Positions 1 through 64,000 of a stretch of DNA of 64,000 nt are shown here, piece by piece. The notes beneath the pieces are model-generated. The model was given only the letters and a program-made list of their open reading frames with translations. It was not told the origin of the DNA and ran no database searches. The position numbers and the translations under genes were made by a program. Source of the stretch: Cenarchaeum sp. GTDB taxonomy: Archaea; Thermoproteota; Nitrososphaeria; Nitrososphaerales; Nitrosopumilaceae. The stretch covers positions 1,120,001-1,184,000 of the forward strand of contig OZ242221.1 of assembly GCA_965206845.1 (NCBI GenBank), given 5' to 3'. Position 1 is the first letter of the stretch, and the number at the start of each line of letters is the position of its first letter.

Positions 1-370
1 GGTGGCTCTCAAAGACTAGCAGCCTGCCGCCTGGGATGGGGCTTTGGCCAGACACCTGTATGCTGTGCAGGCCCACCCTGAGCGAGTCGGAGCGCCTCAG
101 CGTGCCGCCCATCGTCAGCGCAAGTATCTCGGCGCCGTAGCATATGCCCAGAAGCGGCTTTCCCTCGGATACGCAGTGCCTGATGATCCTGGAGTTGGGT
201 ACGTTGGTTCTGGAGTCGTTTACCCTGCGGCCCGACAGGATGACCGAGTCGAATCCGTCTGGCGGGCCGACGTCGGCGCAGCGGACGGACTTGAAGCGCG
301 CATTGCACGAGGTGAGTATCTCCTGCAGGTTTTTTGTGAACACGGATCCGTTGTCGACTACCAGCAGCAA
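1..370 (-). CDS. Class I glutamine amidotransferase (GMP synthase subunit A-like), runs off the window edge
   Basis: Manual translation from TTG at 370: MLLVVDNGSVFT...FDSVILSG...GKPLLGICYGAEILALTMGG...VFESH; contains the GATase1 PxLGICxG nucleophile elbow. Absent from the ORF track because it is truncated. Confidence 0.85.
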   Translation of the reverse strand, partial: MLLVVDNGSVFTKNLQEILTSCNARFKSVRCADVGPPDGFDSVILSGRRVNDSRTNVPNSRIIRHCVSEGKPLLGICYGAEILALTMGGTLRRSDSLRVGLHSIQVSGQSPIPGGRLLVFESH

Positions 371-3223
371 CTAGCTGCCTACCTCTACTGAGATGTAGTG
401 CATCTCGGTGATACCTTCGGTGTTTATTATGGTGCCAAAGTTGAAGACGTCCTCGCTCTCCTCCCACATGAAGACCCTGTCGGTCCTGGGCTTGACGTAG
501 CTGCTGATGAACGTGTCTATCAGCTCCAGCGTGTCATCCGTCTCGGTGTCGGTGATGTAGAAGATCTCGCCCTCCTTGAAGGACAGCGTGACCTGGATCG
601 ACGCGGGCCTGCTAATGCTGATGTCTTCTGCCTGGAACGCCGCTAACATCGTGTCTATGCGGTTCTCCCTTGTCAGCTCCGGCTGGTCGCCGTTGGTCAC
701 GGCGCTCGTCGTGGCCACGCCCGAGAGCTTTTGGAGGTATGCGGTAAAGGCGGCCTCTTGCGTATCGCCGAGCCCTACATAGTACTCCCCGGTGAACGCG
801 GCGCCCACCGCGGCGATGGTTCCCAGCTGCGCCACCACACCGCCGGCGCCGGCCGTATACACGGGGATGAAGTAGGTATCATGCTCGCCCACGTTGTACA
901 GGATGTTGTCGCCGATCCTGGGGTTGCGCAGCAGGGTTCTGAGCTGTGCAAAGTCGGGATCCCTGTCCAGCGCCTCGCGGACGGCGGTGGGCCCGATCAG
1001 CTTGGTGGTGGAATTGAGCGGCACTTCGTAGAACCGCATGTTGCCCAGGCTGGAGAGGTCGTTCTCGACTATCATGTATCCGGCCAGGTTCCTGCCCTGG
1101 GAGCCGCGCAGCTCCAGCGACAGCAGCCCGACAAACTCCGTCTGGTTGAATCCCGGCGGCTTGGCCTCGATGTAGTAAGGGTTCAGGCCCCTGGGTATCT
1201 CGTAGAACTCGTTTGCCTGTATGAATGTCTCCACGTTGTCCACGTGGTATATGTTGTACATCTCGGTCTTCCAGGTGAAGAGCTCCACCGGGTACCGGAT
1301 CTGCTCCTCCAGCCAGCTGGGGACGGGCTCTAACCTGTCCTGGTATTGGCTGACGAACATGTCCGCAAAGAAGTCGTCTCCGGACTGCAGCAGCCTGATG
1401 TTGCCGTCGTACGTGTCGATCAGCGCATAGCCCACCAGCCTCAGGTACGGGTTGCCCATGGACCATGGCACGTCGTCGGTGTCAAAGCCCACTATCAGCG
1501 GGACAAGCCAGTACGAGTTCTCGCCGTCGGTCACCGGCAGCGAGTCCAGCTCGTTGTTGAACAGGTTGTAGAGAAAGTACGGGTACAGCGTCTCCATCCT
1601 CTCGGTGATGTCCTTGTACCTCATAAGGTGGACCGGCTCGGTCGGGAACGACAGCAGAAAGTTTGGCTCAAACATGTAGCTCAGGGGTGGCGGTACCGTG
1701 AGGCCTCCGGTCCCGTCATATGACACACCACCCAGCTCGGCGCTCTCTACCCTGTTGACGGGGTATGCGGACCACTCCTCCTCCAGCAGTCCACCCTCGC
1801 CGTAGTAGATGGTCCTCTGTGAGAAGAACTTCCCGCTGTCCACTATGCTGCCGTCTGTCGCCTGCAGGGTCAGAAAGCCGTTTGGAACGTGGGTATACAC
1901 AAGGTGCTCGTTGTACCACAGGTTGTCCTGGCTTACCGACGGGGGCGTTATGGGCTTCATGGATGCGGTCCAGTACAGCGTGTTGTTGAAGCGCAGGATG
2001 TCGTTGTCCTCAAAGTCCACGTAGGGAATCAGGCCGATCTCTGGCTTGAGCTTGGCAAAGGCGGCCTCCCAGTCCCAGACGCGGATCACGCCCAGCACGT
2101 CGCTGTTGCTCTCTACGTAGTTCTCAATGTTGTTGGGTGAGATGGACTTGAGCTGGACGTCGTGGGTGTTCTCGTTGATCTTGTCCAGCTCCCCCAGGTA
2201 CCTGTTGACGCCGATCTGCTGTGCGGTGTACGGGCCCAGGAACTCGATCTTCCTTGCGTCGGCGACGCTGTCGTTTACCGTTACGATGCCTGCGGGTATG
2301 ATGCCGATGGCCAAAAGTATGAGAATCCTGATGTACACGTCGCGCTTTAGCATGTGGGTCAGAATCCTGGCCCTGATCCGATCTGTGACCGCAAACGCAA
2401 TGAGCGCCACGCCTGCCAGCATTATGCCCGCAATCACATACCTGGTGTTGTAGTCGATCTCCGCCGTAAAGAAGAGGTTGAAGCCAGCCCACAGGACGCC
2501 GATCCCTATTATCGCCTCGATGGTGGCGACGTAGTTGAGGTACCGGGGCTTTCCGTCGGCGGTGTCCTTGATGTAGGATGTTATCACCTTGAGCATGTTG
2601 TGCGCGCCGACGTACAGGACCAGGCGTAGCCCGATTACGCTCAGCAGGGAGGGGATCAGGATGACCAGCGCCGGAACCATGGGGATTACGGTATCTGCCG
2701 CATAGGCGCTGTCCGTTGGCGGCGTCACAAACGGTAGCGTAAAGAGGACGGGCAGGTTCTCGACGCCCAAAGTGTTGCCGTCGTAGAACTCCACTGCGGC
2801 AAAGCCGAACATCACGTTTGTGAAGAAGGCGCCAAAGAGGAGTATCTTTGTGACCTGCCATATCGAGAACTGGACCAGGCCCATCTTGTAGTCGCGAAAG
2901 CCGTTGATGTTCTTTGCGATCGGATCCCGGGGGCCGCGGTTGATAAACGAGATGGCCGTGCTTATGCTGTACCAGAAGATCGAGGACCTGGACACAAAGT
3001 TCACCCTGACCAGGGCGATGACCGAGAGCACCAGGGCGGATATGACGGAGTAGTACAGCGGCTTTGTGAACTCGTCGGCGAACTCGCCAAAGTTCATCCA
3101 CAGCGTGATGCTCTGGTTCCCCGTTATGATGAATATGATGATGGCCAGTATTCCGACAACCGCCCACGGGACATACTTGCCCGCGTCTGGTGGGGGAGCC
3201 TTCTCGGTGGACGTGCTATACAA
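371..3223 (-). CDS. UPF0182 family membrane protein
   Basis: 950 aa; multi-TM N-terminal half; W..EHLVYTH..GF, IYYGE, ALIDTYDG and IRYPVELF motifs typical of UPF0182. Confidence 0.85.
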   Translation of the reverse strand: MYSTSTEKAPPPDAGKYVPWAVVGILAIIIFIITGNQSITLWMNFGEFADEFTKPLYYSVISALVLSVIALVRVNFVSRSSIFWYSISTAISFINRGPRDPIAKNINGFRDYKMGLVQFSIWQVTKILLFGAFFTNVMFGFAAVEFYDGNTLGVENLPVLFTLPFVTPPTDSAYAADTVIPMVPALVILIPSLLSVIGLRLVLYVGAHNMLKVITSYIKDTADGKPRYLNYVATIEAIIGIGVLWAGFNLFFTAEIDYNTRYVIAGIMLAGVALIAFAVTDRIRARILTHMLKRDVYIRILILLAIGIIPAGIVTVNDSVADARKIEFLGPYTAQQIGVNRYLGELDKINENTHDVQLKSISPNNIENYVESNSDVLGVIRVWDWEAAFAKLKPEIGLIPYVDFEDNDILRFNNTLYWTASMKPITPPSVSQDNLWYNEHLVYTHVPNGFLTLQATDGSIVDSGKFFSQRTIYYGEGGLLEEEWSAYPVNRVESAELGGVSYDGTGGLTVPPPLSYMFEPNFLLSFPTEPVHLMRYKDITERMETLYPYFLYNLFNNELDSLPVTDGENSYWLVPLIVGFDTDDVPWSMGNPYLRLVGYALIDTYDGNIRLLQSGDDFFADMFVSQYQDRLEPVPSWLEEQIRYPVELFTWKTEMYNIYHVDNVETFIQANEFYEIPRGLNPYYIEAKPPGFNQTEFVGLLSLELRGSQGRNLAGYMIVENDLSSLGNMRFYEVPLNSTTKLIGPTAVREALDRDPDFAQLRTLLRNPRIGDNILYNVGEHDTYFIPVYTAGAGGVVAQLGTIAAVGAAFTGEYYVGLGDTQEAAFTAYLQKLSGVATTSAVTNGDQPELTRENRIDTMLAAFQAEDISISRPASIQVTLSFKEGEIFYITDTETDDTLELIDTFISSYVKPRTDRVFMWEESEDVFNFGTIINTEGITEMHYISVEVGS

Positions 3224-3529
3224 AACTGCTTTAGCTTGATATCTGCTAAATTAATGTCTTGCCACACGGCGTGCGGCATGCTGTGCCGGTGTACGCGTCC
3301 GTACAGGTTCCTGCTCCCGGCAGGCGGTCCTGCGCCATGGCAGGGGGGTGCGCGTAAAGGACTCGGAGGGCTTCGATCCCCCGATCTGGCGGTCCGAAGC
3401 CGCCCGCACTGTCCTGACTGTGCTACGAGTCCAGCAGGACGGGGGCGGCGGCAACCTAAATACCTGACTTTTCGTGCCGGGCGTCCCGCATCGATAACCT
3501 AAATTACGGTTCGGGTTCCACCATATGCC

Positions 3530-4714
3530 TTGAAGGTGTCAAAGAAGGTGACCGGCGTGGAGTATGCCATCCGGGACATAGTTGAGGCTGCCAGGAGGGT
3601 CCAGCAGCGGGGCATACGTGTCGACTACCTCAACATAGGCGATCCTGTGCAGTACGGCTTTCAGCCTCCGGCAAACGTGAGGGAGGCCATGATAGACGCG
3701 ATCCGGAGGGGAGACAACTACTACTCGCACTCCGAGGGCCTGCCCGAGCTCAGGGCCGAGATCGCAAAAAAGGAGGAGTCCAAGGGTCTCTCGGTCACTG
3801 CGGACGACATCCTGGTCACCAACGGCGTCTCTGAGGCGCTGGACATGGTGATGTCCTCCATAGTGGAGGACGGGGACGAGGTCCTGCTCCCGGGACCCTA
3901 CTATCCACCGTATGCGTCATACATCCGGCTGCACGGGGGTGTGCCGGTGGAGTTTGCCGTGAACCCGGACGACCCGACGCCGGACATGGACGATATCCGC
4001 TCCCGGATCACGCCGAGGACCGTGGCAATATGCCTCATCTCGCCCAACAATCCCACGGGTGTGGTCTTTGACGGGCGGGCCCTCAAGGGCCTGGTGGACC
4101 TTGCCAACGAGCACGGCCTCTACATCATATGCGACGAGATATACGACAAGATAGTCTTTGACGGAGAGTTTACGGGCATGGGCGGCGCGTCCGGCGACTC
4201 GCCGGTCATAATCCTCAACGGCTTCTCCAAGGGGTACCTGATGACGGGGTGGCGGATAGGCTACATCGCCTTTAACCGGTCTCCGTCGCTGCAGCAGCTG
4301 AGGGAGAACCTGCCCAAGCTTGCGCGGGTGCGCATCTCCACAAACCTGCCGGTGCAGTACGGGGCTCTGGAGTCCCTTCGGGGGCCGCAGGATTACATAT
4401 CTGACTTTGTCTCGGAGATCAAGAAGCGCCGCGACATGGTGGTAAAGCGCCTCAACTCGATCCCCGGCCTGTCGTGCTCCAATCCCCGGGGGGCGTTCTA
4501 CGTCTTTCCGAGGATAGAGCACAACCCGTTCCCGTCTGACCTGGAGTTCGTCTTGGGGCTGCTGGAGAAGGGTGTGCTGGCGGTTCACGGCTCCGGCTTT
4601 GGGGCGCAGCACGGCTCGAACCACTTTCGGCTTGTGTTCCTGCCGCACCCGGACATACTGGACTCGGCGCTCGACAGGATCGAGTCCTTTGTGGGCACGG
4701 CCATGCGGCCCTAG
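3530..4714 (+). CDS. PLP-dependent aminotransferase class I/II (aspartate/alanine aminotransferase-like)
   Basis: YLNIGDP, SPNNPTG, DEIYD and GFSKGYLMTGWRIGY (PLP lysine) motifs. Confidence 0.92.
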   Translation: MKVSKKVTGVEYAIRDIVEAARRVQQRGIRVDYLNIGDPVQYGFQPPANVREAMIDAIRRGDNYYSHSEGLPELRAEIAKKEESKGLSVTADDILVTNGVSEALDMVMSSIVEDGDEVLLPGPYYPPYASYIRLHGGVPVEFAVNPDDPTPDMDDIRSRITPRTVAICLISPNNPTGVVFDGRALKGLVDLANEHGLYIICDEIYDKIVFDGEFTGMGGASGDSPVIILNGFSKGYLMTGWRIGYIAFNRSPSLQQLRENLPKLARVRISTNLPVQYGALESLRGPQDYISDFVSEIKKRRDMVVKRLNSIPGLSCSNPRGAFYVFPRIEHNPFPSDLEFVLGLLEKGVLAVHGSGFGAQHGSNHFRLVFLPHPDILDSALDRIESFVGTAMRP

Positions 4715-4718
4715 CCGG

Positions 4719-5108
4719 TCAGTACTGCCAGCCCCATGTCCTGTCGGGCGTGATCTCTACGATGCAGTCCGTGTCATCAAGCAGGTCCTGCGCGGCCCTG
4801 GTCATGCTCTCAAAGTACCGCATCAGGATCCTGGTTGCGATCCCCTTGACGCTGGAGTCCAGGATGAGCCGGGCGCGGCCTTGGCCTGCCACGCCGTATA
4901 TGTTCGGCGCGTTTATCCCCACGTCCACGCAAAAGCCGACCCGGTCGTCCCTTTGGATGTTTCTTACCTTTCTGCTCTTTGCGCTGGTGCCGATGTAGAA
5001 TTTTCCTGCGTCGTACAGGTACCATAGCGGCGTCACGTGCGGCCCGCCGTCCTCGGCGGTGGCAAGCCGGATTATCCGGGAGTCGCGCAGGAAATCATCG
5101 CGGCGCAA
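4719..5108 (-). CDS. Pyridoxamine 5'-phosphate oxidase-like (PPOX / F420-binding split barrel) protein
   Basis: RLAT..DGGPHVTPLWY, K..NI..D.RV.F.VD motifs; co-oriented with the F420 reductase gene. Confidence 0.8.
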   Translation of the reverse strand: MRRDDFLRDSRIIRLATAEDGGPHVTPLWYLYDAGKFYIGTSAKSRKVRNIQRDDRVGFCVDVGINAPNIYGVAGQGRARLILDSSVKGIATRILMRYFESMTRAAQDLLDDTDCIVEITPDRTWGWQY

Positions 5109-5328
5109 CGTTCTTCCTAAACCCCATGGCTATCATGAATGCCCCAAAGGCGATCATCGCAAGAGAGAGCTTCTCGTTTGTGAACTCCGCGCTCAGTATA
5201 AAGTCCAGCACAAAGTCCGGAGTCCACAGGGCAACCTGTCTCGCGAGCGTGATGCATGCCATAATTATGAACAGGAGTCCGATGGCGGTGTACCAGTTCC
5301 TGCCGCGGCGGTAGTATTCGGTGCTCAT
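5095..5328 (-). CDS. Small two-TM membrane protein
   Basis: MSTEYYRRGRNWY... with two hydrophobic helices, packed between npdG and the PPOX gene. Confidence 0.65.
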   Translation of the reverse strand: MSTEYYRRGRNWYTAIGLLFIIMACITLARQVALWTPDFVLDFILSAEFTNEKLSLAMIAFGAFMIAMGFRKNVAPR

Positions 5329-5335
5329 GCCGGGA

Positions 5336-6007
5336 CTAGACAACCTTGATGCCGGGATTCCTGATCTTGTTTCTTATCATGGCGTTGAGGAGCAGCGGCG
5401 TTGCGATCTCTGCCATATACGCAAGCTTTCCCGGTCCCAGACGTATGGGGCGTAGCCCGTCGATCTCGCTTATCAGGCCTTCGACTGTGGCGGTGGCCTC
5501 CCTGTCATCCCCGCACACAAATATGTCATAGTTCAGCTGCAGCTTTGGGTTTGCCAGCTTCTTCTCGGATATTACATGAAACGCAGATACCACGCGGGAC
5601 GCATCTTTTGCGTGCCTTGAGACCATCACGTGGGACGACTCCCTGCCGTCCATCATCGGAATGAACTCAAAGCCGGTGTCGGTCTTGACCATGGGTACTA
5701 TGGGCGATACCACGACGCACCCGTCTCCTGCCGCAGACAGCACCTGGGGGCACACCGAGTCGATGTTCTCATACGGTATGGACAGTATCAGAACGTCGCT
5801 CTGCCTTGCGACCTCTGCGTTGCCGTCCCCTGAGATGGTGCCGCCTATGTCGCCGTGGATCCCCCTTGCAAGCTCCAGGTATTCGCTGGCTGCCACAGCG
5901 GCCCTTCCGGCATCCCTGGAGCCTATCAGGATCTCGTGCCTTGTGCACCACCGCAACGCAAACCCCCTTCCCATTCCGCCGGTGCCTCCGATGATGCCGA
6001 TTCTCAC
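5336..6007 (-). CDS. npdG: NADPH-dependent F420 reductase
   Basis: MRIGIIGGTGGMGRG Rossmann fold, IGSRD, LSIPY, VVSAFH, VCGDD motifs. Confidence 0.85.
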   Translation of the reverse strand: MRIGIIGGTGGMGRGFALRWCTRHEILIGSRDAGRAAVAASEYLELARGIHGDIGGTISGDGNAEVARQSDVLILSIPYENIDSVCPQVLSAAGDGCVVVSPIVPMVKTDTGFEFIPMMDGRESSHVMVSRHAKDASRVVSAFHVISEKKLANPKLQLNYDIFVCGDDREATATVEGLISEIDGLRPIRLGPGKLAYMAEIATPLLLNAMIRNKIRNPGIKVV

Positions 6008-6056
6008 AGCAATCGTCTGGGAATGTTATTATTATCTCTATGCGAAGGCAGTGGAC

Positions 6057-6680
6057 TTGTCGCTGATAGTATTTTTGAGGCACGGCCAGGCACTAAACAA
6101 CGTGCAGAAGATTCTTGCAGGCAGGACGCCTGGCTACGAGCTGACGCAGAAGGGAGTGGAGCAGGCCCGGGCAGCGGCACGGATGCTCCGGCCCCTTGGC
6201 ATATCCCACATATACTGCAGCCCCATCGAGCGCGCGCGCCAGACCGCCGGTATCGTGGCAGGGGAGGTATCGGCAGACGTCACCCCGGATGACCGCCTCC
6301 TGGAGCTGGACATGGGCAGTTTTACCGGCATGAGATATGACGACATCGAGCCCAGGTACGGAAACGTCTTTGAAAAGTTCTACCACGGCAGCCCGGATAT
6401 TGAGGAGAACGGCATCGAGTCCTTTGCCGATGTGAGGCAGCGGGTGGCCGACATGGCAGACCATATAGTCCGGAGCCACCCCGAGGAGAACACCCTGCTG
6501 GTGACCCACATGGATCCCGTCAAGGCCATGCTGGCAAACGTGACGGGCCTGAACCCGCACTCGCTGTACCGGCTGATAATCGCAAACGCGTCACTGAACA
6601 TATTTGCGCAGCACCAAGGCGAGATCTATCTCATGGGCCTCAATGTCGTGGACACCGCAAGGTTCAACGACGTATGGTAG
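6057..6680 (+). CDS. Histidine phosphatase / phosphoglycerate mutase family protein
   Basis: LRHG, SP..RA.QTA, L.E.D.G and LLVTH motifs; start placed at TTG 6057 (the upstream ORF extension is the antisense of npdG). Confidence 0.88.
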   Translation: MSLIVFLRHGQALNNVQKILAGRTPGYELTQKGVEQARAAARMLRPLGISHIYCSPIERARQTAGIVAGEVSADVTPDDRLLELDMGSFTGMRYDDIEPRYGNVFEKFYHGSPDIEENGIESFADVRQRVADMADHIVRSHPEENTLLVTHMDPVKAMLANVTGLNPHSLYRLIIANASLNIFAQHQGEIYLMGLNVVDTARFNDVW

Positions 6681-6937
6681 CCCCAGAGCACAAGGCTTTG
6701 TGCTTTCACCAAGCAGAGAATTCACTGACGGTGATGGCGTATTTGCCTGATGAGGATGTGCGGGCAAGAGCCCGAATGCCAGTCATCCATGTGCAAGACG
6801 GACATTGCCATGGCTGTACATCTCTTGGCAGCTCCTGCCATGGAGCAATAGGTGGTACCTCCGATGCCGAGAAAGGAGCATGCGGAGACCGGAGCCTTTC
6901 CAGACCGGACAGGTCGTTGCCGATTCTAGGAAGAATC

Positions 6938-7144
6938 ATGGTATGGATAAAAAAAGAGGCAAGGAAGGCCGCCCACCGGATGGCAGACGGAGATATACAG
7001 ACTCGCACGAGACGGTGTGGTTCTAGGGGATATTCCAAAAAGATTCACGTAAGGAGGCATGCCAGAAAAACAGAAGCCAAAGAGAACAAAAAGTTTCAGA
7101 AATGGGTAGATGCCAACGTCAAAGGGAAGACAAGGAGCATCTGA
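6938..7144 (+). CDS. Possible small basic hypothetical protein
   Basis: MVWIKKEARK...KGKTRSI, 68 aa, K/R-rich, at the left edge of the AT-rich islet; no recognisable motif. Confidence 0.3.
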   Translation: MVWIKKEARKAAHRMADGDIQTRTRRCGSRGYSKKIHVRRHARKTEAKENKKFQKWVDANVKGKTRSI

Positions 7145-7373
7145 TGGCGGCTATACTTGATGGTGTCCGGCCTGCGCGCCCACCAACGCAGTCATGACGC
7201 AAGGTACAAGCCGAGATGGAAAACCTGCCATGGCACAGGACGGACCAGGCGCAGGGAGTAGTTTTGAGCGTAACGCACAGCAATCGGTTGGAGTCAGAGC
7301 CGGTGTCCTAATGTCTGCAGCCATGGTACATGCTTGTATTGATCATAAATGCAGAAAACTGCCCATTCTAGAT

Positions 7374-7441
7374 TATACACTTTCGCGAAATCGTATATGG
7401 GTGATACATATAGGATTATATGTGCAGAAAAAGCTTTAAAT
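7374..7441 (+). promoter_or_regulatory. BRE/TATA promoter with two upstream inverted repeats
   Basis: GAAAAAG-CTTTAAA ending at 7440, 24 bp before ATG 7464; IRs TATACacTTTCGCGAAAtcGTATA (7374-7397) and ACATATA-ggat-TATATGT (7406-7423). Confidence 0.6.
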
Positions 7442-7463
7442 TCTAGATTTATGCTCCTTAGAT

Positions 7464-9476
7464 ATGGTTAAGAGAGCAGACATAACTCCAGACAAGTCAC
7501 TGATTCAAAAGCTTGGACTGGTGGGATACAGAGACATGATCCGCAATTAAGAAGCCTTCGATGCCCATAATCTTACAGAGTGCTCCAAAGATTGCAGAGC
7601 TGCTAATGTGCCTGACAATTACGAACATCTCAGAACGGAGCAGGCGATTGCAGAGCTGCTGGACAATTCCATCGACGCGAGAGTTGAAGGCAGAAAGGAA
7701 ATGATTACTGTGCGGCTAAGCCCAAATGAGAGAATGATTCAAGTCACAGACGATGGGCATGGCATGAACGAAGATGATCTGGCCGATGCAATGACGGTTG
7801 CAAAGGGCACAAAACTAAAAGGACAACTAGGGCAGTTCGGCATGGGGATGAACAGCGCGTGCTCCGCATTAGGGAAAAACTTCGTTATCGCAACATCAAA
7901 GGCCGACTCGGATGAGGAATACCAGACAGAGTACGACGAGGAAAAGTGGCTGTCAGACGAATCAAAAGGTTGGAAGAACCTTGAAATAACTGCAAGAACG
8001 TTGGGCGAAGGTGAAAAATGGCACGGCACAAAAATCACAATCAAAAAACTAAAGGTCCCAGTATATCCAAACCAGGTATCGAAGTTTAAGGAAAGTTTTG
8101 GAACACGCTATGCTCCATACTTGAAGTCCGGCCACATCTCAATAAGGATCAATACGACGTTCTGCATACCGGAAAAACCGGATGTGGTGGAAGGCAGCAC
8201 AAGCGAGGTCAAGATAGGTCTATCAAAAAGCAACAAACTCTGGGGGCATGTTGCATTATTGAAAAAAAGATCTGTACGAGGAGATTATGGCATCCATTTA
8301 TTTAAGAACAAACGATTAATCAAGGCAAATGAAAAATTTGGGTTTTCCGCACACCCAAAACAGGCACAGGTGGTTGGAGCATTAAACATGGATCACGTTC
8401 CGGTTAATTTTAACAAGAGCGGATTCATTGAAGACAGTCTGGAATACCAAGAAGCCCTATCTGCATTTCAGGAATCCCCGGAATTAAAGAGCATATTGCG
8501 CCTAGCCCAATCAAGAAGAGAGATTGTTGCATCTGTAGAGTCAGTGTTTGATTACTTTGGCGGGAAATCACCACAACAGTATTTGGATCGCAGCGTAAAC
8601 TTGAAAATTGCAGGCGAGATATTGGACAAAACACCTAGGCTGGAAGTGAAGATGGACAACAAACTGGTAGATATACGTCTGGAGGCACTGGGAGACCTTC
8701 CTCTTTATACAATAAACGGCGGCAATTCGCAAATCACCGTTGTCATAAACAAGGACAATAGAGCATTCAAATTCGTAAAAAATCCGTTATTTTTGATCGG
8801 GATGATTGCATCGGAAATAAAAATTCTTGCAACGAGTCCCAATTTTGAGAATGTTGTCAAGGAAAGAAATCGGAGCCTTGGTAAGTTTGTAGAAGAATGG
8901 TCCAAAAAACCAGGCGAAGCGAGTTTCAGGGACAGAGAAGTAGAGATACCATATATGGTAAACTACAAACTAGCCAACGATCTGTTTGAACCGCACGAAT
9001 ACCTTAAAGAAAAAATAGGGTTCAGGTTTCAGTTTACCGCACTGTCAACCCTAGTACCATACCTGCACAATTTGCGCGGTAAGGTAGTGTATACAGTGTA
9101 TACAGAACCTGGGAAGGGCGAGTACCTTGCAGACATGCTTGGCCAAAAATTTGACAGCAAGTTTGTTGTGGTAAACAAACCCAAATCCGATATGCTAAAC
9201 ATGCTGTTGCAAATCCCGACAGTAGACAGAATTATTGCGATAAGAGAATACTCGGTAATTGGGGGATCAACAGTGGCAGCTCCGGAAAAGGCCTATCTTG
9301 ATCTGGTAAATGAGGCTGGCCGGGGCGTCCCTGTAGGCGAAACAGAGCTTAGAAAAGTATTTTCAAGCATGCGGAGATACAACCTGATTGATCACACAAA
9401 ATTAAGGACATATGCCAGCTTTACCAAGAGAATAGGCGCCCTTGAGCGCATACTGGGGGACGGACTGCAGTGGTAG
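7464..9476 (+). pseudogene. MORC-like GHKL ATPase (HATPase_c_3 + S5 fold) fused to C-terminal AbiEi/DUF6577-like domain; interrupted near the 5' end by a MITE (may be expressed from GTG 7608)
   Basis: Removing the insert restores MVKRADITPDKSLIQKLGLVGY-RTEQAIAELLDNSIDA. GHKL boxes ELLDNSIDA, DDGHGM, GQFGMG, HGTKIT; S5-like GIHLFKNKRLI and VPVNFNKSGF; C-terminal VAAPEKAYLDL...IDHTKLRTYA. Confidence 0.75.
7532..7630. mobile_element. MITE family A, copy 1 (99 bp, CAG TSD)
   Basis: Flanked by CAG...CAG; imperfect TIR AGACATGATCCGCAATT / AATTACGAACATCT; reverse complement aligns with 20577-20714; excision restores the host reading frame and motif. Confidence 0.85.
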
Positions 9477-9841
9477 AGCTTCACTTCGCCGATCAGCTGA
9501 AACAGGATAACATAGAAAGAATTCTGGCAGAAAATGACTTTCAAAATGCGTATCCTGTAGAGCAATTCATAATGGATTTCGAAGCGCTTGTACATATCCA
9601 AGAAAAATTACCTGATTGCGTAGTGAGAGGTGGAATGGCCGTGCCCTTTCACATAAATGACAGTACACTACACAGGCTAAGTGTAGACATAGACATTGTA
9701 ACCGGCCATTCAAGAACCGAAGTCATATCCGCAGTGAGTGAAATTAGAAAAACGCTTGGGAGAAAAATAGACATTCCAGATCCTCATATTCCAAGGAGGT
9801 ACCAGATGGTAGGCGGAATGTGCAGACCCGTACAAACATGA
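9470..9841 (+). pseudogene. AbiEii-family nucleotidyltransferase toxin (type IV TA), C-terminally truncated
   Basis: VVRGGMAVPFH...HRLSVDIDIV matches the AbiEii GG..A / R.S.D.D catalytic motif; only 123 aa; start overlaps the upstream gene end by 7 nt. Confidence 0.75.
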
Positions 9842-10602
9842 GTGGGTTCTTCTGCAAACACGAGTGGTGGATCCGACTGTTCACACCCTGTCGCGACAGC
9901 CCCTCTCCATGCAGAGGATCAGATCTCCAGCGTACGCGCCGGACAGCTGAAAAATTTGATCGCAGAGTATGATGCCCCCGGGCACAGGATCTACAAAACA
10001 TGAAGATCCGGCCCGCATGACTCTTGCTACGGCGAACAGGAAAACCAGCAAGTGGTGCCAAAAAGAGATCCTGCCCTGGGAGATTGGGCGCCTCAGCATC
10101 TAGATCGCCAGCGGAACTAGGCCAGGAGGCTGGAAGCAAGACGCTGGGAGGTGGCCCTGCAGCCAGTCTACAGGAAATGGTGCCGGGTGATCCGGCGACT
10201 ATGTCTTGTGATTCTGCACCGATCTAGCATGACTTTGTGCTAGCCTGGCGCGCGGCTCCGCACAAAACCCACATCCAGATCTTACATAAAGTGCCGCTAC
10301 AAGCGCGAGATCGGCACCAAAACGAGGACATTTAGACACCATCTGTATTTGCAGAAGAACCTATGAAGAGCTGGCCCGTTTGAGACATGGACGGCTGAAT
10401 GCGTAAAGTATTCCACAGGCATGGCATCGGTCAAGTACCGCAGCGGATTATCGCACGACGCCGTGAATAGTGACGTCTTGGATAGTGCGTGTGTGTTTTG
10501 GTGTTCTAGCGGAATATGTGCGGATGTACAAGAAGAGCCACAACTAGGCTCCGGCACCGGAGAACCCAACATTAAATTAGCAACATAGGTGATTTCACAC
10601 TA

Positions 10603-11403
10603 TTGGAAGTGGATGAGCAGGACCTGCCGGAGCCCGGAGAGATCGTACTGGCCACCGTGACTAGGATCATGGACCATGGCGCGTACGTCAGCCTGGACGA
10701 GTACAGCGGCATACAGGGGTTTCTCCACATCTCCGAGATCGCCCCGGGCTGGATAAGGTCCGTCAGCAAGTTCGTCAAGCATGGCGAGAAGAAGGTGCTG
10801 CTGGTCAAGAGGGTGAACCTGGAGCGCTCCGACGTTGACCTCTCCCTCAAGCAGGTCTCCACGGATCAGAAGAAGAAAAAGCTGCTGGAGGTCAAGCGGT
10901 TTGAAAAGTCCCAGACGTTTTTGGAGAGCATCAAGGAGAACGCCGGACTCTCAGACGCCGGGCTGGAGAGCCTGGAGGACGATCTGTACAACAAGTATGA
11001 TTCCATATATGGCGCCTTTGTGGACGTGGCAAGAAACGGCATCGGCGTTCTTGACGGCATGGACATCTCAAAGAAGATATCAGACGCGCTCGAGGACGTC
11101 TGCAAGAAGATACGGCTCCCCTCGGTGGAGATAAGGGGCGTGCTGGAGATCTCAAGCAACCGTCCCGACGGCGTTGACGTGATCAAAAAGGTCCTGACAG
11201 GCGCCAGCAACAGCGAGCGCAGCCCCGGGGTGATGATCACGTACCTTGGGGCGCCAAGGTACAGACTGTCCCTCACCTCGCAGGACTTCAAGTCCGCAGA
11301 AAAGTCACTCAAGCCCATCCTGACCCAGATACGGCGCTCCATTGAGGCAAAGAAGGGGACCTTCAAGTTTGACCGGGAAGAGTCAAGGAAGACCAGGGAG
11401 TAG
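10603..11403 (+). CDS. eif2a: Translation initiation factor aIF2 alpha subunit
   Basis: LPEPGEIVLATV S1 domain, GFLHISEIAPGWIR, YLGAPRYR. Confidence 0.95.
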   Translation: MEVDEQDLPEPGEIVLATVTRIMDHGAYVSLDEYSGIQGFLHISEIAPGWIRSVSKFVKHGEKKVLLVKRVNLERSDVDLSLKQVSTDQKKKKLLEVKRFEKSQTFLESIKENAGLSDAGLESLEDDLYNKYDSIYGAFVDVARNGIGVLDGMDISKKISDALEDVCKKIRLPSVEIRGVLEISSNRPDGVDVIKKVLTGASNSERSPGVMITYLGAPRYRLSLTSQDFKSAEKSLKPILTQIRRSIEAKKGTFKFDREESRKTRE

Positions 11404-11405
11404 GC

Positions 11406-11570
11406 ATGAGGTTCCAGATTAGAAGGTGCAGCAGCTGCCGCGCATACACGCTGGAAGAGACATGCCCCAAGTGCGGCGGGCCCGCCGAGTCGGCGCACCC
11501 GGCAAAGTTCTCCCCCGACGACAGGTACATGCGGTACCGGCTCAGGGCAAAGTATGAGGAACAGGCCTAG
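11406..11570 (+). CDS. nop10: H/ACA RNP protein Nop10
   Basis: Manual translation MRFQIRRCSSCRAYTLEETCPKCGGPAESAHPAKFSPDDRYMRYR; canonical position after aIF2-alpha. Confidence 0.95.
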   Translation: MRFQIRRCSSCRAYTLEETCPKCGGPAESAHPAKFSPDDRYMRYRLRAKYEEQA

Positions 11571-14209
11571 GGCAGGGTGGCCGAGTTGATCCTGATCTCC
11601 AGTATCTCCGCCTGCCCGAGATCCAGCGGCTCGTTCTGATCGTCGGTCTCCAGCTCGGATATCGCATCTATCACGTCATCCCCCACAAAGACGCTGCCAA
11701 AGGCCACGTAGCCGTCGGCGATCCACGGGGTGCCGGAGTCTATTATGAAGAACTGCGGGTCGGCCCCGCCAAGGGAGGATCCCCTGGCGGCTGCCAGCAG
11801 GTATCCGGCATCGACAAAGTCATCAAATGTGGGCCCCGCGGGAAATCCCGGCGCGGCAGACGCAGGCAGGGCGGCCCCGGGACTGCCTCCCTGCAGCAGG
11901 ATTCCCGGCACGACCCGGTGGAAGAATGCTCCGTTGTACGCGCCGGCATCTGCCTGCGCGACAAAGCCCTCGACCAGCTCGGGCTGCGTCCTCCTGTCAA
12001 GGAGTATGCCTATCTCTCCCTGGCCGGTGCTGATGGTGGCTATCTCAAGCTGCCTCTGCGTGGATGCGACCGGCGGCGCCTGGCCCGGGACATAGTCCTG
12101 GTTCACCTCGTAGATGAACACGCCCACTATGGGGCCGGACTCGGCGGCAAAGCTTGGGGACGAGTAGGCCAGCCGCAGCGGCCCGTCCCCGTCCGCTGGG
12201 AGCTTGACGTTCTTCTCCAGCAGGGCCAGGGTGTTGGGCTGCCAGTCGGGCGCCTGCTCGCCGGTCTCCGGGTTTATGTACACGCGCGGCGAGAACGGGA
12301 TCATGCTTCCCAGCATCGTGTTCTCCCAGAAGAAGTTGGTCTCCGTGGACTGGTCCTCGTGGAGGTACCTTGAGAGCGGTTCCTCGGCTATGCGTATGAA
12401 CCAGTAGTTCTTCTGCTCGTCCCCGCCCCCGTTGAGCACGTAGGTGGGAGGCTCGCTGCCGATGCCCAGGGCGGCGATAAAGATCAGCACGTAGTCGGCC
12501 TTCAGCTCCTGCAGCTTTGCCCACGCGTCGTCGGGGTGGCTCAGCATCATCCTTGCCAGATCGGCTATGCGCTTGTCGTCTGACGTGAAGTTGTCGGCCA
12601 GCGTGGTCCGCTCACCCAGCGTGGTGATCCAGTACCCGTAGTCCCACCAGGCGGCGACTATCGAGTCGGGAGGGGTGCTTGTCCTTATCCACTCCAGCGC
12701 GTGGTGCCAGTCGTTGGAGACCACGCCAAAGCTTGTCCCGCCGTTGAGTATCGTGGGGGGCGCCTTGACGCCGGTGATCCAGTTCCCGTCGGCGGGCGCC
12801 ACGGTGGGTATGATCAGGAGCATGACGATGGCCGCCACGAAGGATGCCTGCATGAGGTTTCTTGTCCTGCCCCGGGACCTCCGGTCCGGATTCTCCGGAT
12901 GAAAGAACATTCCCGAGATTATGGACAGGGCGAGGGCGGAGAGTATGATGACCGCTATCGCGGCAAATATCTCCAGCCTGATAAACGCCGAGCTCACGTA
13001 GACGCCGGTGATTCCCAGGATCAGCGCGAACGCGGCCATCTCGGGCTTTTCCCGGAGGGGGCCGTTGATCTTGCCGGAGAGCAGCAGCCAGGCGCCGATT
13101 CCCGCAAATATCATCAGGACCGACAGGAACCAGAACGACGTGCCGGTGTCGGCCGTTGCGTGCTCTGCCACCGAGTCCACAAGGGGGTGGATGGTCGTCA
13201 GGAACGGGTTGACGGCGTTGAGGTACCGGAAGGAGGGCAGGGGTATGAACTGCTGCAGGGAGTTTACGTAGAGCAGCAGCATGGATCCGGCAAAGCTTCC
13301 CAAGAGAAAGATCAGGCTGTTTCTCAGCCCCGCGGCGCCGCTCCGCGTCTTGATGAGTATGATTGCCGCCATGAGTATGGTCGGCACGACTATGGTTATG
13401 CCGCCCAGGCCGGCGACAAACTCGAGCCCCGGCCTCTCAAATAGGAGGACCGTGCTCAGGAATACGGCCCCAAAGAGCGGGACTATCCAGAGCAGGAACC
13501 TGTGGTCGCTTCTGAAGAACGGCAGGGCCAGGATGAAGATCGCGATCGGTATCACAAAGTACTGTATCCCGCCCCAGGATGCCAGCCCGAAGGAGAGAAA
13601 GAGGCCGCCGGCGGCAACCTTTGCTGCCGCAACCCTCCTGTCTGCGGATCTTATTCCGCTCAGGAAGAGGTACATGGCCAGGAGCCCGTAGAACAGGCCC
13701 ATGGGCTCTGACTTGAACCACCCCATGGTGCCCCGGACGATTATGGCTGGGGAGATCGCAAAGAACAGGGCCGCGAAGAGCCCCGCGCCGGTCCCGCCGA
13801 TGGTGCGCACCAGGGCAAAGATCACCACGGCGGTGAGCGCGCCGACGACCGCGGGAAAGATGATTATGAACGAGAGCAGATCCATGCCGCCGCCAAATAG
13901 GTAGTACGTGGCGGCCGCGGTGATGTGCAGCATTATCTGGGACGTCGCGGAGACGTCCCGGCCGTTGGGATACCATGACATGTAGTCGTGCCATTCGTAG
14001 TACTCCTCAAGCCCGTTCTCCACCAGGAACTCGGTCGCCCTGTAGTTGAAGTAGGGATCAAACTCGTTCAGCTCAAAGCCGTAGTCCGCCCCCTGGAAGC
14101 GGATCATGGACGAGAGCGAGAACGCTATGATCAGGATCCCTATGACGAGCAGGTGGCTGCGCCTGAACTCAAAACCGCGTACAGAGAAGAGCCGGGTATC
14201 AGTTATCAA
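11567..14209 (-). CDS. aglB: Oligosaccharyltransferase AglB/STT3 with C-terminal cyclophilin-type PPIase-like domain
   Basis: EFDPYFNYR, SVAEH, AWWDYGYWI and LADN STT3 motifs; last ~165 aa carry FFHRVVPG.LLQGG, QFFI and VAFGSV cyclophilin motifs. Confidence 0.9.
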   Translation of the reverse strand: MITDTRLFSVRGFEFRRSHLLVIGILIIAFSLSSMIRFQGADYGFELNEFDPYFNYRATEFLVENGLEEYYEWHDYMSWYPNGRDVSATSQIMLHITAAATYYLFGGGMDLLSFIIIFPAVVGALTAVVIFALVRTIGGTGAGLFAALFFAISPAIIVRGTMGWFKSEPMGLFYGLLAMYLFLSGIRSADRRVAAAKVAAGGLFLSFGLASWGGIQYFVIPIAIFILALPFFRSDHRFLLWIVPLFGAVFLSTVLLFERPGLEFVAGLGGITIVVPTILMAAIILIKTRSGAAGLRNSLIFLLGSFAGSMLLLYVNSLQQFIPLPSFRYLNAVNPFLTTIHPLVDSVAEHATADTGTSFWFLSVLMIFAGIGAWLLLSGKINGPLREKPEMAAFALILGITGVYVSSAFIRLEIFAAIAVIILSALALSIISGMFFHPENPDRRSRGRTRNLMQASFVAAIVMLLIIPTVAPADGNWITGVKAPPTILNGGTSFGVVSNDWHHALEWIRTSTPPDSIVAAWWDYGYWITTLGERTTLADNFTSDDKRIADLARMMLSHPDDAWAKLQELKADYVLIFIAALGIGSEPPTYVLNGGGDEQKNYWFIRIAEEPLSRYLHEDQSTETNFFWENTMLGSMIPFSPRVYINPETGEQAPDWQPNTLALLEKNVKLPADGDGPLRLAYSSPSFAAESGPIVGVFIYEVNQDYVPGQAPPVASTQRQLEIATISTGQGEIGILLDRRTQPELVEGFVAQADAGAYNGAFFHRVVPGILLQGGSPGAALPASAAPGFPAGPTFDDFVDAGYLLAAARGSSLGGADPQFFIIDSGTPWIADGYVAFGSVFVGDDVIDAISELETDDQNEPLDLGQAEILEIRINSATLP

Positions 14210-14387
14210 CGCATGTGGGCGGGGGCGCAAAGAATATTACTCTTTTGTGGGCTTGTGCGACAAAATACCGCCTGCCGCGCCAAGCCAGGCGTGCAGGCAC
14301 TTCTGCGTGTGCAGATCCATGCCTGGGGGCCTTGCCGGGGCCCACGGTTCGCGCTGTTTAAACACAAAAAGTGCAACGGGTACCACA

Positions 14388-14534
14388 ATGACTGGAACCG
14401 ACACCAAACCGGTATCCGATCCGGCAGAGGATGAGAGTGGCGAGGCGGAGATGGACGGGGAGAGCTTGCACGAGTTTGTAGAGGAGACACTGCGCAAGAA
14501 CAAGGCGGTGTACGAACGGTTGGCCGATACTTGA
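14388..14534 (+). CDS. 48-aa acidic small protein
   Basis: ATG 14388 about 25-30 bp after TGTTTAAACA; MTGTDTKPVSDPAEDESGEAEMDGESLHEFVEETLRKNKAVYERLADT. Confidence 0.5.
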   Translation: MTGTDTKPVSDPAEDESGEAEMDGESLHEFVEETLRKNKAVYERLADT

Positions 14535-14834
14535 GGATAAAACCAGTCTGGCATGATCTGCCGGATGCCCACGAACCTGTAGGCCGTCTCTGGATCCGTG
14601 GCCGGAGAAAGCCCCATGGGGGGATCTGTCTTGGCCCGGATGCCTGGTCAGGATGCGGGCCATATCTTGCACGGTGCGCCGCCGGCTGCCGCTTGGGACA
14701 CGGGGTATCCGGGGCGCACATCCCGGCGCACGGGCAAATGCGTGATCGCGGATCCCTGGATCCCGCGGGCGATCATTCCTATAAAGCTACAATCTGACAA
14801 AGCTTTAATTAGTACAAGCTAAGACGTGAGTCTT

Positions 14835-15047
14835 ATGGGACGAAGCTACCAAGAATGGATAAATCAGCAGGATCAGGCACTAGTTGCCAAGGTTAGAGCT
14901 GGCGACGAGGACAACAAGCCCCTCCTTAACCAGATCAACTGGATCTGGGTTGCAAACCTTATGGCACAAAAGGCGGACCTGAACCCAAGTTCTGCCGAAC
15001 TACTTGACTGGGTAACCTCCGGTCAGATCGACGCAATGAGAAAGTAA
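14835..15047 (+). CDS. Small hypothetical protein (thaumarchaeal-type)
   Basis: Own TATA box (CTTTAATTA near 14803) and T-rich terminator; MGRSYQEWINQQD...WVTSGQIDAMRK. Confidence 0.75.
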   Translation: MGRSYQEWINQQDQALVAKVRAGDEDNKPLLNQINWIWVANLMAQKADLNPSSAELLDWVTSGQIDAMRK

Positions 15048-15061
15048 GATCTTTCACATAG

Positions 15062-15087
15062 TTCTCTTTTGTTTTTTCTTTTGTTTC
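15062..15087 (+). terminator. Oligo-T archaeal terminator
   Basis: TTCTCTTTTGTTTTTTCTTTTGTTTC shortly after the stop at 15047. Confidence 0.55.
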
Positions 15088-15293
15088 TAATGTGGACATG
15101 ATCGCGGCTTGGCGCGGGCTCGTCCGGCGGCAGTTTTTTGCTCCCTCATCGGCGATCAGACTGGCACAGCCCGGGTTCCGAGGACTTACGCACGGTTTGC
15201 GGCACATGCGATCGACATAACTCTATAACCCCGTTATGGATTTCAATCATAGTTTAAATAGCAATCTCAAGATTGTTTAGTTAAGTGAAATAA

Positions 15294-15596
15294 ATGCCAA
15301 TAGCAATACTTCCTGACATAGACGAGCAGAGATGTATCGGATGCGCACTTTGTGTGGAAATCTGTACAACTCTCGGTCCAGACGTACTCCGCGTAAAGCC
15401 CGTTGAGGGCTGGAAGAGGGGAAAGGCATTTGTCTTTTATCCGGAGAGATGTATCTCTGACGGCGCATGCATCGGCGTGTGTCCGACAAAGTCCATCTTC
15501 TGGATGAGGCCAATGAACTACACCGCCGGACAGCCGGTACCTCTTCACGCAAACGGAGTCTTCCAGAAAGGCTGGGCAGAAGACGCCGCCCTCTAG
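15294..15596 (+). CDS. Dicluster [4Fe-4S] ferredoxin
   Basis: CIGCALCVEIC and CISDGACIGVCP motifs; TATA TTTAAATA upstream and T-tract at 15614-15630 downstream. Confidence 0.92.
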   Translation: MPIAILPDIDEQRCIGCALCVEICTTLGPDVLRVKPVEGWKRGKAFVFYPERCISDGACIGVCPTKSIFWMRPMNYTAGQPVPLHANGVFQKGWAEDAAL

Positions 15597-15719
15597 GCGG
15601 AGTCTCTGTACATCTCTTTTTTCATTTTTTAGATGCGACCTCTTCGGGCCGGTCATGCCGCGCGCCCCAGGCTGTTGTACAGGCGGCACGCTGGCCCCTT
15701 TGCATGGCGTATTGTGGTA

Positions 15720-17240
15720 TCATGCCTCTGGGACGTGGTGCGGGTTCTGGCCCATGCGCCTCCTCTCGGTCTTGATGCCCTCTAGCATGGCATCAAGGAA
15801 CGCATCCTCGGGCAGGTACGTCACCTCAAAGCGGTTCCTCTCAAAGAATGTGCGGAACGTCTCCCTTGTCTGCCCAAACCGCTCCGGGGCGTACTCCTGG
15901 CGGCTCATGACGTGGTGGGCCGCAGGGTACATGTCGGAGATCTCGATTGGTATCGGGCCCAGAAACGGGTTGTAGCTGCAGAACTGTACGTCGTCAGACT
16001 CTAGCCTCCTTCTTGCCGCGGCGTACTGCGGGGAGAGGTATGCCGGCTTTATGTCGGCATCCGCGAATATGCACAGGGTTCTCTTCTTTGAGGTGAACCT
16101 GCGCACCATGCGGTGGTACGAGGTTATCTCGGGCCGGAACTGGTCCTCTGCCGCAAAGAGAAAGATGGCCCTGTCCTTGAATTTTGCGGTGCCGTCTGCA
16201 AGGTACTGGTGGTTCTCCGTCAGGACGTCGCCCGCCTCAAAGAGCTTGGGGTGCGCCCGCAGCTTCTTGAAGACGTACTCCCACAGCCTTCCCTCGTGTA
16301 TGGCCTCCCGCGTCCGGTTCACCTCGGCCTTTATGGCGTGCAGGTTGTGCAGGGCCAGGTTGTTGGTGCGGTCGGGGTGGCCAAGGGCGTGCAGCTCCTG
16401 CGGCGTGTGCCGGGAGCAGACCTCGCAGGGGCAGGAGAAGCAGCTCATCTCTGCCAGGTGCCGCGTCCGGTCCTCCGTGATGTACCTGCCCTGCTTCGCG
16501 TACAGCACGTAGGACGCGGAGTCAAACGTGTCGCAGCCCAGGGCGACTGCCAGGGGTATGGTGAGCGGGTGGCCCGCGCCAAAGAGGTGCAGCGGCAGGC
16601 CCGGCGGCATCTGCCTCTTTGCGTGCATGATCATCTGGGCCAGCAGCCTGTACCGGTACGACTTCATGAACTCCACCGGGCTTCCCAGTGCGAGCATCTC
16701 AAAGCCGTACCCCACAAGGGACCTGGTGGATCTCCGGACCAGATCCATGTGCTCGCCGCCCTGTATGGGGCCAGCCCATATCTGCCCGTTGTCGGGGGAA
16801 TCCTCCAGGGTCCTCTTGGAGACCTTCAGGGTGTGCTTCACGTGGCGCAGGGCCACGTCCCGGGGCAGCCCAAACCCCGTGGGTCGGTCCAGCGGTATCG
16901 CGATGTCTGAGTCTATCGCGGTCTCAAAGGATGCCATCTCCTCTGGCGTGACGTCCAGGTCGCCGTACTCCAGCACCTGGTACCCCCCCGAGTCTGTCAT
17001 TACGGGGCCGTCAAACCCTATTATGTCGCGTATTGGCCTGCTGGTGTCGCCGTAGTTCTTTCTTGCCAGGTACGCGTTGGTGATCACAAGCTCGAATCCC
17101 AGCTCGTGAAACTTTGCCGCGGGTATGTTCTGCCTGACCGGGTGCAGGACCGGAACGTACGCCGGGGTGCTTACCCTTCCGTGGTTGGTGGTGAGCACGC
17201 CTATCCTGCCGGCAAGGTCGCTCTTGAGGATCTCAAACAT
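15720..17240 (-). CDS. tgtA: Archaeosine tRNA-guanine(15) transglycosylase
   Basis: MTDSGGYQ, LHLFGAGHP, GCDTFDSASY and the C.C.VC zinc site. Confidence 0.93.
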   Translation of the reverse strand: MFEILKSDLAGRIGVLTTNHGRVSTPAYVPVLHPVRQNIPAAKFHELGFELVITNAYLARKNYGDTSRPIRDIIGFDGPVMTDSGGYQVLEYGDLDVTPEEMASFETAIDSDIAIPLDRPTGFGLPRDVALRHVKHTLKVSKRTLEDSPDNGQIWAGPIQGGEHMDLVRRSTRSLVGYGFEMLALGSPVEFMKSYRYRLLAQMIMHAKRQMPPGLPLHLFGAGHPLTIPLAVALGCDTFDSASYVLYAKQGRYITEDRTRHLAEMSCFSCPCEVCSRHTPQELHALGHPDRTNNLALHNLHAIKAEVNRTREAIHEGRLWEYVFKKLRAHPKLFEAGDVLTENHQYLADGTAKFKDRAIFLFAAEDQFRPEITSYHRMVRRFTSKKRTLCIFADADIKPAYLSPQYAAARRRLESDDVQFCSYNPFLGPIPIEISDMYPAAHHVMSRQEYAPERFGQTRETFRTFFERNRFEVTYLPEDAFLDAMLEGIKTERRRMGQNPHHVPEA

Positions 17241-17275
17241 GCCTGCGCGTTGGGCAGCGGGTTATTAATTCCCAT

Positions 17276-17818
17276 TCAGTATGCAAAGTACCTCCTCAGG
17301 TCATCTCTCTGCAGCACCTGCGACAGCCAGTCCACGGCGTCGCCCGTGGTCCTGTGCCCCAGCGCATGCATCGCCAGATCCCGCACGGCAGTCGGCGTCC
17401 TGCCGGTTACGTCTATCTGGGTCACCTTTGCGATGCCAAAGCTCCTTGTGGCGTCGTACGCCACTATGCCCAGGATCTCACTCTGCAGGTTCTGGGACGC
17501 CTTGCGGGCCGGATATCCCCTGTCCCGGTATGCCCTCTCCAGGTCATAGGGGCTCCGCCTCAACACCAGCGCCCTCTCCACCTGGGACTCGGCAACGACG
17601 TAGGGCGCCAGGTGTCCCACGACTATGGTGTCATCATCCAGGTATGGGGGAAGCAACTCCCGCAGCATGTCGGTGTCGACGCTCCGGTCGTCCTCGGCCG
17701 CGCCCAAGCGCTGCGCCAGCGCGGATATGTCAAGCGTCCTGCGGTGCAGCGACTCTGCCAGCAGGGCCGACAGGGTGTGCTTTCCCACCCCGGGGTTTCC
17801 GGTTACTATGATCGGCAC
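17276..17818 (-). CDS. Adenylate kinase AK6/Fap7-like nucleoside monophosphate kinase
   Basis: VTGNPGVGK P-loop, IVVGH, RGY...K..NL.SE. Confidence 0.85.
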   Translation of the reverse strand: MPIIVTGNPGVGKHTLSALLAESLHRRTLDISALAQRLGAAEDDRSVDTDMLRELLPPYLDDDTIVVGHLAPYVVAESQVERALVLRRSPYDLERAYRDRGYPARKASQNLQSEILGIVAYDATRSFGIAKVTQIDVTGRTPTAVRDLAMHALGHRTTGDAVDWLSQVLQRDDLRRYFAY

Positions 17819-17947
17819 ACCCGTACTGGGGCGGATCCGGTTAATTTACTGTGCTGTATCTGCGCCGCCCGGGAGGCAGCCTGCGCCCCGGCGCGGGGAG
17901 ATCCGGCATCAAAGTGTTTATGTGTGGCCGTGGCATGGCGGATCCCT

Positions 17948-19141
17948 GTGCAGATCGGTCTATTGGGCAAGGCAAACGTCGGCAAGTCCACGTTCTTCTC
18001 TGCGGCGACGCAGACGCAGGTCCAGACAGGCAACTTTCCGTTTACCACCGTGCAGCCAAACGTCGGCGTGGCGTATGTGGAGTCGGAGTGCGCCTGCAGG
18101 CACCTGGGCATAACGCACGAGAACAGCCTGTGCTCCGGCGGCACCCGGCTCATTCCAGTAAAGATAATCGACATCGCGGGGCTGGTTCCGGGGGCCCACC
18201 AGGGCAGGGGACTGGGCAACCAGTTCCTTGACGATGCCCGGCAGGCCAGGGTGCTGATACATGTGGTGGACATAGCGGGGGCCACGGACCTGCAGGGACA
18301 GCCCGTCTCCCCCGGGAGCCACGATCCGCTGGAGGACGTGAAATTCGTCCAGGAGGAGTTTGACCAGTGGTTCCTGCAGATACTGATGCGGGAGTGGAAC
18401 AAGCTGCGCCGGGAGCTGGTCCAGAAGAGGGCCAGCCTGGCAGACGGCATAGCGCGGCGCTTTAGCGGCCTGGGGGTGGAGAGCCACCAGGTGCACCAGG
18501 TCCTCCAGGAGATGAACCTGCTGGTGAAGAAGCCCGACAACTGGACCGACGGCGACAGGCTGGCGCTTGTCGTCGGGCTCAGAAAGATGACAAGGCCCAT
18601 GATAGTAGCGGCAAACAAGGCAGACCTGTGCCGGGACCTTGCTGTCACAAAGGGCATCACCGGGTGCGACGTGGTGCCGTGCAGCGCAGAGGCCGAGCTG
18701 CTGTTGCGCAAGGCGTCCGGCGCGGGGCTTGTGGAGTACGCCCCCGGCGCCGGCACGTTTGCCGTCGGGCCCGGCGTGCAGGTGTCCGCCCAGCAGAGGA
18801 GGGCGCTGGAGACGGTGCGCGCCATACTTGGGAGGATCGGCACCACCGGAGTCCAGCGGGTGCTGAACGCCGCGGTCTTTGACATGCTGGGCATGATAGT
18901 GGTGTATCCGGTGGAGGACGAGACGAGGTTCACCAACAGGGACGGCGAGGTGCTCCCCGACGCAAGGCTGCTGCCTGCCGGCTCGGGTCCCCGGGATCTG
19001 GCCGCAACCATCCACGCGGATATAGAGAAGGGGTTCCTGTACGCCATAGACTGCAAGAAGAGGCAGAGGGTCGGCGTGGAGCACAGGCTCCAGAACGGGG
19101 ACGTGGTCAAGATCGTCTCGACGGGAAGCAGGGGGGCATGA
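17948..19141 (+). CDS. ychF: YchF/Obg-family redox-regulated ATPase/GTPase with TGS domain
   Basis: GKANVGKST, FPFTT, DIAGLVPGAH.G.GLGNQFL, ANKAD; start placed at GTG 17948. Confidence 0.9.
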   Translation: MQIGLLGKANVGKSTFFSAATQTQVQTGNFPFTTVQPNVGVAYVESECACRHLGITHENSLCSGGTRLIPVKIIDIAGLVPGAHQGRGLGNQFLDDARQARVLIHVVDIAGATDLQGQPVSPGSHDPLEDVKFVQEEFDQWFLQILMREWNKLRRELVQKRASLADGIARRFSGLGVESHQVHQVLQEMNLLVKKPDNWTDGDRLALVVGLRKMTRPMIVAANKADLCRDLAVTKGITGCDVVPCSAEAELLLRKASGAGLVEYAPGAGTFAVGPGVQVSAQQRRALETVRAILGRIGTTGVQRVLNAAVFDMLGMIVVYPVEDETRFTNRDGEVLPDARLLPAGSGPRDLAATIHADIEKGFLYAIDCKKRQRVGVEHRLQNGDVVKIVSTGSRGA

Positions 19142-20121
19142 TCTGCCTAGGTGTCGAGAGCACGGCGCACACGTTCTCGTGCGCCGTCCTGGAGAGGAGC
19201 GGCGGCCGTGGGACCATACGCTCTGATGTGAGGAGGATATACCGGCCCCCGGACGGGGAGGGGATACACCCCAGGGAGGCCTCGCGCCACCATGCCGAGT
19301 GCGGCCCGGACGTCCTGCACGAGGCGCTGCAGGAGGCAGAAGTGTCCGTGGGAGACCTGGACATGGTGGCGTATGCGGCAGGGCCCGGACTGGGCCCGTG
19401 CCTGAGGGTGGGCGCCGTGGTGGCGCGCTCCATATCGTCATACTACGGCATCCCGATATACCCGGTCAACCACGCCGTCGGGCACATAGAGCTGGGAAAG
19501 CTTCTCACCAGGGCAAAAAACCCCCTGGTGCTGCTGGTGTCCGGCGGCCACACCATGCTGCTGGCGTTCATGGTGGGCAGGTGGCGGGTCTTTGGGGAGA
19601 CGCTGGACCTCACCCTGGGCCAGCTGCTGGACCAGTTCGGGAGATCCATCGGGTTTGCCTCGCCCTGCGGCAGGCAGGTGGAGGAGCTTGCCTTGGGGTC
19701 TGATGTCTACGTACCGCTGCCGTACACGGTCAAGGGAAACGACGTGTCGTTCTCCGGGCTGCTGTCAGCCACAAAGCTGGCGTCCAGGAACGGCCGGGAG
19801 GCGGCCTGCTTTTCGCTGCAGGAGACGGCCTTTGCGATGATGTGCGAGGCGGTCGAGAGGGCGCTGGCCTTTACCGGGAAGAGGGAGTTTCTTGCCGTGG
19901 GCGGGGTCGCGGCAAACAAGCGGCTCTCAAGGATGCTGAGCCAGGTCTGCCGGAGGCACAGGGTCCGGTTCTCCGTCGCTCCGCTTCAGTACTCCGGCGA
20001 CTGCGGCTCGCAGATCGCCTGGACCGGGCTGCTTGAGGCCGGCGTAAAGGGCGGCGCACCGCTGGAGGAGACCTTTGTCCGGCAGTCGTGGCGCCTGGAC
20101 ACCGTGGACATCGCCTACTAG
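19138..20121 (+). CDS. kae1: KEOPS t6A N6-threonylcarbamoyltransferase Kae1
   Basis: LGVESTAHT, GIHPREA, GPGLGPCL, VNHAVGHIE, VSGGHT. Confidence 0.95.
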   Translation: MICLGVESTAHTFSCAVLERSGGRGTIRSDVRRIYRPPDGEGIHPREASRHHAECGPDVLHEALQEAEVSVGDLDMVAYAAGPGLGPCLRVGAVVARSISSYYGIPIYPVNHAVGHIELGKLLTRAKNPLVLLVSGGHTMLLAFMVGRWRVFGETLDLTLGQLLDQFGRSIGFASPCGRQVEELALGSDVYVPLPYTVKGNDVSFSGLLSATKLASRNGREAACFSLQETAFAMMCEAVERALAFTGKREFLAVGGVAANKRLSRMLSQVCRRHRVRFSVAPLQYSGDCGSQIAWTGLLEAGVKGGAPLEETFVRQSWRLDTVDIAY

Positions 20122-20148
20122 GGCAGTGCCTGTATGCGGCCTGCGGGC

Positions 20149-20472
20149 CTACTTGTCGAGGTCGCCGATTGCCTGCTGTATGGACTCAAGCCAGCTCCCG
20201 TTGCTGAAGACGCCAAACTTGTAGGTCTTTGTGCCGTCGCCGACCCTTGCCGTAAAGCAGACCTTCTTCATCAGCCATCCCTCCTTCCAGACCTTCTCTA
20301 CGTCACCCAAGGGAACGTCGACGACCGTGTCCCCGAACTTTTTTGTAAAGTCCATTATCCTTCCCTTGGTCTTGTCAAAGGCAAGCCGCCTGTTTGTCAG
20401 GGTCAGAATTCCGGCAAGCAGGGCATCCTCGCTGCAGTCCTCCTGCCTGATCCTCTTTTCCCCTTCCTCCAT
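20149..20472 (-). CDS. Hypothetical protein, PH/GRAM-like beta fold
   Basis: GILTLTNRRLAF...VPLGDVEKV pattern typical of bacterial/archaeal PH-like domains. Confidence 0.6.
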   Translation of the reverse strand: MEEGEKRIRQEDCSEDALLAGILTLTNRRLAFDKTKGRIMDFTKKFGDTVVDVPLGDVEKVWKEGWLMKKVCFTARVGDGTKTYKFGVFSNGSWLESIQQAIGDLDK

Positions 20473-20576
20473 GGCAGAATCAGGACAGCGCGCGTTATAA
20501 TTTTAGTGGACGGCGGGTTTATCCAGAAACTCGGGCGCAGGAGTGGCTGGCCGCATCATGTTGCGCCTGGTTGCAT

Positions 20577-20714
20577 AGATGTGATTCGTAATTAGCACGC
20601 AGGCACATTAGAGCACGATCTTTGGCATAATCATACGAAAGTTGCATGCTTTGGAGCACACATCTGTAAGATTATGGGCATCGAAGGCCCGATTCTTAAT
20701 TGCGGATCATGTCT
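20577..20714. mobile_element. MITE family A, copy 2 (138 bp, CAT TSD)
   Basis: CAT...CAT flanks; 18-bp imperfect TIR AGATGTGATTCGTAATTA vs AGACATGATCCGCAATTA; shares TCTGTAAGATTATGGGCATCGAAGG and TTCTTAATTGCGGATCATGTCT with copy 1 in inverted orientation. Confidence 0.85.
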
Positions 20715-20997
20715 CATGATCTCCGCCTCCACCATTCTTGGTGCGTCCGTATGAAGCTGCTCGACACAGCCCGGATTGGTCATGCAGAACGGACGCGCTG
20801 GCTGGCGCCCGAATTTCGGGGAGAACCTGGACGGCGCGCCGCTTGGGGGTCTGGGCGCGCCGGCAGGACGCGTCCGCTGCGCAGGACCGCCGGCGCTCCC
20901 CGCGGCTCCGGGCCCGCGGCCGCGTCCCGGGATGCGGGCGCCGCCGAACACCTCCGGGGGATGCCGCGTGGGTTCTGCCCCGGGGCTGTGCCGCGGG

Positions 20998-22173
20998 CTA
21001 TGAGAACTTGGCCCTCCATGTCTCGCCCTTGCCATACCTGCCCACGGCATACTCGAACTCCCTGCCTGCAAAGAGCTCTTCCCCCTCCTTTGCGATCTGC
21101 CGCGCCCTGCCGGGATCCGATTTCTGCAGGAACGCGATATATCTGGCGCATATGTCCTGGCTGCTACGGTAGTGGGCCCGGTAAACGTCTTCCAAGGATC
21201 CGTCCTCCAGCCTCTCAAGCACGTCAAGCTGCATCTGCACCAGCCTTACTGCATCGAGGTGCGGACCGTATCTTCTCCTACTGTCCGGTATCGCGTCTGG
21301 CAGGGCTGGCGCAAGCGCATCCCTCCAGTAGGCGAGATCCTGCCTGTCCGTGCATGTCTCCTCAATGGATCTGCAGTAGACGTCCTCAAAGTACTCGGAG
21401 TCGTTTCCCACGAACTGCTTGACCAGGTACGATATGTACAGGCGCCTTTGCTCGCGTCCGGACTTCTGCCGCATTGTGCAGGATGTCATCCCGCGCATGG
21501 CGTTGTCAAAGTCCTCGATGTTGTCCCCGTCGGTGTTGTCGATCACGCCCACGTTGCGGGTTATGGCCTCAGATATCTCCCTGTATATCCGTGCGGCCTC
21601 TGCCGGATCCCCGCCCTCCTCGCATGCCTTGGCGGCGCCGAAGAATCTGTAAAAGTCTGGCGCGACTCCGTACCTTCTTGCATCGCAGTCGGCATTGCCA
21701 TACAGCGCGTCTATCTCTCTCCGGTAGTCCCGCGGGGGCATGCTGCCGGCCCTGCCAAATCGGGACATGAAGCGCCCCCGCAACCCCTCGTCTGACTCCA
21801 TCTCGGTCACCAGAAACCCCTTCATCTGCGCGGCAGACAGGCCGTCAAAGGCGTCGTCGATGCAGGCCGCCAGACTGCTCTCTTCCTTGAGCAACTCCCG
21901 GAAGTTTTTTGACGCATGCAGCATTACCGCAACGATGTGCTTGCAGACCCCAGCGTCCGCGTACGGGCATGTGCAGACGCTTGTCGCGTCGCCGGGGAGG
22001 AGCGAGACCATGACGCGGTACACCATTCTTCCCTCGACATGCGCCGTCACGATGCCGCGGCTTATCGTGGCCCGCTCCACCCTGCCCTGATTGTGGTACC
22101 CCTGACCGCGCTCAAAGGACTTTTGCGTGCACAGCTTCCTTATCCGTGATGCCGCCGGCTTCTTGGGGTTCAT
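20998..22173 (-). CDS. SWIM zinc finger family protein
   Basis: SFERGQGY...G.V, VEG..VYRV, CTCPY....VCKHIVAV SWIM motif followed by a helical region. Confidence 0.85.
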   Translation of the reverse strand: MNPKKPAASRIRKLCTQKSFERGQGYHNQGRVERATISRGIVTAHVEGRMVYRVMVSLLPGDATSVCTCPYADAGVCKHIVAVMLHASKNFRELLKEESSLAACIDDAFDGLSAAQMKGFLVTEMESDEGLRGRFMSRFGRAGSMPPRDYRREIDALYGNADCDARRYGVAPDFYRFFGAAKACEEGGDPAEAARIYREISEAITRNVGVIDNTDGDNIEDFDNAMRGMTSCTMRQKSGREQRRLYISYLVKQFVGNDSEYFEDVYCRSIEETCTDRQDLAYWRDALAPALPDAIPDSRRRYGPHLDAVRLVQMQLDVLERLEDGSLEDVYRAHYRSSQDICARYIAFLQKSDPGRARQIAKEGEELFAGREFEYAVGRYGKGETWRAKFS

Positions 22174-22511
22174 GCCTCCGGTCACGGTTGGAGGCGGGGG
22201 GTTTTATGTATTGGGCACGGGCCGCCCCCGCCCAAAAACCCCCCAAGGGCCCGCCGGCGGTGCCTGGTTGGTAGTGCCAGCCTCCGGCAGGGGCGCGTCA
22301 CCGCGTCCATGATCGGAGTCCGGAGAGCTGCGCAGTCGGCGCTCCCGGCCCTACCGCACCCGTGCCTGATCAGTTCTACGCCCCTGCCTGCAGCGGGCGG
22401 GCCGGACAGGAACCGGCAGGGAACCCGAACCCGCGGGCCGACTGACTTGGGGGTGTGCCCCGTCGGAGCCGCAAAGGTTTACAAGCGCTGTCCCGCCTTG
22501 CCTGGTTGCTC

Positions 22512-22964
22512 ATGGAGAGACTGACAAAGACTGCATTCTGTGTCGGAATCGGGATGGCCGTTTCATTGTTCGCCCTGTTTATGGTTGCAGCCCTTCCAGA
22601 CATAATCAAGAGCGCGGCCAACCAGTGGGATGAGTTGGGCGACACGGGCAAGTCGGAGGCGGAACTGCTGGCAAGGTTCCAAGGGCATCCGGCGTACGCG
22701 GCGATGTATGAGCGGTTCCCCGATGCCGTGGAGGAGGTCACGTACAGAGGGAATGGCCGCAGCTCCATGGAGGTAGGGGCCATGAATTTTGAGAGCGGCA
22801 GCCAGCTGGTGCTGGGCATGTCTATTTACGATGACAATGTGGATATCGACGTGACTTGCACGAGTGATGCCAGGGACGGATCAACGCACATAGATGGCTT
22901 GTTCGCGGAGAGCTTTATCAGGAATACCGACTGCTTGGACGCGGCAGACGGTACCGGAACCTAG
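22512..22964 (+). CDS. Hypothetical protein with N-terminal membrane anchor
   Basis: Hydrophobic N-terminus TAFCVGIGMAVSLFALFMVAA then an acidic soluble domain; GGTTTACAA TATA-like box upstream. Confidence 0.65.
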   Translation: MERLTKTAFCVGIGMAVSLFALFMVAALPDIIKSAANQWDELGDTGKSEAELLARFQGHPAYAAMYERFPDAVEEVTYRGNGRSSMEVGAMNFESGSQLVLGMSIYDDNVDIDVTCTSDARDGSTHIDGLFAESFIRNTDCLDAADGTGT

Positions 22965-23147
22965 GGTGCGGCCAAGGCCGTGCCATTGCTGTATGGTCGG
23001 GCAGACGGCTGGCGCCCCCGGAGCGCGCATGATCCCCGTTCCTGACTGTATTCTCCGGCTAGAGGCGCGGCTGGTACACAAAAGGTTCCCGTAGCCGGAC
23101 GGGATCGTCGATCACTACAAATAGCACATGTGCCAATCCCTATACCG

Positions 23148-23558
23148 ATGGGTCTATTTGGCGGCAAGCCAGCGAGCTGCACCGTGTGCGGCAAGGAGCT
23201 CAAGCACAAGAGCAAGCCCAAGCGGGAGTGGAACATCAAGGGGCCGCTGTGCGGCGACTGCTACATGGACAAGGCAGAGGAGTTCTACGAGGGAAAGGTC
23301 AGGCAGCCCTGCAAGTCCTGCGGAACGGTAAGGAAGATAACCGATCTGTGGGAGCCCCGGTGGCAGTGGGACATGGACGGCTTGCTGTGCAAGGAGTGCT
23401 TTGACAAAAAGGAGGCGGGCCACAACACCAAGCGAAACTACTGCAGCCTCTGCAACGCCAAGATAGGGTTCATAAGGTACAACCCAAAGCCGAAGTGGAA
23501 GATAGATGGCCAGATGTGCCGAACCTGCTGGGACGAGCACAAGGCAAGAATGGGATAG
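23148..23558 (+). CDS. Triple zinc-ribbon repeat protein
   Basis: Three copies of CxxC...P..xW.(I/M).G.(L/M)CxxC. Confidence 0.75.
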   Translation: MGLFGGKPASCTVCGKELKHKSKPKREWNIKGPLCGDCYMDKAEEFYEGKVRQPCKSCGTVRKITDLWEPRWQWDMDGLLCKECFDKKEAGHNTKRNYCSLCNAKIGFIRYNPKPKWKIDGQMCRTCWDEHKARMG

Positions 23559-23591
23559 GCGCTACTCTGTGTTGGGTCTGGCATGCCGCAT

Positions 23592-23768
23592 CTAGACGGC
23601 TTCGATCTCTTTGTCTATGCCCGGCCTCACCTTGGTGAAGACGCGGAACCCGCATATGCACTTTATCTCCGGGAGCCTGCCCAGCTCCGTGTTTGACACC
23701 TTGGTTCCGCAGCGCAGGCACGCATAGTCTACGCTGTTCGGCTTGGCGTCGCTCTCAAACTCAGACAT
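23592..23768 (-). CDS. rpoP: RNA polymerase subunit Rpo12 (RpoP)
   Basis: Manual translation ...YACLRCGTKV...EIKCICGFRVFTKVRP...; below the ORF-track size cut-off. Confidence 0.9.
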   Translation of the reverse strand: MSEFESDAKPNSVDYACLRCGTKVSNTELGRLPEIKCICGFRVFTKVRPGIDKEIEAV

Positions 23769-23774
23769 GTCTCA

Positions 23775-24083
23775 TCACGTTATCTTTACCTCGAGGTAGA
23801 CGTCGTTGGGCGGGTCTATCCTGGTCAGCTGCCTGATGGCCTTCTCGTCTACGTTGATGACTATTATCCTGCGGTGCATTCTCATCTCCCACTTCTCATA
23901 GGTCTCGGTCCCGTTGCCGCAGGGCGACTTTCTTGTGGCCACATGCAGGCGCTTTACGGGAAGCGGAATCGGCCCCTTTACGCGGACGCCGGTGTTCTTG
24001 CCGATCTGGAGGATCTTGGTGCACACGCCGTCAAGTTTGGACAGGTTGATGCTGGTAATCTTGATTCGAGCACATTGGGACAA
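23775..24083 (-). CDS. rps10: 30S ribosomal protein uS10
   Basis: VKGPIPLP, RKSPCGNG..TYEKWEMRMHRR. Confidence 0.97.
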   Translation of the reverse strand: MSQCARIKITSINLSKLDGVCTKILQIGKNTGVRVKGPIPLPVKRLHVATRKSPCGNGTETYEKWEMRMHRRIIVINVDEKAIRQLTRIDPPNDVYLEVKIT

Positions 24084-24093
24084 CTGCTCTTAC

Positions 24094-25392
24094 CTACACT
24101 TTGTGCTCTTCGGTAATCTGTTTTACAACACCGGCGGCAATGGTCGCTCCCATGTCACGCAGTGCAAACCTGCCCATCTCCGGGAACTCCTTGAATGTCT
24201 CGATCGGTGTAGGTCTGACCGGCCTGATCTTTACGATGGCAGAGTCGCCTACCTTGAGGAACTTGGGTGACTCTTCCTCTGCCGCTCCTGTGGCAGGGTT
24301 TATCCTTGAGACGAACTCCGAGATGGTGGCGGCTACCTGTGCGGTGTGGCAGTGCATTACGGGCGTGTATCCCGGGGCTATGGCCGTGGGGTGGTGAATT
24401 ACTATAATGTGCGCCAAGAACTCCTTTGCGACCCGCGGCGGTGCGTCGGGCGTTCCCAGTACGTCGCCGCGCTTGATGTCCTTCTTGTCGATTCCCCGCA
24501 GGTTGAACCCGATGTTGTCGCCCGCCTCTGCCGTGGGCAACTGGGTGTGGTGCGTCTCGATGGATTTGATCTCCCCGACGGCTCCAGAGGGCATTACGAC
24601 GATCTTGTCGGCTACCTTCATCGTGCCGGTCTCGACGCGCCCTACGGGGACGGTGCCGACGCCGGTGATCGTGTAGACGTCCTGGATTGGAATGCGCAAC
24701 GGCTTTCCTGTGGGCTTTTCGGATATCTTGAAATCATCAAACACCTCAAGCAGCGTCTTGCCCTTGTACCACGGCATGTTCTCGGACTTCTTTACCAGGT
24801 TGTCCCCCTTCCAGCCGGATACGGGTACGAACGGAACGGCGTCTGCCTTGTAGCCCACCGATTTGATTAGCTTCTCTCCCTTTTCGCAGGCGTTCTTGTA
24901 TGACTCCTCGCTGTAGTTGCCGACGTCCATCTTGTTGATTGCGACTATGAGCTGGTTTACGCCCAGCGTCTTTAGCAGGAATGCGTGCTCCCTCGCCTGT
25001 CCGCCAGGCGCGATGGCGGTGTCCGTCTCTCCCTCCTTTGCGGAGAGGACCAGGACTGCACAGTCGGCCTCGGATGCTCCGGTGATCATATTCTTGATAA
25101 AGTCCCTGTGGCCGGGCGCGTCTATCAGGGTGAAGAAGAACTTTGGTGTCTCAAACTTTTGGAACGCGAGATCGATTGTGATTCCCCTCTCCCTCTCGTC
25201 CTTGATGTTGTCCATTACCCACGCGTACTTGAAGGTGTCTCCCTTGCCGGTCTTCTCTGACTCTACGGCATGCTGGGCGATCGTTCTCTCGTCCACGACT
25301 CCCAGATCCATCAGGAAGTGTCCCATGGTGGTGGACTTTCCGTTGTCGATGTGACCCGTTATTATCAGGTTCAGGTGGGGCTTGTTTGCCAT
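24094..25392 (-). CDS. tuf: Elongation factor 1-alpha
   Basis: GHIDNGKST, ERERGITID, DAPGHRDFIKNMITGASEAD, NKMD. Confidence 0.98.
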   Translation of the reverse strand: MANKPHLNLIITGHIDNGKSTTMGHFLMDLGVVDERTIAQHAVESEKTGKGDTFKYAWVMDNIKDERERGITIDLAFQKFETPKFFFTLIDAPGHRDFIKNMITGASEADCAVLVLSAKEGETDTAIAPGGQAREHAFLLKTLGVNQLIVAINKMDVGNYSEESYKNACEKGEKLIKSVGYKADAVPFVPVSGWKGDNLVKKSENMPWYKGKTLLEVFDDFKISEKPTGKPLRIPIQDVYTITGVGTVPVGRVETGTMKVADKIVVMPSGAVGEIKSIETHHTQLPTAEAGDNIGFNLRGIDKKDIKRGDVLGTPDAPPRVAKEFLAHIIVIHHPTAIAPGYTPVMHCHTAQVAATISEFVSRINPATGAAEEESPKFLKVGDSAIVKIRPVRPTPIETFKEFPEMGRFALRDMGATIAAGVVKQITEEHKV

Positions 25393-25590
25393 ATGGTTGC
25401 ATCATCAGGGGGATTTATTACCGTTACGATTCTTTGACGAAATTTGGGGAATTCTTGAATTTTTTTTTTTGGCGCGCGTGTTCCTGCGTCTCTGCCCCGC
25501 GGGTGGGGAGGGTACGCCGTTGTGGGCGCAGGGCAAGTGATATTCTGTTGACCCTGCGGGTATGGTCGGGCCGGTTCTGCGGGTGCGGCG

Positions 25591-26724
25591 CTAGTCGGGA
25601 TCCTCGTAGGATCCTCTCTTCTGGCCCGCGGAGGCATCCTCCACCGGCTTCATCTTCTCCTTTAGCATGTCCATCCGGGCGCGGTACCCCTGGGCGTACT
25701 CCAGCTCGTCTGGAACCAGCGTGGCCGGGTGCAGGAACCCCTGGCTTCTCATCGCCAGCGCCTTCTTGGTGGCGATCTCGCGTATGTGATCCCAGTCCGG
25801 GGTGGAGAACCCGTCAAAGGGCCCCGTGAGCTTGCCGCCGTGCATGCTGAAGACCAGCGACTCCACGATGGGGATGCAAAAGTTGATGGTGGCAGCGGAG
25901 TTGAGCCGGACCGGCATCAGCGGCATGTTGTGGCTTCCCCTGGTGTTGCCTGCGACATAGTGCGGGTTGTTGAATACGCTGCCTGCCTCCTCGGTGGCAG
26001 GAAAGTTCTTCTGAGTCCTGATCACGCATATGGGATCGTCCTTTCCCACGTAGGTGCCGGCTATGTTGTGCAGCCGGTCAGTCGACGCGGCGACTATGGG
26101 CTCGCCGTCCCTTGTCTCGATGGAGGAGACCACGTACCTTCCGGGGTACATCAGCGCCGCCTCCACGGTGGGCTTGTCCTCCCACAGCGTCAGGCGGGCT
26201 ATCTTTCCTTCCTCCACGTCCATTATGTTGAATATGACCCCCCGCGCCAGGGACTCGTTTACGATCAGGCCCGTGTTGCTCAGCGCGTCCACGAACAGCC
26301 TGTAGAACGGGTAGTTGAACGCGCCAGGCTCGGTCTTGTCTGCCGCAAAGACGACAAACGCCTCGTTGGCCCTCTCCTCAAACTCCATCTCCGCCACGCC
26401 GGGACCCATGCCCTTTACGTTGCCGGAGAACGAGTCCTTGAGCAGGTCCTGGCCCGCGCCGTAGAGCCCCTCCTCCTTGGCAACCCGGGTTCCCTCCTCA
26501 AAGGCGCTCCAGGCCAGCTTGTGGATCTTGCTGTCGTCGGTGCCCCGGGTGTGGGTCATGAGTATGTGGACGTCGTCGCCGCAGTACCCGATGTAGTAGT
26601 CGATCAGCATGTCCTTGGCTGACTCGATGGTGTTCCTGACCGCGTCCAGCAGGCCGTCGCTGGGCTTTGTGTGGCCGCCCACTCCGCCCACGTCTGCCTT
26701 GATGGCAGATACGGTAACTCGCAT
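25591..26724 (-). CDS. fbp: Fructose-1,6-bisphosphate aldolase/phosphatase
   Basis: IKADVGG..GH, LYGAGQDLLKD.FSGNVKGMGPG, YVGKDDP, RGSH..PLMPV. Confidence 0.96.
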   Translation of the reverse strand: MRVTVSAIKADVGGVGGHTKPSDGLLDAVRNTIESAKDMLIDYYIGYCGDDVHILMTHTRGTDDSKIHKLAWSAFEEGTRVAKEEGLYGAGQDLLKDSFSGNVKGMGPGVAEMEFEERANEAFVVFAADKTEPGAFNYPFYRLFVDALSNTGLIVNESLARGVIFNIMDVEEGKIARLTLWEDKPTVEAALMYPGRYVVSSIETRDGEPIVAASTDRLHNIAGTYVGKDDPICVIRTQKNFPATEEAGSVFNNPHYVAGNTRGSHNMPLMPVRLNSAATINFCIPIVESLVFSMHGGKLTGPFDGFSTPDWDHIREIATKKALAMRSQGFLHPATLVPDELEYAQGYRARMDMLKEKMKPVEDASAGQKRGSYEDPD

Positions 26725-26875
26725 ATCTGTCGTGCTTTCTTCCTCGATTTATGTGTAAGTCTGTCGCCCGGAACCGGGCACGGCGCCGCCCTGCGTCCGG
26801 AACCCGGCGGCATGCGGGGGATCCTATGTTTGTGGGAGCGCGTCTTTTTGCAAAAGGTGTAGCTGCCTGCACCGG

Positions 26876-27286
26876 CTAGATGTATCTGAATATGGTTCGC
26901 TTCTCTGCCTTTGGAATATCGCCTACCAGGGCAAAGTTGTACAGCGGGTATGCCCTCTTGTACTGCTTCATGAAACTCCATGCCACGTCGCTTGTCTTGA
27001 ACTCCGTCCTTATCCCGTCGATCTCCGACTCGTTGCCGTACACGTCAAAGGTGACCACAAAGTAGCCCTTTGGCCTGTTGTGGGGGCGCGCCCTTAGCAG
27101 CCAGACGAAGGCAAAGATCAGCACGGTGCCCAGGATTACAGTCTCCCCGGCAAACCGGAAGAACGAGAGTACCACGTTGGGGATGAGCTGGCCAAATATG
27201 TACACCACCAGATGCGAGAACGACAGCACCGCCAGTGCCATCAACACATACGTCTTGGCGCTGCCAAGATCCCAAGGCATTCCCAT
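26876..27286 (-). CDS. Conserved hypothetical membrane protein (two TM + small soluble domain)
   Basis: Two hydrophobic segments then RTEFKTSDVAWSFMKQYK..YPLYNF. Confidence 0.7.
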   Translation of the reverse strand: MGMPWDLGSAKTYVLMALAVLSFSHLVVYIFGQLIPNVVLSFFRFAGETVILGTVLIFAFVWLLRARPHNRPKGYFVVTFDVYGNESEIDGIRTEFKTSDVAWSFMKQYKRAYPLYNFALVGDIPKAEKRTIFRYI

Positions 27287-27537
27287 CAGTAACCCCTGTC
27301 TTTCTTTTGATTTAACTCTTGTTGCTCTCGAATGTGCGTAGGGCCAGATGCCTTTTTGCCCGATCCCGGGGTTGCCCATCTGCTGGCTTTCACGTACGGC
27401 CCGGCGCGGCAGGCTGCCTGATCCGGGGCATTGCCCGTATGTGGGCAGGAGCCGCATCGGCGTCGCGGGGTATCTTGTGGCCCGTGAGCCAGGTTAACAT
27501 AAAAGATAAATCCCGACCGGCATGACATCAGCGCACA

Positions 27538-28737
27538 TTGATCAAAAAGGCCGTGCTGGCGTTCTCCGGGGGACTTGACACCTCGGTCGTCGTAAAGTAC
27601 CTGCAGGAGAAGTACGACATGGATGTCGTAACGGTCACAGTCGATGTCGGCCAGGGCGATGACTATGCGTCAATCGACGCAAAGGCCAAGACCCTTGGGG
27701 TGCGCAAGCACTACACCATAAACGCAAAGGAGGAGTTTGCCCGCGATTACATCGTCCCCTCGATCAAGGCAAACGCGCTGTACCAGAAGAAGTACTGCCT
27801 GGCAACGGCCCTGGCGCGCCCGCTGATCGCCCGGAAGCTCCTGGACATCGCAAGGGTGGAGAACGCCGACGCTCTGGCGCACGGCTGCTCCGGCAAGGGA
27901 AACGACCAGGTGCGCTTTGACACTACCATGAGGGCAGGCTCTGACCTTCCCATCATCGCCCCCATCCGCGACCTGAACCTGGACCGGCCGGCGGAGCTGG
28001 AGTTTGCAGAGGAGCACGGCATACGCATAGACGGCGTGGCCAAGAAGTTCAGCATAGACCAGAACCTGTGGGGTCGCGCCCTGGAGGGCGGCGTGCTGGA
28101 GGATCCCATGACGGAGCCCCCGGGCGACGCGTTCATCTGGGTAAAGACCAGGGATCTTCCCGACGAGCCCAGCTACCTTGAGATACAGTTTCAGAGGGGG
28201 GTTCCCGTTGCGGCAGACGGGAAGACACTCCAGCCCGTGGATCTCATCGAGTACGTCAACCAGAAAGCGGGTGCCGCAGGAGTGGGAATAATCGACCACA
28301 TAGAGGACCGCGTGGTGGGGATAAAGTCCAGGGAGGTGTACGAGACGCCTGGCGCGTCCTGCCTCATCGAGGCGCACTCGGACCTGGAGAAGATGGTCCA
28401 CACGTCACACCAGACCCGGCTCAAGTCCATACTGGACGACGAGTGGGCCCGGCTTGCATACTCGGGGCTCTGGGAGGATCCCCTCCGAAGGGACATAGAC
28501 GCATTCATTGAGAGCTCCCAGGGCGTGGTCTCGGGTACCGTGCGCATAAGGATGCACAAGGGATCCATGAGGGTGGTGGGAAGAAGCTCCGAGCACTCCC
28601 TGTACAGCCGCGAGGTGGCCACCTACGGGGCAGAGTCCTCCTTTGACCAGCGGCTTGCCCGCGGCTTTGTGAACCTCTGGGGGCTGCAGTCAACAGAAGC
28701 TAATAAATTACAAGAGGGAAGGCTGAAAAAAATATGA
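27538..28737 (+). CDS. argG: Argininosuccinate synthase
   Basis: LAFSGGLDTS, ALARP, HGCSGKGNDQVRF, SIDQNLWGR, IKSREVYE. Confidence 0.97.
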   Translation: MIKKAVLAFSGGLDTSVVVKYLQEKYDMDVVTVTVDVGQGDDYASIDAKAKTLGVRKHYTINAKEEFARDYIVPSIKANALYQKKYCLATALARPLIARKLLDIARVENADALAHGCSGKGNDQVRFDTTMRAGSDLPIIAPIRDLNLDRPAELEFAEEHGIRIDGVAKKFSIDQNLWGRALEGGVLEDPMTEPPGDAFIWVKTRDLPDEPSYLEIQFQRGVPVAADGKTLQPVDLIEYVNQKAGAAGVGIIDHIEDRVVGIKSREVYETPGASCLIEAHSDLEKMVHTSHQTRLKSILDDEWARLAYSGLWEDPLRRDIDAFIESSQGVVSGTVRIRMHKGSMRVVGRSSEHSLYSREVATYGAESSFDQRLARGFVNLWGLQSTEANKLQEGRLKKI

Positions 28738-28901
28738 ACTGCCCCGAATGCGATGCTGACGTGCCAGTACCGGATGACGCCGCCGTGGGTGAGATAGTCT
28801 CCTGCCCGGACTGCGGGGCCGACTATGAGATATCCAAGAAGAACGGCTCCGCGATCGAGGTAAAACAGGCGGAGACCGTCGGCGAAGACTGGGGAGAGTA
28901 A
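28734..28901 (+). CDS. lysW: Amino-group carrier protein LysW
   Basis: Manual translation MNCPECDA...GEIVSCPDCGADYE...VGEDWGE; diagnostic EDWGE tail. Confidence 0.97.
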   Translation: MNCPECDADVPVPDDAAVGEIVSCPDCGADYEISKKNGSAIEVKQAETVGEDWGE

Positions 28902-29752
28902 TGCCAAGGATCGGCATCGTCTTTGACCGGCTGCGGTCAGAGGAGAAGATGCTGCAAAAGGCGGCAGCCGGCATGGGCCACGACACGGTCATGACAGACG
29001 CCAAGATCACACAGTTTGACACCGATGGCCAGGCGCCGGATCTTGGCGACGTGGTTCTGGAGAGGTGCGTGAGCCACTTTCGGGGGCTGTACTTTGCCTC
29101 GTGCCTGGAGTTTCTGGGGGTTCCGTCCGTGAACAGCTCCGCAGTCTCGCATTTATGCGGAAACAAGATGCTCACCACGCTGCAGCTAAAGAGGAGCGGA
29201 GTGCCCACGCCGCGGACCCTCTTTGCGTTCTCCCAGGAGGCGGCAGCCGAGTGCATCGAGCGCGCCGGATACCCCATGGTGATAAAGCCCGTCATCGGCA
29301 GCTGGGGAAGGGGCGTCATGAAGGTGGCAGACCGGGATACCATGGATGCCGTAATCGAGGTCAGGGCGCTCTCAGACACCCCCCACGACAGGATCTACTA
29401 CCTACAAGAGGTGGTAAAGAGGCCGCCCCGGGACATCCGGGTCGTTACCGTCGGGGAGAGGCCGGTTGCCGCCATGTACAGGAGATCCTCCGGCGGGTTC
29501 AAGACGAACGTGGCCGCCGGAGCGGATCCCGAGCCCTGCGAGATTACGGGCGAGCTGGAAGATGTTGCGGCCGCCGCGTCCCGCGCCGTCGGCGGCGGGA
29601 TCCTGGGCGTGGATCTGATGGAGGACGAGGCAAGGGGGCTTGTGGTCCACGAGGTGAACAGCACGGTGGAGTTCCGCGGCCTTGCCACCGTCGCCCGGCG
29701 TGACATTCCCCGGGAGATGGTGGAGTTTGCCGTCGGCATGGCGCAAAGGTAG
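28901..29752 (+). CDS. lysX: LysX/ArgX ATP-grasp ligase
   Basis: ERCVSHFRG, KPVIGSWGR, RDIRV, HEVN.TVEF; directly after lysW. Confidence 0.92.
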   Translation: MPRIGIVFDRLRSEEKMLQKAAAGMGHDTVMTDAKITQFDTDGQAPDLGDVVLERCVSHFRGLYFASCLEFLGVPSVNSSAVSHLCGNKMLTTLQLKRSGVPTPRTLFAFSQEAAAECIERAGYPMVIKPVIGSWGRGVMKVADRDTMDAVIEVRALSDTPHDRIYYLQEVVKRPPRDIRVVTVGERPVAAMYRRSSGGFKTNVAAGADPEPCEITGELEDVAAAASRAVGGGILGVDLMEDEARGLVVHEVNSTVEFRGLATVARRDIPREMVEFAVGMAQR

Positions 29753-29922
29753 CGCTACCGGCAGTCTTTTGTCTCGTGCCTTTGATCCGGAGGTGTATGC
29801 GGTGTACAGCTTGCCAACTCCTGCTGATCTCGAAGGGCTCGATCTGTGGGGCTACGGTTCTATGACCCTGCCGGTACGGGGTGGGGGGTCGCATTCCCAG
29901 GCCTCTTTTTGTCCCTGACGGT

Positions 29923-30070
29923 CTACATCATGTGCCAAAACAGCTTGGTTATGGGGACTTTCTAGCTGCGTAGCAGCCTGATCTTCTTCTACATATCATC
30001 GAATCTACCGAAGACGATACCTGCGATTGCCCCTTTGAGCCTCCTTCGCTGCATCCGGATGTGTTATGCT
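29923..30070 (-). mobile_element. Degenerate IS630-family transposase C-terminal remnant
   Basis: Minus frame reads MQRRRLKGAIAGIVFGRFDDM*KKIRLLRS*KVPITKLF with two stops, resembling the segment after the IS630 LNPIE..W motif. Confidence 0.4.
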
Positions 30071-30198
30071 GCGGATCTTTAGCTCTATTACTGCACAGAG
30101 CATTGATCCGTGCCCCGTATCTGCCCGTCCCAAACTTGCGAACGAACTCAAATACACATCAAGAATGTGTGTCAGTACCGGACAGTCGGCAGAGCTTG

Positions 30199-30510
30199 CT
30201 AAACGCACTCTATGCTTTGAGGACTGCACCGCTCAAAGTCAAACCAGTGGGGAAGATCCTCGATATCGTCTAGCGCCAAGATTAAGCCAAATGCAACTAC
30301 GTCTGATCTTTTAAGCGCCACACCCAGAACTACCAGCACTGCCCCAAGTAACCCATGATGCATCCTGCGGCCGCCTGGGTAGACCTTGGGAGGATTCTGC
30401 ATAGACCTCCACAACAACACGGCAGAGAGCGCAAACGAAGCCGCGACTGCAGCTCTTTCGTATTCGCCCATCCTAGACTTTTTGCGCCTAGGGATCCTTA
30501 TTCTGCTCAT
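30199..30510 (-). CDS. Small membrane protein (HHGLLG...LDDIEDLPHWF)
   Basis: Hydrophobic segments with a His pair and an acidic motif; AT-richer than the flanks. Confidence 0.55.
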   Translation of the reverse strand: MSRIRIPRRKKSRMGEYERAAVAASFALSAVLLWRSMQNPPKVYPGGRRMHHGLLGAVLVVLGVALKRSDVVAFGLILALDDIEDLPHWFDFERCSPQSIECV

Positions 30511-30823
30511 GACAGATCTACACGGCGCAGTCTATTAACGATTGCGCGTACTCTGCTCTATGCCTCCTGTGGGCGGTTGCGGGATCCCGTCATGGAATCT
30601 GAGGCATGGCATCTGCTCTCAGAACTTGTATCTGTCATGGATCACTGAAGATGCGCGGTTCTGCCTACCGTCTTTTGATGTGTGCCGGCTCGGGTGGCCC
30701 TTGTGCCGGGATATCCTTGCCGTGCGCGGAAAGCCGCCGCCGGCATCGGGGCGGGCTGCCGGCCAGGCCAATGAACAAGTTGTTCATTCCGGTTAAATGC
30801 TACTTTTTTGAGTATGGCGCAGC

Positions 30824-33800
30824 ATGCAGGATACAGCCAGGCGCAAAGCAGCCAGCCTTGCGCTCATGACAATAATGCTTGCAGGCGGGATGACCATCGC
30901 AATGCCCGGCGAACCGCCGCAGGCAGCGGCGCAGACAGGGACCCTTAGCGTCTCGGCTACGGGAGCGTTTGGCGGACCGCAGATACTTGAGATTGTGGTG
31001 GACGACCCCTCAAGGGACGGGCTTGACTCTGGCACCCCGCTGCCCGACGTCCGCATAGACGACAACAAGGTGGTCATGGCCCAGTCAGACACCGGAAAGT
31101 GGTATGCCTACGTGGCATCTGACGAGCTTACCTCAGAAGTCGGCGTCATGCTGGGCCTGTTCATCTATATCGCCGCAGACGAGGCCGCGCCCACAGGGTA
31201 TGGCGACTCCGGCGCGGAGTCCTTCTTTGTCGGCGCCGGGCAGTTCCTGAGCGCCAAGGCGCTCGGCGGTAACAACGGCGGACAGATCGGCGTCCTTGAT
31301 AACGACTGGCCCGTCATCCAGGTGTACGAGTTCAAGGACGACTCGCCGGTCGACATCACGCACAACGCCGAGACGGTAACCCTGAGGTACAAGGCAGATC
31401 TCAGCGATCTTGCCTCGATACGGGTTGACAGGGTAGACGTGCCGGCAGGCGGCCAGGTGCATGTGGCGATTAGCGACGTCCAGCTGAACCTGAACCCGAC
31501 CAAGGACGACGTGTGGTACATGTGGGCCAACGGCACTACGACGTACGGCGATGCCGACCCGGAAGCCATCGACTGGCAGGACATATTCCGGGGCGACACC
31601 GGGAGGCTTGCCATCAACAACCTTGACCCGATAACCATTGAGTATGATGCAGACGACGGCGCGATGGTAGAGTTTGAGGAGACCGGCCCTAGCACGGGCG
31701 TGTTTGTCAGCTATGACACCAACGAGGAGTCAAGGATCACGGTCAACGGCGACGCCCGCGCCGGCAGTACCTTCACGGTGGACTATGCAGGCAACGACGC
31801 GCAGGTGATAGTCGATGACTTTGACTTTGCCATGGAGCTGGTGAGGGACGGCATAGGCAGCACGTGGGACTCTGGCGAGGATCTCACCGTCAGGCTGTCT
31901 GCCGAGGGCCTGAACCTCAACACACTCAAGGATGACGACATGACGATAGCAGACGACGATCTTCCCGTGCTGATACTGGGAGAGCCCATCACGCTGGCCA
32001 CCGTGGCCTCCGCAGAGGTGACCGGCGACACGGCACTTGGCGGGGCGTGGTTCGTCAACTACGATACACATGTGGCCACGCTAGCGGTAACAGATACCAA
32101 CACCACGGTTGCCATAACGCTGACAGAGGAGCAGCTGGAACGGCTCAAGGACAACGGCGCACAGAGCCACTATGTACACTACTCCAGCACCTTTGCTGCC
32201 ACCACCGATGCCCAACTCGCAGGTTCTGACGGCACCATTGCCATAGCAAACGGCATAACGGCAATAGACGTGGCAGATGGCGCCGACGGCAGGTTCAACG
32301 TGACGTTTACCGCACCCGAGTCGGTGTTTACCATGGACAATATGAATCGGAACGCGGATCTGCGGAGCGCCGTAGCGGATGCCGAGAGAGATATTGCCAT
32401 AGACGGGGCCACCGCCGGTACCGTCAAGATGGCCGCAAGCGGACTGCGGCTTGATGACGCCGTCTCTGTCTCCATTAATGCCATCGACACTGACGTCTTT
32501 GACACCCCCGAATCCGTCCTTGAGGAGATCAGGAGGATCATTGGCGACAACCTCGTTACCGCCGAGGCCACGATCGTGGCGGACATCTTCACCTTTGGGG
32601 CAGACGCAAACCACGCAATCTACAGGGCGCTGCTGGAGGAGACCGGTCCCGGTTCCGCCGTGTTTGAGGGAACGATCGAGTACAAGATGCTCAACCAGAT
32701 CAATGCAGATGACCCCGGGACGCACGCAGACATTGCGGCCGTGGGAGACGAGCTGGTCGTCATACTGGACGGGGACTATACCGGCACCGGCGCACCGACG
32801 GTAGCATACGGCGGCGACCACGTGAGGGAGGACGCGCCGACGCACACAGGCGAGGTCAGCTTTGATGCCGGCGCCTACACGGTGGCAGACGAGGTGACCG
32901 TGACCCTGGTGGATCCCGACCTGAACGTAGAGTCCGACGGGATCGACATATACAGGGTTGATGCCGCAAGCGAGGATGCCGCAGACACCCTGCTGCACAT
33001 TGAGATGGCCGACGGCTGCACGCCGGGCGACCTTGCGGCGTTCTCGCTGCGCGAGTCTGCCGACGGCAGCTTTGTGGGGACGTTTGACGTTCCAAGGGTG
33101 TGCGGCGGCGCTACGACGACAGGCAAGGGCCTCTCGGTCACCTACTATGACTTTAGGGACGGATACGGCGGAATGGCCGAATGGAGGGACTCGGTCACGG
33201 TGCGCGCAGATACCGGCTCTGTCAGCCTTGACAGGGCGGTCTATCCGGTGCCTGCCGGTGACTCTAGGGTTGTCGTGCATGTGTCGGTTCGAGACGCAGA
33301 TTTTGACGAGTCGTCCTCCAGCGTGGAGAGCATCAGGCTTGCCAGCGATGAGCCGCCGGTAATTGTGAGGATAGGGACGCAGACGGTCGCCGAGCTCGGC
33401 ACCGTGGACAACCCGCTCTCAGAGATCTCTGGCGACTCTGGCGTCTTTGAGGCCTCCGTGGAGATCGGGGGCGACGACGCCATAGGGCAGGGAAGCGTCA
33501 TTACGGTATCGTACACGGATCCGACGGGCGCCTCGGGCAGCGAGAACACGGTGACCGACTCTGCCGTGTTTGACCTGAGAAGCGCCACACTGCAATCAGA
33601 CAAGTCAAGCTACGTGATAGGCCAGGATGCGCTCCTGACGCTGATAGAGCCGGATCTCAACCTTGACTCTGCCGACCGGGAGTCCGTTCCCCTGGATCTA
33701 ATCGGCTGGGACTCTGAGGCGGGCAAGGCGGACCTTGGCGATGCGGCGTTTGGGGCGGTGCCGCAGGCGCTCAGGGAGACCGGCCCTGACACCGGGGTCT

Positions 33801-35050
33801 TCCAGGTCGTCATCACCACTCCAAAGGCGATCAACGGCAACGCCTTGGAGCGCGGCGAGCCAATCACACTCACATATGTGGACAAGGGGCCGTCGGGCGC
33901 CGATACCGTGGGCGACGGCGAGAGGGACATCAAGCTCTTCATTGCGACCTCGGATCTCGGCGCGGCCATAGAGCTTGACCGGGACGCCTACACGTGGACC
34001 GACAAGGTCTTCGTCACCATCGTGGCGCCGGACTACAACTTTGACTCTGATGTGATCGACGAGATCGGCGGCAAGGGCGACGGCGAGGTCACCGTCAGGA
34101 CAAGGGCCGCCAAGATCGACGGGTACCGGCTTGCCGAGACGGGCCCCGACACGGGCGTATTTGCCGGCGAGGTGACGCTCACCGGCTTCACATACGGCAA
34201 GATACACACCAGCATCGAGACCGGCGGCAGCGGGCCGACCGACGGCACCCTAAGAACGAACAACGAGGACGGGCTCAGTGTCTCATTCGAGTACTCCGAT
34301 TCAGAAGCCCCGCTTGTGGCCTCTGCTACCATCCGATGGAACGTCGGCGAGGTGCAGTGGCTTGAGGCAGATTATGCGGCGACCGGCTCCGGCGTGGTGA
34401 GGGTGACCGATCCCGACATGAACACCAATCCGGACGCGGTCGACGATATCGGTATCGTCGTCTACTCTGATACGTCCCTGGGGGGCGTCGATCTCACGGC
34501 GACTGAGACGCAGGAGTCGTCCGGCGTCTTTGAGGGGGTGGTGGAGTTTGACCCCCATGCCGCCTCGCAGGGGCACAGGCTTCAGGTTTCGGAGGGCGAC
34601 ATAGTCACCGCCGCGTACGACGATGAGACGCTTCCAAAGCCCGACGGCAGGGGCGACAGCCTCGCGGTTACGGCGACTGCACTGATCGGATCCGCCGTGC
34701 CACCGCTGGAGAGGGTGTCGGCCTCAAACCTGGCCATGGTGGATGCCTCGGGCAGCATGATGCCCTCGGTGTCGGCCGGCCAGCAGATCCAGATCACCGC
34801 CGACCTGACAAGCGGCCAGGACACAGACCAGTACACCACATACCTGGTTCTGGTGGAGGACGGGGACGGCGTACCGGTGCACATATCGTGGATCTCCGGC
34901 TCCCTTGGGGCGGGCAAGACGTTCAGCCCGTCGCAGTCATGGACGCCGGATGCGGCCGGCAGCTACGTGGTTACCGTATTCGTGTGGGAGTCAGTCACCA
35001 ACCCGACCGCACTGTCCCCACAACTCTCAATAACAATCGACGTAGCATAA
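30824..35050 (+). CDS. SlaA-like S-layer glycoprotein
   Basis: Signal SLALMTIMLAGGMT, MAQSDTGKWYAY, repeated L.ETG..TG.F.G Ig-like units, C-terminal VFVWESVTNPTALSP, all typical of Nitrosopumilaceae S-layer proteins. Confidence 0.88.
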   Translation: MQDTARRKAASLALMTIMLAGGMTIAMPGEPPQAAAQTGTLSVSATGAFGGPQILEIVVDDPSRDGLDSGTPLPDVRIDDNKVVMAQSDTGKWYAYVASDELTSEVGVMLGLFIYIAADEAAPTGYGDSGAESFFVGAGQFLSAKALGGNNGGQIGVLDNDWPVIQVYEFKDDSPVDITHNAETVTLRYKADLSDLASIRVDRVDVPAGGQVHVAISDVQLNLNPTKDDVWYMWANGTTTYGDADPEAIDWQDIFRGDTGRLAINNLDPITIEYDADDGAMVEFEETGPSTGVFVSYDTNEESRITVNGDARAGSTFTVDYAGNDAQVIVDDFDFAMELVRDGIGSTWDSGEDLTVRLSAEGLNLNTLKDDDMTIADDDLPVLILGEPITLATVASAEVTGDTALGGAWFVNYDTHVATLAVTDTNTTVAITLTEEQLERLKDNGAQSHYVHYSSTFAATTDAQLAGSDGTIAIANGITAIDVADGADGRFNVTFTAPESVFTMDNMNRNADLRSAVADAERDIAIDGATAGTVKMAASGLRLDDAVSVSINAIDTDVFDTPESVLEEIRRIIGDNLVTAEATIVADIFTFGADANHAIYRALLEETGPGSAVFEGTIEYKMLNQINADDPGTHADIAAVGDELVVILDGDYTGTGAPTVAYGGDHVREDAPTHTGEVSFDAGAYTVADEVTVTLVDPDLNVESDGIDIYRVDAASEDAADTLLHIEMADGCTPGDLAAFSLRESADGSFVGTFDVPRVCGGATTTGKGLSVTYYDFRDGYGGMAEWRDSVTVRADTGSVSLDRAVYPVPAGDSRVVVHVSVRDADFDESSSSVESIRLASDEPPVIVRIGTQTVAELGTVDNPLSEISGDSGVFEASVEIGGDDAIGQGSVITVSYTDPTGASGSENTVTDSAVFDLRSATLQSDKSSYVIGQDALLTLIEPDLNLDSADRESVPLDLIGWDSEAGKADLGDAAFGAVPQALRETGPDTGVFQVVITTPKAINGNALERGEPITLTYVDKGPSGADTVGDGERDIKLFIATSDLGAAIELDRDAYTWTDKVFVTIVAPDYNFDSDVIDEIGGKGDGEVTVRTRAAKIDGYRLAETGPDTGVFAGEVTLTGFTYGKIHTSIETGGSGPTDGTLRTNNEDGLSVSFEYSDSEAPLVASATIRWNVGEVQWLEADYAATGSGVVRVTDPDMNTNPDAVDDIGIVVYSDTSLGGVDLTATETQESSGVFEGVVEFDPHAASQGHRLQVSEGDIVTAAYDDETLPKPDGRGDSLAVTATALIGSAVPPLERVSASNLAMVDASGSMMPSVSAGQQIQITADLTSGQDTDQYTTYLVLVEDGDGVPVHISWISGSLGAGKTFSPSQSWTPDAAGSYVVTVFVWESVTNPTALSPQLSITIDVA

Positions 35051-35061
35051 TGCTAGAAAAA

Positions 35062-35084
35062 TTTCTTTTTTCTTTTTTTATTTT
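35062..35084 (+). terminator. Oligo-T terminator of the S-layer gene
   Basis: TTTCTTTTTTCTTTTTTTATTTT starting 12 bp after the stop. Confidence 0.65.
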
Positions 35085-35220
35085 GGGCAACTAGGCTAAC
35101 CTGCGCACGGCTTTAGTGTCCGGCGTGCCGTATATCCTCGGATCCAAACCCGTGACTCCTAGATATCTAGATCAAGCCAGCCAAACCACACATATATCTC
35201 CCGGCAGCCACAAGCAACCG

Positions 35221-36033
35221 ATGCAAAGCGACAGTGCCCGGAGCAAAAAACTCGTCATAGCCGCATGGAAGACCTACCTGACCCTGACAGAGTCAAAAAA
35301 CCTTGCAAGGGAGATCAGGGACTGGGTCGCAAAGAACCCCACAAGCTGCGAGATCGTGTTGGCCCCCTCGTTCCCGCACATAGTCCCGGTAAGGCACACC
35401 ATTGGCACCGCCGTAGGCATAAGCGCGCAGAACGTGGATCTGGCAGGCCGCGGGGCCTATACGGGGCACACCCCACCGCAGATGCTCTCTGATGCCGGGT
35501 GCAACTATGTGCTTCTCGGGCACTCTGAGCTGAGAAAGTACAAAAAAGAGACGGACCTGCTCCTAAAAAAGAAGGCAGAGGTGGTGCTGGCAGAGTCAGA
35601 CATGGGTGTGGTGCTCTGCATAGGCGAGAGCTACAGGCAGAAGACCGGAGGCAGGACGCTGGACACGCTGGAGTCACAGCTGAGAACAGGTCTGGGAGGC
35701 ATTCCCGGAGTCGATGTGGATGGCAGACTGGATATTGCCTACGAGCCGGTGTGGGCCATAAGCTCCGAGAATCCGCAAAGCCCGCCGGAGCCACAGGATG
35801 TCGATGCGATCCACGGGAGGATCAAAAGCGTCCTAGTGCAGCTCTTCGGTGAGCAGATCGCCAAAAAAATCAGAGTCCTCTACGGGGGCAGCGTAAGTCC
35901 CTCCAACGTGGGCAGCTATGTCAGGCAGCCCAACATCGACGGCGTCCTAGTGGGCAGCGCCAGCACAAAGTTTCCGGGAGTCATAGACCTGCTAAAGGCG
36001 GTAGAAGACTCGATCAGATCAGAATCCCCATAA
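35221..36033 (+). CDS. tpiA: Triosephosphate isomerase, bacterial-type
   Basis: AWK, GAYTG, LGHSE, CIGE, AYEPVWAI, VLYGGSV, DGVLVGSAS. Confidence 0.85.
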   Translation: MQSDSARSKKLVIAAWKTYLTLTESKNLAREIRDWVAKNPTSCEIVLAPSFPHIVPVRHTIGTAVGISAQNVDLAGRGAYTGHTPPQMLSDAGCNYVLLGHSELRKYKKETDLLLKKKAEVVLAESDMGVVLCIGESYRQKTGGRTLDTLESQLRTGLGGIPGVDVDGRLDIAYEPVWAISSENPQSPPEPQDVDAIHGRIKSVLVQLFGEQIAKKIRVLYGGSVSPSNVGSYVRQPNIDGVLVGSASTKFPGVIDLLKAVEDSIRSESP

Positions 36034-36304
36034 GTCCGCAACGGCAGATGTCCTACATGCTACAGCCGCCGGTATGGCGGCGGCACCTTGAACGCAATAC
36101 TAGGCAGTCAGGTCAGAGCCCAAACCAAAACATAGCGCAAAAAGAAGCGGCACCCCGTCCCGCATCCTCCTGATGCGCCGGGCCCCCACATGCACCATCC
36201 CCGCATACGGGGCCGCAAGACGCGAATTGGCTGTTCCGTGCGGCCCCCAGCGAAGCCCATTCCACAGGCAACCCTAAATTATGCCATGTGTGGTATACCT
36301 CCCA

Positions 36305-36925
36305 GTGAGGCTGCTCAAGCGGGGTGCCGAGGGGGATCTCTTTGAATCCACATGGAACCAAAAGAGATGCGTCATCAAGGAGCGCAGGCCAAAGGCCTAC
36401 AGGAATCCCCAGCTCGACTACAGGATACGGAGGGGCAGGACGATCCGCGAGTCTGCGATCATACGCCAGGTCAAGGAGCTGGGCATCCGGGCGCCCTTGG
36501 TCTACTTTGCGGATGCCGCCAGATGCCGGCTATACCTGCAGTATATGGACGGCCCTACCGTGCAGAGCCTGCCGGCGCGGCAGCTGGCAGCCGCCTGCAG
36601 GGGCATAGGGAACATCACTGCCACGATGCACTGCAACTCGATAATGCACGGTGACCTGACCACGTCCAACTTTATCCTGCAGCACGACAGGATATGCGCC
36701 ATAGACTTTGGGCTGTCGCAGCGGACAGCCAAGCCGGAGGATCACGCAATCGATCTCCGCCTCTTCAAGGAGATACTGGGAAGCGCCCACACGGAGTCGA
36801 TGGAACATGCATGGGGCAGCTTCCTGGAGGGGTACGGGGGCGCAGTGGGGCAGGCCAGGTTCGAGAGAATCACAAGGCTCGTCTCGGTGATCGAGTCAAG
36901 GGGGAGGTATGCCAGCGTCGTCTAG
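36305..36925 (+). CDS. bud32: KEOPS kinase Bud32
   Basis: RGAEG, K.R.PKAYRNPQLD, HGDLTTSN, IDFGL, RGRY C-terminus. Confidence 0.93.
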   Translation: MRLLKRGAEGDLFESTWNQKRCVIKERRPKAYRNPQLDYRIRRGRTIRESAIIRQVKELGIRAPLVYFADAARCRLYLQYMDGPTVQSLPARQLAAACRGIGNITATMHCNSIMHGDLTTSNFILQHDRICAIDFGLSQRTAKPEDHAIDLRLFKEILGSAHTESMEHAWGSFLEGYGGAVGQARFERITRLVSVIESRGRYASVV

Positions 36926-37475
36926 CGTGCTCTTTGCATCCTCCAACGGGCACAAGTTCGCCGAGGCAAGGGAGATACTGGCGGGGTTTGGGATAGACGC
37001 AGTCCACTTTCCATGCGACATAGATGAGGTGCAGTCAGATGACATCGAGACGATCGCGGGAAAAAAATCCGTTGCCGCCTTTGGGATGTGCCAGAGGCCC
37101 GTCATCGTAGAGGACGCGGCGCTGCACGTAGAGGCGCTGGGCGGGTTTCCGGGACCCTACTCGTCATATATCTTTGGCACCCTGGGAAACGGCGGCATAC
37201 TAAAGCTGGTGGGCCAGAACCGGAAGGCCACATTCACCTCGGTCGTATCATACTGCGACCGCACGCTAAAGCCCAGGAAGTTTCGCGCACAGGTGCCAGG
37301 GACCATATCCCGAGAGATACGCGGCCAGGGCTGGGGATACGATCCCATCTTCATTCCAGACGGGAGGACAGAGACGTACGCCCAGATCCCGGACAAGAAC
37401 CAAGTCTCCCACAGGTATGCGGCGCTGCAAAGCTTCGCTACGTGGTCAGGTACGCGGGAATCCAGCGATCGGTGA
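36909..37475 (+). CDS. rdgB: Non-canonical purine NTP pyrophosphatase (RdgB/HAM1)
   Basis: SSNGHK..E, VED..L...ALGGFPGPYS, GWGYDPIF, SHR. Confidence 0.93.
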   Translation: MPASSSVLFASSNGHKFAEAREILAGFGIDAVHFPCDIDEVQSDDIETIAGKKSVAAFGMCQRPVIVEDAALHVEALGGFPGPYSSYIFGTLGNGGILKLVGQNRKATFTSVVSYCDRTLKPRKFRAQVPGTISREIRGQGWGYDPIFIPDGRTETYAQIPDKNQVSHRYAALQSFATWSGTRESSDR

Positions 37476-38456
37476 ACCTGCGCCGGTTCTGCAGCACGAC
37501 AATCCTGGAGATGTAGCTCTCATCCATCACCGAGAACTCGCCGCGTGCGGATACCGTATCCGCAAAGGCGCGGACCTCCTCCATCTCCAGCATGCTCTCC
37601 CTCTCCAGCCTGTTGGTGGACCTGCCTATGTGCATGTATGACTTGATCTCGACAAAGTGGGGGGATGCGGAGTCAAACATGGCCGCAAAGGCGCGCGCGA
37701 GCCGCCGCCCGTGTTGTACCCGCGAATCAGGGTGACCCGCATGACCGTCCTGGTCTCCAGCCTCCCCAGCATCTTCAGGGTCCTGCTCCACCTATTCCAG
37801 GCGTCGTCGTACCGGGGCTGGTTTATCCTCATGAATGAGTCATAGTCTGCCGCATTGGCCGACAGGTACAGCTGCGTGGGCAGCGCGTCCTCGTCTGCCA
37901 GTCTCTGGATCATCTCCGGCTCCTGGCCGTTGGTTACCAGGAATACGGACTTTGTGGACTCCAGCGACTTGAGGTATCTGATGAGCTGCGGCAGCTTTGG
38001 GTACATCGTGGGCTCGCCGGAGAGCGATATCGCGTAGTGGCTTGGAAGCTGCGACTCGTCCAGCTTCTGCCGGTCGCACCTCTCGTCGCCGTAGTGGCCC
38101 ATTATCAGCCTTCTCCGCTCCTCCATTAGCGATGCGAGGATCTCCTGCGGCTCGGCCACCCGCTGCGGTTCCATCTTCATGGACTCGTAGAACTCCATGG
38201 GCCGCCAGCAGTACACGCAGCGGTTCTGGCAGTGCATTCCCGCAGGGGAGAACTCCATGCACCGGTGGGTCGAGATCCCGTAGAACCGGTTCTTGTAGCA
38301 GCTGCCCTCCCCCCGGAAGGACTTTTTTGTCCAGTGGCACAGCTCGACTGTGGAGTGATCCGAGACCCCGTACTTTGCCTTCTTCAGCTGCATCATGACA
38401 CCCGGCTTGATCCGGATCAGCCCGTCCTCGTCCACGGTCTCGCCGGAGCAGCTCAT
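37438..38456 (-). CDS. taw1: 4-demethylwyosine synthase Taw1/TYW1 (radical SAM), single frameshift near 37709
   Basis: CYK..FYGI..HRC, CQNRCVYCWR, SLSGEPT, VTNG in 37626-38456; the C-terminus EIKSYMHIGRS...SRIV is in the adjacent frame. Confidence 0.88.
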
Positions 38457-38672
38457 ACCAGCAAGCCGCGAAATTTGTTTAAAAACCGTTCGCAGCCTCC
38501 CCGGCGCAAGATCCCCACACTCCCCACCCGGCCTGCCGCGCAGGGCCCGGCCACTTCGGATCTACCCTGATTGGCACCAGACAAACCACCAGTAACAGGC
38601 CTGATCGGGTGCCTGTAGCTCGGCGGTGTAATTACAGTGGGGTTTAATAACAGGATCCATAACGTATGACTG

Positions 38673-41600
38673 GTGCTAAAAAAATCCAGACTTGCTGTAG
38701 CGTTTTTACTGGTGGCTATTATGACGAGCCTTCCCGTATACCCTGCGCACTCACAGGTGGATCTTGACGGGGACGGCTATGCGGGCGACGCGGATCTGTG
38801 CCCCCACCTTCCCGAGGACAACGCAGGCAAGCTGGACGGATGCCCGTCTGACTTTGTGCCCTGGTACGACCAAGATCGTGACGGGATACGCGATCGCCTA
38901 GATGACTGCCCAGCCCTGCCAGAGGCATACAACAACTTTCTGGACTCTGACGGCTGTCCCGATGTAGTAGCGGGAGGCACGGGTGCAGGGGCGCCAGACT
39001 CGGACTCTGACGGCATACCCGACGTGATAGACAGGTGCCCCAACGAGCCTGAGACGTTCAACGGCGTGCTTGACTACGACGGCTGCCCCGACGAATCCAG
39101 ATACGGCCCCGACTTTGACTCGGACGGCATTCCCGACGCAGACGACCAGTGCGTCTCGGAGGGCGAGGTGTTCAACAACTTTGAGGACACCGACGGTTGC
39201 CCCGATGACATAACCGAGTTCCGGCCCAACGACGTGGACTCGGACGGCATTCCCAATGATTCTGATTTCTGCATTACGGCGCCCGAGACGCACAACGGGT
39301 ACCTTGACGAGGACGGCTGCCCGGACTCTCTGGGAGACAGCATATTCTTTGACTCTGACGGCGACGGCATAGATGACCGCTATGACTCCTGCCCGGAGCA
39401 GCCCGAGACCTTTAACAATTTTGCAGACTATGACGGCTGCCCGGACGTCCTGTCCACATCTGACCGTCCCCTTGATACCGACGGCGACCTGATACCGGAC
39501 ACCGAGGACGAGTGCCCGCTGGAGCTTGAGCGATACAACAAGTTTGAGGATGACGACGGCTGCCCGGACATGCCGCCACACCAGCCCGACGGTGATCCGG
39601 ACATGGACGGGCTTTTCACCTCCGTGGACGCATGCCCCCTGGTAGCGGAGACGTTTAACAATCACCAGGATGACGACGGCTGCCCGGACTATCTCGGCAC
39701 GGAGAGGGAGATCCCAGACTCTGACGGCGACGGGTTCCCCGACTTTGCGGACTCGTGTCCCAGCGAGCCTGAGACGTTCAACGGCATACTGGACACTGAC
39801 GGCTGCCCAGACCGGGAGATCACCCGGGACAGCGACCGCGACGGGATAGCCGACGGTTTTGACGCGTGCCCCAGGAGTCCCGAGACCTACAACAGGTTCC
39901 AGGATCTGGACGGCTGCCCTGACAGCATACTAGACACCAACCTTGCCGACGAGGACGATGACGGCATACCAAACTCCTTTGACCAGTGCGTGCTGAACCC
40001 CGAGACATACAACGCGTATAGGGATCTTGACGGCTGTCCCGATCACCTGCCCACTACAGATGCCGACCGCGACGGCGTAGCCGACGGGGTCGACCTGTGC
40101 CCAGACGAGCCCGAGACCCGCAACGGCTACAACGATCACGACGGGTGCCCAGACGCCCCGGTCAGTGTGGATATGCTCCGCGTGTACTTTACAGAGCCGC
40201 CCATACTGGACAGCGACCGGGACGGAATCATAGACTCGCAGGACACATGCCCGCTGATATCTGAGACATTCAACAGGTTCCTAGACGAGGACGGCTGCCC
40301 CGACTCTGTCGGCCAGTTCAGGGAGATTCCGGACTCTGACTCGGACGGCTTCCCCGACTATGCCGACTCGTGCCCCAGCGAGCCTGAGACGTTCAACGGC
40401 GTGCTTGACTACGACGGCTGCCCCGACTTGGACACCTTTAATGACTCTGACACGGACGGAATATCCAACGAGTTTGACTCGTGTCCGGAGGATGCAGAGA
40501 CGTACAACTTATTTGAGGATACCGACGGATGCCCAGACGAGCCGCCGGGTGCAGCACCGGCGGACCACGACGGTGACGGCATAGCCGACATGCGCGACCG
40601 GTGCCCGACGGTACCCGAGACGTCCAACGGGTACCTTGACGAGGACGGATGTCCTGACTCACTGCCGGCAACCGACACGGACGGGGACTTTGTGCCGGAT
40701 CACCTGGATCTGTGCAGCGACGAACCGGAGAACTGGAACAACTATCTGGATTATGACGGGTGCCCAGACGACCCCACAGGCAACGACGCGGACTTTGACG
40801 GGATACCCAATGCAGACGACCAGTGCCCGCAGGAGCGCGAGAGGCACAACGGCTACGAGGACGAGGACGGGTGCCCAGATATCCCGCCGTACCTGATAGT
40901 CGTGGACTCTGACTATGACGGCATCATGGATCCGGATGACGCGTGCCCGTCGGTACCTGAGGTCTTCAACAACTTCCAGGACGAGGACGGCTGCCCCGAC
41001 TCTGTGGAGCAGGGTACGAGCATTCCCGACTCTGACGGCGACGGGTTCATAGACTCTGCTGACCTGTGCCCCAACCAGCCCGAGACATTCAACAACATAC
41101 TTGACCTGGACGGGTGCCCCGACGATGTAGTGGGGCTTGCGGATACTGACAGTGACGGATACCCAGACGGCGCGGACTCGTGCCCGGAGATGGCCGAGAA
41201 CTTTAACGGGTTCCAGGACTCCGACGGGTGCCCTGATGTAATCGAGGTGCCCGTGTTCAACGATGCCGACGGCGACGGGGTGGAGAACAGCTCTGACGCG
41301 TGTCCCTTTGAGGCGGAGGTCGTAAACGGCCTGCAGGACGACGACGGATGCCCCGACGAGCTGGTGCTGGGGCCCGACTCTGACGGCGACGGCGTACCCG
41401 ACTACAGGGACTGGTGCCCCGACCACCTGGAGGTCATAAACCGCTATCTTGACACCGACGGATGCCCAGACGTAATCCCGACGCCGTCACACAGGACCGA
41501 CAGCGACGGCGATGCCATATATGACGATGTGGACATGTGCCCCGACGAGCCTGAGACATGGAACAAGTACAGCGACTCTGACGGGTGCCCAGACATCTTC

Positions 41601-41726
41601 CCCGGACTGTCCAGGTACTCAAATGACATGGACCTTGACAACGTGCTAAACAGCGTGGATGCGTGCCCTGCAGACCCAGAGGACTATGACGGCGACCGCG
41701 ACACCGACGGCTGTCCGGATCCATAG
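38673..41726 (+). CDS. Secreted thrombospondin type-3 repeat Ca-binding protein (25 repeat units counted)
   Basis: Signal peptide followed by D.DGDG..D..D.CP...E.(F/Y)N...D.DGCPD units to the C-terminus. Confidence 0.9.
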   Translation: MLKKSRLAVAFLLVAIMTSLPVYPAHSQVDLDGDGYAGDADLCPHLPEDNAGKLDGCPSDFVPWYDQDRDGIRDRLDDCPALPEAYNNFLDSDGCPDVVAGGTGAGAPDSDSDGIPDVIDRCPNEPETFNGVLDYDGCPDESRYGPDFDSDGIPDADDQCVSEGEVFNNFEDTDGCPDDITEFRPNDVDSDGIPNDSDFCITAPETHNGYLDEDGCPDSLGDSIFFDSDGDGIDDRYDSCPEQPETFNNFADYDGCPDVLSTSDRPLDTDGDLIPDTEDECPLELERYNKFEDDDGCPDMPPHQPDGDPDMDGLFTSVDACPLVAETFNNHQDDDGCPDYLGTEREIPDSDGDGFPDFADSCPSEPETFNGILDTDGCPDREITRDSDRDGIADGFDACPRSPETYNRFQDLDGCPDSILDTNLADEDDDGIPNSFDQCVLNPETYNAYRDLDGCPDHLPTTDADRDGVADGVDLCPDEPETRNGYNDHDGCPDAPVSVDMLRVYFTEPPILDSDRDGIIDSQDTCPLISETFNRFLDEDGCPDSVGQFREIPDSDSDGFPDYADSCPSEPETFNGVLDYDGCPDLDTFNDSDTDGISNEFDSCPEDAETYNLFEDTDGCPDEPPGAAPADHDGDGIADMRDRCPTVPETSNGYLDEDGCPDSLPATDTDGDFVPDHLDLCSDEPENWNNYLDYDGCPDDPTGNDADFDGIPNADDQCPQERERHNGYEDEDGCPDIPPYLIVVDSDYDGIMDPDDACPSVPEVFNNFQDEDGCPDSVEQGTSIPDSDGDGFIDSADLCPNQPETFNNILDLDGCPDDVVGLADTDSDGYPDGADSCPEMAENFNGFQDSDGCPDVIEVPVFNDADGDGVENSSDACPFEAEVVNGLQDDDGCPDELVLGPDSDGDGVPDYRDWCPDHLEVINRYLDTDGCPDVIPTPSHRTDSDGDAIYDDVDMCPDEPETWNKYSDSDGCPDIFPGLSRYSNDMDLDNVLNSVDACPADPEDYDGDRDTDGCPDP

Positions 41727-42062
41727 TCCCAGATCTTTAATCCCGTATTGTATACCATGACCGGGCTGCTGCACGAAGTGACAATCTTCCCGATGGGCGG
41801 GATCTGCACCACGTGCAGGTCGATAAAAGGATCGGAGCTGTCCGGAGCCGCCGCGCAGATACATATCTGACCTACATCCCATGGTAGCCATGGCAAAAGA
41901 CGGCGGCGCGGCGCGGATTTACGGCTCGGGAGGATTACCTGCCGTTCCTGCAGGGGTTCCTGGAGCCGGAAGGTGCATAGAGCGCATAGGCGCCGGCACC
42001 CCACAGGGGTGCACCGACATCGCAGGCCGCCGCGTGGGGGGCGCGCAGGCCAGGCTGCCGAC

Positions 42063-43052
42063 ATGAAGGCCATACTTTTGACACTTGCAGTCGTCCTTTG
42101 TGCGGGCTTTGGCTACGCGTACTCGTCTGGCGAGCCGATACCTGCGTGGATCAAGCAGGTGGCCGGATTCTGGGCAGAGGACAAGATAACAGATTCGGAG
42201 TTTGTCGCGGCGCTGGAGTTTCTGATAAGGCAGGGCGCCATTCAGGTCGATGACTCTGAAAGAGTGTTTGAGCTAAAGGAGAAGAACCGGGTGCTGCGCG
42301 AGAGGATAGCGCTGCTCGAATCAGGTGGCACACACCCCGGAGAGGCATCCGGGAGCACTGCGATCTTTGCGCGCGGCGTCCTGCTCGCAATCGACGAACT
42401 GCCGGACATCCAGAACGCGACAATTCCCGCAAACGCCATCAAAAGGGCGACAGCCACATGGGAGCAAGTCAACCCCCGCATGAGCATCAAGGATGTGAAC
42501 ACGGTCCGGATCCTGTGGTCTGTCGGCATCCCGACCGAGCATGTGGGTCTCGCGTTATGCACGGCCTCCGGCACCTGCGTACTCGAAATCTGGCTGGGCG
42601 GCTATGACTGCAACGGAGACTTTGTGCAGTACGACGAGGATTCTGTAACCAACACAATCATGCACGAGATCGGGCACACTATGGGACTCAACCACACAAG
42701 TGATGAGCAGCACCTCATGTACGGCACGGATTATGTGCAGGATGATTTTGACACGCTTGGGTACGTCATTCCAGACCGGCTTGATGGCTGGTTTGTCGGG
42801 CAGGAGGAGATCGTCAGCACGCTGGACGGGCTGGACGTCCAGATCGGTACCCTGAAGTCCGAATGGGGCGAGCTCAATGTAGAATACGAACCGTACGTGA
42901 ACAAGAGCCAGCCCCTTGTATCTAGGGAATACACGAGGGCAATGGAGCTGTACGACCGGCTGAACCAAATTGCCGACGAGCTGGATCTCCTAATCGTACG
43001 CTACAACGAACTATTTGACCTGTACGGCTGCTATCCAAATCCGGGCGCCTAG
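42063..43052 (+). CDS. Secreted metzincin (matrixin/M10-like) metalloprotease
   Basis: Signal peptide, thaumarchaeal IPAWIKQVAGFWAEDKITDSEF surface motif, HEIGHTMGLNH zinc site, LMY Met-turn and C-terminal coiled coil. Confidence 0.88.
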   Translation: MKAILLTLAVVLCAGFGYAYSSGEPIPAWIKQVAGFWAEDKITDSEFVAALEFLIRQGAIQVDDSERVFELKEKNRVLRERIALLESGGTHPGEASGSTAIFARGVLLAIDELPDIQNATIPANAIKRATATWEQVNPRMSIKDVNTVRILWSVGIPTEHVGLALCTASGTCVLEIWLGGYDCNGDFVQYDEDSVTNTIMHEIGHTMGLNHTSDEQHLMYGTDYVQDDFDTLGYVIPDRLDGWFVGQEEIVSTLDGLDVQIGTLKSEWGELNVEYEPYVNKSQPLVSREYTRAMELYDRLNQIADELDLLIVRYNELFDLYGCYPNPGA

Positions 43053-43137
43053 AGGCCGTACCTTGCAGGCATGCGCTATCCCACAGACCGCAGGATACGG
43101 CGGTCGGCTGATCACGGTACCGCCAAATGACAGCTGC

Positions 43138-43295
43138 ATGCCATTGACGATTGTGTTTGCAGGTGGGATGACCATCGCGATACTAGGCGAATTGCCGGTG
43201 ACAGTTGCACAGGCAGGAACGCTTAGTGCCTCGGCCACCGGATCATTCGACGATCCACAGATACTTGAGATTGCAGACGATCCGTCAAGAGACTC
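43138..43295 (+). pseudogene. 5' remnant of an S-layer gene paralogue
   Basis: TIVFAGGMTIAILGELPVTVAQAGTLSASATGSFDDPQILEIADDPSRD aligns with the N-terminal region of 30824-35050 (TIMLAGGMTIAMPGEPPQAAAQTGTLSVSATGAFGGPQILEIVVDDPSRD). Confidence 0.8.
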
Positions 43296-43646
43296 CGTTA
43301 ATGAGGATGCCTGTCTCTTGCGAAGTTCACTATTAATGGAGCGATTTTGCGACACTATACCAACGAGTCAACATACTAATGACGATCGCCTGCCTGCCAA
43401 ATGTCGCAGGCGGCCTGCAAGACGCATCCGCCCCGTTCCATGCTATCCCCATGGAACATCTTCTGGGATCAAAGCCCCACGGCTGCGGCACGTCCGCAGG
43501 CGGTCCGGCGCCGAAGGATACCGGCCGGCCCTACACCGGACGGAGAGGCATCCATGGGGTGGGAACGGCAAGTTCCACCCGCGCCCGCGGGAAAATCCAC
43601 TTACCGTGAGGTTTAATAGAGACAGCTTGAAAGATTGATACGGGAT

Positions 43647-46427
43647 ATGAGAGTACATTATCTTCTTGGGTTTTTGCTGATTATGGCTTCCGTTGCAGGT
43701 ACCACGCATACCCTTGCCGCAGAGAACGATCTGGACGACGACGGCGTTGCGGACAACGTGGATGCCTGCCCGTTTGTAAGGGAGGACTTTGCAGGTATAC
43801 TGGACGGCTGCCCGTCTGACTTTGTGCCCTGGTACGACGCCGATAGCGACGGAATCGAGGACAACCTGGACTTCTGCCCCGTGGCAAGGGAGAACTACAA
43901 CCTGTTCCAGGACGAGGACGGCTGCCCGGACGTGGCTCCCGGTGACGGCACCGGGGCGCTGCCCGACTCTGACGGTGACGGGTTTATAGATTATCTGGAC
44001 TTGTGCCCCTCGGAGCCTGAGACCTTCAACGGCATCCTGGATCGGGACGGCTGCCCTGACAGCTATCTGCCCTTCCTGGACCAGGATCAGGACGGCGTAC
44101 CCAACGCAGTGGACCTGTGCCCGCTGGATCAGGAGGTGTACAACTTTTACCAGGATACCGACGGGTGTCCGGATGAGGTAGCCGAGGAGACGGACCGGTT
44201 CGAGTTCCCCGACACCGACGGCGACGGGCTAGATGACCGGTGGGACCAGTGCCTGGACGTGGCCGAGAACTTTAACAATTACCTTGACTGGGACGGCTGC
44301 CCCGACATACCGGGAGTGACGCTGGGCGGGGAGCGCGATGCGGACTTTGACACGATTCCTGATCTGTTGGATCAGTGCCCGGAGGTGGCCGAGAACTTTA
44401 ACAGGTTTGAGGATGACGACGGGTGCCCAGACACGGTTGTCATCACCAGGGTAGGGGATCTCGACGGTGACTTTGTGCCAGATGACGTGGATCAGTGCCC
44501 GCTGAGCGCAGAGATATACAACCGGTTCCTTGACACGGACGGCTGCCCCGACTATGTGAACCTGAGGACTGCTGGTCCTGCCGACTCTGACGGCGACGGC
44601 ATCAACGACTATATCGACCAGTGCCCGACAGAGGCCGAGACGTTCAACGGCATCCTGGATGCCGACGGCTGCCGCGACGACTACACCCCGCTGCATGATG
44701 GCGACGGCGACGGCATACCAAACAACCTGGATGCGTGCCCTGACGAGCGCGAGGTGCACAACGGCTTTGAGGATGACGACGGATGCCCGGATGCGGTTGA
44801 CGAGGACACCTCTGCCACCTTTACGTTCCCCGACACCGACGGCGACGGGCTGGATGACAGGCGGGATCAGTGCGTGGATGTGCCCGAGAACTTTAACGAT
44901 TACCTTGACTGGGACGGCTGTCCCGACGTGCCCGGATTCAACCTGGGCGCCGTGGTTGACACCGACGGCGACGGGATACTGGACGGCGCCGACCTGTGCC
45001 CGACCATAGGCGAGAGGTACAACAACTACTTTGACGAGGACGGCTGCCCGGACGTGATCGATCTGGAGTACAGCGGTGACCGGGACAGCGACGGGGTTCC
45101 CGACGGCCTGGACCAGTGCCCGCAGGTGCGGGAGACCTACAACAGGTTCCAGGACGAGGACGGCTGCCCCGATGTAGTGCCACCGGGGATAGCCAGGCCT
45201 GTCGACTCTGACGGCGACGGCATCAGCGACCTCTTGGATCTGTGCCCCACGGAGCTTGAGACCTTCAACGGCATCCTGGACCGGGACGGCTGCCGCGACG
45301 ACTACTCCTTGACGCAGGACTCTGACGGCGACGGCATTGAAAACAGTGTGGATTCGTGCATTTACGAGCGGGAGGTATACAACAACTTCCAGGATAACGA
45401 CGGATGTCCCGACGCAGTCGATGCGGGCGTGACCGAGTTCACGTTCCCCGACACCGACGGCGACGGGCTGGATGACAGGTGGGACCAGTGCGTGGACATA
45501 CCCGAGAACGTCAACGGCTACCTTGACTGGGACGGTTGCCCGGACACGCCAGGCGTGGTGTCCCCGGCCTTGATAAACGACTCTGACGGTGACGGCATCA
45601 TTGACGAAAACGACCTGTGCCCCGACATAGGCGAGAGGTACAACAGCTATCTGGACGAGGACGGCTGCCCAGACCTGATACCGGTCCTCCGCGACGGCGA
45701 CTCGGACACCGACGGAATAGCGGACTCGCTTGACGCCTGCCCGCAGATTGCCGAGACGTATAACGGCTTTGAGGATGACGACGGCTGCCCCGACTATATC
45801 GGAGGTGTGGGCGGCATTCCGGACAGTGACATAGACGGAATAATCGACGTTCTGGACCTGTGCCCGCTGGCCCCCGAGACCTACAACGGCGTGCTTGACC
45901 ACGACGGCTGCCCCGACAGGGTGCTGAGCAGCCTGGATGCAGATGACGACGGCATACCGGATCCCCTGGACCAGTGTGTTGACGAGGCAGAGGTGTACAA
46001 CAGGTTCCAGGACTCTGACGGCTGCCCAGACTCTGTCATCACGGGACAGACCGACTTTGAGTTCCCAGACACAGACGGAGACGGCCTGGATGACAGGTGG
46101 GATCAGTGCCTGCTCGAGCCAGAGGAGTTCAACGGATACCTGGATCACGACGGCTGCCCAGATGTCATACCGGAGGAGGCCAGCTACGAGTCCGAGGGTG
46201 ACATCGACGGCGACGGCTTCATAAACGAGGCCGACTCGTGCCCCACGGAGCCTGAGACCTGGAACAAGTACCGGGACTACGACGGATGTCCGGACGCACT
46301 GCCGAGCCAGCCCAGGGTTACACCCGATAGCGACGGCGACGGCATTCCGGACAGCGTAGACGCGTGTCCAAGCGAGGCCGAGAACTATGACGGCGACCGC
46401 GACACCGACGGCTGTCCCGACCCGTAG
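43647..46427 (+). CDS. Secreted thrombospondin type-3 repeat protein, paralogue 2 (22 repeat units counted)
   Basis: Same architecture as 38673-41726; identical C-terminus YDGDRDTDGCPDP. Confidence 0.9.
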   Translation: MRVHYLLGFLLIMASVAGTTHTLAAENDLDDDGVADNVDACPFVREDFAGILDGCPSDFVPWYDADSDGIEDNLDFCPVARENYNLFQDEDGCPDVAPGDGTGALPDSDGDGFIDYLDLCPSEPETFNGILDRDGCPDSYLPFLDQDQDGVPNAVDLCPLDQEVYNFYQDTDGCPDEVAEETDRFEFPDTDGDGLDDRWDQCLDVAENFNNYLDWDGCPDIPGVTLGGERDADFDTIPDLLDQCPEVAENFNRFEDDDGCPDTVVITRVGDLDGDFVPDDVDQCPLSAEIYNRFLDTDGCPDYVNLRTAGPADSDGDGINDYIDQCPTEAETFNGILDADGCRDDYTPLHDGDGDGIPNNLDACPDEREVHNGFEDDDGCPDAVDEDTSATFTFPDTDGDGLDDRRDQCVDVPENFNDYLDWDGCPDVPGFNLGAVVDTDGDGILDGADLCPTIGERYNNYFDEDGCPDVIDLEYSGDRDSDGVPDGLDQCPQVRETYNRFQDEDGCPDVVPPGIARPVDSDGDGISDLLDLCPTELETFNGILDRDGCRDDYSLTQDSDGDGIENSVDSCIYEREVYNNFQDNDGCPDAVDAGVTEFTFPDTDGDGLDDRWDQCVDIPENVNGYLDWDGCPDTPGVVSPALINDSDGDGIIDENDLCPDIGERYNSYLDEDGCPDLIPVLRDGDSDTDGIADSLDACPQIAETYNGFEDDDGCPDYIGGVGGIPDSDIDGIIDVLDLCPLAPETYNGVLDHDGCPDRVLSSLDADDDGIPDPLDQCVDEAEVYNRFQDSDGCPDSVITGQTDFEFPDTDGDGLDDRWDQCLLEPEEFNGYLDHDGCPDVIPEEASYESEGDIDGDGFINEADSCPTEPETWNKYRDYDGCPDALPSQPRVTPDSDGDGIPDSVDACPSEAENYDGDRDTDGCPDP

Positions 46428-46588
46428 GGATATGATGCCTGCGGCATCGCGCCGGGCGTGAGTGTTATTCTGGATATGTGTGTCTAGGCTTTGCCTGCGC
46501 GGCCGTACCTGTCCGGTAACGCATGCCTTCGGAGAGCAGTCTGGATGCGAGTGGCACCATGCCGGCAGCTGCGGGGCTGCGTCCGGCC

Positions 46589-47596
46589 TTAGCTGCTCAG
46601 CCAGCCAAGCCTCTTAAAGTAGGCAAACATTATTCCTGCGGGAATCACCGAGGCCAGTATCACTATGATAAACGTGGTATAGTCCCCGTTCTGGGTTATC
46701 CCGCCGGGCAGGCTGACGTTCATGCCGTAAAAGGTCCCTATCACCGTGGCGGGTATGGCCAGCGTGAATATTATCGTGAGCAAGGCAAGCACCTGGTTTG
46801 TCTTCTCGGTGCTCAGCATGTAGTCGGTATCCTTGTATATCTCCATGGTCTCCCGGGACTCCTCCAGGGTCTCGATCACCTTGTCTATGTGGTCTATTAT
46901 GTCGTCAAAGTACAGGATGAGATCCTCCGTTGCAGAGAACTTGGGCAGGTGCTTTGCCGTCTCCACCGTTATCCTCTTCAGCGGGGTTACGATCCTCCTT
47001 AGCATGGTAATCTCCCGCCGCAGCCTGGCGATCTTCTTTGCGATGGATCTCCGCTCGTCAAAGGCCCCGTCCTCGACGTCGTCGATGTTGGCTATGATGC
47101 GGCGCATGGTGTGGAGCAGGTCGTCCACTAGGACGTCTATTATCTCGTACAGCAAGACGCCGGTGGAACGCTGCAGCAGGCGCCGGCTTCTCTCGGAATC
47201 GGTGCCATTCCTGCACATGTCCGCCAGATCCACCAGTGGCTTTAGGTCGCCCTGGTGCACCGTGATGAGAAAGTCCTTTCCCACAAAGATGGACAGCTGG
47301 CTGTACTTTGGCATGTGGGACTTTGAGGACAGGGGGGGAAAGTGCAGTATGAGAAAGACGTGGTCGTCGTAGCTGTCCAGCTTGGCAAGCTCGAACTTTG
47401 CCAGGCAGTCCTCCACGTTGAGCGAGTTGAGGTTGTAGCGCTTTGCAAGCTGCTCCATGTACTGCCTGTCGGGATTCTGCAGGTTCAGCCACGTAAACCC
47501 GTTCCCGCGAACCTCCTCCATCTTCTGGGACGTTGCCGCCTCCTCTGCGGGCTTGCGCCCGTGGAGCAGCTTCTTGGGTATGGTTACTTTCTTCAT
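46589..47596 (-). CDS. corA: CorA family Mg2+/Co2+ transporter
   Basis: FYGMNV signature between two C-terminal TMs; KLDSYDD, LITVH. Confidence 0.93.
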   Translation of the reverse strand: MKKVTIPKKLLHGRKPAEEAATSQKMEEVRGNGFTWLNLQNPDRQYMEQLAKRYNLNSLNVEDCLAKFELAKLDSYDDHVFLILHFPPLSSKSHMPKYSQLSIFVGKDFLITVHQGDLKPLVDLADMCRNGTDSERSRRLLQRSTGVLLYEIIDVLVDDLLHTMRRIIANIDDVEDGAFDERRSIAKKIARLRREITMLRRIVTPLKRITVETAKHLPKFSATEDLILYFDDIIDHIDKVIETLEESRETMEIYKDTDYMLSTEKTNQVLALLTIIFTLAIPATVIGTFYGMNVSLPGGITQNGDYTTFIIVILASVIPAGIMFAYFKRLGWLSS

Positions 47597-47703
47597 TTTG
47601 AGATGTTCCTGTGGTTCAAATATAAAACTGATCATGTGCGGTGCCCGACACCCGGGCTATGCCGCAGAGTTGTGCTCCTGCCTGGCGCAGGGGGCCGGCC
47701 GCG

Positions 47704-48003
47704 TCACGGGGAGACGGCCTTTGCCACGGCCTCCTGCAGCTCCTTTCTGTGCACCTGTATCCTTGCGCGTATCTCAAAGGGATCCATGAGGTTGCTGGCG
47801 GATGCGCGGGTGGCCTTTAGGAGATAGTGCAGCGCCCCCTCCTCCAGCCTGCCGACGTAGTACCCGTACAGAAAGTCCAGGTTGCTGCCGCACCCCCACG
47901 CCTTCGTGTTTGGGAATGCTTGCGCCGCCTCGCCGGGAATCTCCCGTATCCTTCTTCTGATGTATATGTCCAGGGATCTCTCGATGCTGGAATCTCGCAT
48001 CAT
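47704..48003 (-). CDS. Conserved hypothetical protein
   Basis: MMRDSSIERSLDIYIRRR...DFLYGYYVGRLEEG; fits the gap between corA and uppP. Confidence 0.65.
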   Translation of the reverse strand: MMRDSSIERSLDIYIRRRIREIPGEAAQAFPNTKAWGCGSNLDFLYGYYVGRLEEGALHYLLKATRASASNLMDPFEIRARIQVHRKELQEAVAKAVSP

Positions 48004-48045
48004 ACCCAAAGTGATAAGAGTCCCATGTAATTCAAGTTTGCTGGC

Positions 48046-48840
48046 GTGAGTCTTGGGGAGTCGGTTCTGCTGGGTATGCTGCAGGGGGTGCTGGAGTGGC
48101 TGCCGGTCTCTAGCACTGGCGGGCTCGTCATAGTAATGGTGGAGTTCCTCGGGTATGCGGCAGAGCGGGCCACGTCGCTCTCGTTCTTCTTGCACCTTGG
48201 CACTGCGCTCTCCGCGGTGCTGTACTTTCGGCGGGACGTCCGGGACATACTTGCCGGCCTCGGGAGATACCGGCCGGGCTTTGCCGGCGGCAACGGCCTG
48301 GTCTCGTTTCTGATCCTCACCAGCCTGATCAGCGGCGCCCTGGGTTTTGCGGTCTATGCCGTATCGGCAGAGTACGCGGTATCCGGGGAGCTGCTGCTGG
48401 GCATGGTGGGCGTGGCGCTCATAGCCACGGGGCTGGTCCAAAGGTTTGTCCGGCAGACCGGGCTCCGGTCCTCTGCGGACTTGAGCCTCCGGGACTCGGT
48501 GCTGCTGGGGGTGGTCCAGGCGTTCTCTGCCATTCCCGGCCTGTCACGGTCCGGCGTCACGATATCGGCGCTGCTCCTTCGCGGCTACCGGGCGCAGGAC
48601 GCACTGCGGCTGTCCTTTCTTATGGGGATTCCGGCGGTGCTTGGGGCGCAGGCGGGTCTGGTTGCCGTGGGCGGGATTCCGGACGTGCCTGCGGCGGACC
48701 TGGCCGCCGGCCTGGCGGCCTCCTTTGCTGCGGGATACCTATCCATAGGGATCCTGCTGAGGATCGCGGGGCGGGTAAGGTTCTGGCTGTTTGCCGTAAT
48801 CATGGGCTCGGTGGCCCTGCTGTCACTTGTGAATCTCTAG
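48046..48840 (+). CDS. uppP: Undecaprenyl/polyprenyl-diphosphate phosphatase (BacA/UppP)
   Basis: QGVLEWLPVSSTG, LHLGT, IPGLSRSG.T, SFLMGIP. Confidence 0.9.
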   Translation: MSLGESVLLGMLQGVLEWLPVSSTGGLVIVMVEFLGYAAERATSLSFFLHLGTALSAVLYFRRDVRDILAGLGRYRPGFAGGNGLVSFLILTSLISGALGFAVYAVSAEYAVSGELLLGMVGVALIATGLVQRFVRQTGLRSSADLSLRDSVLLGVVQAFSAIPGLSRSGVTISALLLRGYRAQDALRLSFLMGIPAVLGAQAGLVAVGGIPDVPAADLAAGLAASFAAGYLSIGILLRIAGRVRFWLFAVIMGSVALLSLVNL

Positions 48841-49184
48841 AATATGCCGAACTTGCTTGACTCCATCTCTTCCTTTATGGCAAGCTTGAACCGGGGCGAG
48901 CCGGCCTCCACCCTCTGCGTCAGCCACGCAATAAACTTCTTGTCCATGCCCCTGCCCTTTATCCTCTCAAAGTCGGGCCCCATCTGCTCTGCCAGCTTCT
49001 CAACCAGCTCCCTGTTTACGCTGACCACGAAGAAGTGCCAGCCGAACGCAAACTCCGAATCGGTCACCGCAAACTCCTCCTGAGAGTGCACCATCTCCTC
49101 CAGGCTTCCGAGTACCGAGATGATCGCCATGCTTGTCTTGTCATAGTCCACCGCGGACACGTTGATGTTGATCCTGCTCTGCAT
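48837..49184 (-). CDS. Conserved hypothetical protein
   Basis: MQSRININVSAVDYDKTS...TDSEFAFGWHFFVVSVN. Confidence 0.7.
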   Translation of the reverse strand: MQSRININVSAVDYDKTSMAIISVLGSLEEMVHSQEEFAVTDSEFAFGWHFFVVSVNRELVEKLAEQMGPDFERIKGRGMDKKFIAWLTQRVEAGSPRFKLAIKEEMESSKFGIF

Positions 49185-49321
49185 GATACCAGATTGCTCC
49201 CTGCAAGATAAAAGGGTTATAGGCCCGTTCCGGACATGGTGCCAGGCCGCCCCGGCGCCCCCGCAGGGCGCCTGCGTCGGGCATGGCCGGGCATCTGCAT
49301 CCATTCCGGCAGGCGCGCCGC

Positions 49322-50065
49322 CTACTCCAGCAGGTGCTCCACTTCTATGTCAAAGAAGGTGCGCAGTATCCCCATGTACGTCCGTATGGACTCCGGTATC
49401 TCCTCGGTGCACGTGACGCCCAGGTTCCTTGCGTTGATCCACATGGTCACCGACTGGAGTATGGTGAGGAACCGGTCGTTCTTTGCGTCCGGCGACCCTA
49501 TCGCCCGGGTGTAGCGCTCCGAGTACTCCCAGGCGGTGACAAAATCGATGCACTTTACGCCAAACACCGCCCGCAGCTGCTCCTGCAGGCTTGACGCCCG
49601 CAAGAACGGCGCCTGGCTCACAATGTACGGAAAGTCCACCAGGGTGGGGAGGCATCCCGGCAGCGGGCTCCACACCGTGACCACCCTGCAGCCCTCCTTT
49701 AGTCCCTCAAACTTTGGCATCATCGCGTCTGTGATGCCCTCATCGGCAAACCAGAACAGGACCACCGTTGCATCCGACAGGTCGGCATCCCGCACGTCGC
49801 CGCACACAAACTCCACGTTACCCTGAATGCCCCCTGCGGACTCGATCTTGCTCCGGTCGGTGTCTATGCCCACGGATCTCCTGGCGCCATACCCTGACGC
49901 AATCCTGACCCCCGAGCCGTCACCGCACCCCAGGTGGTAAAAGACGTCCCTCTCCCCCAGCCCCACAAGATCAAAGATGCTCCGCAGCGAGCTCTCGGTA
50001 AGCTGGACCTGTTCCCCGGAGATTATCTCGCCCGGAAGCGAGTCGATGTACTCCTCGATTCTCAA
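49322..50065 (-). CDS. Class I SAM-dependent methyltransferase
   Basis: FYHLGCGDG motif I, VGID, DLSDATVVLFW. Confidence 0.85.
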   Translation of the reverse strand: MRIEEYIDSLPGEIISGEQVQLTESSLRSIFDLVGLGERDVFYHLGCGDGSGVRIASGYGARRSVGIDTDRSKIESAGGIQGNVEFVCGDVRDADLSDATVVLFWFADEGITDAMMPKFEGLKEGCRVVTVWSPLPGCLPTLVDFPYIVSQAPFLRASSLQEQLRAVFGVKCIDFVTAWEYSERYTRAIGSPDAKNDRFLTILQSVTMWINARNLGVTCTEEIPESIRTYMGILRTFFDIEVEHLLE

Positions 50066-50115
50066 CCTGTCTATTTCTGGGGCTGGTAAATTTATGTCTA
50101 GATGGCGGTACGGCC

Positions 50116-50382
50116 CTAGTCCTTGATGCCTTCCAGCTTGGCCACGGCCTGCCATATGGTGGTCCGGACAAAGGACGGCATGTTGGGATCCTGGGTGATG
50201 TCCTCGAGGGCGCTCATGGCGTTTGCGGCGCGCACGGCCATCGAGTACTCGCCGCTCTCAAGATCCGAGACCATGTCCGCGATGCTCTTCTTGATGGTCT
50301 TTGGCGTCGCCGGGCTTGAGGCTATCTGGCTGAGCGTGGCTATGGACTCTGTCAGTGTCCCCTTGTTCTTCTCCTTTGCCAT
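50116..50382 (-). CDS. UPF0147 family protein
   Basis: TPKTIK, VRAANAMSALEDITQDPNMPSFVRTTIW. Confidence 0.9.
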   Translation of the reverse strand: MAKEKNKGTLTESIATLSQIASSPATPKTIKKSIADMVSDLESGEYSMAVRAANAMSALEDITQDPNMPSFVRTTIWQAVAKLEGIKD

Positions 50383-50386
50383 TCCC

Positions 50387-50695
50387 CTACACCTCTACGA
50401 AGACGTTCCCTGACTCTACGGTCACCTTGTACTGTTGCAGATCCTTTATGGCAACGGGAAACTTTGCAAGCTTGCCGGTCGTGCAGTCAAACTCCGCGCC
50501 GTGCCAGCCGCAGACCACGCTGGTTCCGTCCAGCGTCCCCTCCGAAAGGCTGGAGCCTGCATGGGTGCATGTGTCGTCAACCGCATGGTAGGTTCCGTCC
50601 AGGTTTACAACCATGACGTCCCTGCCGTCAACGGTGACCTTGTGGAGGCTTCCGGGGGCCATGTCTGATGCCTTGCCAGCTATAACTCTTCCCAT
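50387..50695 (-). CDS. Rieske [2Fe-2S] ferredoxin
   Basis: CTH...CGWHGAEFD. Confidence 0.92.
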   Translation of the reverse strand: MGRVIAGKASDMAPGSLHKVTVDGRDVMVVNLDGTYHAVDDTCTHAGSSLSEGTLDGTSVVCGWHGAEFDCTTGKLAKFPVAIKDLQQYKVTVESGNVFVEV

Positions 50696-50836
50696 GAAAT
50701 CCATCGGCGGCCCATTCTTAATAGTTTTTACATTTTGGGTGAGCGTTTGCAACCCCCGTCACGACCCGCGCCTGCGCCCGGTCGCGGGTTATGGCGCAAT
50801 TCCCATATTCTTATACGCGCGGCGGTGCAATACGTG

Positions 50837-51391
50837 ATGATGACAGAGCAGCCGCAGCCCTTGGGCGCCCACGACGCCATCATGCTGACGATGACTGCCA
50901 AGGGAGACAATCCCATTGGGAGGACCGCGCTGCAAAAGATAATCTATTTCGAGTCCCTCAAGGTTCCGGCCAGCATATCCTACAGGTCCCACTACTTTGG
51001 CCCCTTCAGCAAGGATGTGGCGGCCGCGCTGGAGGATCTCATAGTGGCCGACTGCATCGATGAGAGGGTAACACTGGCATACGACCACGAGTCGTACTCC
51101 TACAACCTGACTAAGGAATGGGTGGAGCTGGCCAGGGAGGACAGCAGGAGAAGCCCGCACTACGCAGCCATAAAGGACGTCGTAGACGGATGCGACGAGT
51201 TCTGCCGGCTGCGGCCCAGGGAGCTCTCCCACGCCGCCAAGGCGCATTACATTCTAAGCGCAAGCCGCAGCAAAGGCGCGATCACGCGCAGCGACGTCAA
51301 GAAGGCCGGCGAGGGCCTTGGGTGGACGATATCTGAGAATAATGCGGACAGGGGCTTTGAGCTCCTTTCACGGTTGGGCCTTGTCACGTAA
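50837..51391 (+). CDS. YwgA/SocA(DUF4065)-like winged-helix protein
   Basis: GRTALQKIIYF...YRSHYFGPFSKDV...L......I.E...Y.Y.LT pattern. Confidence 0.7.
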   Translation: MMTEQPQPLGAHDAIMLTMTAKGDNPIGRTALQKIIYFESLKVPASISYRSHYFGPFSKDVAAALEDLIVADCIDERVTLAYDHESYSYNLTKEWVELAREDSRRSPHYAAIKDVVDGCDEFCRLRPRELSHAAKAHYILSASRSKGAITRSDVKKAGEGLGWTISENNADRGFELLSRLGLVT

Positions 51392-52748
51392 CACCGGACA
51401 CGACTTTCGGTACAAGTCCATCAGGGATCCACTCTATGGGTTTGTGGGCCTCTCCCGGGAGGAGACCAAATTGATCGACACGGATATCTTCGGCAGGCTG
51501 CGGAGGATCAAGCAGCTGTCGCACGCCTATGTGGCGTACCCCTCGGCGGTGCATACCCGGTTTGAGCATTCGCTTGGGGCGGCCCACATCGCCGGCAGGA
51601 TGTGCGACGAGCTGGATCTCGATGTGGAGCAGAAGCGGCTTGTCAGGATGGCGGCCCTTCTGCACGATGTAGGGCACGGCCCGTTCTCCCACCTGTTCGA
51701 GCATGTCCTCCGGTGGGCCAATCCCGGGATGTCAGATATCCACGAGCGCATAACCCGGCTGATCGTCGAGGAAGACGGGGAGATCGGCGACATCCTGGGG
51801 GACGACAGGAGGAGGATCGTCGATCTCCTGGACGGCAGGGCTGACACCACCGGCGACATCCGGGAGTTCTCGCTGCTCTCGCAGATCATCTCAAGCGGAC
51901 TGGATGCCGACAGGCTGGACTACCTCAGGCGCGACTCGTACCATGTGGGCGCCGCATACGGGACCTTTGACCTGGAGAGGATACTCTACACGCTGAGAAG
52001 GACCCCTGGCAGGGAGCCGCTGCTGGCGGTGGACGCAAAGAGCGCGGGGGCCGTGGAGAACTACCGGATTGCGCGATACCTGATGCATGCCCTGGTCTAC
52101 GGGCACCACGCGCACCTTGCGGCGGACCGCATGTTCCTGCATGCGATGCATGCCGCAATCTACGACGAGGGGATCATCGACCGGAACCGTCTCAGGATGG
52201 ACTCGCCGGGGAGATTCCTCCCCTTTTACAGGAGCCTGGATGACGACTCCGTCAACGATCTAGTCATAAACGATCCCAAGGCGGGCCTGTCAAGGGAGAT
52301 ACTGAACCAGATCCGCCGGCGCAAGCTGCTAAAGCGCTCCTGCCAGTTTAGGGTGCAAAGGACACTGCCCCTGAGGGACGCGGGGCAGGCCGGCGAGATG
52401 CAGCGCCTGCGGTCCAAGAAGCGGATAGTCGAGATGCCGCAGCGCGAGCTGGACTCTGTGGCAGCAGAGGTGGCCGGGGATCTCGGCCTCGGCGTCCACG
52501 AGATCGTACTCCACAGGTTTGACACGGAGACAAAACTGTTCGGCGAGATGGACATCCTGCTGCTGGACGACGGCCAGGTTCACGACATGAAGGCGATGTC
52601 GCCCATATCTGCCCACGTGGGGTACGTCAAGTTCTACGCGTTCGGCCCGGAGGACGGCGCCGTCCGCAAGAGGATTGCCCAAAAGATCGCCGAGAGGCTG
52701 GAGATCGACGCGTCCGTGCTTGGGCTGGCAGCGGATCGGGCGCCGTAG
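51381..52748 (+). CDS. HD-domain phosphohydrolase (YwfO/SAMHD1-like dNTP triphosphohydrolase family)
   Basis: IRDPLYG, RLRRIKQL, HTRFEHSLG, ALLHDVGHGPFSH, LDADRLDYL.RDS, VYGH. Confidence 0.9.
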   Translation: MSRNTGHDFRYKSIRDPLYGFVGLSREETKLIDTDIFGRLRRIKQLSHAYVAYPSAVHTRFEHSLGAAHIAGRMCDELDLDVEQKRLVRMAALLHDVGHGPFSHLFEHVLRWANPGMSDIHERITRLIVEEDGEIGDILGDDRRRIVDLLDGRADTTGDIREFSLLSQIISSGLDADRLDYLRRDSYHVGAAYGTFDLERILYTLRRTPGREPLLAVDAKSAGAVENYRIARYLMHALVYGHHAHLAADRMFLHAMHAAIYDEGIIDRNRLRMDSPGRFLPFYRSLDDDSVNDLVINDPKAGLSREILNQIRRRKLLKRSCQFRVQRTLPLRDAGQAGEMQRLRSKKRIVEMPQRELDSVAAEVAGDLGLGVHEIVLHRFDTETKLFGEMDILLLDDGQVHDMKAMSPISAHVGYVKFYAFGPEDGAVRKRIAQKIAERLEIDASVLGLAADRAP

Positions 52749-52808
52749 CCCGGCGGTACCCGCCAAAGACGCCGACACTCTTTTGTATGCGTCTGCCACA
52801 GACGGGGC

Positions 52809-52985
52809 ATGAAGGTATCATGGGATGAGAAGATCTGCATTCACTCAGGCAAGTGCGTACAGAACCTTCCGTCCGTGTTTCGCGTGCAGGACGGCCGGTT
52901 TGTCATAACCCAGGACGGCGCAGACCCAGGGGAGATCAAAAGGGTGGTAGGGTTGTGCCCGTCCGGAGCCCTAAAGATAGAGTGA
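52809..52985 (+). CDS. Divergent 4Fe-4S mono-cluster protein (Fer4_19-like)
   Basis: Manual translation MKVSWDEKICIHSGKCVQNLPSVF...VGLCPSGALKIE. Confidence 0.85.
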   Translation: MKVSWDEKICIHSGKCVQNLPSVFRVQDGRFVITQDGADPGEIKRVVGLCPSGALKIE

Positions 52986-52986
52986 G

Positions 52987-53059
52987 GGCCTCCGGGGGGA
53001 ATCGAACTCCCGTCCGGGGATCCACAGTCCCCTATACTCACCACTATACGACGGAGGCC
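52987..53059 (-). tRNA. tRNA-His(GUG) with genomically encoded G-1
   Basis: GCCTCCG acceptor stem, GGGGA-CTGTGGA-TCCCC anticodon arm, GTTCGATT T-loop, discriminator C. Confidence 0.95.
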
Positions 53060-53275
53060 ACAAGATTCACGGCAATGCATTCCAGTATTAATCTTTGAGA
53101 TCGCCCCCGGAATATGCGGCGCGCCTGACATGGTACAGCAGGTAGCCATACGGCACCCTGACACCCAGATGCCCGGACAGCCGTGACCCGACGCCTACCG
53201 CATAGGCGCATGCGGAGCTTGCGCCGCGGCGGCTCCGACTCTAGGTTTATTATTAACTGCATCAAAAAATCGGGC

Positions 53276-53359
53276 ATGAGGCGCTACTGGTGGATTACCA
53301 TGGCCGTTGCCGCTGCGCTGACCTACGTGGGCATGGTCTATTACCTTCCCTGGAAGTAG
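53276..53359 (+). CDS. 27-aa single-TM microprotein
   Basis: MRRYWWITMAVAAALTYVGMVYYLPWK; TTTATTATTAA box 20-30 bp upstream of the ATG. Confidence 0.55.
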   Translation: MRRYWWITMAVAAALTYVGMVYYLPWK

Positions 53360-53400
53360 CGTCACACCCTGACGATCCGGGGCCCGCGGGTGGCTTGCGC

Positions 53401-54261
53401 CTAGGGGTCGTCAAACCGCACCACATTCGAGATGGCTCCCAGCCCCTGGATCTCCATGTCTATCCTGTCGCCGTCCTTCAGAAACCCAAAGCGGGAGCTC
53501 TTCAGCGCAACGCCCGCGGGCGTGCCGGTGGAGATGACGTCGCCCCGCTCCAGGGTCATCCCGCGGCTGAGCCTTGATATTATCTGCGGTATCCTCACGG
53601 ACATGCCGGCGGTGGTGGCGTCCTGCCTTGTCTGGCCGTTGACCCTGGTCACAAGCTTCAGGCTGTGGGGGTCTGCTATCTCGTCTGCGGTGGTGATCCA
53701 GGGCCCGCATGGCGCAAAGGTGTCCATGCCCTTTGCCCGGCCAAACTGCCCGTCCTTAAACTGGATGTCCCGGGCTGTCACGTCGTTGAGTATCATGTAT
53801 CCTGCCACCGCACCCATGGCCTCGTCCTCGGATACGTTCCTGCACTCCCTGCCCATCACAAAGGCAAGCTCGATCTCATAGTCCAGCTCCCTCACAAAGC
53901 CCGGGCACCTGATGTCTGCGTACGGCCCGGTCAGGGCGGTGCGGGGCTTGAAGACTATGACGGGGCCATCAGATACCGCGACATTCTGCTCTGATGCGTG
54001 ATCATAATAGTTGAAGGCAAGGCATATGATCTTGGGCGGCGCATCGATGGGCGCAAGGACCGTAAACCCGTCCAGATCCTGCTCGTATGATATCCCCTTT
54101 GTGCGTATCTCCTCCAGCCAGCCGTCAAAGAGAAAGCTCTTGACGCTGGCAGGCACCGGCACGCCGGTCTGGCGCGCCATGTCCTCCATGGTGGCCACCA
54201 TGCCGTCCCTTACCACGCCATACGTGTTGACGCCCCCGCTGCAAAGCCGTGCCACCCTCAT
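53401..54261 (-). CDS. Fumarylacetoacetate hydrolase family protein
   Basis: KIICLAFNY.DH, LDYEIEL, NDVTARD, AKGMDTF, TGTPAGV. Confidence 0.93.
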   Translation of the reverse strand: MRVARLCSGGVNTYGVVRDGMVATMEDMARQTGVPVPASVKSFLFDGWLEEIRTKGISYEQDLDGFTVLAPIDAPPKIICLAFNYYDHASEQNVAVSDGPVIVFKPRTALTGPYADIRCPGFVRELDYEIELAFVMGRECRNVSEDEAMGAVAGYMILNDVTARDIQFKDGQFGRAKGMDTFAPCGPWITTADEIADPHSLKLVTRVNGQTRQDATTAGMSVRIPQIISRLSRGMTLERGDVISTGTPAGVALKSSRFGFLKDGDRIDMEIQGLGAISNVVRFDDP

Positions 54262-54267
54262 GATATC

Positions 54268-55998
54268 CTACCTGTGGGTCATGATCGCCCGGTACCCGGA
54301 CTCCTTCCTGCAGTAGCCAAACCTGACAAACTGGATCTCCGTGTCGTCGGCAAGCTCGAGATAGTGCGGCTCGACTGCCACCTCCTCCACCACCAGGCTG
54401 TCCTCGTTGAACTTGCCGTCCACAAAGAGGCGGTTGGTGATTATGAGATTTATCTTGTGCGCCACCCTCCGGGGAACCCACTGCACTATGGGGTAGCCCT
54501 TCATCTCGTCCCCCGAGTACTCCCCTGCCAGGCGGCCTTCGGATGTGATCCTCACGTTGCCCAGCCCCATGAGCCGGATGCAGTCTCCCCGGGACAGCCT
54601 CTCCGCATCGTCGCCAGAGATGAGCACGGTGTCATCGGTTGCCAGCATGCGGCTGCCCAGGTCAGCAGACGGGTGGTTTGCAAGCCTTACCGGGGATGCG
54701 GGCATGCCCCCGACTGCCAGCTCCGTGGGCCTTCTTGCCATGTGCAGCCTGATGCTTGTGGCATCCACCGCCTTGCGGTTAAACGCCTCGAGCGCCCCAA
54801 AGGGCGCCAGCGTGTTTGACTTGGTGAACCCCAGGGACAGGATGAACCTCCTTATGGCCTCGGGCCTTATGCCGCGCCTCCTCATGGCCTCCAGCGTGGG
54901 AAGCCGCGGGTCGTCGTACCACGCGACCTTTTGCTCCTCGATCAGCGGCCGCAGTATCCTCTTGGACACGGGCATGCCCTCAAACTCCAGCCGGGCAAAC
55001 TCCAGCAGGACGGGCTTTCTCATGCCCAGGTCGTCCAGTATGGAACAGTACAGTTGGTCCCTCAGCTCGTACTCCTTGGTCCTGAAGGCGTGCGTGACGC
55101 CGTCGGAGCTGTCCTCAATCGCCACCGCAAAGTCGTAACCCGGCCAGACCCGGTACCGGTCAAGCGTCAGGGGGTGCCGGGCGTCGATTATCCTGAATAT
55201 GATGGGATCCCTCATCACCGTGTTCTCCGAACCCATGTCGCCCCGGTACCTGGCAACGGCCTCGCCGGGCTTGTACTTCTCAAACATCCTCTCCCACATG
55301 TCGTGGTTCTTTCCGGGCTCTGCCCTGCTGCACCTGCAGGGCGCCTTTCTCTGGCGGTTCCTGCTGATCTCGTCCCGCTTGCATGTGCAGACGTACGCGT
55401 GGTTTGTCCTTATCATCTCGGCGCCCTTGGCGTACAGCAGCCCCATGTCGTCTGACGTGTTCTTGATTACGTCGTACCGTATGCCCAGCCACTCCAGGCC
55501 CACCTTTATGGCCGCATAGTACTCGAGCCGCTCCCCCTCGGGGTTGGTGTCGTCCATCCTGAGGATCTTCTTTCCGCCATACCTGTCGACGTACCACTCG
55601 TTTATGATGGCGGCCTTTGCGTGTCCTATGTGCGGGTAGCCGCTTGGCTCCGGCGGAAACCTCGTCACCACGCCGCCGTCCTGCGCGCCCTCAAGGGGCG
55701 GAAGCGCCTGCCCGGTGGAGTAGCCCGCATCTGTGGGGGCGTCCCCTGCGGCATCGCCGGGGCCCGGCTTGGCCGCGTCCTGGTACTCTGCCAGGGCGGC
55801 CCCCTGCTGCTCTGCTGACATGCCGTTGATCTCTGCCACCATATCTGCAATCTCGCCCATGATCTCCTTTGCCTGGCCCCTGTACTCGGGCCTTGCGCCC
55901 AGCAGCTTTGCCAGGACGATCCCGTCGCGGGTCCTGCCGCCGTGCGCGGCGGCATTCTGCAGGGCTATCCTCCTGATGTCGTCTGCGGGCGCTGCCAA
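54268..55998 (-). CDS. gltX: Glutamyl-tRNA synthetase
   Basis: TRFPPEPSGYPHIGH, DDTNP, WYDDPRLPT. Confidence 0.96.
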   Translation of the reverse strand: MAAPADDIRRIALQNAAAHGGRTRDGIVLAKLLGARPEYRGQAKEIMGEIADMVAEINGMSAEQQGAALAEYQDAAKPGPGDAAGDAPTDAGYSTGQALPPLEGAQDGGVVTRFPPEPSGYPHIGHAKAAIINEWYVDRYGGKKILRMDDTNPEGERLEYYAAIKVGLEWLGIRYDVIKNTSDDMGLLYAKGAEMIRTNHAYVCTCKRDEISRNRQRKAPCRCSRAEPGKNHDMWERMFEKYKPGEAVARYRGDMGSENTVMRDPIIFRIIDARHPLTLDRYRVWPGYDFAVAIEDSSDGVTHAFRTKEYELRDQLYCSILDDLGMRKPVLLEFARLEFEGMPVSKRILRPLIEEQKVAWYDDPRLPTLEAMRRRGIRPEAIRRFILSLGFTKSNTLAPFGALEAFNRKAVDATSIRLHMARRPTELAVGGMPASPVRLANHPSADLGSRMLATDDTVLISGDDAERLSRGDCIRLMGLGNVRITSEGRLAGEYSGDEMKGYPIVQWVPRRVAHKINLIITNRLFVDGKFNEDSLVVEEVAVEPHYLELADDTEIQFVRFGYCRKESGYRAIMTHR

Positions 55999-55999
55999 G

Positions 56000-56967
56000 T
56001 CAAAGGCTCCTCTTTACGACAAAGTCCAGCAGGGACTCCAGCTCGTCTTTTGCGGCGCCCGAGTACGCGCCCAGGCGGGTGCGCGCCCTCTTGGCGTACC
56101 GGTTCGAGCGGAGCCTGACGGCATCCTCTATCCCCAGATCCCGGATCACGCTCACCGCCGCGTCTAGGTCCTCCTTTGTGGCGCCGGGGTTTCCAAAGCA
56201 CTTCAGTATGGCGTCCCGGTCGTCCCCGTCGCCCCGTCAATCGCCGCCAGTATGGGCAGGGACTTTTTGCCCTCCCGCAGGTCGTTTCCCACGGGCTTCT
56301 TTGTGAGGCCAGGATCCCCCATCACGCCGATGAGGTCGTCAGTTATCTGGAATGTGATGCCAAGGTTCTTCCCGAATGCGGACATGTTCGAGATGTCATC
56401 CCGCCCGGCGCCGGCGCAGATGGCGCCCATGGAGCACGAGACGTCAAAGAGGGCCGCGGTCTTTTTGCTGATCATCCTGACGTACTCCCTCTGCGACGGT
56501 ATCCTGCTGCTCTGGGACATGGCTATGTCCAGCTGCTGGCCCTCGCATATGTCGACGCACCCCCCTGCCAGCCTGCCCATGAGCTCCGTTGCCATATCCT
56601 GTGGGGCAAGGCTCGCTATCACCTGGTACGCCTTTGAGAAGAGCACGTCGCCTGCCAGGATCGCCAGCGGAACCCCAAACTTGCTGTGGGTGGTGGGGAC
56701 GCCGTGCCTGACCTCGTCGTTGTCCATTATGTCGTCGTGCACCAAAGAGAAGTTGTGGATCATCTCGACTGCGGCGGCAGCTGGCATGGCGTCTGCCGGC
56801 TTGCCTCCCAGGAGCTGGCAGCTCTTCAACACCATGTACGGCCGGAGCCTCTTTCCGCCGTTCCTGATCAGGTGCGATGCCGCCACATACAGGCTGTCGG
56901 GGCTCCCCCGTAGCCTTGCAAGGAGGTACCGGTTTACAGCGCCGGCGCTCTTCTGCGGCCCACTCAC
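56000..56967 (-). CDS. Geranylgeranyl diphosphate synthase (IdsA), single frameshift near 56225
   Basis: GGKRLRP, FSLVHDDIMD...RHG, FQITDD, DLREGK; the tail DDRDAILKCFG...LLDFVVKRSL continues in the shifted frame to a stop at 56000. Confidence 0.9.
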
Positions 56968-57602
56968 CTGACCAGCCTCCAGTTGCCGTCGGGGATGTGC
57001 TTCCGTATGGACTTTGCCAGCTGCTCCCTCATGGCAGGCCCGGACCACTCCTCCAGGACGCTGCCGTACTTTTCCCGCGCCCCGGCGTCGGACTCCGGAA
57101 GGAGGTATAGCGCGATGAGCATCCAGGGGCAGTACATCATGACGTCCTCCCTCATGCCTGCCAGCAGCTCGCCGGGGGACACCGTGGCGACCTCGCTTAT
57201 CTCGCCTGCGTCCACGCCAAACCTCTCATTCTGGTCCACCAGCCCGATTACGGTTCCGCAGACCTCGTTCTCGGATCCCACGTCCATGTACGGCACGTGG
57301 TACTCGAACTTGAAGAGGTAGTCCATCTTGCAGGCCGCCCCCATCTCCTCGGGCATCCTCCTCTCTGCGGACGAGACATACGTCTCAGACTCCCGCGGGT
57401 GGCTGGCAAACGTCCCGTCCCATATGCCGGGCCACAGCATCTTGGTGGGGCTCCGCCGCGCCAGGACCAGCCTGCCGTCCGCGTCAAAGAGCAGCGCGGT
57501 GAACGCGCGGTGCAGCCTTCCGTGGGGCAGGTGGCACCTTACCTTCTCGTCCGTGCCGGTCCGGCGATCGTCCCCGTCTACCAGAACTAGATACTCAGTC
57601 AT
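56964..57602 (-). CDS. idi: Isopentenyl-diphosphate delta-isomerase, type 1 (Nudix fold)
   Basis: K..CH...G.LHRAF, K.LWPG.W...ASHP, SENEVC, PW motifs. Confidence 0.9.
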   Translation of the reverse strand: MTEYLVLVDGDDRRTGTDEKVRCHLPHGRLHRAFTALLFDADGRLVLARRSPTKMLWPGIWDGTFASHPRESETYVSSAERRMPEEMGAACKMDYLFKFEYHVPYMDVGSENEVCGTVIGLVDQNERFGVDAGEISEVATVSPGELLAGMREDVMMYCPWMLIALYLLPESDAGAREKYGSVLEEWSGPAMREQLAKSIRKHIPDGNWRLVR

Positions 57603-57603
57603 C

Positions 57604-58347
57604 TTACCTGCCTCTGAATAGGGTGCCCCGGAATTTCTTTCTTTTTACCGCGTCTGCGATGCGCCCGGGGTCGTGGCCGTTTACAAAGAACACGTCGTGG
57701 CCCATACCGGATATCTGCATGGCCTCCTGCACCTTTCGCGCCATTCCGCCGGTGACGTCCATTCCGTTATCAGACGTGCGGAAGCTCTGGCCGTCCACCA
57801 CGTCTATGACGGACTCGGACTCGGGATCCCGGTACAGGCCGTCCACGTCCGTGGCAAATATGCAGAGCCGCGGCTTTAGCGTCCGGGCCATCATGCCCAC
57901 GATGCGATCCCCCGAGAGTATGTACGATGCGCCCCGGCCGTGCCAGAGGGCGTCGCCGTACGTCACCGGGGTCATGCCGGACTCGGCTATGTCCCCAGCC
58001 TCCCTTATGCCTGCGGGGGCGGCCCTGCCCCCCCTGACAAAGCCCGCCGGCGGCAGGCAGTACGGGCTCATGCCGCACCGAAGAAGCGAGTCCAGGATTA
58101 TCTTGTTCAGCTCTACCATCGAGTTCTTTACGGTGGCCACGCCCCGGGCGTCATGCCTCTCGGGCCTTGTGTGCATGTCGTACTTTACAGACCAGTGGTG
58201 CCCAAAGGAGCCGCCCCCGTGCACTATGACCAGCGGCTCGCCGAGATCCGCCAGGACATCTGCCATGCCGTCTATGGTTTTGTGCCTGGGCGTCAGCGGC
58301 TTGCCCTTGTCGGTGATTATCGAGCCGCCCATCTTTAGGATTATCAT
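57604..58347 (-). CDS. ipk: Isopentenyl phosphate kinase
   Basis: LKMGGSIITDK, HGGGSFGH, ILSGD, TDVDG, DVTGGM..K. Confidence 0.93.
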   Translation of the reverse strand: MIILKMGGSIITDKGKPLTPRHKTIDGMADVLADLGEPLVIVHGGGSFGHHWSVKYDMHTRPERHDARGVATVKNSMVELNKIILDSLLRCGMSPYCLPPAGFVRGGRAAPAGIREAGDIAESGMTPVTYGDALWHGRGASYILSGDRIVGMMARTLKPRLCIFATDVDGLYRDPESESVIDVVDGQSFRTSDNGMDVTGGMARKVQEAMQISGMGHDVFFVNGHDPGRIADAVKRKKFRGTLFRGR

Positions 58348-58386
58348 GATATCATCCTGCATATTTTCATGCAGTTAAAGGTATTC

Positions 58387-58755
58387 GGGAATTATATGCC
58401 TGGTTAGCGACCATGCCTTTTTCTGGCGCTCTCTCCGGCACTTGGCTCTCGTGCCTTGTTAACGGAGCGCATGGGAGCAATCCCATGCTGGAATCTCGCG
58501 CCTTGGGACGACATTCCCTGCCGCCCTGTTGCCCAAATGGCAACTTGTATGCGGCATTGACGTCCGCGTTGTCTGCACATCCACATTTGTCATTCGTGCA
58601 TTTGAACTCCGCCTGCGCGGACTGTCTGTCGGATATGGGACTCCATGACGGTATTCCTTCAGTCAGCTCAATCAACAGCGCAGGAGAGCCAAGTGTGGGA
58701 TGGATCGCAGGAACGTCAGAAAAAGGCCTGGTTGCTAATCAAGTATATGGTTCCC
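58387..58755 (-). mobile_element. 369-bp TIR element with ATTC 4-bp TSD carrying a tnpB 3' fragment
   Basis: TIRs begin GGGAA (36/45 matches, then a further 12-bp CACTTGGCTCTC match); ATTC at 58383-58386 and 58756-58759; interior encodes QAEFKCTNDKCGCADNADVNAA. Confidence 0.85.
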
Positions 58756-59689
58756 ATTCCAGTCCTGGGCAGTCTATCTGGCTTGACATGTGCTCCTCGG
58801 GGCCAGTCCAGCGAGCGGCGCCCCTGTCTGTCAGCGCGATTATGCAGCCGCCGCCCCCGGCGCCGGTTATCTTGGAGCCGTAGGTGTGCCTGTCCGCTGA
58901 CGATACCATGCGGCGGAGCGTATCGTTTGATGCCCCTATTCTGGCAAGGTTCCTCTGGTTCTCGCTCATGCACCGGCCCAGCTCCCTCAGGTCGCCTGCC
59001 TTGAGCGCGGGCATGATGGCGCCTGCCAGCGCCTCTTGGGCGCGCATCATACCTGCGAATGCCTCGGGGTTGTCCCTCTGGTACCTTGCCACCCTGTCCA
59101 CTACGTCTGCCGTGGAGCGCTCCTGCCCCGAGTTTATGATCAGTACCGTGATGTCGCGGTTCGCCTCCACCCTCTTGATGCCGGCGCCGGTGCTGTACTC
59201 GATGGTTCCGCCCCGCGCGGACACGGCCGTGTCTATTCCAGATGCGCGGGGAAATATGGTCCTCTCGGCGTCCACTGCCACCTCGATGATGCGATCCGTG
59301 CCCATCCTTGGCCTGCCGGCCATCCCGGCATACATCCCGGATACCGCGGCGGCTGCCGCAACGCAGCATGCAGAGGACGAGCCGAGTCCCGCACCAGGGG
59401 GAATCTGCGAGGCTATGGAGATTCTGGCGCCGTACTCCGAGCCGTACTCCTCTCGCATCCTCTCTGCCATGTAGACAAAGGGCCTGATCTCCCGGCGCGC
59501 CTCGCCGTCTGCATGCCCGTGCTCCAGGGTACCGAACATGCCGGTCACCGTGGTCTTTTGCTCCTTCTGCTCCCCTGCTGATACCGTGACCCGCAGGTCT
59601 ACCGCGGTGGCCACCGCCCGTCCGCCGTACACCACAAAGTGCTCCCCGAACAGGATCACCTTGCCCGGAGCTGACACTGCCACCCTCAT
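58739..59689 (-). CDS. mvk: Mevalonate kinase (last residues and stop supplied by the inserted element)
   Basis: SAPGKVILFGEHFVVYG, PPGAGLGSSSA, SGID, KITGAGGGG. Confidence 0.95.
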   Translation of the reverse strand: MRVAVSAPGKVILFGEHFVVYGGRAVATAVDLRVTVSAGEQKEQKTTVTGMFGTLEHGHADGEARREIRPFVYMAERMREEYGSEYGARISIASQIPPGAGLGSSSACCVAAAAAVSGMYAGMAGRPRMGTDRIIEVAVDAERTIFPRASGIDTAVSARGGTIEYSTGAGIKRVEANRDITVLIINSGQERSTADVVDRVARYQRDNPEAFAGMMRAQEALAGAIMPALKAGDLRELGRCMSENQRNLARIGASNDTLRRMVSSADRHTYGSKITGAGGGGCIIALTDRGAARWTGPEEHMSSQIDCPGLEWEPYT

Positions 59690-60510
59690 ACGAACACCAC
59701 AGAACCGTACCCTACGACAGAGTCCATGTCTCCTGTGACATCACCGCTTGTGGCGTATTTTAGCAGCTCCCCCCGAGTGGCCCCCAGCTCCCGGGACGCG
59801 ACCATGGTGGCGGCAACTGCGCCATACCCGCATGCGCTGACCTGCCGCTCCTCCAGTATGTCATAGAACCGGTGCACGTCAAGCTCCAGCACCGCCCCGA
59901 TCAGCGCCATGTCCTGCTCGCGGGCGCGCCCCTCCGGCTCATAGTGCGTAAAGTCAGACGAGCCTATCACCATCATGCCGGCATCGTGCATCCGGGCCAC
60001 CGCCATGCCGAGCCCGATGGCCGCCGCCTTAGTCTGGTCGATCATCGCAACGGGCAGTATCCTAAAGTCCGAGAACGCCTGCTGTATCATGGGGATCTGG
60101 ACCTCGATGCTGTGCTCCCTAGAGTGGGAGAAGAAGTCGATCTCCACGTCCGATGTTCCCGCCAGGCGGCGCGCCGCCTGCGAGTCGACCTCGACGCCCC
60201 CCAGCGGGGTCTCCCAGAGGCAGTCCGCGGGAGCCGCCATGTTGCGGCCCACCCCCCAGTGGTTGGGGCCTATCACGACAAACGTGTTGTACCTGTTGCC
60301 GGACATGGCGTGAAACGAGTGGCACGCCACGGGCCCGGAGTATACGTATCCCGCATGGGGGCAGATCGCGCCGTATATCTTTCGTGGCTCTGCCGGGGGC
60401 ATGCTGCCAGGACCGAGCCGGTGCAGGTATGACTCCTCGATAGCTCTTCTGAGACTGCTTGCGTCAGCGGGATAGAACGCCCCCGCTACCGCGGGTGTCC
60501 TTGTGCGCAT
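59686..60510 (-). CDS. MEMO1 family protein (AmmeMemoRadiSam protein B)
   Basis: PAVAGAFYP, PHAGYVYSG, EHSIEVQ.P, SSDFTHY, SACGYG. Confidence 0.93.
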   Translation of the reverse strand: MRTRTPAVAGAFYPADASSLRRAIEESYLHRLGPGSMPPAEPRKIYGAICPHAGYVYSGPVACHSFHAMSGNRYNTFVVIGPNHWGVGRNMAAPADCLWETPLGGVEVDSQAARRLAGTSDVEIDFFSHSREHSIEVQIPMIQQAFSDFRILPVAMIDQTKAAAIGLGMAVARMHDAGMMVIGSSDFTHYEPEGRAREQDMALIGAVLELDVHRFYDILEERQVSACGYGAVAATMVASRELGATRGELLKYATSGDVTGDMDSVVGYGSVVFV

Positions 60511-61133
60511 TACTCGATTGCCTCTTCGGTGCTCTTGGTCTCAAAGTCGTCTATGTCGTACTTTATGGACTCGCCGGCCTTGAGATCGCCGCGATCCATC
60601 AGGATCTCCTGGGCCAAGAGCCAGTACACCGCCGCCAGCGCCTTGCGGCCCCGGTTGTTTGCGGGTATCACCAGGTCGATCTTTGAGGTGATGTTGTCGG
60701 TGTCTGACATCCCGATGATGGGGATTCCCGCGTTGGTGGCCTCGGTGATCGTCTGCCCGTCCACCGCCGGATCCGTTATCACCACCAGCTTGGGCTCGAT
60801 ATAGTACGGGAGTGACGGGTTGGTCAGCGTGCCGGGCATGAACCTGCCCAGCTTTGCCATTGCGCCTGTCACCTCGCAGAACTTTTCAATGGGCGTGGTC
60901 GCGTTTATCCTTCCGGAGCAGACTATCATGTTCTCTATGCCTACCCTGTTGATGAACCGCGCCGCGATGCCGATCCTGTCCAGGGTGATGGTGAGATCCA
61001 GCATGTAGAGGCCGTCGGGGTCGGGCTTTGTGATGAACGGCTTCATGAACTTGGTCTTTACCGGTGTGCCGACCCTGATGCCCGTGGTGAGGATCCTCTT
61101 TCTTATCTCAGTAAACTCCTGCTGCTGGCTCAT
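60510..61133 (-). CDS. rps2: 30S ribosomal protein uS2
   Basis: GRFMPGTLTN, DTDN, IPANNRG. Confidence 0.96.
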   Translation of the reverse strand: MSQQQEFTEIRKRILTTGIRVGTPVKTKFMKPFITKPDPDGLYMLDLTITLDRIGIAARFINRVGIENMIVCSGRINATTPIEKFCEVTGAMAKLGRFMPGTLTNPSLPYYIEPKLVVITDPAVDGQTITEATNAGIPIIGMSDTDNITSKIDLVIPANNRGRKALAAVYWLLAQEILMDRGDLKAGESIKYDIDDFETKSTEEAIE

Positions 61134-62383
61134 GTTTGATCTCTGATTCTTGCCATACCACATATTAAGTCATGCTCCTCGAGCCGCAGCAGCTCGTTGA
61201 GCTTGGCCACCCGCTCGCCGCCCACTATGCCCACCTTGAGGAGCTTGGATCCCGTGGCTATGCCGATGTGGGAGATCTGGCTGTCAGTGGACTCGCCGGA
61301 CCTGTGGGACGTGATCAGCGATATGCCGTTCCGGTCTGCCAGCCGGGCAAACTCCATGGCATCCTGCAGGCTGCCTGCCTGGTTCACCTTCAGGATGGCG
61401 GCGTTGCAGGAGCCGCAGTCTATGGCCCTCTGCAGTATCGTGGCATTGGTCACCGTGAGGTCGTCGCCGGTTATCATGACGCCGGGGAACCTCCTGGCAA
61501 GCTCGGACATCTGCTCGAACGCCTCCTCGTGCACTGCGTCCTCTGCGTATGCCAGCTTGTACTTCTTTATTATATCCGAGGCAAACTCGATCTGCTCTCC
61601 GGCGTCGTTCTCAAAGCCGCCCCTCCTGTAGTCGTATGTGTTGCCGTTCCACTGCGTGGATGCCGCAAAGTCCACGCCCAGGGAGACCTCCCTGCCGGGG
61701 GTGTATCCCAGCCTCTCGCATGCACGGGTTGCCATCTCCAGCGCCCCGTAGTTGTCCGTCTCCGGGGCCCATCCGCCCTCGTCCCCCCTGCCGCCGGAGA
61801 ATCCCGGGTCGCGCTCCAGTATGACGCGCCCAAGCTCCCGGTGTATGGCAAGGTTTGTCTCCACCGCCTCCCGGACGGACTTTGCGCCCGTTGCGGCGAT
61901 CAAGATCTCCTGGATGTCCGGAGTCCCGGGGCCCGCATGCGCGCCTCCTCCCAGTATGTTTCCCAGAGGGTAGGGGAACCAGAACGTGTCGGCGCCTGAG
62001 AGCAGCCTGAAGAGGGGCATGTCGTGCGCCCTTGCGGCCGAGTCTGCGGCAGCTATGGTGACGGCGTATGCCACAGAGCCGCCGATCATGCCATAGTCTG
62101 CCGAGCCGTCTATGGCGCGCACCGCAGCGTGGACCGACTCCAGATCCCCGGCGTCCAGCCCGACGAATTTCCCTGCGTTTACCTTGAGAATCTCCAGGCT
62201 CTTTTCGGGCCCGCCTTCCGGAAAGCTTTGGGCCTCGTACTTTCCAACGCTTGCGCCCGACGGGGCGCACGCCCTTCCGAGGTGGGTGCCGTCTGACATG
62301 ACGTCAACCTCGATGGTCTTGCTGCCGCGGCTGTTGTGTATGATGCGGCCCGTTATGGATGTGATCGAGGGCAACTCATTCAA
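61130..62383 (-). CDS. eno: Enolase
   Basis: NSRG..TIEV, APSGASVG, GDEGG, GDDL.VTN, LKVNQAG, SHRSGE. Confidence 0.95.
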   Translation of the reverse strand: MNELPSITSITGRIIHNSRGSKTIEVDVMSDGTHLGRACAPSGASVGKYEAQSFPEGGPEKSLEILKVNAGKFVGLDAGDLESVHAAVRAIDGSADYGMIGGSVAYAVTIAAADSAARAHDMPLFRLLSGADTFWFPYPLGNILGGGAHAGPGTPDIQEILIAATGAKSVREAVETNLAIHRELGRVILERDPGFSGGRGDEGGWAPETDNYGALEMATRACERLGYTPGREVSLGVDFAASTQWNGNTYDYRRGGFENDAGEQIEFASDIIKKYKLAYAEDAVHEEAFEQMSELARRFPGVMITGDDLTVTNATILQRAIDCGSCNAAILKVNQAGSLQDAMEFARLADRNGISLITSHRSGESTDSQISHIGIATGSKLLKVGIVGGERVAKLNELLRLEEHDLICGMARIRDQT

Positions 62384-62612
62384 GCTCGTGCTCGATCTCT
62401 AGGTGTCTCTTCTGAATCGCCTCGTAGAATGGGACAATCTGCTGTATGGTCTCCACGGTTGTGAGCAGCATGCGCCGGCAGCAGTACCTGCTGACTCCCA
62501 GCGAGTCCAGAACCGTTGCGGCGTCCTCGTCTGCGCTTACCCTGGCCTTGTAACTCTCAAACTTGTCTGCGATGAGGTTGCCGCAGGTAAAACATCTGAC
62601 TGGAATTAGCAC
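62376..62612 (-). CDS. rpoN: RNA polymerase subunit Rpo10 (RpoN)
   Basis: IPVRCFTCG...RYCCRRM. Confidence 0.97.
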   Translation of the reverse strand: MLIPVRCFTCGNLIADKFESYKARVSADEDAATVLDSLGVSRYCCRRMLLTTVETIQQIVPFYEAIQKRHLEIEHELE

Positions 62613-62663
62613 AGATTCGCAGGGTAATCAAGGATTATAAAAACCCTGCATGGATTGTTGGAT

Positions 62664-62748
62664 GCGGGCGTCGCCCAGCCTGGCCAAAGGCGCTAGCTTG
62701 AGGGGCTAGTCTCTAAGGAGTTCGTGGGTTCAAATCCCATCGCCCGCA
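62664..62748 (+). tRNA. tRNA-Leu(GAG)
   Basis: GCGGGCG acceptor stem, CTAGC-TTGAGGG-GCTAG anticodon arm, long variable arm, GGTTCAAATCC T-arm. Confidence 0.95.
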
Positions 62749-62814
62749 CTACCTGCTTTATGGCTATGATGTGGTCGGTCTTGTGCGGGAATCCAAATGG
62801 TGTGGCATCGCAGG

Positions 62815-63420
62815 CTACTTGCCCATGGCCCGGATGAGGTCTGACCGGCGGATCTCCTCCGTGACTGCCGCGCGGGTGCCCTCCAAGAGCGACCTGTTAA
62901 CATCCAGCTTTCTCCTGACGTCCCTTAGCACCTTGTCGTACGTGGCAAAGGGGTACAGCATGTTGTAGATCTCCTCCATGGTGGAGAAGGTTCTCTCGGC
63001 CTTCTCGGCCCTGCCGCGGCGGATCATGTCGTATGTCATGCGCTTGAGCTCCCCTATGCAGTCCAGGAGGCCCAGAATGTATGACTCGCCGGAGACCTTT
63101 AGCTCCTTGTGGTCCGGCACCGGCCTGTCCTCTGCCAGCGCAATCAGGCAGAGCGCCTCGACCAGCTCCTGCCCAGGCACTGCCAGGTATCTTGACAGGG
63201 CACCACTCGTCCCCTCCCGGTATGACTCCAGGAGATCCTGGGCCTTGCCGGCCTTGGACTTTGCCGCCTCCAGATCGCCTCCGTGCACCGCAATTATGGC
63301 CTGGCTGCAGAGTATGACCACGTCCCGGGTACCCCTGATGAGGTGCTCCCGGGACTCGTGCGCCTCCTTCAGGCCTTCCTCTATCGTCTCAAGTGATGAT
63401 CTGATGCCTTCCAATAACAT
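62815..63420 (-). CDS. Translin/C3PO family RNA-binding protein
   Basis: RE.LI...R.V, AI.A.H, QELVEA, YILGLLD.IGELKR, RRKLD. Confidence 0.88.
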   Translation of the reverse strand: MLLEGIRSSLETIEEGLKEAHESREHLIRGTRDVVILCSQAIIAVHGGDLEAAKSKAGKAQDLLESYREGTSGALSRYLAVPGQELVEALCLIALAEDRPVPDHKELKVSGESYILGLLDCIGELKRMTYDMIRRGRAEKAERTFSTMEEIYNMLYPFATYDKVLRDVRRKLDVNRSLLEGTRAAVTEEIRRSDLIRAMGK

Positions 63421-63628
63421 GCTGCTTGTAGTGTGTCGCGTTCCGTGATAAAGCCGTTTTGCCTAGCTTAGGCGCCCGGCTATGATACAGCACCAACAAA
63501 TGTTCAGCTGTGTCCTATAGCGACACGCAAAAATTCGTGCAGTGTGTAAGCAGACCGTAAGACTTTGATACGCTCAAAAATCCACTTATGGAATCAAATC
63601 CTTCATGAAATACACTGTTTTCTTTTGA

Positions 63629-63830
63629 CTATAGCGCCGACTAAAAGTTCTTGCAGAATCCACGAATCATTTCAGTCAGGCTTCCCTGCAAAGCCACATA
63701 CCAGAACGTTATGTATGCCAAGATTAGGAACGGATTAGGCGGCAATTGTCAATGGCTGGTGTCCATGTTTGAGACAAACGTGATCGAAGCCAGCGACATA
63801 CTCTGCAGGAACTTTCGATCGGCGCTATAG
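63629..63830. mobile_element. IS630-type MITE (family B), with a third TIR-like copy at 63515
   Basis: CTATAGCGCCGACTAAAAGTTCTTGCAGAAT vs reverse complement of the right end CTATAGCGCCGATCGAAAGTTCCTGCAGAGT (26/31); TA duplication within a CTAG target. Confidence 0.8.
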
Positions 63831-63951
63831 CAGCAGGTTGTCTGAAACACTCATTTATTGTTCCGTTCTAATTTTGATCCCTTCCCCCAATGATCCTTTT
63901 GCGTTGACTAGATCAGCAACTCTTATTTTATGTGCAAGACCCGCACAATTG

Positions 63952-64000
63952 ATGGAGATATCAGTCAGGCAGATGTATGACATAGAGGAGAACGGCCACA
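63952..64000 (+). CDS. Probable start of NAD(P)H-hydrate epimerase (NnrE/YjeF-N), partial
   Basis: MEISVRQMYDIEENGH resembles thaumarchaeal NnrE N-termini as recalled; only 16 codons visible. Confidence 0.5.
   Translation, partial: MEISVRQMYDIEENGH

Follow-up and report, generated by a model that had tools for sequence, protein, structure and literature searches.

A decayed two-gene locus in Cenarchaeum sp. and its intact relatives in Nitrosopumilaceae: a MORC-like ATPase fused to a DUF6577-like domain upstream of an AbiEii-type gene

Results

Organization of the locus

The window analyzed here is a stretch of 64,000 nucleotides from Cenarchaeum sp., in which two overlapping genes (gene 1 and gene 2) occupy an AT-rich islet (Table 1). 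The GC content of the islet (7300–9799) is 0.434, compared to 0.587 for positions 1–7299, 0.606 for positions 9800–20000 and 0.571 for the genome. In a genome of the same genus (G151), nothing matches the islet at the DNA level, and the match is confined to the aIF2-alpha gene after it. Gene 2 starts with a GTG at 9470 and gene 1 stops at 9474–9476, resulting in an overlap of 7 nt. These values bear out the AT-richer two-gene islet and the overlap described in the initial annotation of this DNA, and the motifs quoted there are all found in the frames to which they had been assigned (ELLDNSIDA, DDGHGM, GQFGMG, HGT, GIHLFKNKRLI...VPVNFNKSGF and VAAPEKAYLDL...IDHTKLRTYA in gene 1, and GGMA...RLSVDIDIV in gene 2).

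Table 1. Features of the two-gene locus (window positions)
Feature	Position	Strand	Details
AT-rich islet with two-gene relic	7300..9799	.	Left edge approximate; right edge is the deletion junction
Gene 1, 5′ segment	7464..7528	+	ATG and conserved N-terminal strap; translation MVKRADITPDKSLIQKLGLVGY
102-nt insertion	7529..7630	+	100-nt diverged MITE copy and 2-nt target duplication (CA)
Gene 1, remainder	7631..9476	+	In frame with 7464–7528; stop 9474–9476
GHKL (Bergerat) ATP-binding domain	7635..7937	+	Pfam HATPase_c_3, E 1.4e-19, residues 10–110 of the 622-aa ORF
MORC-type S5-fold domain	8250..8441	+	Morc6_S5, E 3e-4, residues 215–278
C-terminal DUF6577-like domain	8964..9467	+	Equivalent to the AbiEi-type antitoxin part behind the winged helix
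Gene 2 remnant	9470..9841	+	Codons 1–108 (9470–9793) of an AbiEii-like nucleotidyltransferase, then an unrelated 15-codon tail; stop 9839–9841
Deletion junction	9799..9800	.	3′ ~820 nt of gene 2 removed

Both genes of the window copy are broken

Gene 1 had been read as a single open frame from 7464 to 9476. This frame is closed after 28 codons by a TAA at 7548–7550, a break that had been missed. The TAA, as well as the GTG at 7608 from which the longest gene 1 ORF of the window (622 aa) starts, lies inside the 102-nt insertion, which is absent from P0001, an intact homologue 95% identical to gene 1. Over positions 7531–7596, the MITE portion shares 88% identity with a 139-nt element that is bounded by terminal inverted repeats and of which the source genome contains 32 near-identical copies. 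Gene 1 without the insertion would encode 636 residues, with 95% identity to P0001 over residues 22–636. The N-terminal strap, encoded ahead of the insertion, matches the start of P0001 residue for residue, and 11 columns within its residues D6–Y22 are invariant in 22/22 homologues. Contigs of all four sequencing runs compared (from 4 studies) join 7528 to 7631, skipping exactly 102 nt, and the MITE-free gene 1 is found with 0–1 differences in contigs of runs X1 and X5 of these 4 runs. The population appears to be polymorphic for the insertion, and the MITE appears to be active.

A truncation of gene 2 had been hinted at in the initial annotation, and indeed only codons 1–108 of ~382 are present. 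A tblastn search with the full-length partner of a homologous locus (L011) aligned residues 1–108 of gene 2 with 68% identity, and found no trace of residues 109–382 anywhere in the window. In 4/4 runs, another contig departs from the window sequence after 9799; the first 30 letters of the departing contig, read by hand in the frame of gene 2, give ...KQLPLLT, corresponding to LPLLTY of the full-length partners. Window-like contigs that cross the deletion junction with 0 differences are also present (X1 record 5 and X16 record 21). The MITE-free gene 1 in X1 and X5, together with the bridged junction in X1 and X16, fits a loss of the toxin before the arrival of the MITE. Read from contigs, which drop rare variants, the order of the lesions thus appears to be deletion in the toxin gene followed by insertion into the orphan antitoxin gene. 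As the toxin gene has lost its 3′ two thirds and the antitoxin gene carries a MITE with an in-frame stop, the window copy is a decayed relic. Of the two-gene system initially proposed for 7464–9841, the motifs, the overlap and the islet therefore stand, while a working system does not.

Gene 1 combines a GHKL-S5 ATPase with a DUF6577-like domain

The Bergerat motif residues of gene 1 (E30, N34, D62, G64, G66, G89, G92 and G94) are invariant in all 22 homologues. The Morc6_S5 score of the window gene 1 is weak (21.3 bits, below the cut-off of 26.2); the same family matches 22/22 homologues at E ≤ 0.1 (best 3.1e-7), several of them below the curated cut-off. Among proteins with solved structures, the best relatives of gene 1 are MORC4, MORC3 and MORC2, which align over the GHKL as well as the S5 stretch. 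MORC4 is the top match among solved structures (E 5.2e-17), and its second aligned stretch corresponds to profile positions 241–317. The Pfam domains and the alignments with MORC4, MORC3 and MORC2 confirm the proposal that gene 1 encodes a MORC-like GHKL-S5 ATPase. No winged helix-turn-helix (wHTH) family of Pfam matches gene 1 or its 22 homologues, the N-terminus of which is formed by GHKL and S5.

The last 165–170 residues of gene 1 are homologous to DUF6577. Pfam identifies this domain in 9/22 family members (best E 1.7e-7), at residues of about 470–637, and hhalign matches it (A3) to 66 stand-alone DUF6577 proteins (99.9%, E 4.7e-36, columns 78–244 of 273) and (A2) to one such protein (97.1%, E 4.8e-11). 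The similarity to DUF6577 antitoxins that had been claimed for the C-terminal part is thus well founded. In the stand-alone proteins, the alignment begins right behind the winged helix; therefore, the DNA-binding head of an AbiEi-type antitoxin has been exchanged for the GHKL-S5 module, in agreement with the replacement originally suggested.

A profile search of the whole library with the C-terminal domain identified 258 proteins at E ≤ 1e-3. Among the 150 listed, 26 have 619–676 residues with the match at the C-terminal end, and most of the others have 200–311 residues with the match behind the N-terminal 55–135 residues. The stand-alone relatives resemble AbiEi-type antitoxins: in a sample of ten, DUF6577 was detected in all (9/10 above the Pfam cut-off) and an AbiEi_4 wHTH in four. 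An AbiEii-like gene lies immediately downstream of the stand-alone DUF6577 gene in 4/4 testable loci, three further loci that ended at a contig edge being outside this count, and this partner is related to gene 2 (hhalign 98.6%, E 5.4e-16). DUF6577 proteins also match nine AbiEi_1 proteins when compared over the whole length, including the wHTH (hhalign 96.3%, E 1.5e-9). The C-terminal parts alone match marginally (26%, E 7e-4), and the match between the fused C-terminal domain and AbiEi_1 is not significant when compared directly (E 0.024). Thus, the similarity proposed for this domain holds for DUF6577, while direct homology to the classical AbiEi_1 C-terminal domains is marginal. A sequence-based search found no solved structure that matches the C-terminal domain or gene 2.

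Gene 2 is a remnant of an AbiEii-like nucleotidyltransferase

The gene 2 remnant scores 22.2 bits against Pfam AbiEii, compared to a cut-off of 22.5, and matches the PADLOC AbiEii model with an E of 2.9e-6. Full-length partners consist of about 375–385 residues; all six tested are above the Pfam cut-off, and three out of three match PADLOC AbiEii. Nine residues (G54, G55, R69, S71, D73, D75, K180, K201 and D205) are invariant in 29/29 partners and D179 is conserved in at least 90%. The remnant retains G54, G55, R69, S71, D73 and D75, and lacks D179, K180, K201 and D205. The Pfam matches of the partners and the conserved GG, R-x-S-x-D-x-D, DK and K...D motifs support the earlier assignment of gene 2 to the AbiEii nucleotidyltransferase family.

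Distribution and pairing of the intact module

Fused proteins of ~636 residues, composed of GHKL, MORC-type S5, a middle region and the DUF6577-like C-terminal domain, are present in 26 of 301 genomes of the family. The distribution is patchy and multi-copy (9/27 genera, up to 6 matches per genome). At 38 of 54 long gene 1 loci, at least 300 residues of a gene 2 homologue follow directly downstream in one frame; a partial or frameshifted gene 2 is found at nine of the remaining loci and none at seven. The start of gene 2 usually overlaps the stop of gene 1 by 1–11 nt, and the gaps range from −11 to +7 nt in most intact loci. Thus, both the fusion and the full-length AbiEii-like gene paired with it recur in many genomes, which removes the concern that they might be a one-off artifact. 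The two-gene architecture is real and conserved in Nitrosopumilaceae, including many marine ammonia-oxidizing archaea.

Gene 1 is located immediately upstream of 20 of the 21 intact-looking gene 2 matches in the 301 genomes. The remaining match begins 112 nt from a contig end, so that all 20 testable matches lie behind gene 1, and an intact gene 2 without gene 1 was not seen among them. The 38 intact-looking gene 1 copies are accompanied by an intact gene 2 (20), a broken one (7) or none (11); here, “intact” is defined by the length of the open frame and includes the interrupted gene 1 of the window, and some N-terminal lesions are therefore missed. An antitoxin that is often alone and a toxin that is never seen alone fit the asymmetry of toxin-antitoxin pairs. 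As 11/38 intact-looking copies lack gene 2, gene 1 might also have a role of its own.

Genomic neighborhood

The 150 ORFs neighboring 39 intact-family loci most often match the IS66 transposase (5) and TPR (4) families of Pfam, with DDE_Tnp_1 found twice; restriction-modification (RM) families are absent from the 25 commonest. Of the 25 commonest PADLOC models near intact loci, none other than AbiEii is matched by more than two ORFs. The evidence for defense islands around intact loci is a weak signal, obtained without a background control. The nearest GHKL-S5 relatives outside the clade adjoin RM genes, a Shedu nuclease and other conflict-type effectors, and the 91 neighboring ORFs of short-form relatives include N6_N4_Mtase (3), Eco57I (3), N6_Mtase (3), Type_ISP_C (2) and DpnII (1).

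Discussion

Comparison with known systems

The fused architecture is not named in PADLOC-DB 2.0.0, consistent with the initial impression that it is uncatalogued, or in the literature searched. The fusion of a MORC-like ATPase to an AbiEi-type domain ahead of an AbiEii-type toxin appears to be an undescribed design. Among its closest counterparts are uncharacterized archaeal and metagenomic pairs of a stand-alone DUF6577 protein and a long AbiEii-like protein, which share the C-terminal domain (99.9%), the toxin family (98.6%), the gene order and the tight spacing. The stand-alone proteins (230–311 aa) carry a wHTH head at the position where the fused form has the ATPase.

Like AbiE, the module is a bicistronic pair led by the antitoxin gene, which overlaps the toxin gene, and the toxin matches the Pfam and PADLOC AbiEii models. 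The C-terminal DUF6577 of the fused antitoxin also occurs in stand-alone carriers with a head of AbiEi_4 or another wHTH type. In contrast to AbiE, the fused antitoxin lacks the wHTH, the hallmark of AbiEi and the mediator of its autorepression, and has ~460 residues of GHKL, S5 and middle region instead. The gene 2 toxin is also ~100 residues longer than classical AbiEii neighbors in the same phylum (about 255–270 aa), and similarity to AbiEi_1 is marginal when restricted to the C-terminal part. The AbiE prototype is described as an abortive-infection system, and the “type IV” label is disputed for pairs of this family (PMC7205606).

MenAT3, or TakA-TglT (Rv1044-Rv1045), similarly consists of a DUF1814/AbiEii-class toxin and an antitoxin encoded upstream with a short overlap. 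The spacing of R69, S71, D73 and D75 equals that of R76, S78, D80 and D82 of TglT at the level of the motif (PMC7205606). The COG5340 antitoxin is reported to cause phosphorylation of TglT/MenT3 at S78 (PMC7205606; PMC11375011), and D74, S93, H98, P105 and D155 are given as critical residues of TakA (PMC7205606). However, sequence searches recovered none of the solved MenT or MenA chains, and MenA3 contains no ATPase module.

The Bergerat motifs and the S5 domain of gene 1 are shared with MORC and paraMORC proteins. The short-form relatives have an N-terminal DITPDKSL motif in common with the fused clade and adjoin RM genes, as published for paraMORCs (PMC2292703). The fused clade differs in the lack of RM families among its 25 commonest neighbor families and in its antitoxin-type C-terminal domain, where paraMORCs have been described with nuclease, TIR or HEPN domains (PMC2292703, PMC3710099). 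The sole PADLOC/NCBIfam defense model touched by gene 1, via its GHKL N-terminus, is MzaB of the MZA anti-phage system. An identification as MzaB was rejected (39.4 bits where the cut-off is 850, with a match to the N-terminal 120 of 480 positions; PADLOC E 1.2e-5, positions 25–117 of 500).

Proposed function

The window probably preserves a dead copy of a conserved module of toxin-antitoxin or abortive-infection type, in which gene 2 is a toxin of the AbiEii/MenT class and gene 1 is its antitoxin with a MORC-like head. In intact members, the C-terminal domain of gene 1 would keep the toxin off, perhaps in that it promotes phosphorylation at the active site of the toxin, on the invariant serine of the R-x-S-x-D-x-D motif, by analogy with the MenA/TakA antitoxins. 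The ATPase may serve as an ATP-driven dimerizing switch that couples neutralization to a cellular or viral cue. The released toxin would then block growth, most likely by nucleotide addition to tRNA 3′ ends. In the source genome, a deletion took the 3′ two thirds of the toxin gene, and the MITE was probably acquired later, by an antitoxin gene that had become redundant. We infer the toxicity, neutralization, phosphorylation, ATP gating and antiviral role of the module from its sequences. More tentatively, the intact members could constitute an unnamed archaeal immune module, whose MORC-like, ATP-driven clamp would detect invading nucleic acid or a state induced by a virus and, by way of the fused AbiEi-type domain, free a tRNA-modifying nucleotidyltransferase from inhibition; we regard this extension as possible but rather doubtful.

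The orphan asymmetry of the two genes would also be found in a plain addiction or stabilization pair that has no antiviral role, and in which GHKL-S5 senses nothing and merely substitutes for the wHTH, for instance by clamping DNA in autoregulation or by stabilizing the antitoxin. Transposases as frequent neighbors (IS66 in 5/150 and DDE_Tnp_1 in 2/150 ORFs) and the weak enrichment of defense genes point in the same direction, as does a report that sponge-associated Thaumarchaeota are enriched in transposases, toxin-antitoxin and RM systems, although toxin-antitoxin modules overall are stated in the text of the same study not to be enriched (PMC7848895). Nevertheless, the ATPase catalytic residues are invariant in 22/22 homologues, which argues for an active enzymatic cycle and against a passive tether, and both the conflict-type genes adjoining the nearest outside GHKL-S5 relatives and the abortive-infection activity of the AbiE prototype (PMC7205606) make a plain addiction pair unlikely.

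Two further readings depart from the proposed module altogether. The locus might encode neither toxin nor antitoxin, with gene 1 as a paraMORC-type DNA-processing ATPase that works with unlinked RM genes, and gene 2 as an accessory enzyme, a nucleotidyltransferase acting on a nucleic acid, on a small molecule or on gene 1 itself. The published association of paraMORCs with RM (PMC2292703), the RM genes beside the short-form relatives (91 ORFs) and the 11/38 gene 1 copies without gene 2 are compatible with such a role. It is nonetheless improbable, given the specific occurrence of the same C-terminal domain in small wHTH proteins paired to the same nucleotidyltransferase family, the absence of RM from the 25 commonest families in the 150 neighbors of the fused clade, and the fact that an intact gene 2 was not seen without gene 1. 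It is also barely credible that the window copy itself is still functional, through a shortened ATPase initiated at GTG 7608 and a 123-aa gene 2 product with some activity. The 622-aa ORF does keep all Bergerat motifs and the remnant keeps the GG and DxD motifs, but the lost N-terminal strap contains the 11 columns invariant in 22/22 homologues, and the remnant is without D179, K180, K201, D205 and ~270 residues in all. Similar partial relics of gene 2 are present at 9/54 loci.

Implications

AbiE/MenAT pairs are widespread, but little is understood of the way in which their antitoxins are turned off. In the proposed toxin-antitoxin module, an enzymatic GHKL-S5 switch with strictly conserved catalytic residues offers a natural handle on antitoxin control, and it would give prokaryotic MORC-like ATPases a functional context outside restriction-modification. 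The host group, marine and sponge-associated ammonia-oxidizing archaea, is globally important and genetically little explored, with a barely charted antiviral repertoire. The window copy adds an evolutionary vignette, in which a toxin was apparently lost and the orphan antitoxin gene was then struck by a MITE. If the more tentative reading as an immune module is true, sensor and antitoxin would be combined in a single polypeptide, and the MORC branch of GHKL ATPases would be linked, in ammonia-oxidizing archaea, to abortive infection of the toxin-antitoxin type.

Domain architecture of the fused protein

Gene 1 encodes a MORC-like GHKL-S5 ATPase fused to a C-terminal domain, and is followed by gene 2, which belongs to a family of AbiEii-like nucleotidyltransferases. 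The MORC-like character proposed in the initial annotation is well supported. Among 22 homologues of gene 1, all match Pfam HATPase_c_3 (GHKL) and all match Morc6_S5 at E <= 0.1, and the Bergerat residues E30, N34, D62, G64, G66, G89, G92 and G94 are invariant. The solved structure closest to the family profile is human MORC4 (E 5.2e-17), with both the GHKL and S5 stretches aligned, followed by MORC3 and MORC2 and then by the N-domains of Hsp90 and GyrB. Comparison of one homologue (P0038) with protein clusters returned GHKL clusters only, and the middle region (~residues 300-455) matched nothing tested.

The C-terminal region matches Pfam DUF6577 in 9 of the 22 homologues (best E 1.7e-7; homologue residues ~470-637, profile positions ~35-198 of 204). 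A search of 1.84 billion representatives with a profile built from the C-terminal 175 residues retrieved 258 proteins at E <= 1e-3. Among the 150 of these matches listed, 26 are proteins of 619-676 aa that match through their C-terminal end, and most of the others are small proteins of 200-311 aa in which N-terminal 55-135 residues precede the match. Ten sampled small proteins all contain DUF6577 (nine above the cut-off); four of them additionally match the AbiEi_4 winged helix, and others match TrmB-type winged helices. The profile of stand-alone DUF6577 proteins matches solved winged-helix structures through positions ~7-63 (the first ~60-85) and has few, weak structure matches elsewhere (E >= 0.07), and the C-terminal 320-aa profile of gene 1 matches no solved structure by sequence at E <= 10. 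In hhalign, the fused C-terminal profile aligns with 66 stand-alone DUF6577 proteins at 99.9% (E 4.7e-36) over columns 78-244 of 273. As this match begins behind the winged-helix head of the small proteins, the fused protein corresponds to a DUF6577 body without its winged helix, in keeping with the earlier suggestion that the antitoxin wHTH has been replaced. An antitoxin-type domain is thereby covalently joined to a catalytically conserved MORC-like ATPase.

Relationship to AbiEi antitoxins

Stand-alone DUF6577 genes are also followed by AbiEii-like genes, which overlap them or lie within 0-35 nt in all four loci with DNA available (L089, L094, L120 and L121). Three further loci ended at a contig edge. 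A search with a single stand-alone protein (P0210) gave five loci, two of them testable for a downstream gene. Within the class of genome G032, only G032 itself has such a locus (1 of 62 genomes), and a tblastn search of plasmids with P0167 found no match. The L089 partner is homologous to the gene 2 family, as judged from the hhalign match (98.6%, E 5.4e-16).

In the same phylum, nine proteins of the classical AbiEi_1 type, each encoded beside an AbiEii of ~255-270 aa, were aligned with the DUF6577 profile. The match reaches 96.3% (E 1.5e-9), with much of the score coming from the winged helix; the C-terminal parts by themselves give 26% (E 7e-4), and direct comparison with the fused C-terminal domain is not significant (E 0.024). 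The weak alignments superpose PEK..LD on EK..(I/V)D, and L..YA on L..YA, of AbiEi_1. The AbiEi-like tail claimed initially is thus firmly placed with DUF6577 and only marginally with AbiEi_1. On this evidence, membership in the AbiEi superfamily is likely but not proven.

Size and distribution of the family

Of the 316 proteins (E <= 1e-3) that a word-indexed search with gene 1 returned, the best 120 are 43-95% identical to gene 1 and nearly all 624-715 aa long. Scanning one genome per species identified 78 loci, 58 of a long form and 20 of a short form. Almost all long-form loci are labelled Nitrosopumilus, Nitrosopumilaceae, Cenarchaeum or Thaumarchaeota MAGs; the exceptions are a Nitrososphaera, a bin labelled Dehalococcoidia and an 'uncultured archaeon'. 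Among 301 genomes of the same taxonomic family, the C-terminal 320-aa profile has matches in 26 genomes from 9 of 27 genera, with at most six per genome, and none in the single same-genus relative. Fusion and pairing recur well outside the window, and proteins of the fused architecture make up a conserved family rather than an accident of one genome.

Gene 2 and its pairing with gene 1

Full-length gene 2 partners (362-387 aa) are recognized as AbiEii by Pfam in six of six cases and by PADLOC in three of three, which upholds the AbiEii identity of this family. Residues G54, G55, R69, S71, D73, D75, K180, K201 and D205 are invariant in all 29 partners. The gene 2 alignment (A6, which is A5 minus the row of an unrelated ORF, L048) gave a profile matching no solved structure by sequence at E <= 1.

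Pairing was assessed at 54 of the 78 loci, leaving out the 20 short-form loci and four at contig ends or truncated (L032, L047, L051 and L053). A gene 2 homologue with at least 300 residues in one frame, counted with stop codons unchecked, lies directly downstream in 38; it is partial or frameshifted in 9 and absent in 7. In loci with called ORFs, the gene 2 start usually precedes the gene 1 stop by 1-11 nt or follows it by 0-7 nt, and gene 1 is translationally coupled to the gene of an AbiEii/MenT-class enzyme. The 7-nt overlap described in the window is present, with the gene 2 GTG (9470) preceding the gene 1 stop.

In the 301 family genomes, 47 gene 1 C-terminal matches were cross-tabulated with 33 gene 2 matches; kin among these are not independent, and 'intact' denotes open-frame length, a measure that passed the interrupted gene 1 of the window. 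Of the 21 gene 2 matches that look intact, 20 directly follow gene 1 on the same strand, and the other begins 112 nt from the end of its contig. Two gene 2 matches lack gene 1, and both are fragments with stop codons. Conversely, 38 intact-looking copies of gene 1 are accompanied by an intact gene 2 in 20 cases, a broken one in 7 (window included) and none in 11. The proposed pairing of the fusion with a full-length AbiEii is borne out by both counts, and the pair has a TA-type retention asymmetry: gene 2 is never found whole alone and gene 1 often survives alone, the pattern expected of a toxin and its antitoxin. In a related genome (G224:C2:506422-508928), a gene 2 homologue lies in two pieces, residues 2-168 and 167-372, ~1.4 kb apart, probably through another insertion into the toxin gene.

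The locus in the window

Features of the locus and related elements in the window
Feature	Coordinates	Strand	Remarks
AT-rich islet with gene 1 and gene 2	7300-9799		GC 0.434
Insertion in gene 1	7529-7630		102 nt; shortened, diverged MITE copy, 88% over first 66 nt
MITE-derived part of the insertion	7531-7630	+	
Gene 2 remnant	9470-9793		residues 1-108
Perfect MITE copy	20577-20715	-	
tRNA gene	52987-53058	-	Rfam match
tRNA gene	62664-62748	+	Rfam match

The islet is, as first noted, visibly AT-richer than its surroundings (GC 0.587 upstream, 0.606 downstream and 0.571 for the entire 1.65-Mb single-contig genome). It is flanked by a histidine-phosphatase-like gene on one side and by aIF2-alpha, Nop10 and AglB genes on the other, and every peptide motif previously quoted from it was found in its frame. 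Window gene 1 matches HATPase_c_3 (E 1.4e-19) and scores below threshold for Morc6_S5 (21.3 bits, cut-off 26.2); window gene 2 falls narrowly below threshold for Pfam AbiEii (22.2 bits, cut-off 22.5). PADLOC assigns gene 2 to AbiEii and gives gene 1 a weak N-terminal MzaB match only. Rfam has no match at the locus or at the MITE; its only matches in the window at the gathering threshold are the two tRNA genes.

Both genes are broken in the window; the initial annotation alluded to the shortening of gene 2 and overlooked the break in gene 1. From the ATG at 7464, the gene 1 frame runs for 28 codons to a TAA (7548-7550). In the closest homologue (P0001, 636 aa, 95% identical), ...LVGYR is joined directly to TEQAIAELLDNSIDA, and the window inserts 34 codons between them. 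The inserted element derives from a 139-nt MITE with ~19-nt terminal inverted repeats and 2-nt target duplications, present in 32 copies in this genome at 93.6-100% identity. Explaining the TAA by an intron or by programmed read-through was rejected, since the insert is a copy of this 32-member repeat with inverted ends and target duplication. The lost continuity matters because the N-terminal strap upstream of the insertion has 11 columns invariant in all 22 homologues. Gene 2, in turn, is a 108-codon remnant of ~382, with 68% identity to the full-length partner in locus L011; residues 109-382 have left no trace anywhere in the window. It consequently lacks D179, K180, K201 and D205, which are invariant or at least 90% conserved among the 29 partners.

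Twenty public sequencing runs (nine studies) contain this stretch or part of it; no RNA data set is listed among them, which has no bearing on expression. Contigs of four runs from four studies (X1, X5, X13 and X16) were compared; contigs lose rare variants, so that frequencies and absence cannot be read from them. Each of the four has a contig joining 7528 to 7631, skipping exactly 102 nt. In X1 and X5 these contigs show 0-1 differences across >600 flanking bases, which means that gene 1 also occurs as a continuous 636-codon frame in an allele otherwise identical to that of the window. No contig in the four runs covers 7582-7630, leaving the MITE-bearing allele uncorroborated there. This polymorphism suggests recent or ongoing MITE mobility, and the insertion looks like the younger lesion. 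The gene 2 junction, 9799|9800, is bridged by window-identical contigs (X1 record 5 and X16 record 21), so that an assembly artefact was rejected and the deletion is taken to be real and common. Most likely, deletion of the toxin gene came first, and the antitoxin gene, by then an orphan, tolerated the MITE hit afterwards.

A second, more divergent contig continues past 9799 in all four runs. In X1 it has 8 differences in 124 nt (window 9676-9800), and its continuation in the gene 2 frame, read by hand, is ...KQLPLLT, corresponding to LPLLTY of full-length partners. An allele whose continuation reads as full-length gene 2 hence coexists with the deleted one in the same samples, and from 9800 onward the two alleles seem to have a common right flank.

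Between the islet and aIF2-alpha lies a GC-rich stretch of ~800 nt (9800-10600) without a convincing ORF. At the same position upstream of aIF2-alpha, the same-genus genome G151 has another AT-rich variable region together with a cobalamin-adenosyltransferase-like gene, so that the site looks like a variable spot; no relic of that gene is found within the window, and the gene is located elsewhere in the genome studied here (G000). At ~681.5-683.4 kb of G000:C1 (L109), a gene of the classical AbiEi_1 type, which scores above the cut-off at 46.3 bits, precedes a ~253-aa AbiEii-like gene, and two different AbiE-type modules therefore coexist in this genome.

Genomic context and short-form relatives

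The short forms (419-724 aa) have the GHKL-S5 part alone in common with gene 1, including the N-terminal DITPDKSL motif of the fused clade, and are found in candidate-phyla bacteria and DPANN archaea, among other groups. Their neighbors include a Shedu SduA_C nuclease, metallo-beta-lactamase-fold proteins and restriction-modification genes (N6_N4_Mtase 3, Eco57I 3, N6_Mtase 3, Type_ISP_C 2 and DpnII 1 among 91 ORFs). This matches a published theme, the linkage of paraMORC ATPases to restriction-modification, in the available text of PMC2292703. The fused clade differs, with no restriction-modification family among the 25 commonest Pfam families of its neighbors (150 of 164 ORFs; in addition, ORFs >900 aa were skipped); the commonest are IS66 transposase (5) and TPR repeats (4). 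Among the 25 commonest PADLOC models there are AbiEii (4 ORFs), two PDC candidate systems (2 each) and single ORFs for CBASS cyclase, Cas12f/TnpB-like, DpdF, BrxH, PbeA, PsyrT and viperin. The defence-island signal around the fused clade, from raw counts without a background control, is weak.

Three of the 20 short forms (L080:5971-7254, L088:5977-7236 and one more) carry a C-terminal PEP-utilising-enzyme mobile (swivelling phosphohistidine) domain, an unusual architecture, and each precedes a 372-aa ORF without a Pfam match. In a Micrarchaeota MAG (L073:4888-7480), the short-form gene overlaps a downstream SduA_C gene (E 7.9e-17), possibly an ATPase-regulated Shedu variant.

Relation to known systems and putative function

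Gene 1 relatives, including the source names of 10 clusters, carry no annotation beyond 'ATP-binding protein' or 'hypothetical protein'. Neither PADLOC-DB 2.0.0 nor NCBIfam has a model for gene 1, in agreement with the earlier view that the architecture is not a catalogued system. Full-text literature searches, which covered main articles, yielded no account of an AbiEi/DUF6577 domain fused to a GHKL/MORC ATPase, and nothing on DUF6577. The terms AbiE and nucleotidyltransferase do not occur in the available portions of the paraMORC paper (PMC2292703) and the Tiamat preprint. An AbiE-family module is reported only in sponge-associated Thaumarchaeota, and the fusion is not described, in the accessible text of Haber et al. 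(PMC7848895). We therefore file the locus family, on sequence grounds, as a putative AbiE/MenAT-type pair with a new antitoxin architecture.

The R-x-S-x-D-x-D spacing of the gene 2 family is identical to that of TglT/MenT3, whose S78 is phosphorylated, and the toxin inactive, when the COG5340 antitoxin TakA/MenA3 is present (available text of PMC7205606). MenA antitoxins are reported to induce toxin auto-phosphorylation (accessible part of PMC11375011), and MenT toxins to add nucleotides to tRNA 3' ends. By analogy, the C-terminal domain of gene 1 would keep the toxin inactive, possibly through S71 phosphorylation; a GHKL-S5 dimer that binds and hydrolyses ATP would alter this inhibition upon a cue, which may be viral, and the released toxin would arrest translation. 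A true sensor-antitoxin defence system of this kind is a tentative reading. A plain addiction module, which the retention asymmetry would suit, we consider somewhat less likely. The gene 1/gene 2 family is real and testable; the window copy itself is a relic, and the function of the family is putative.
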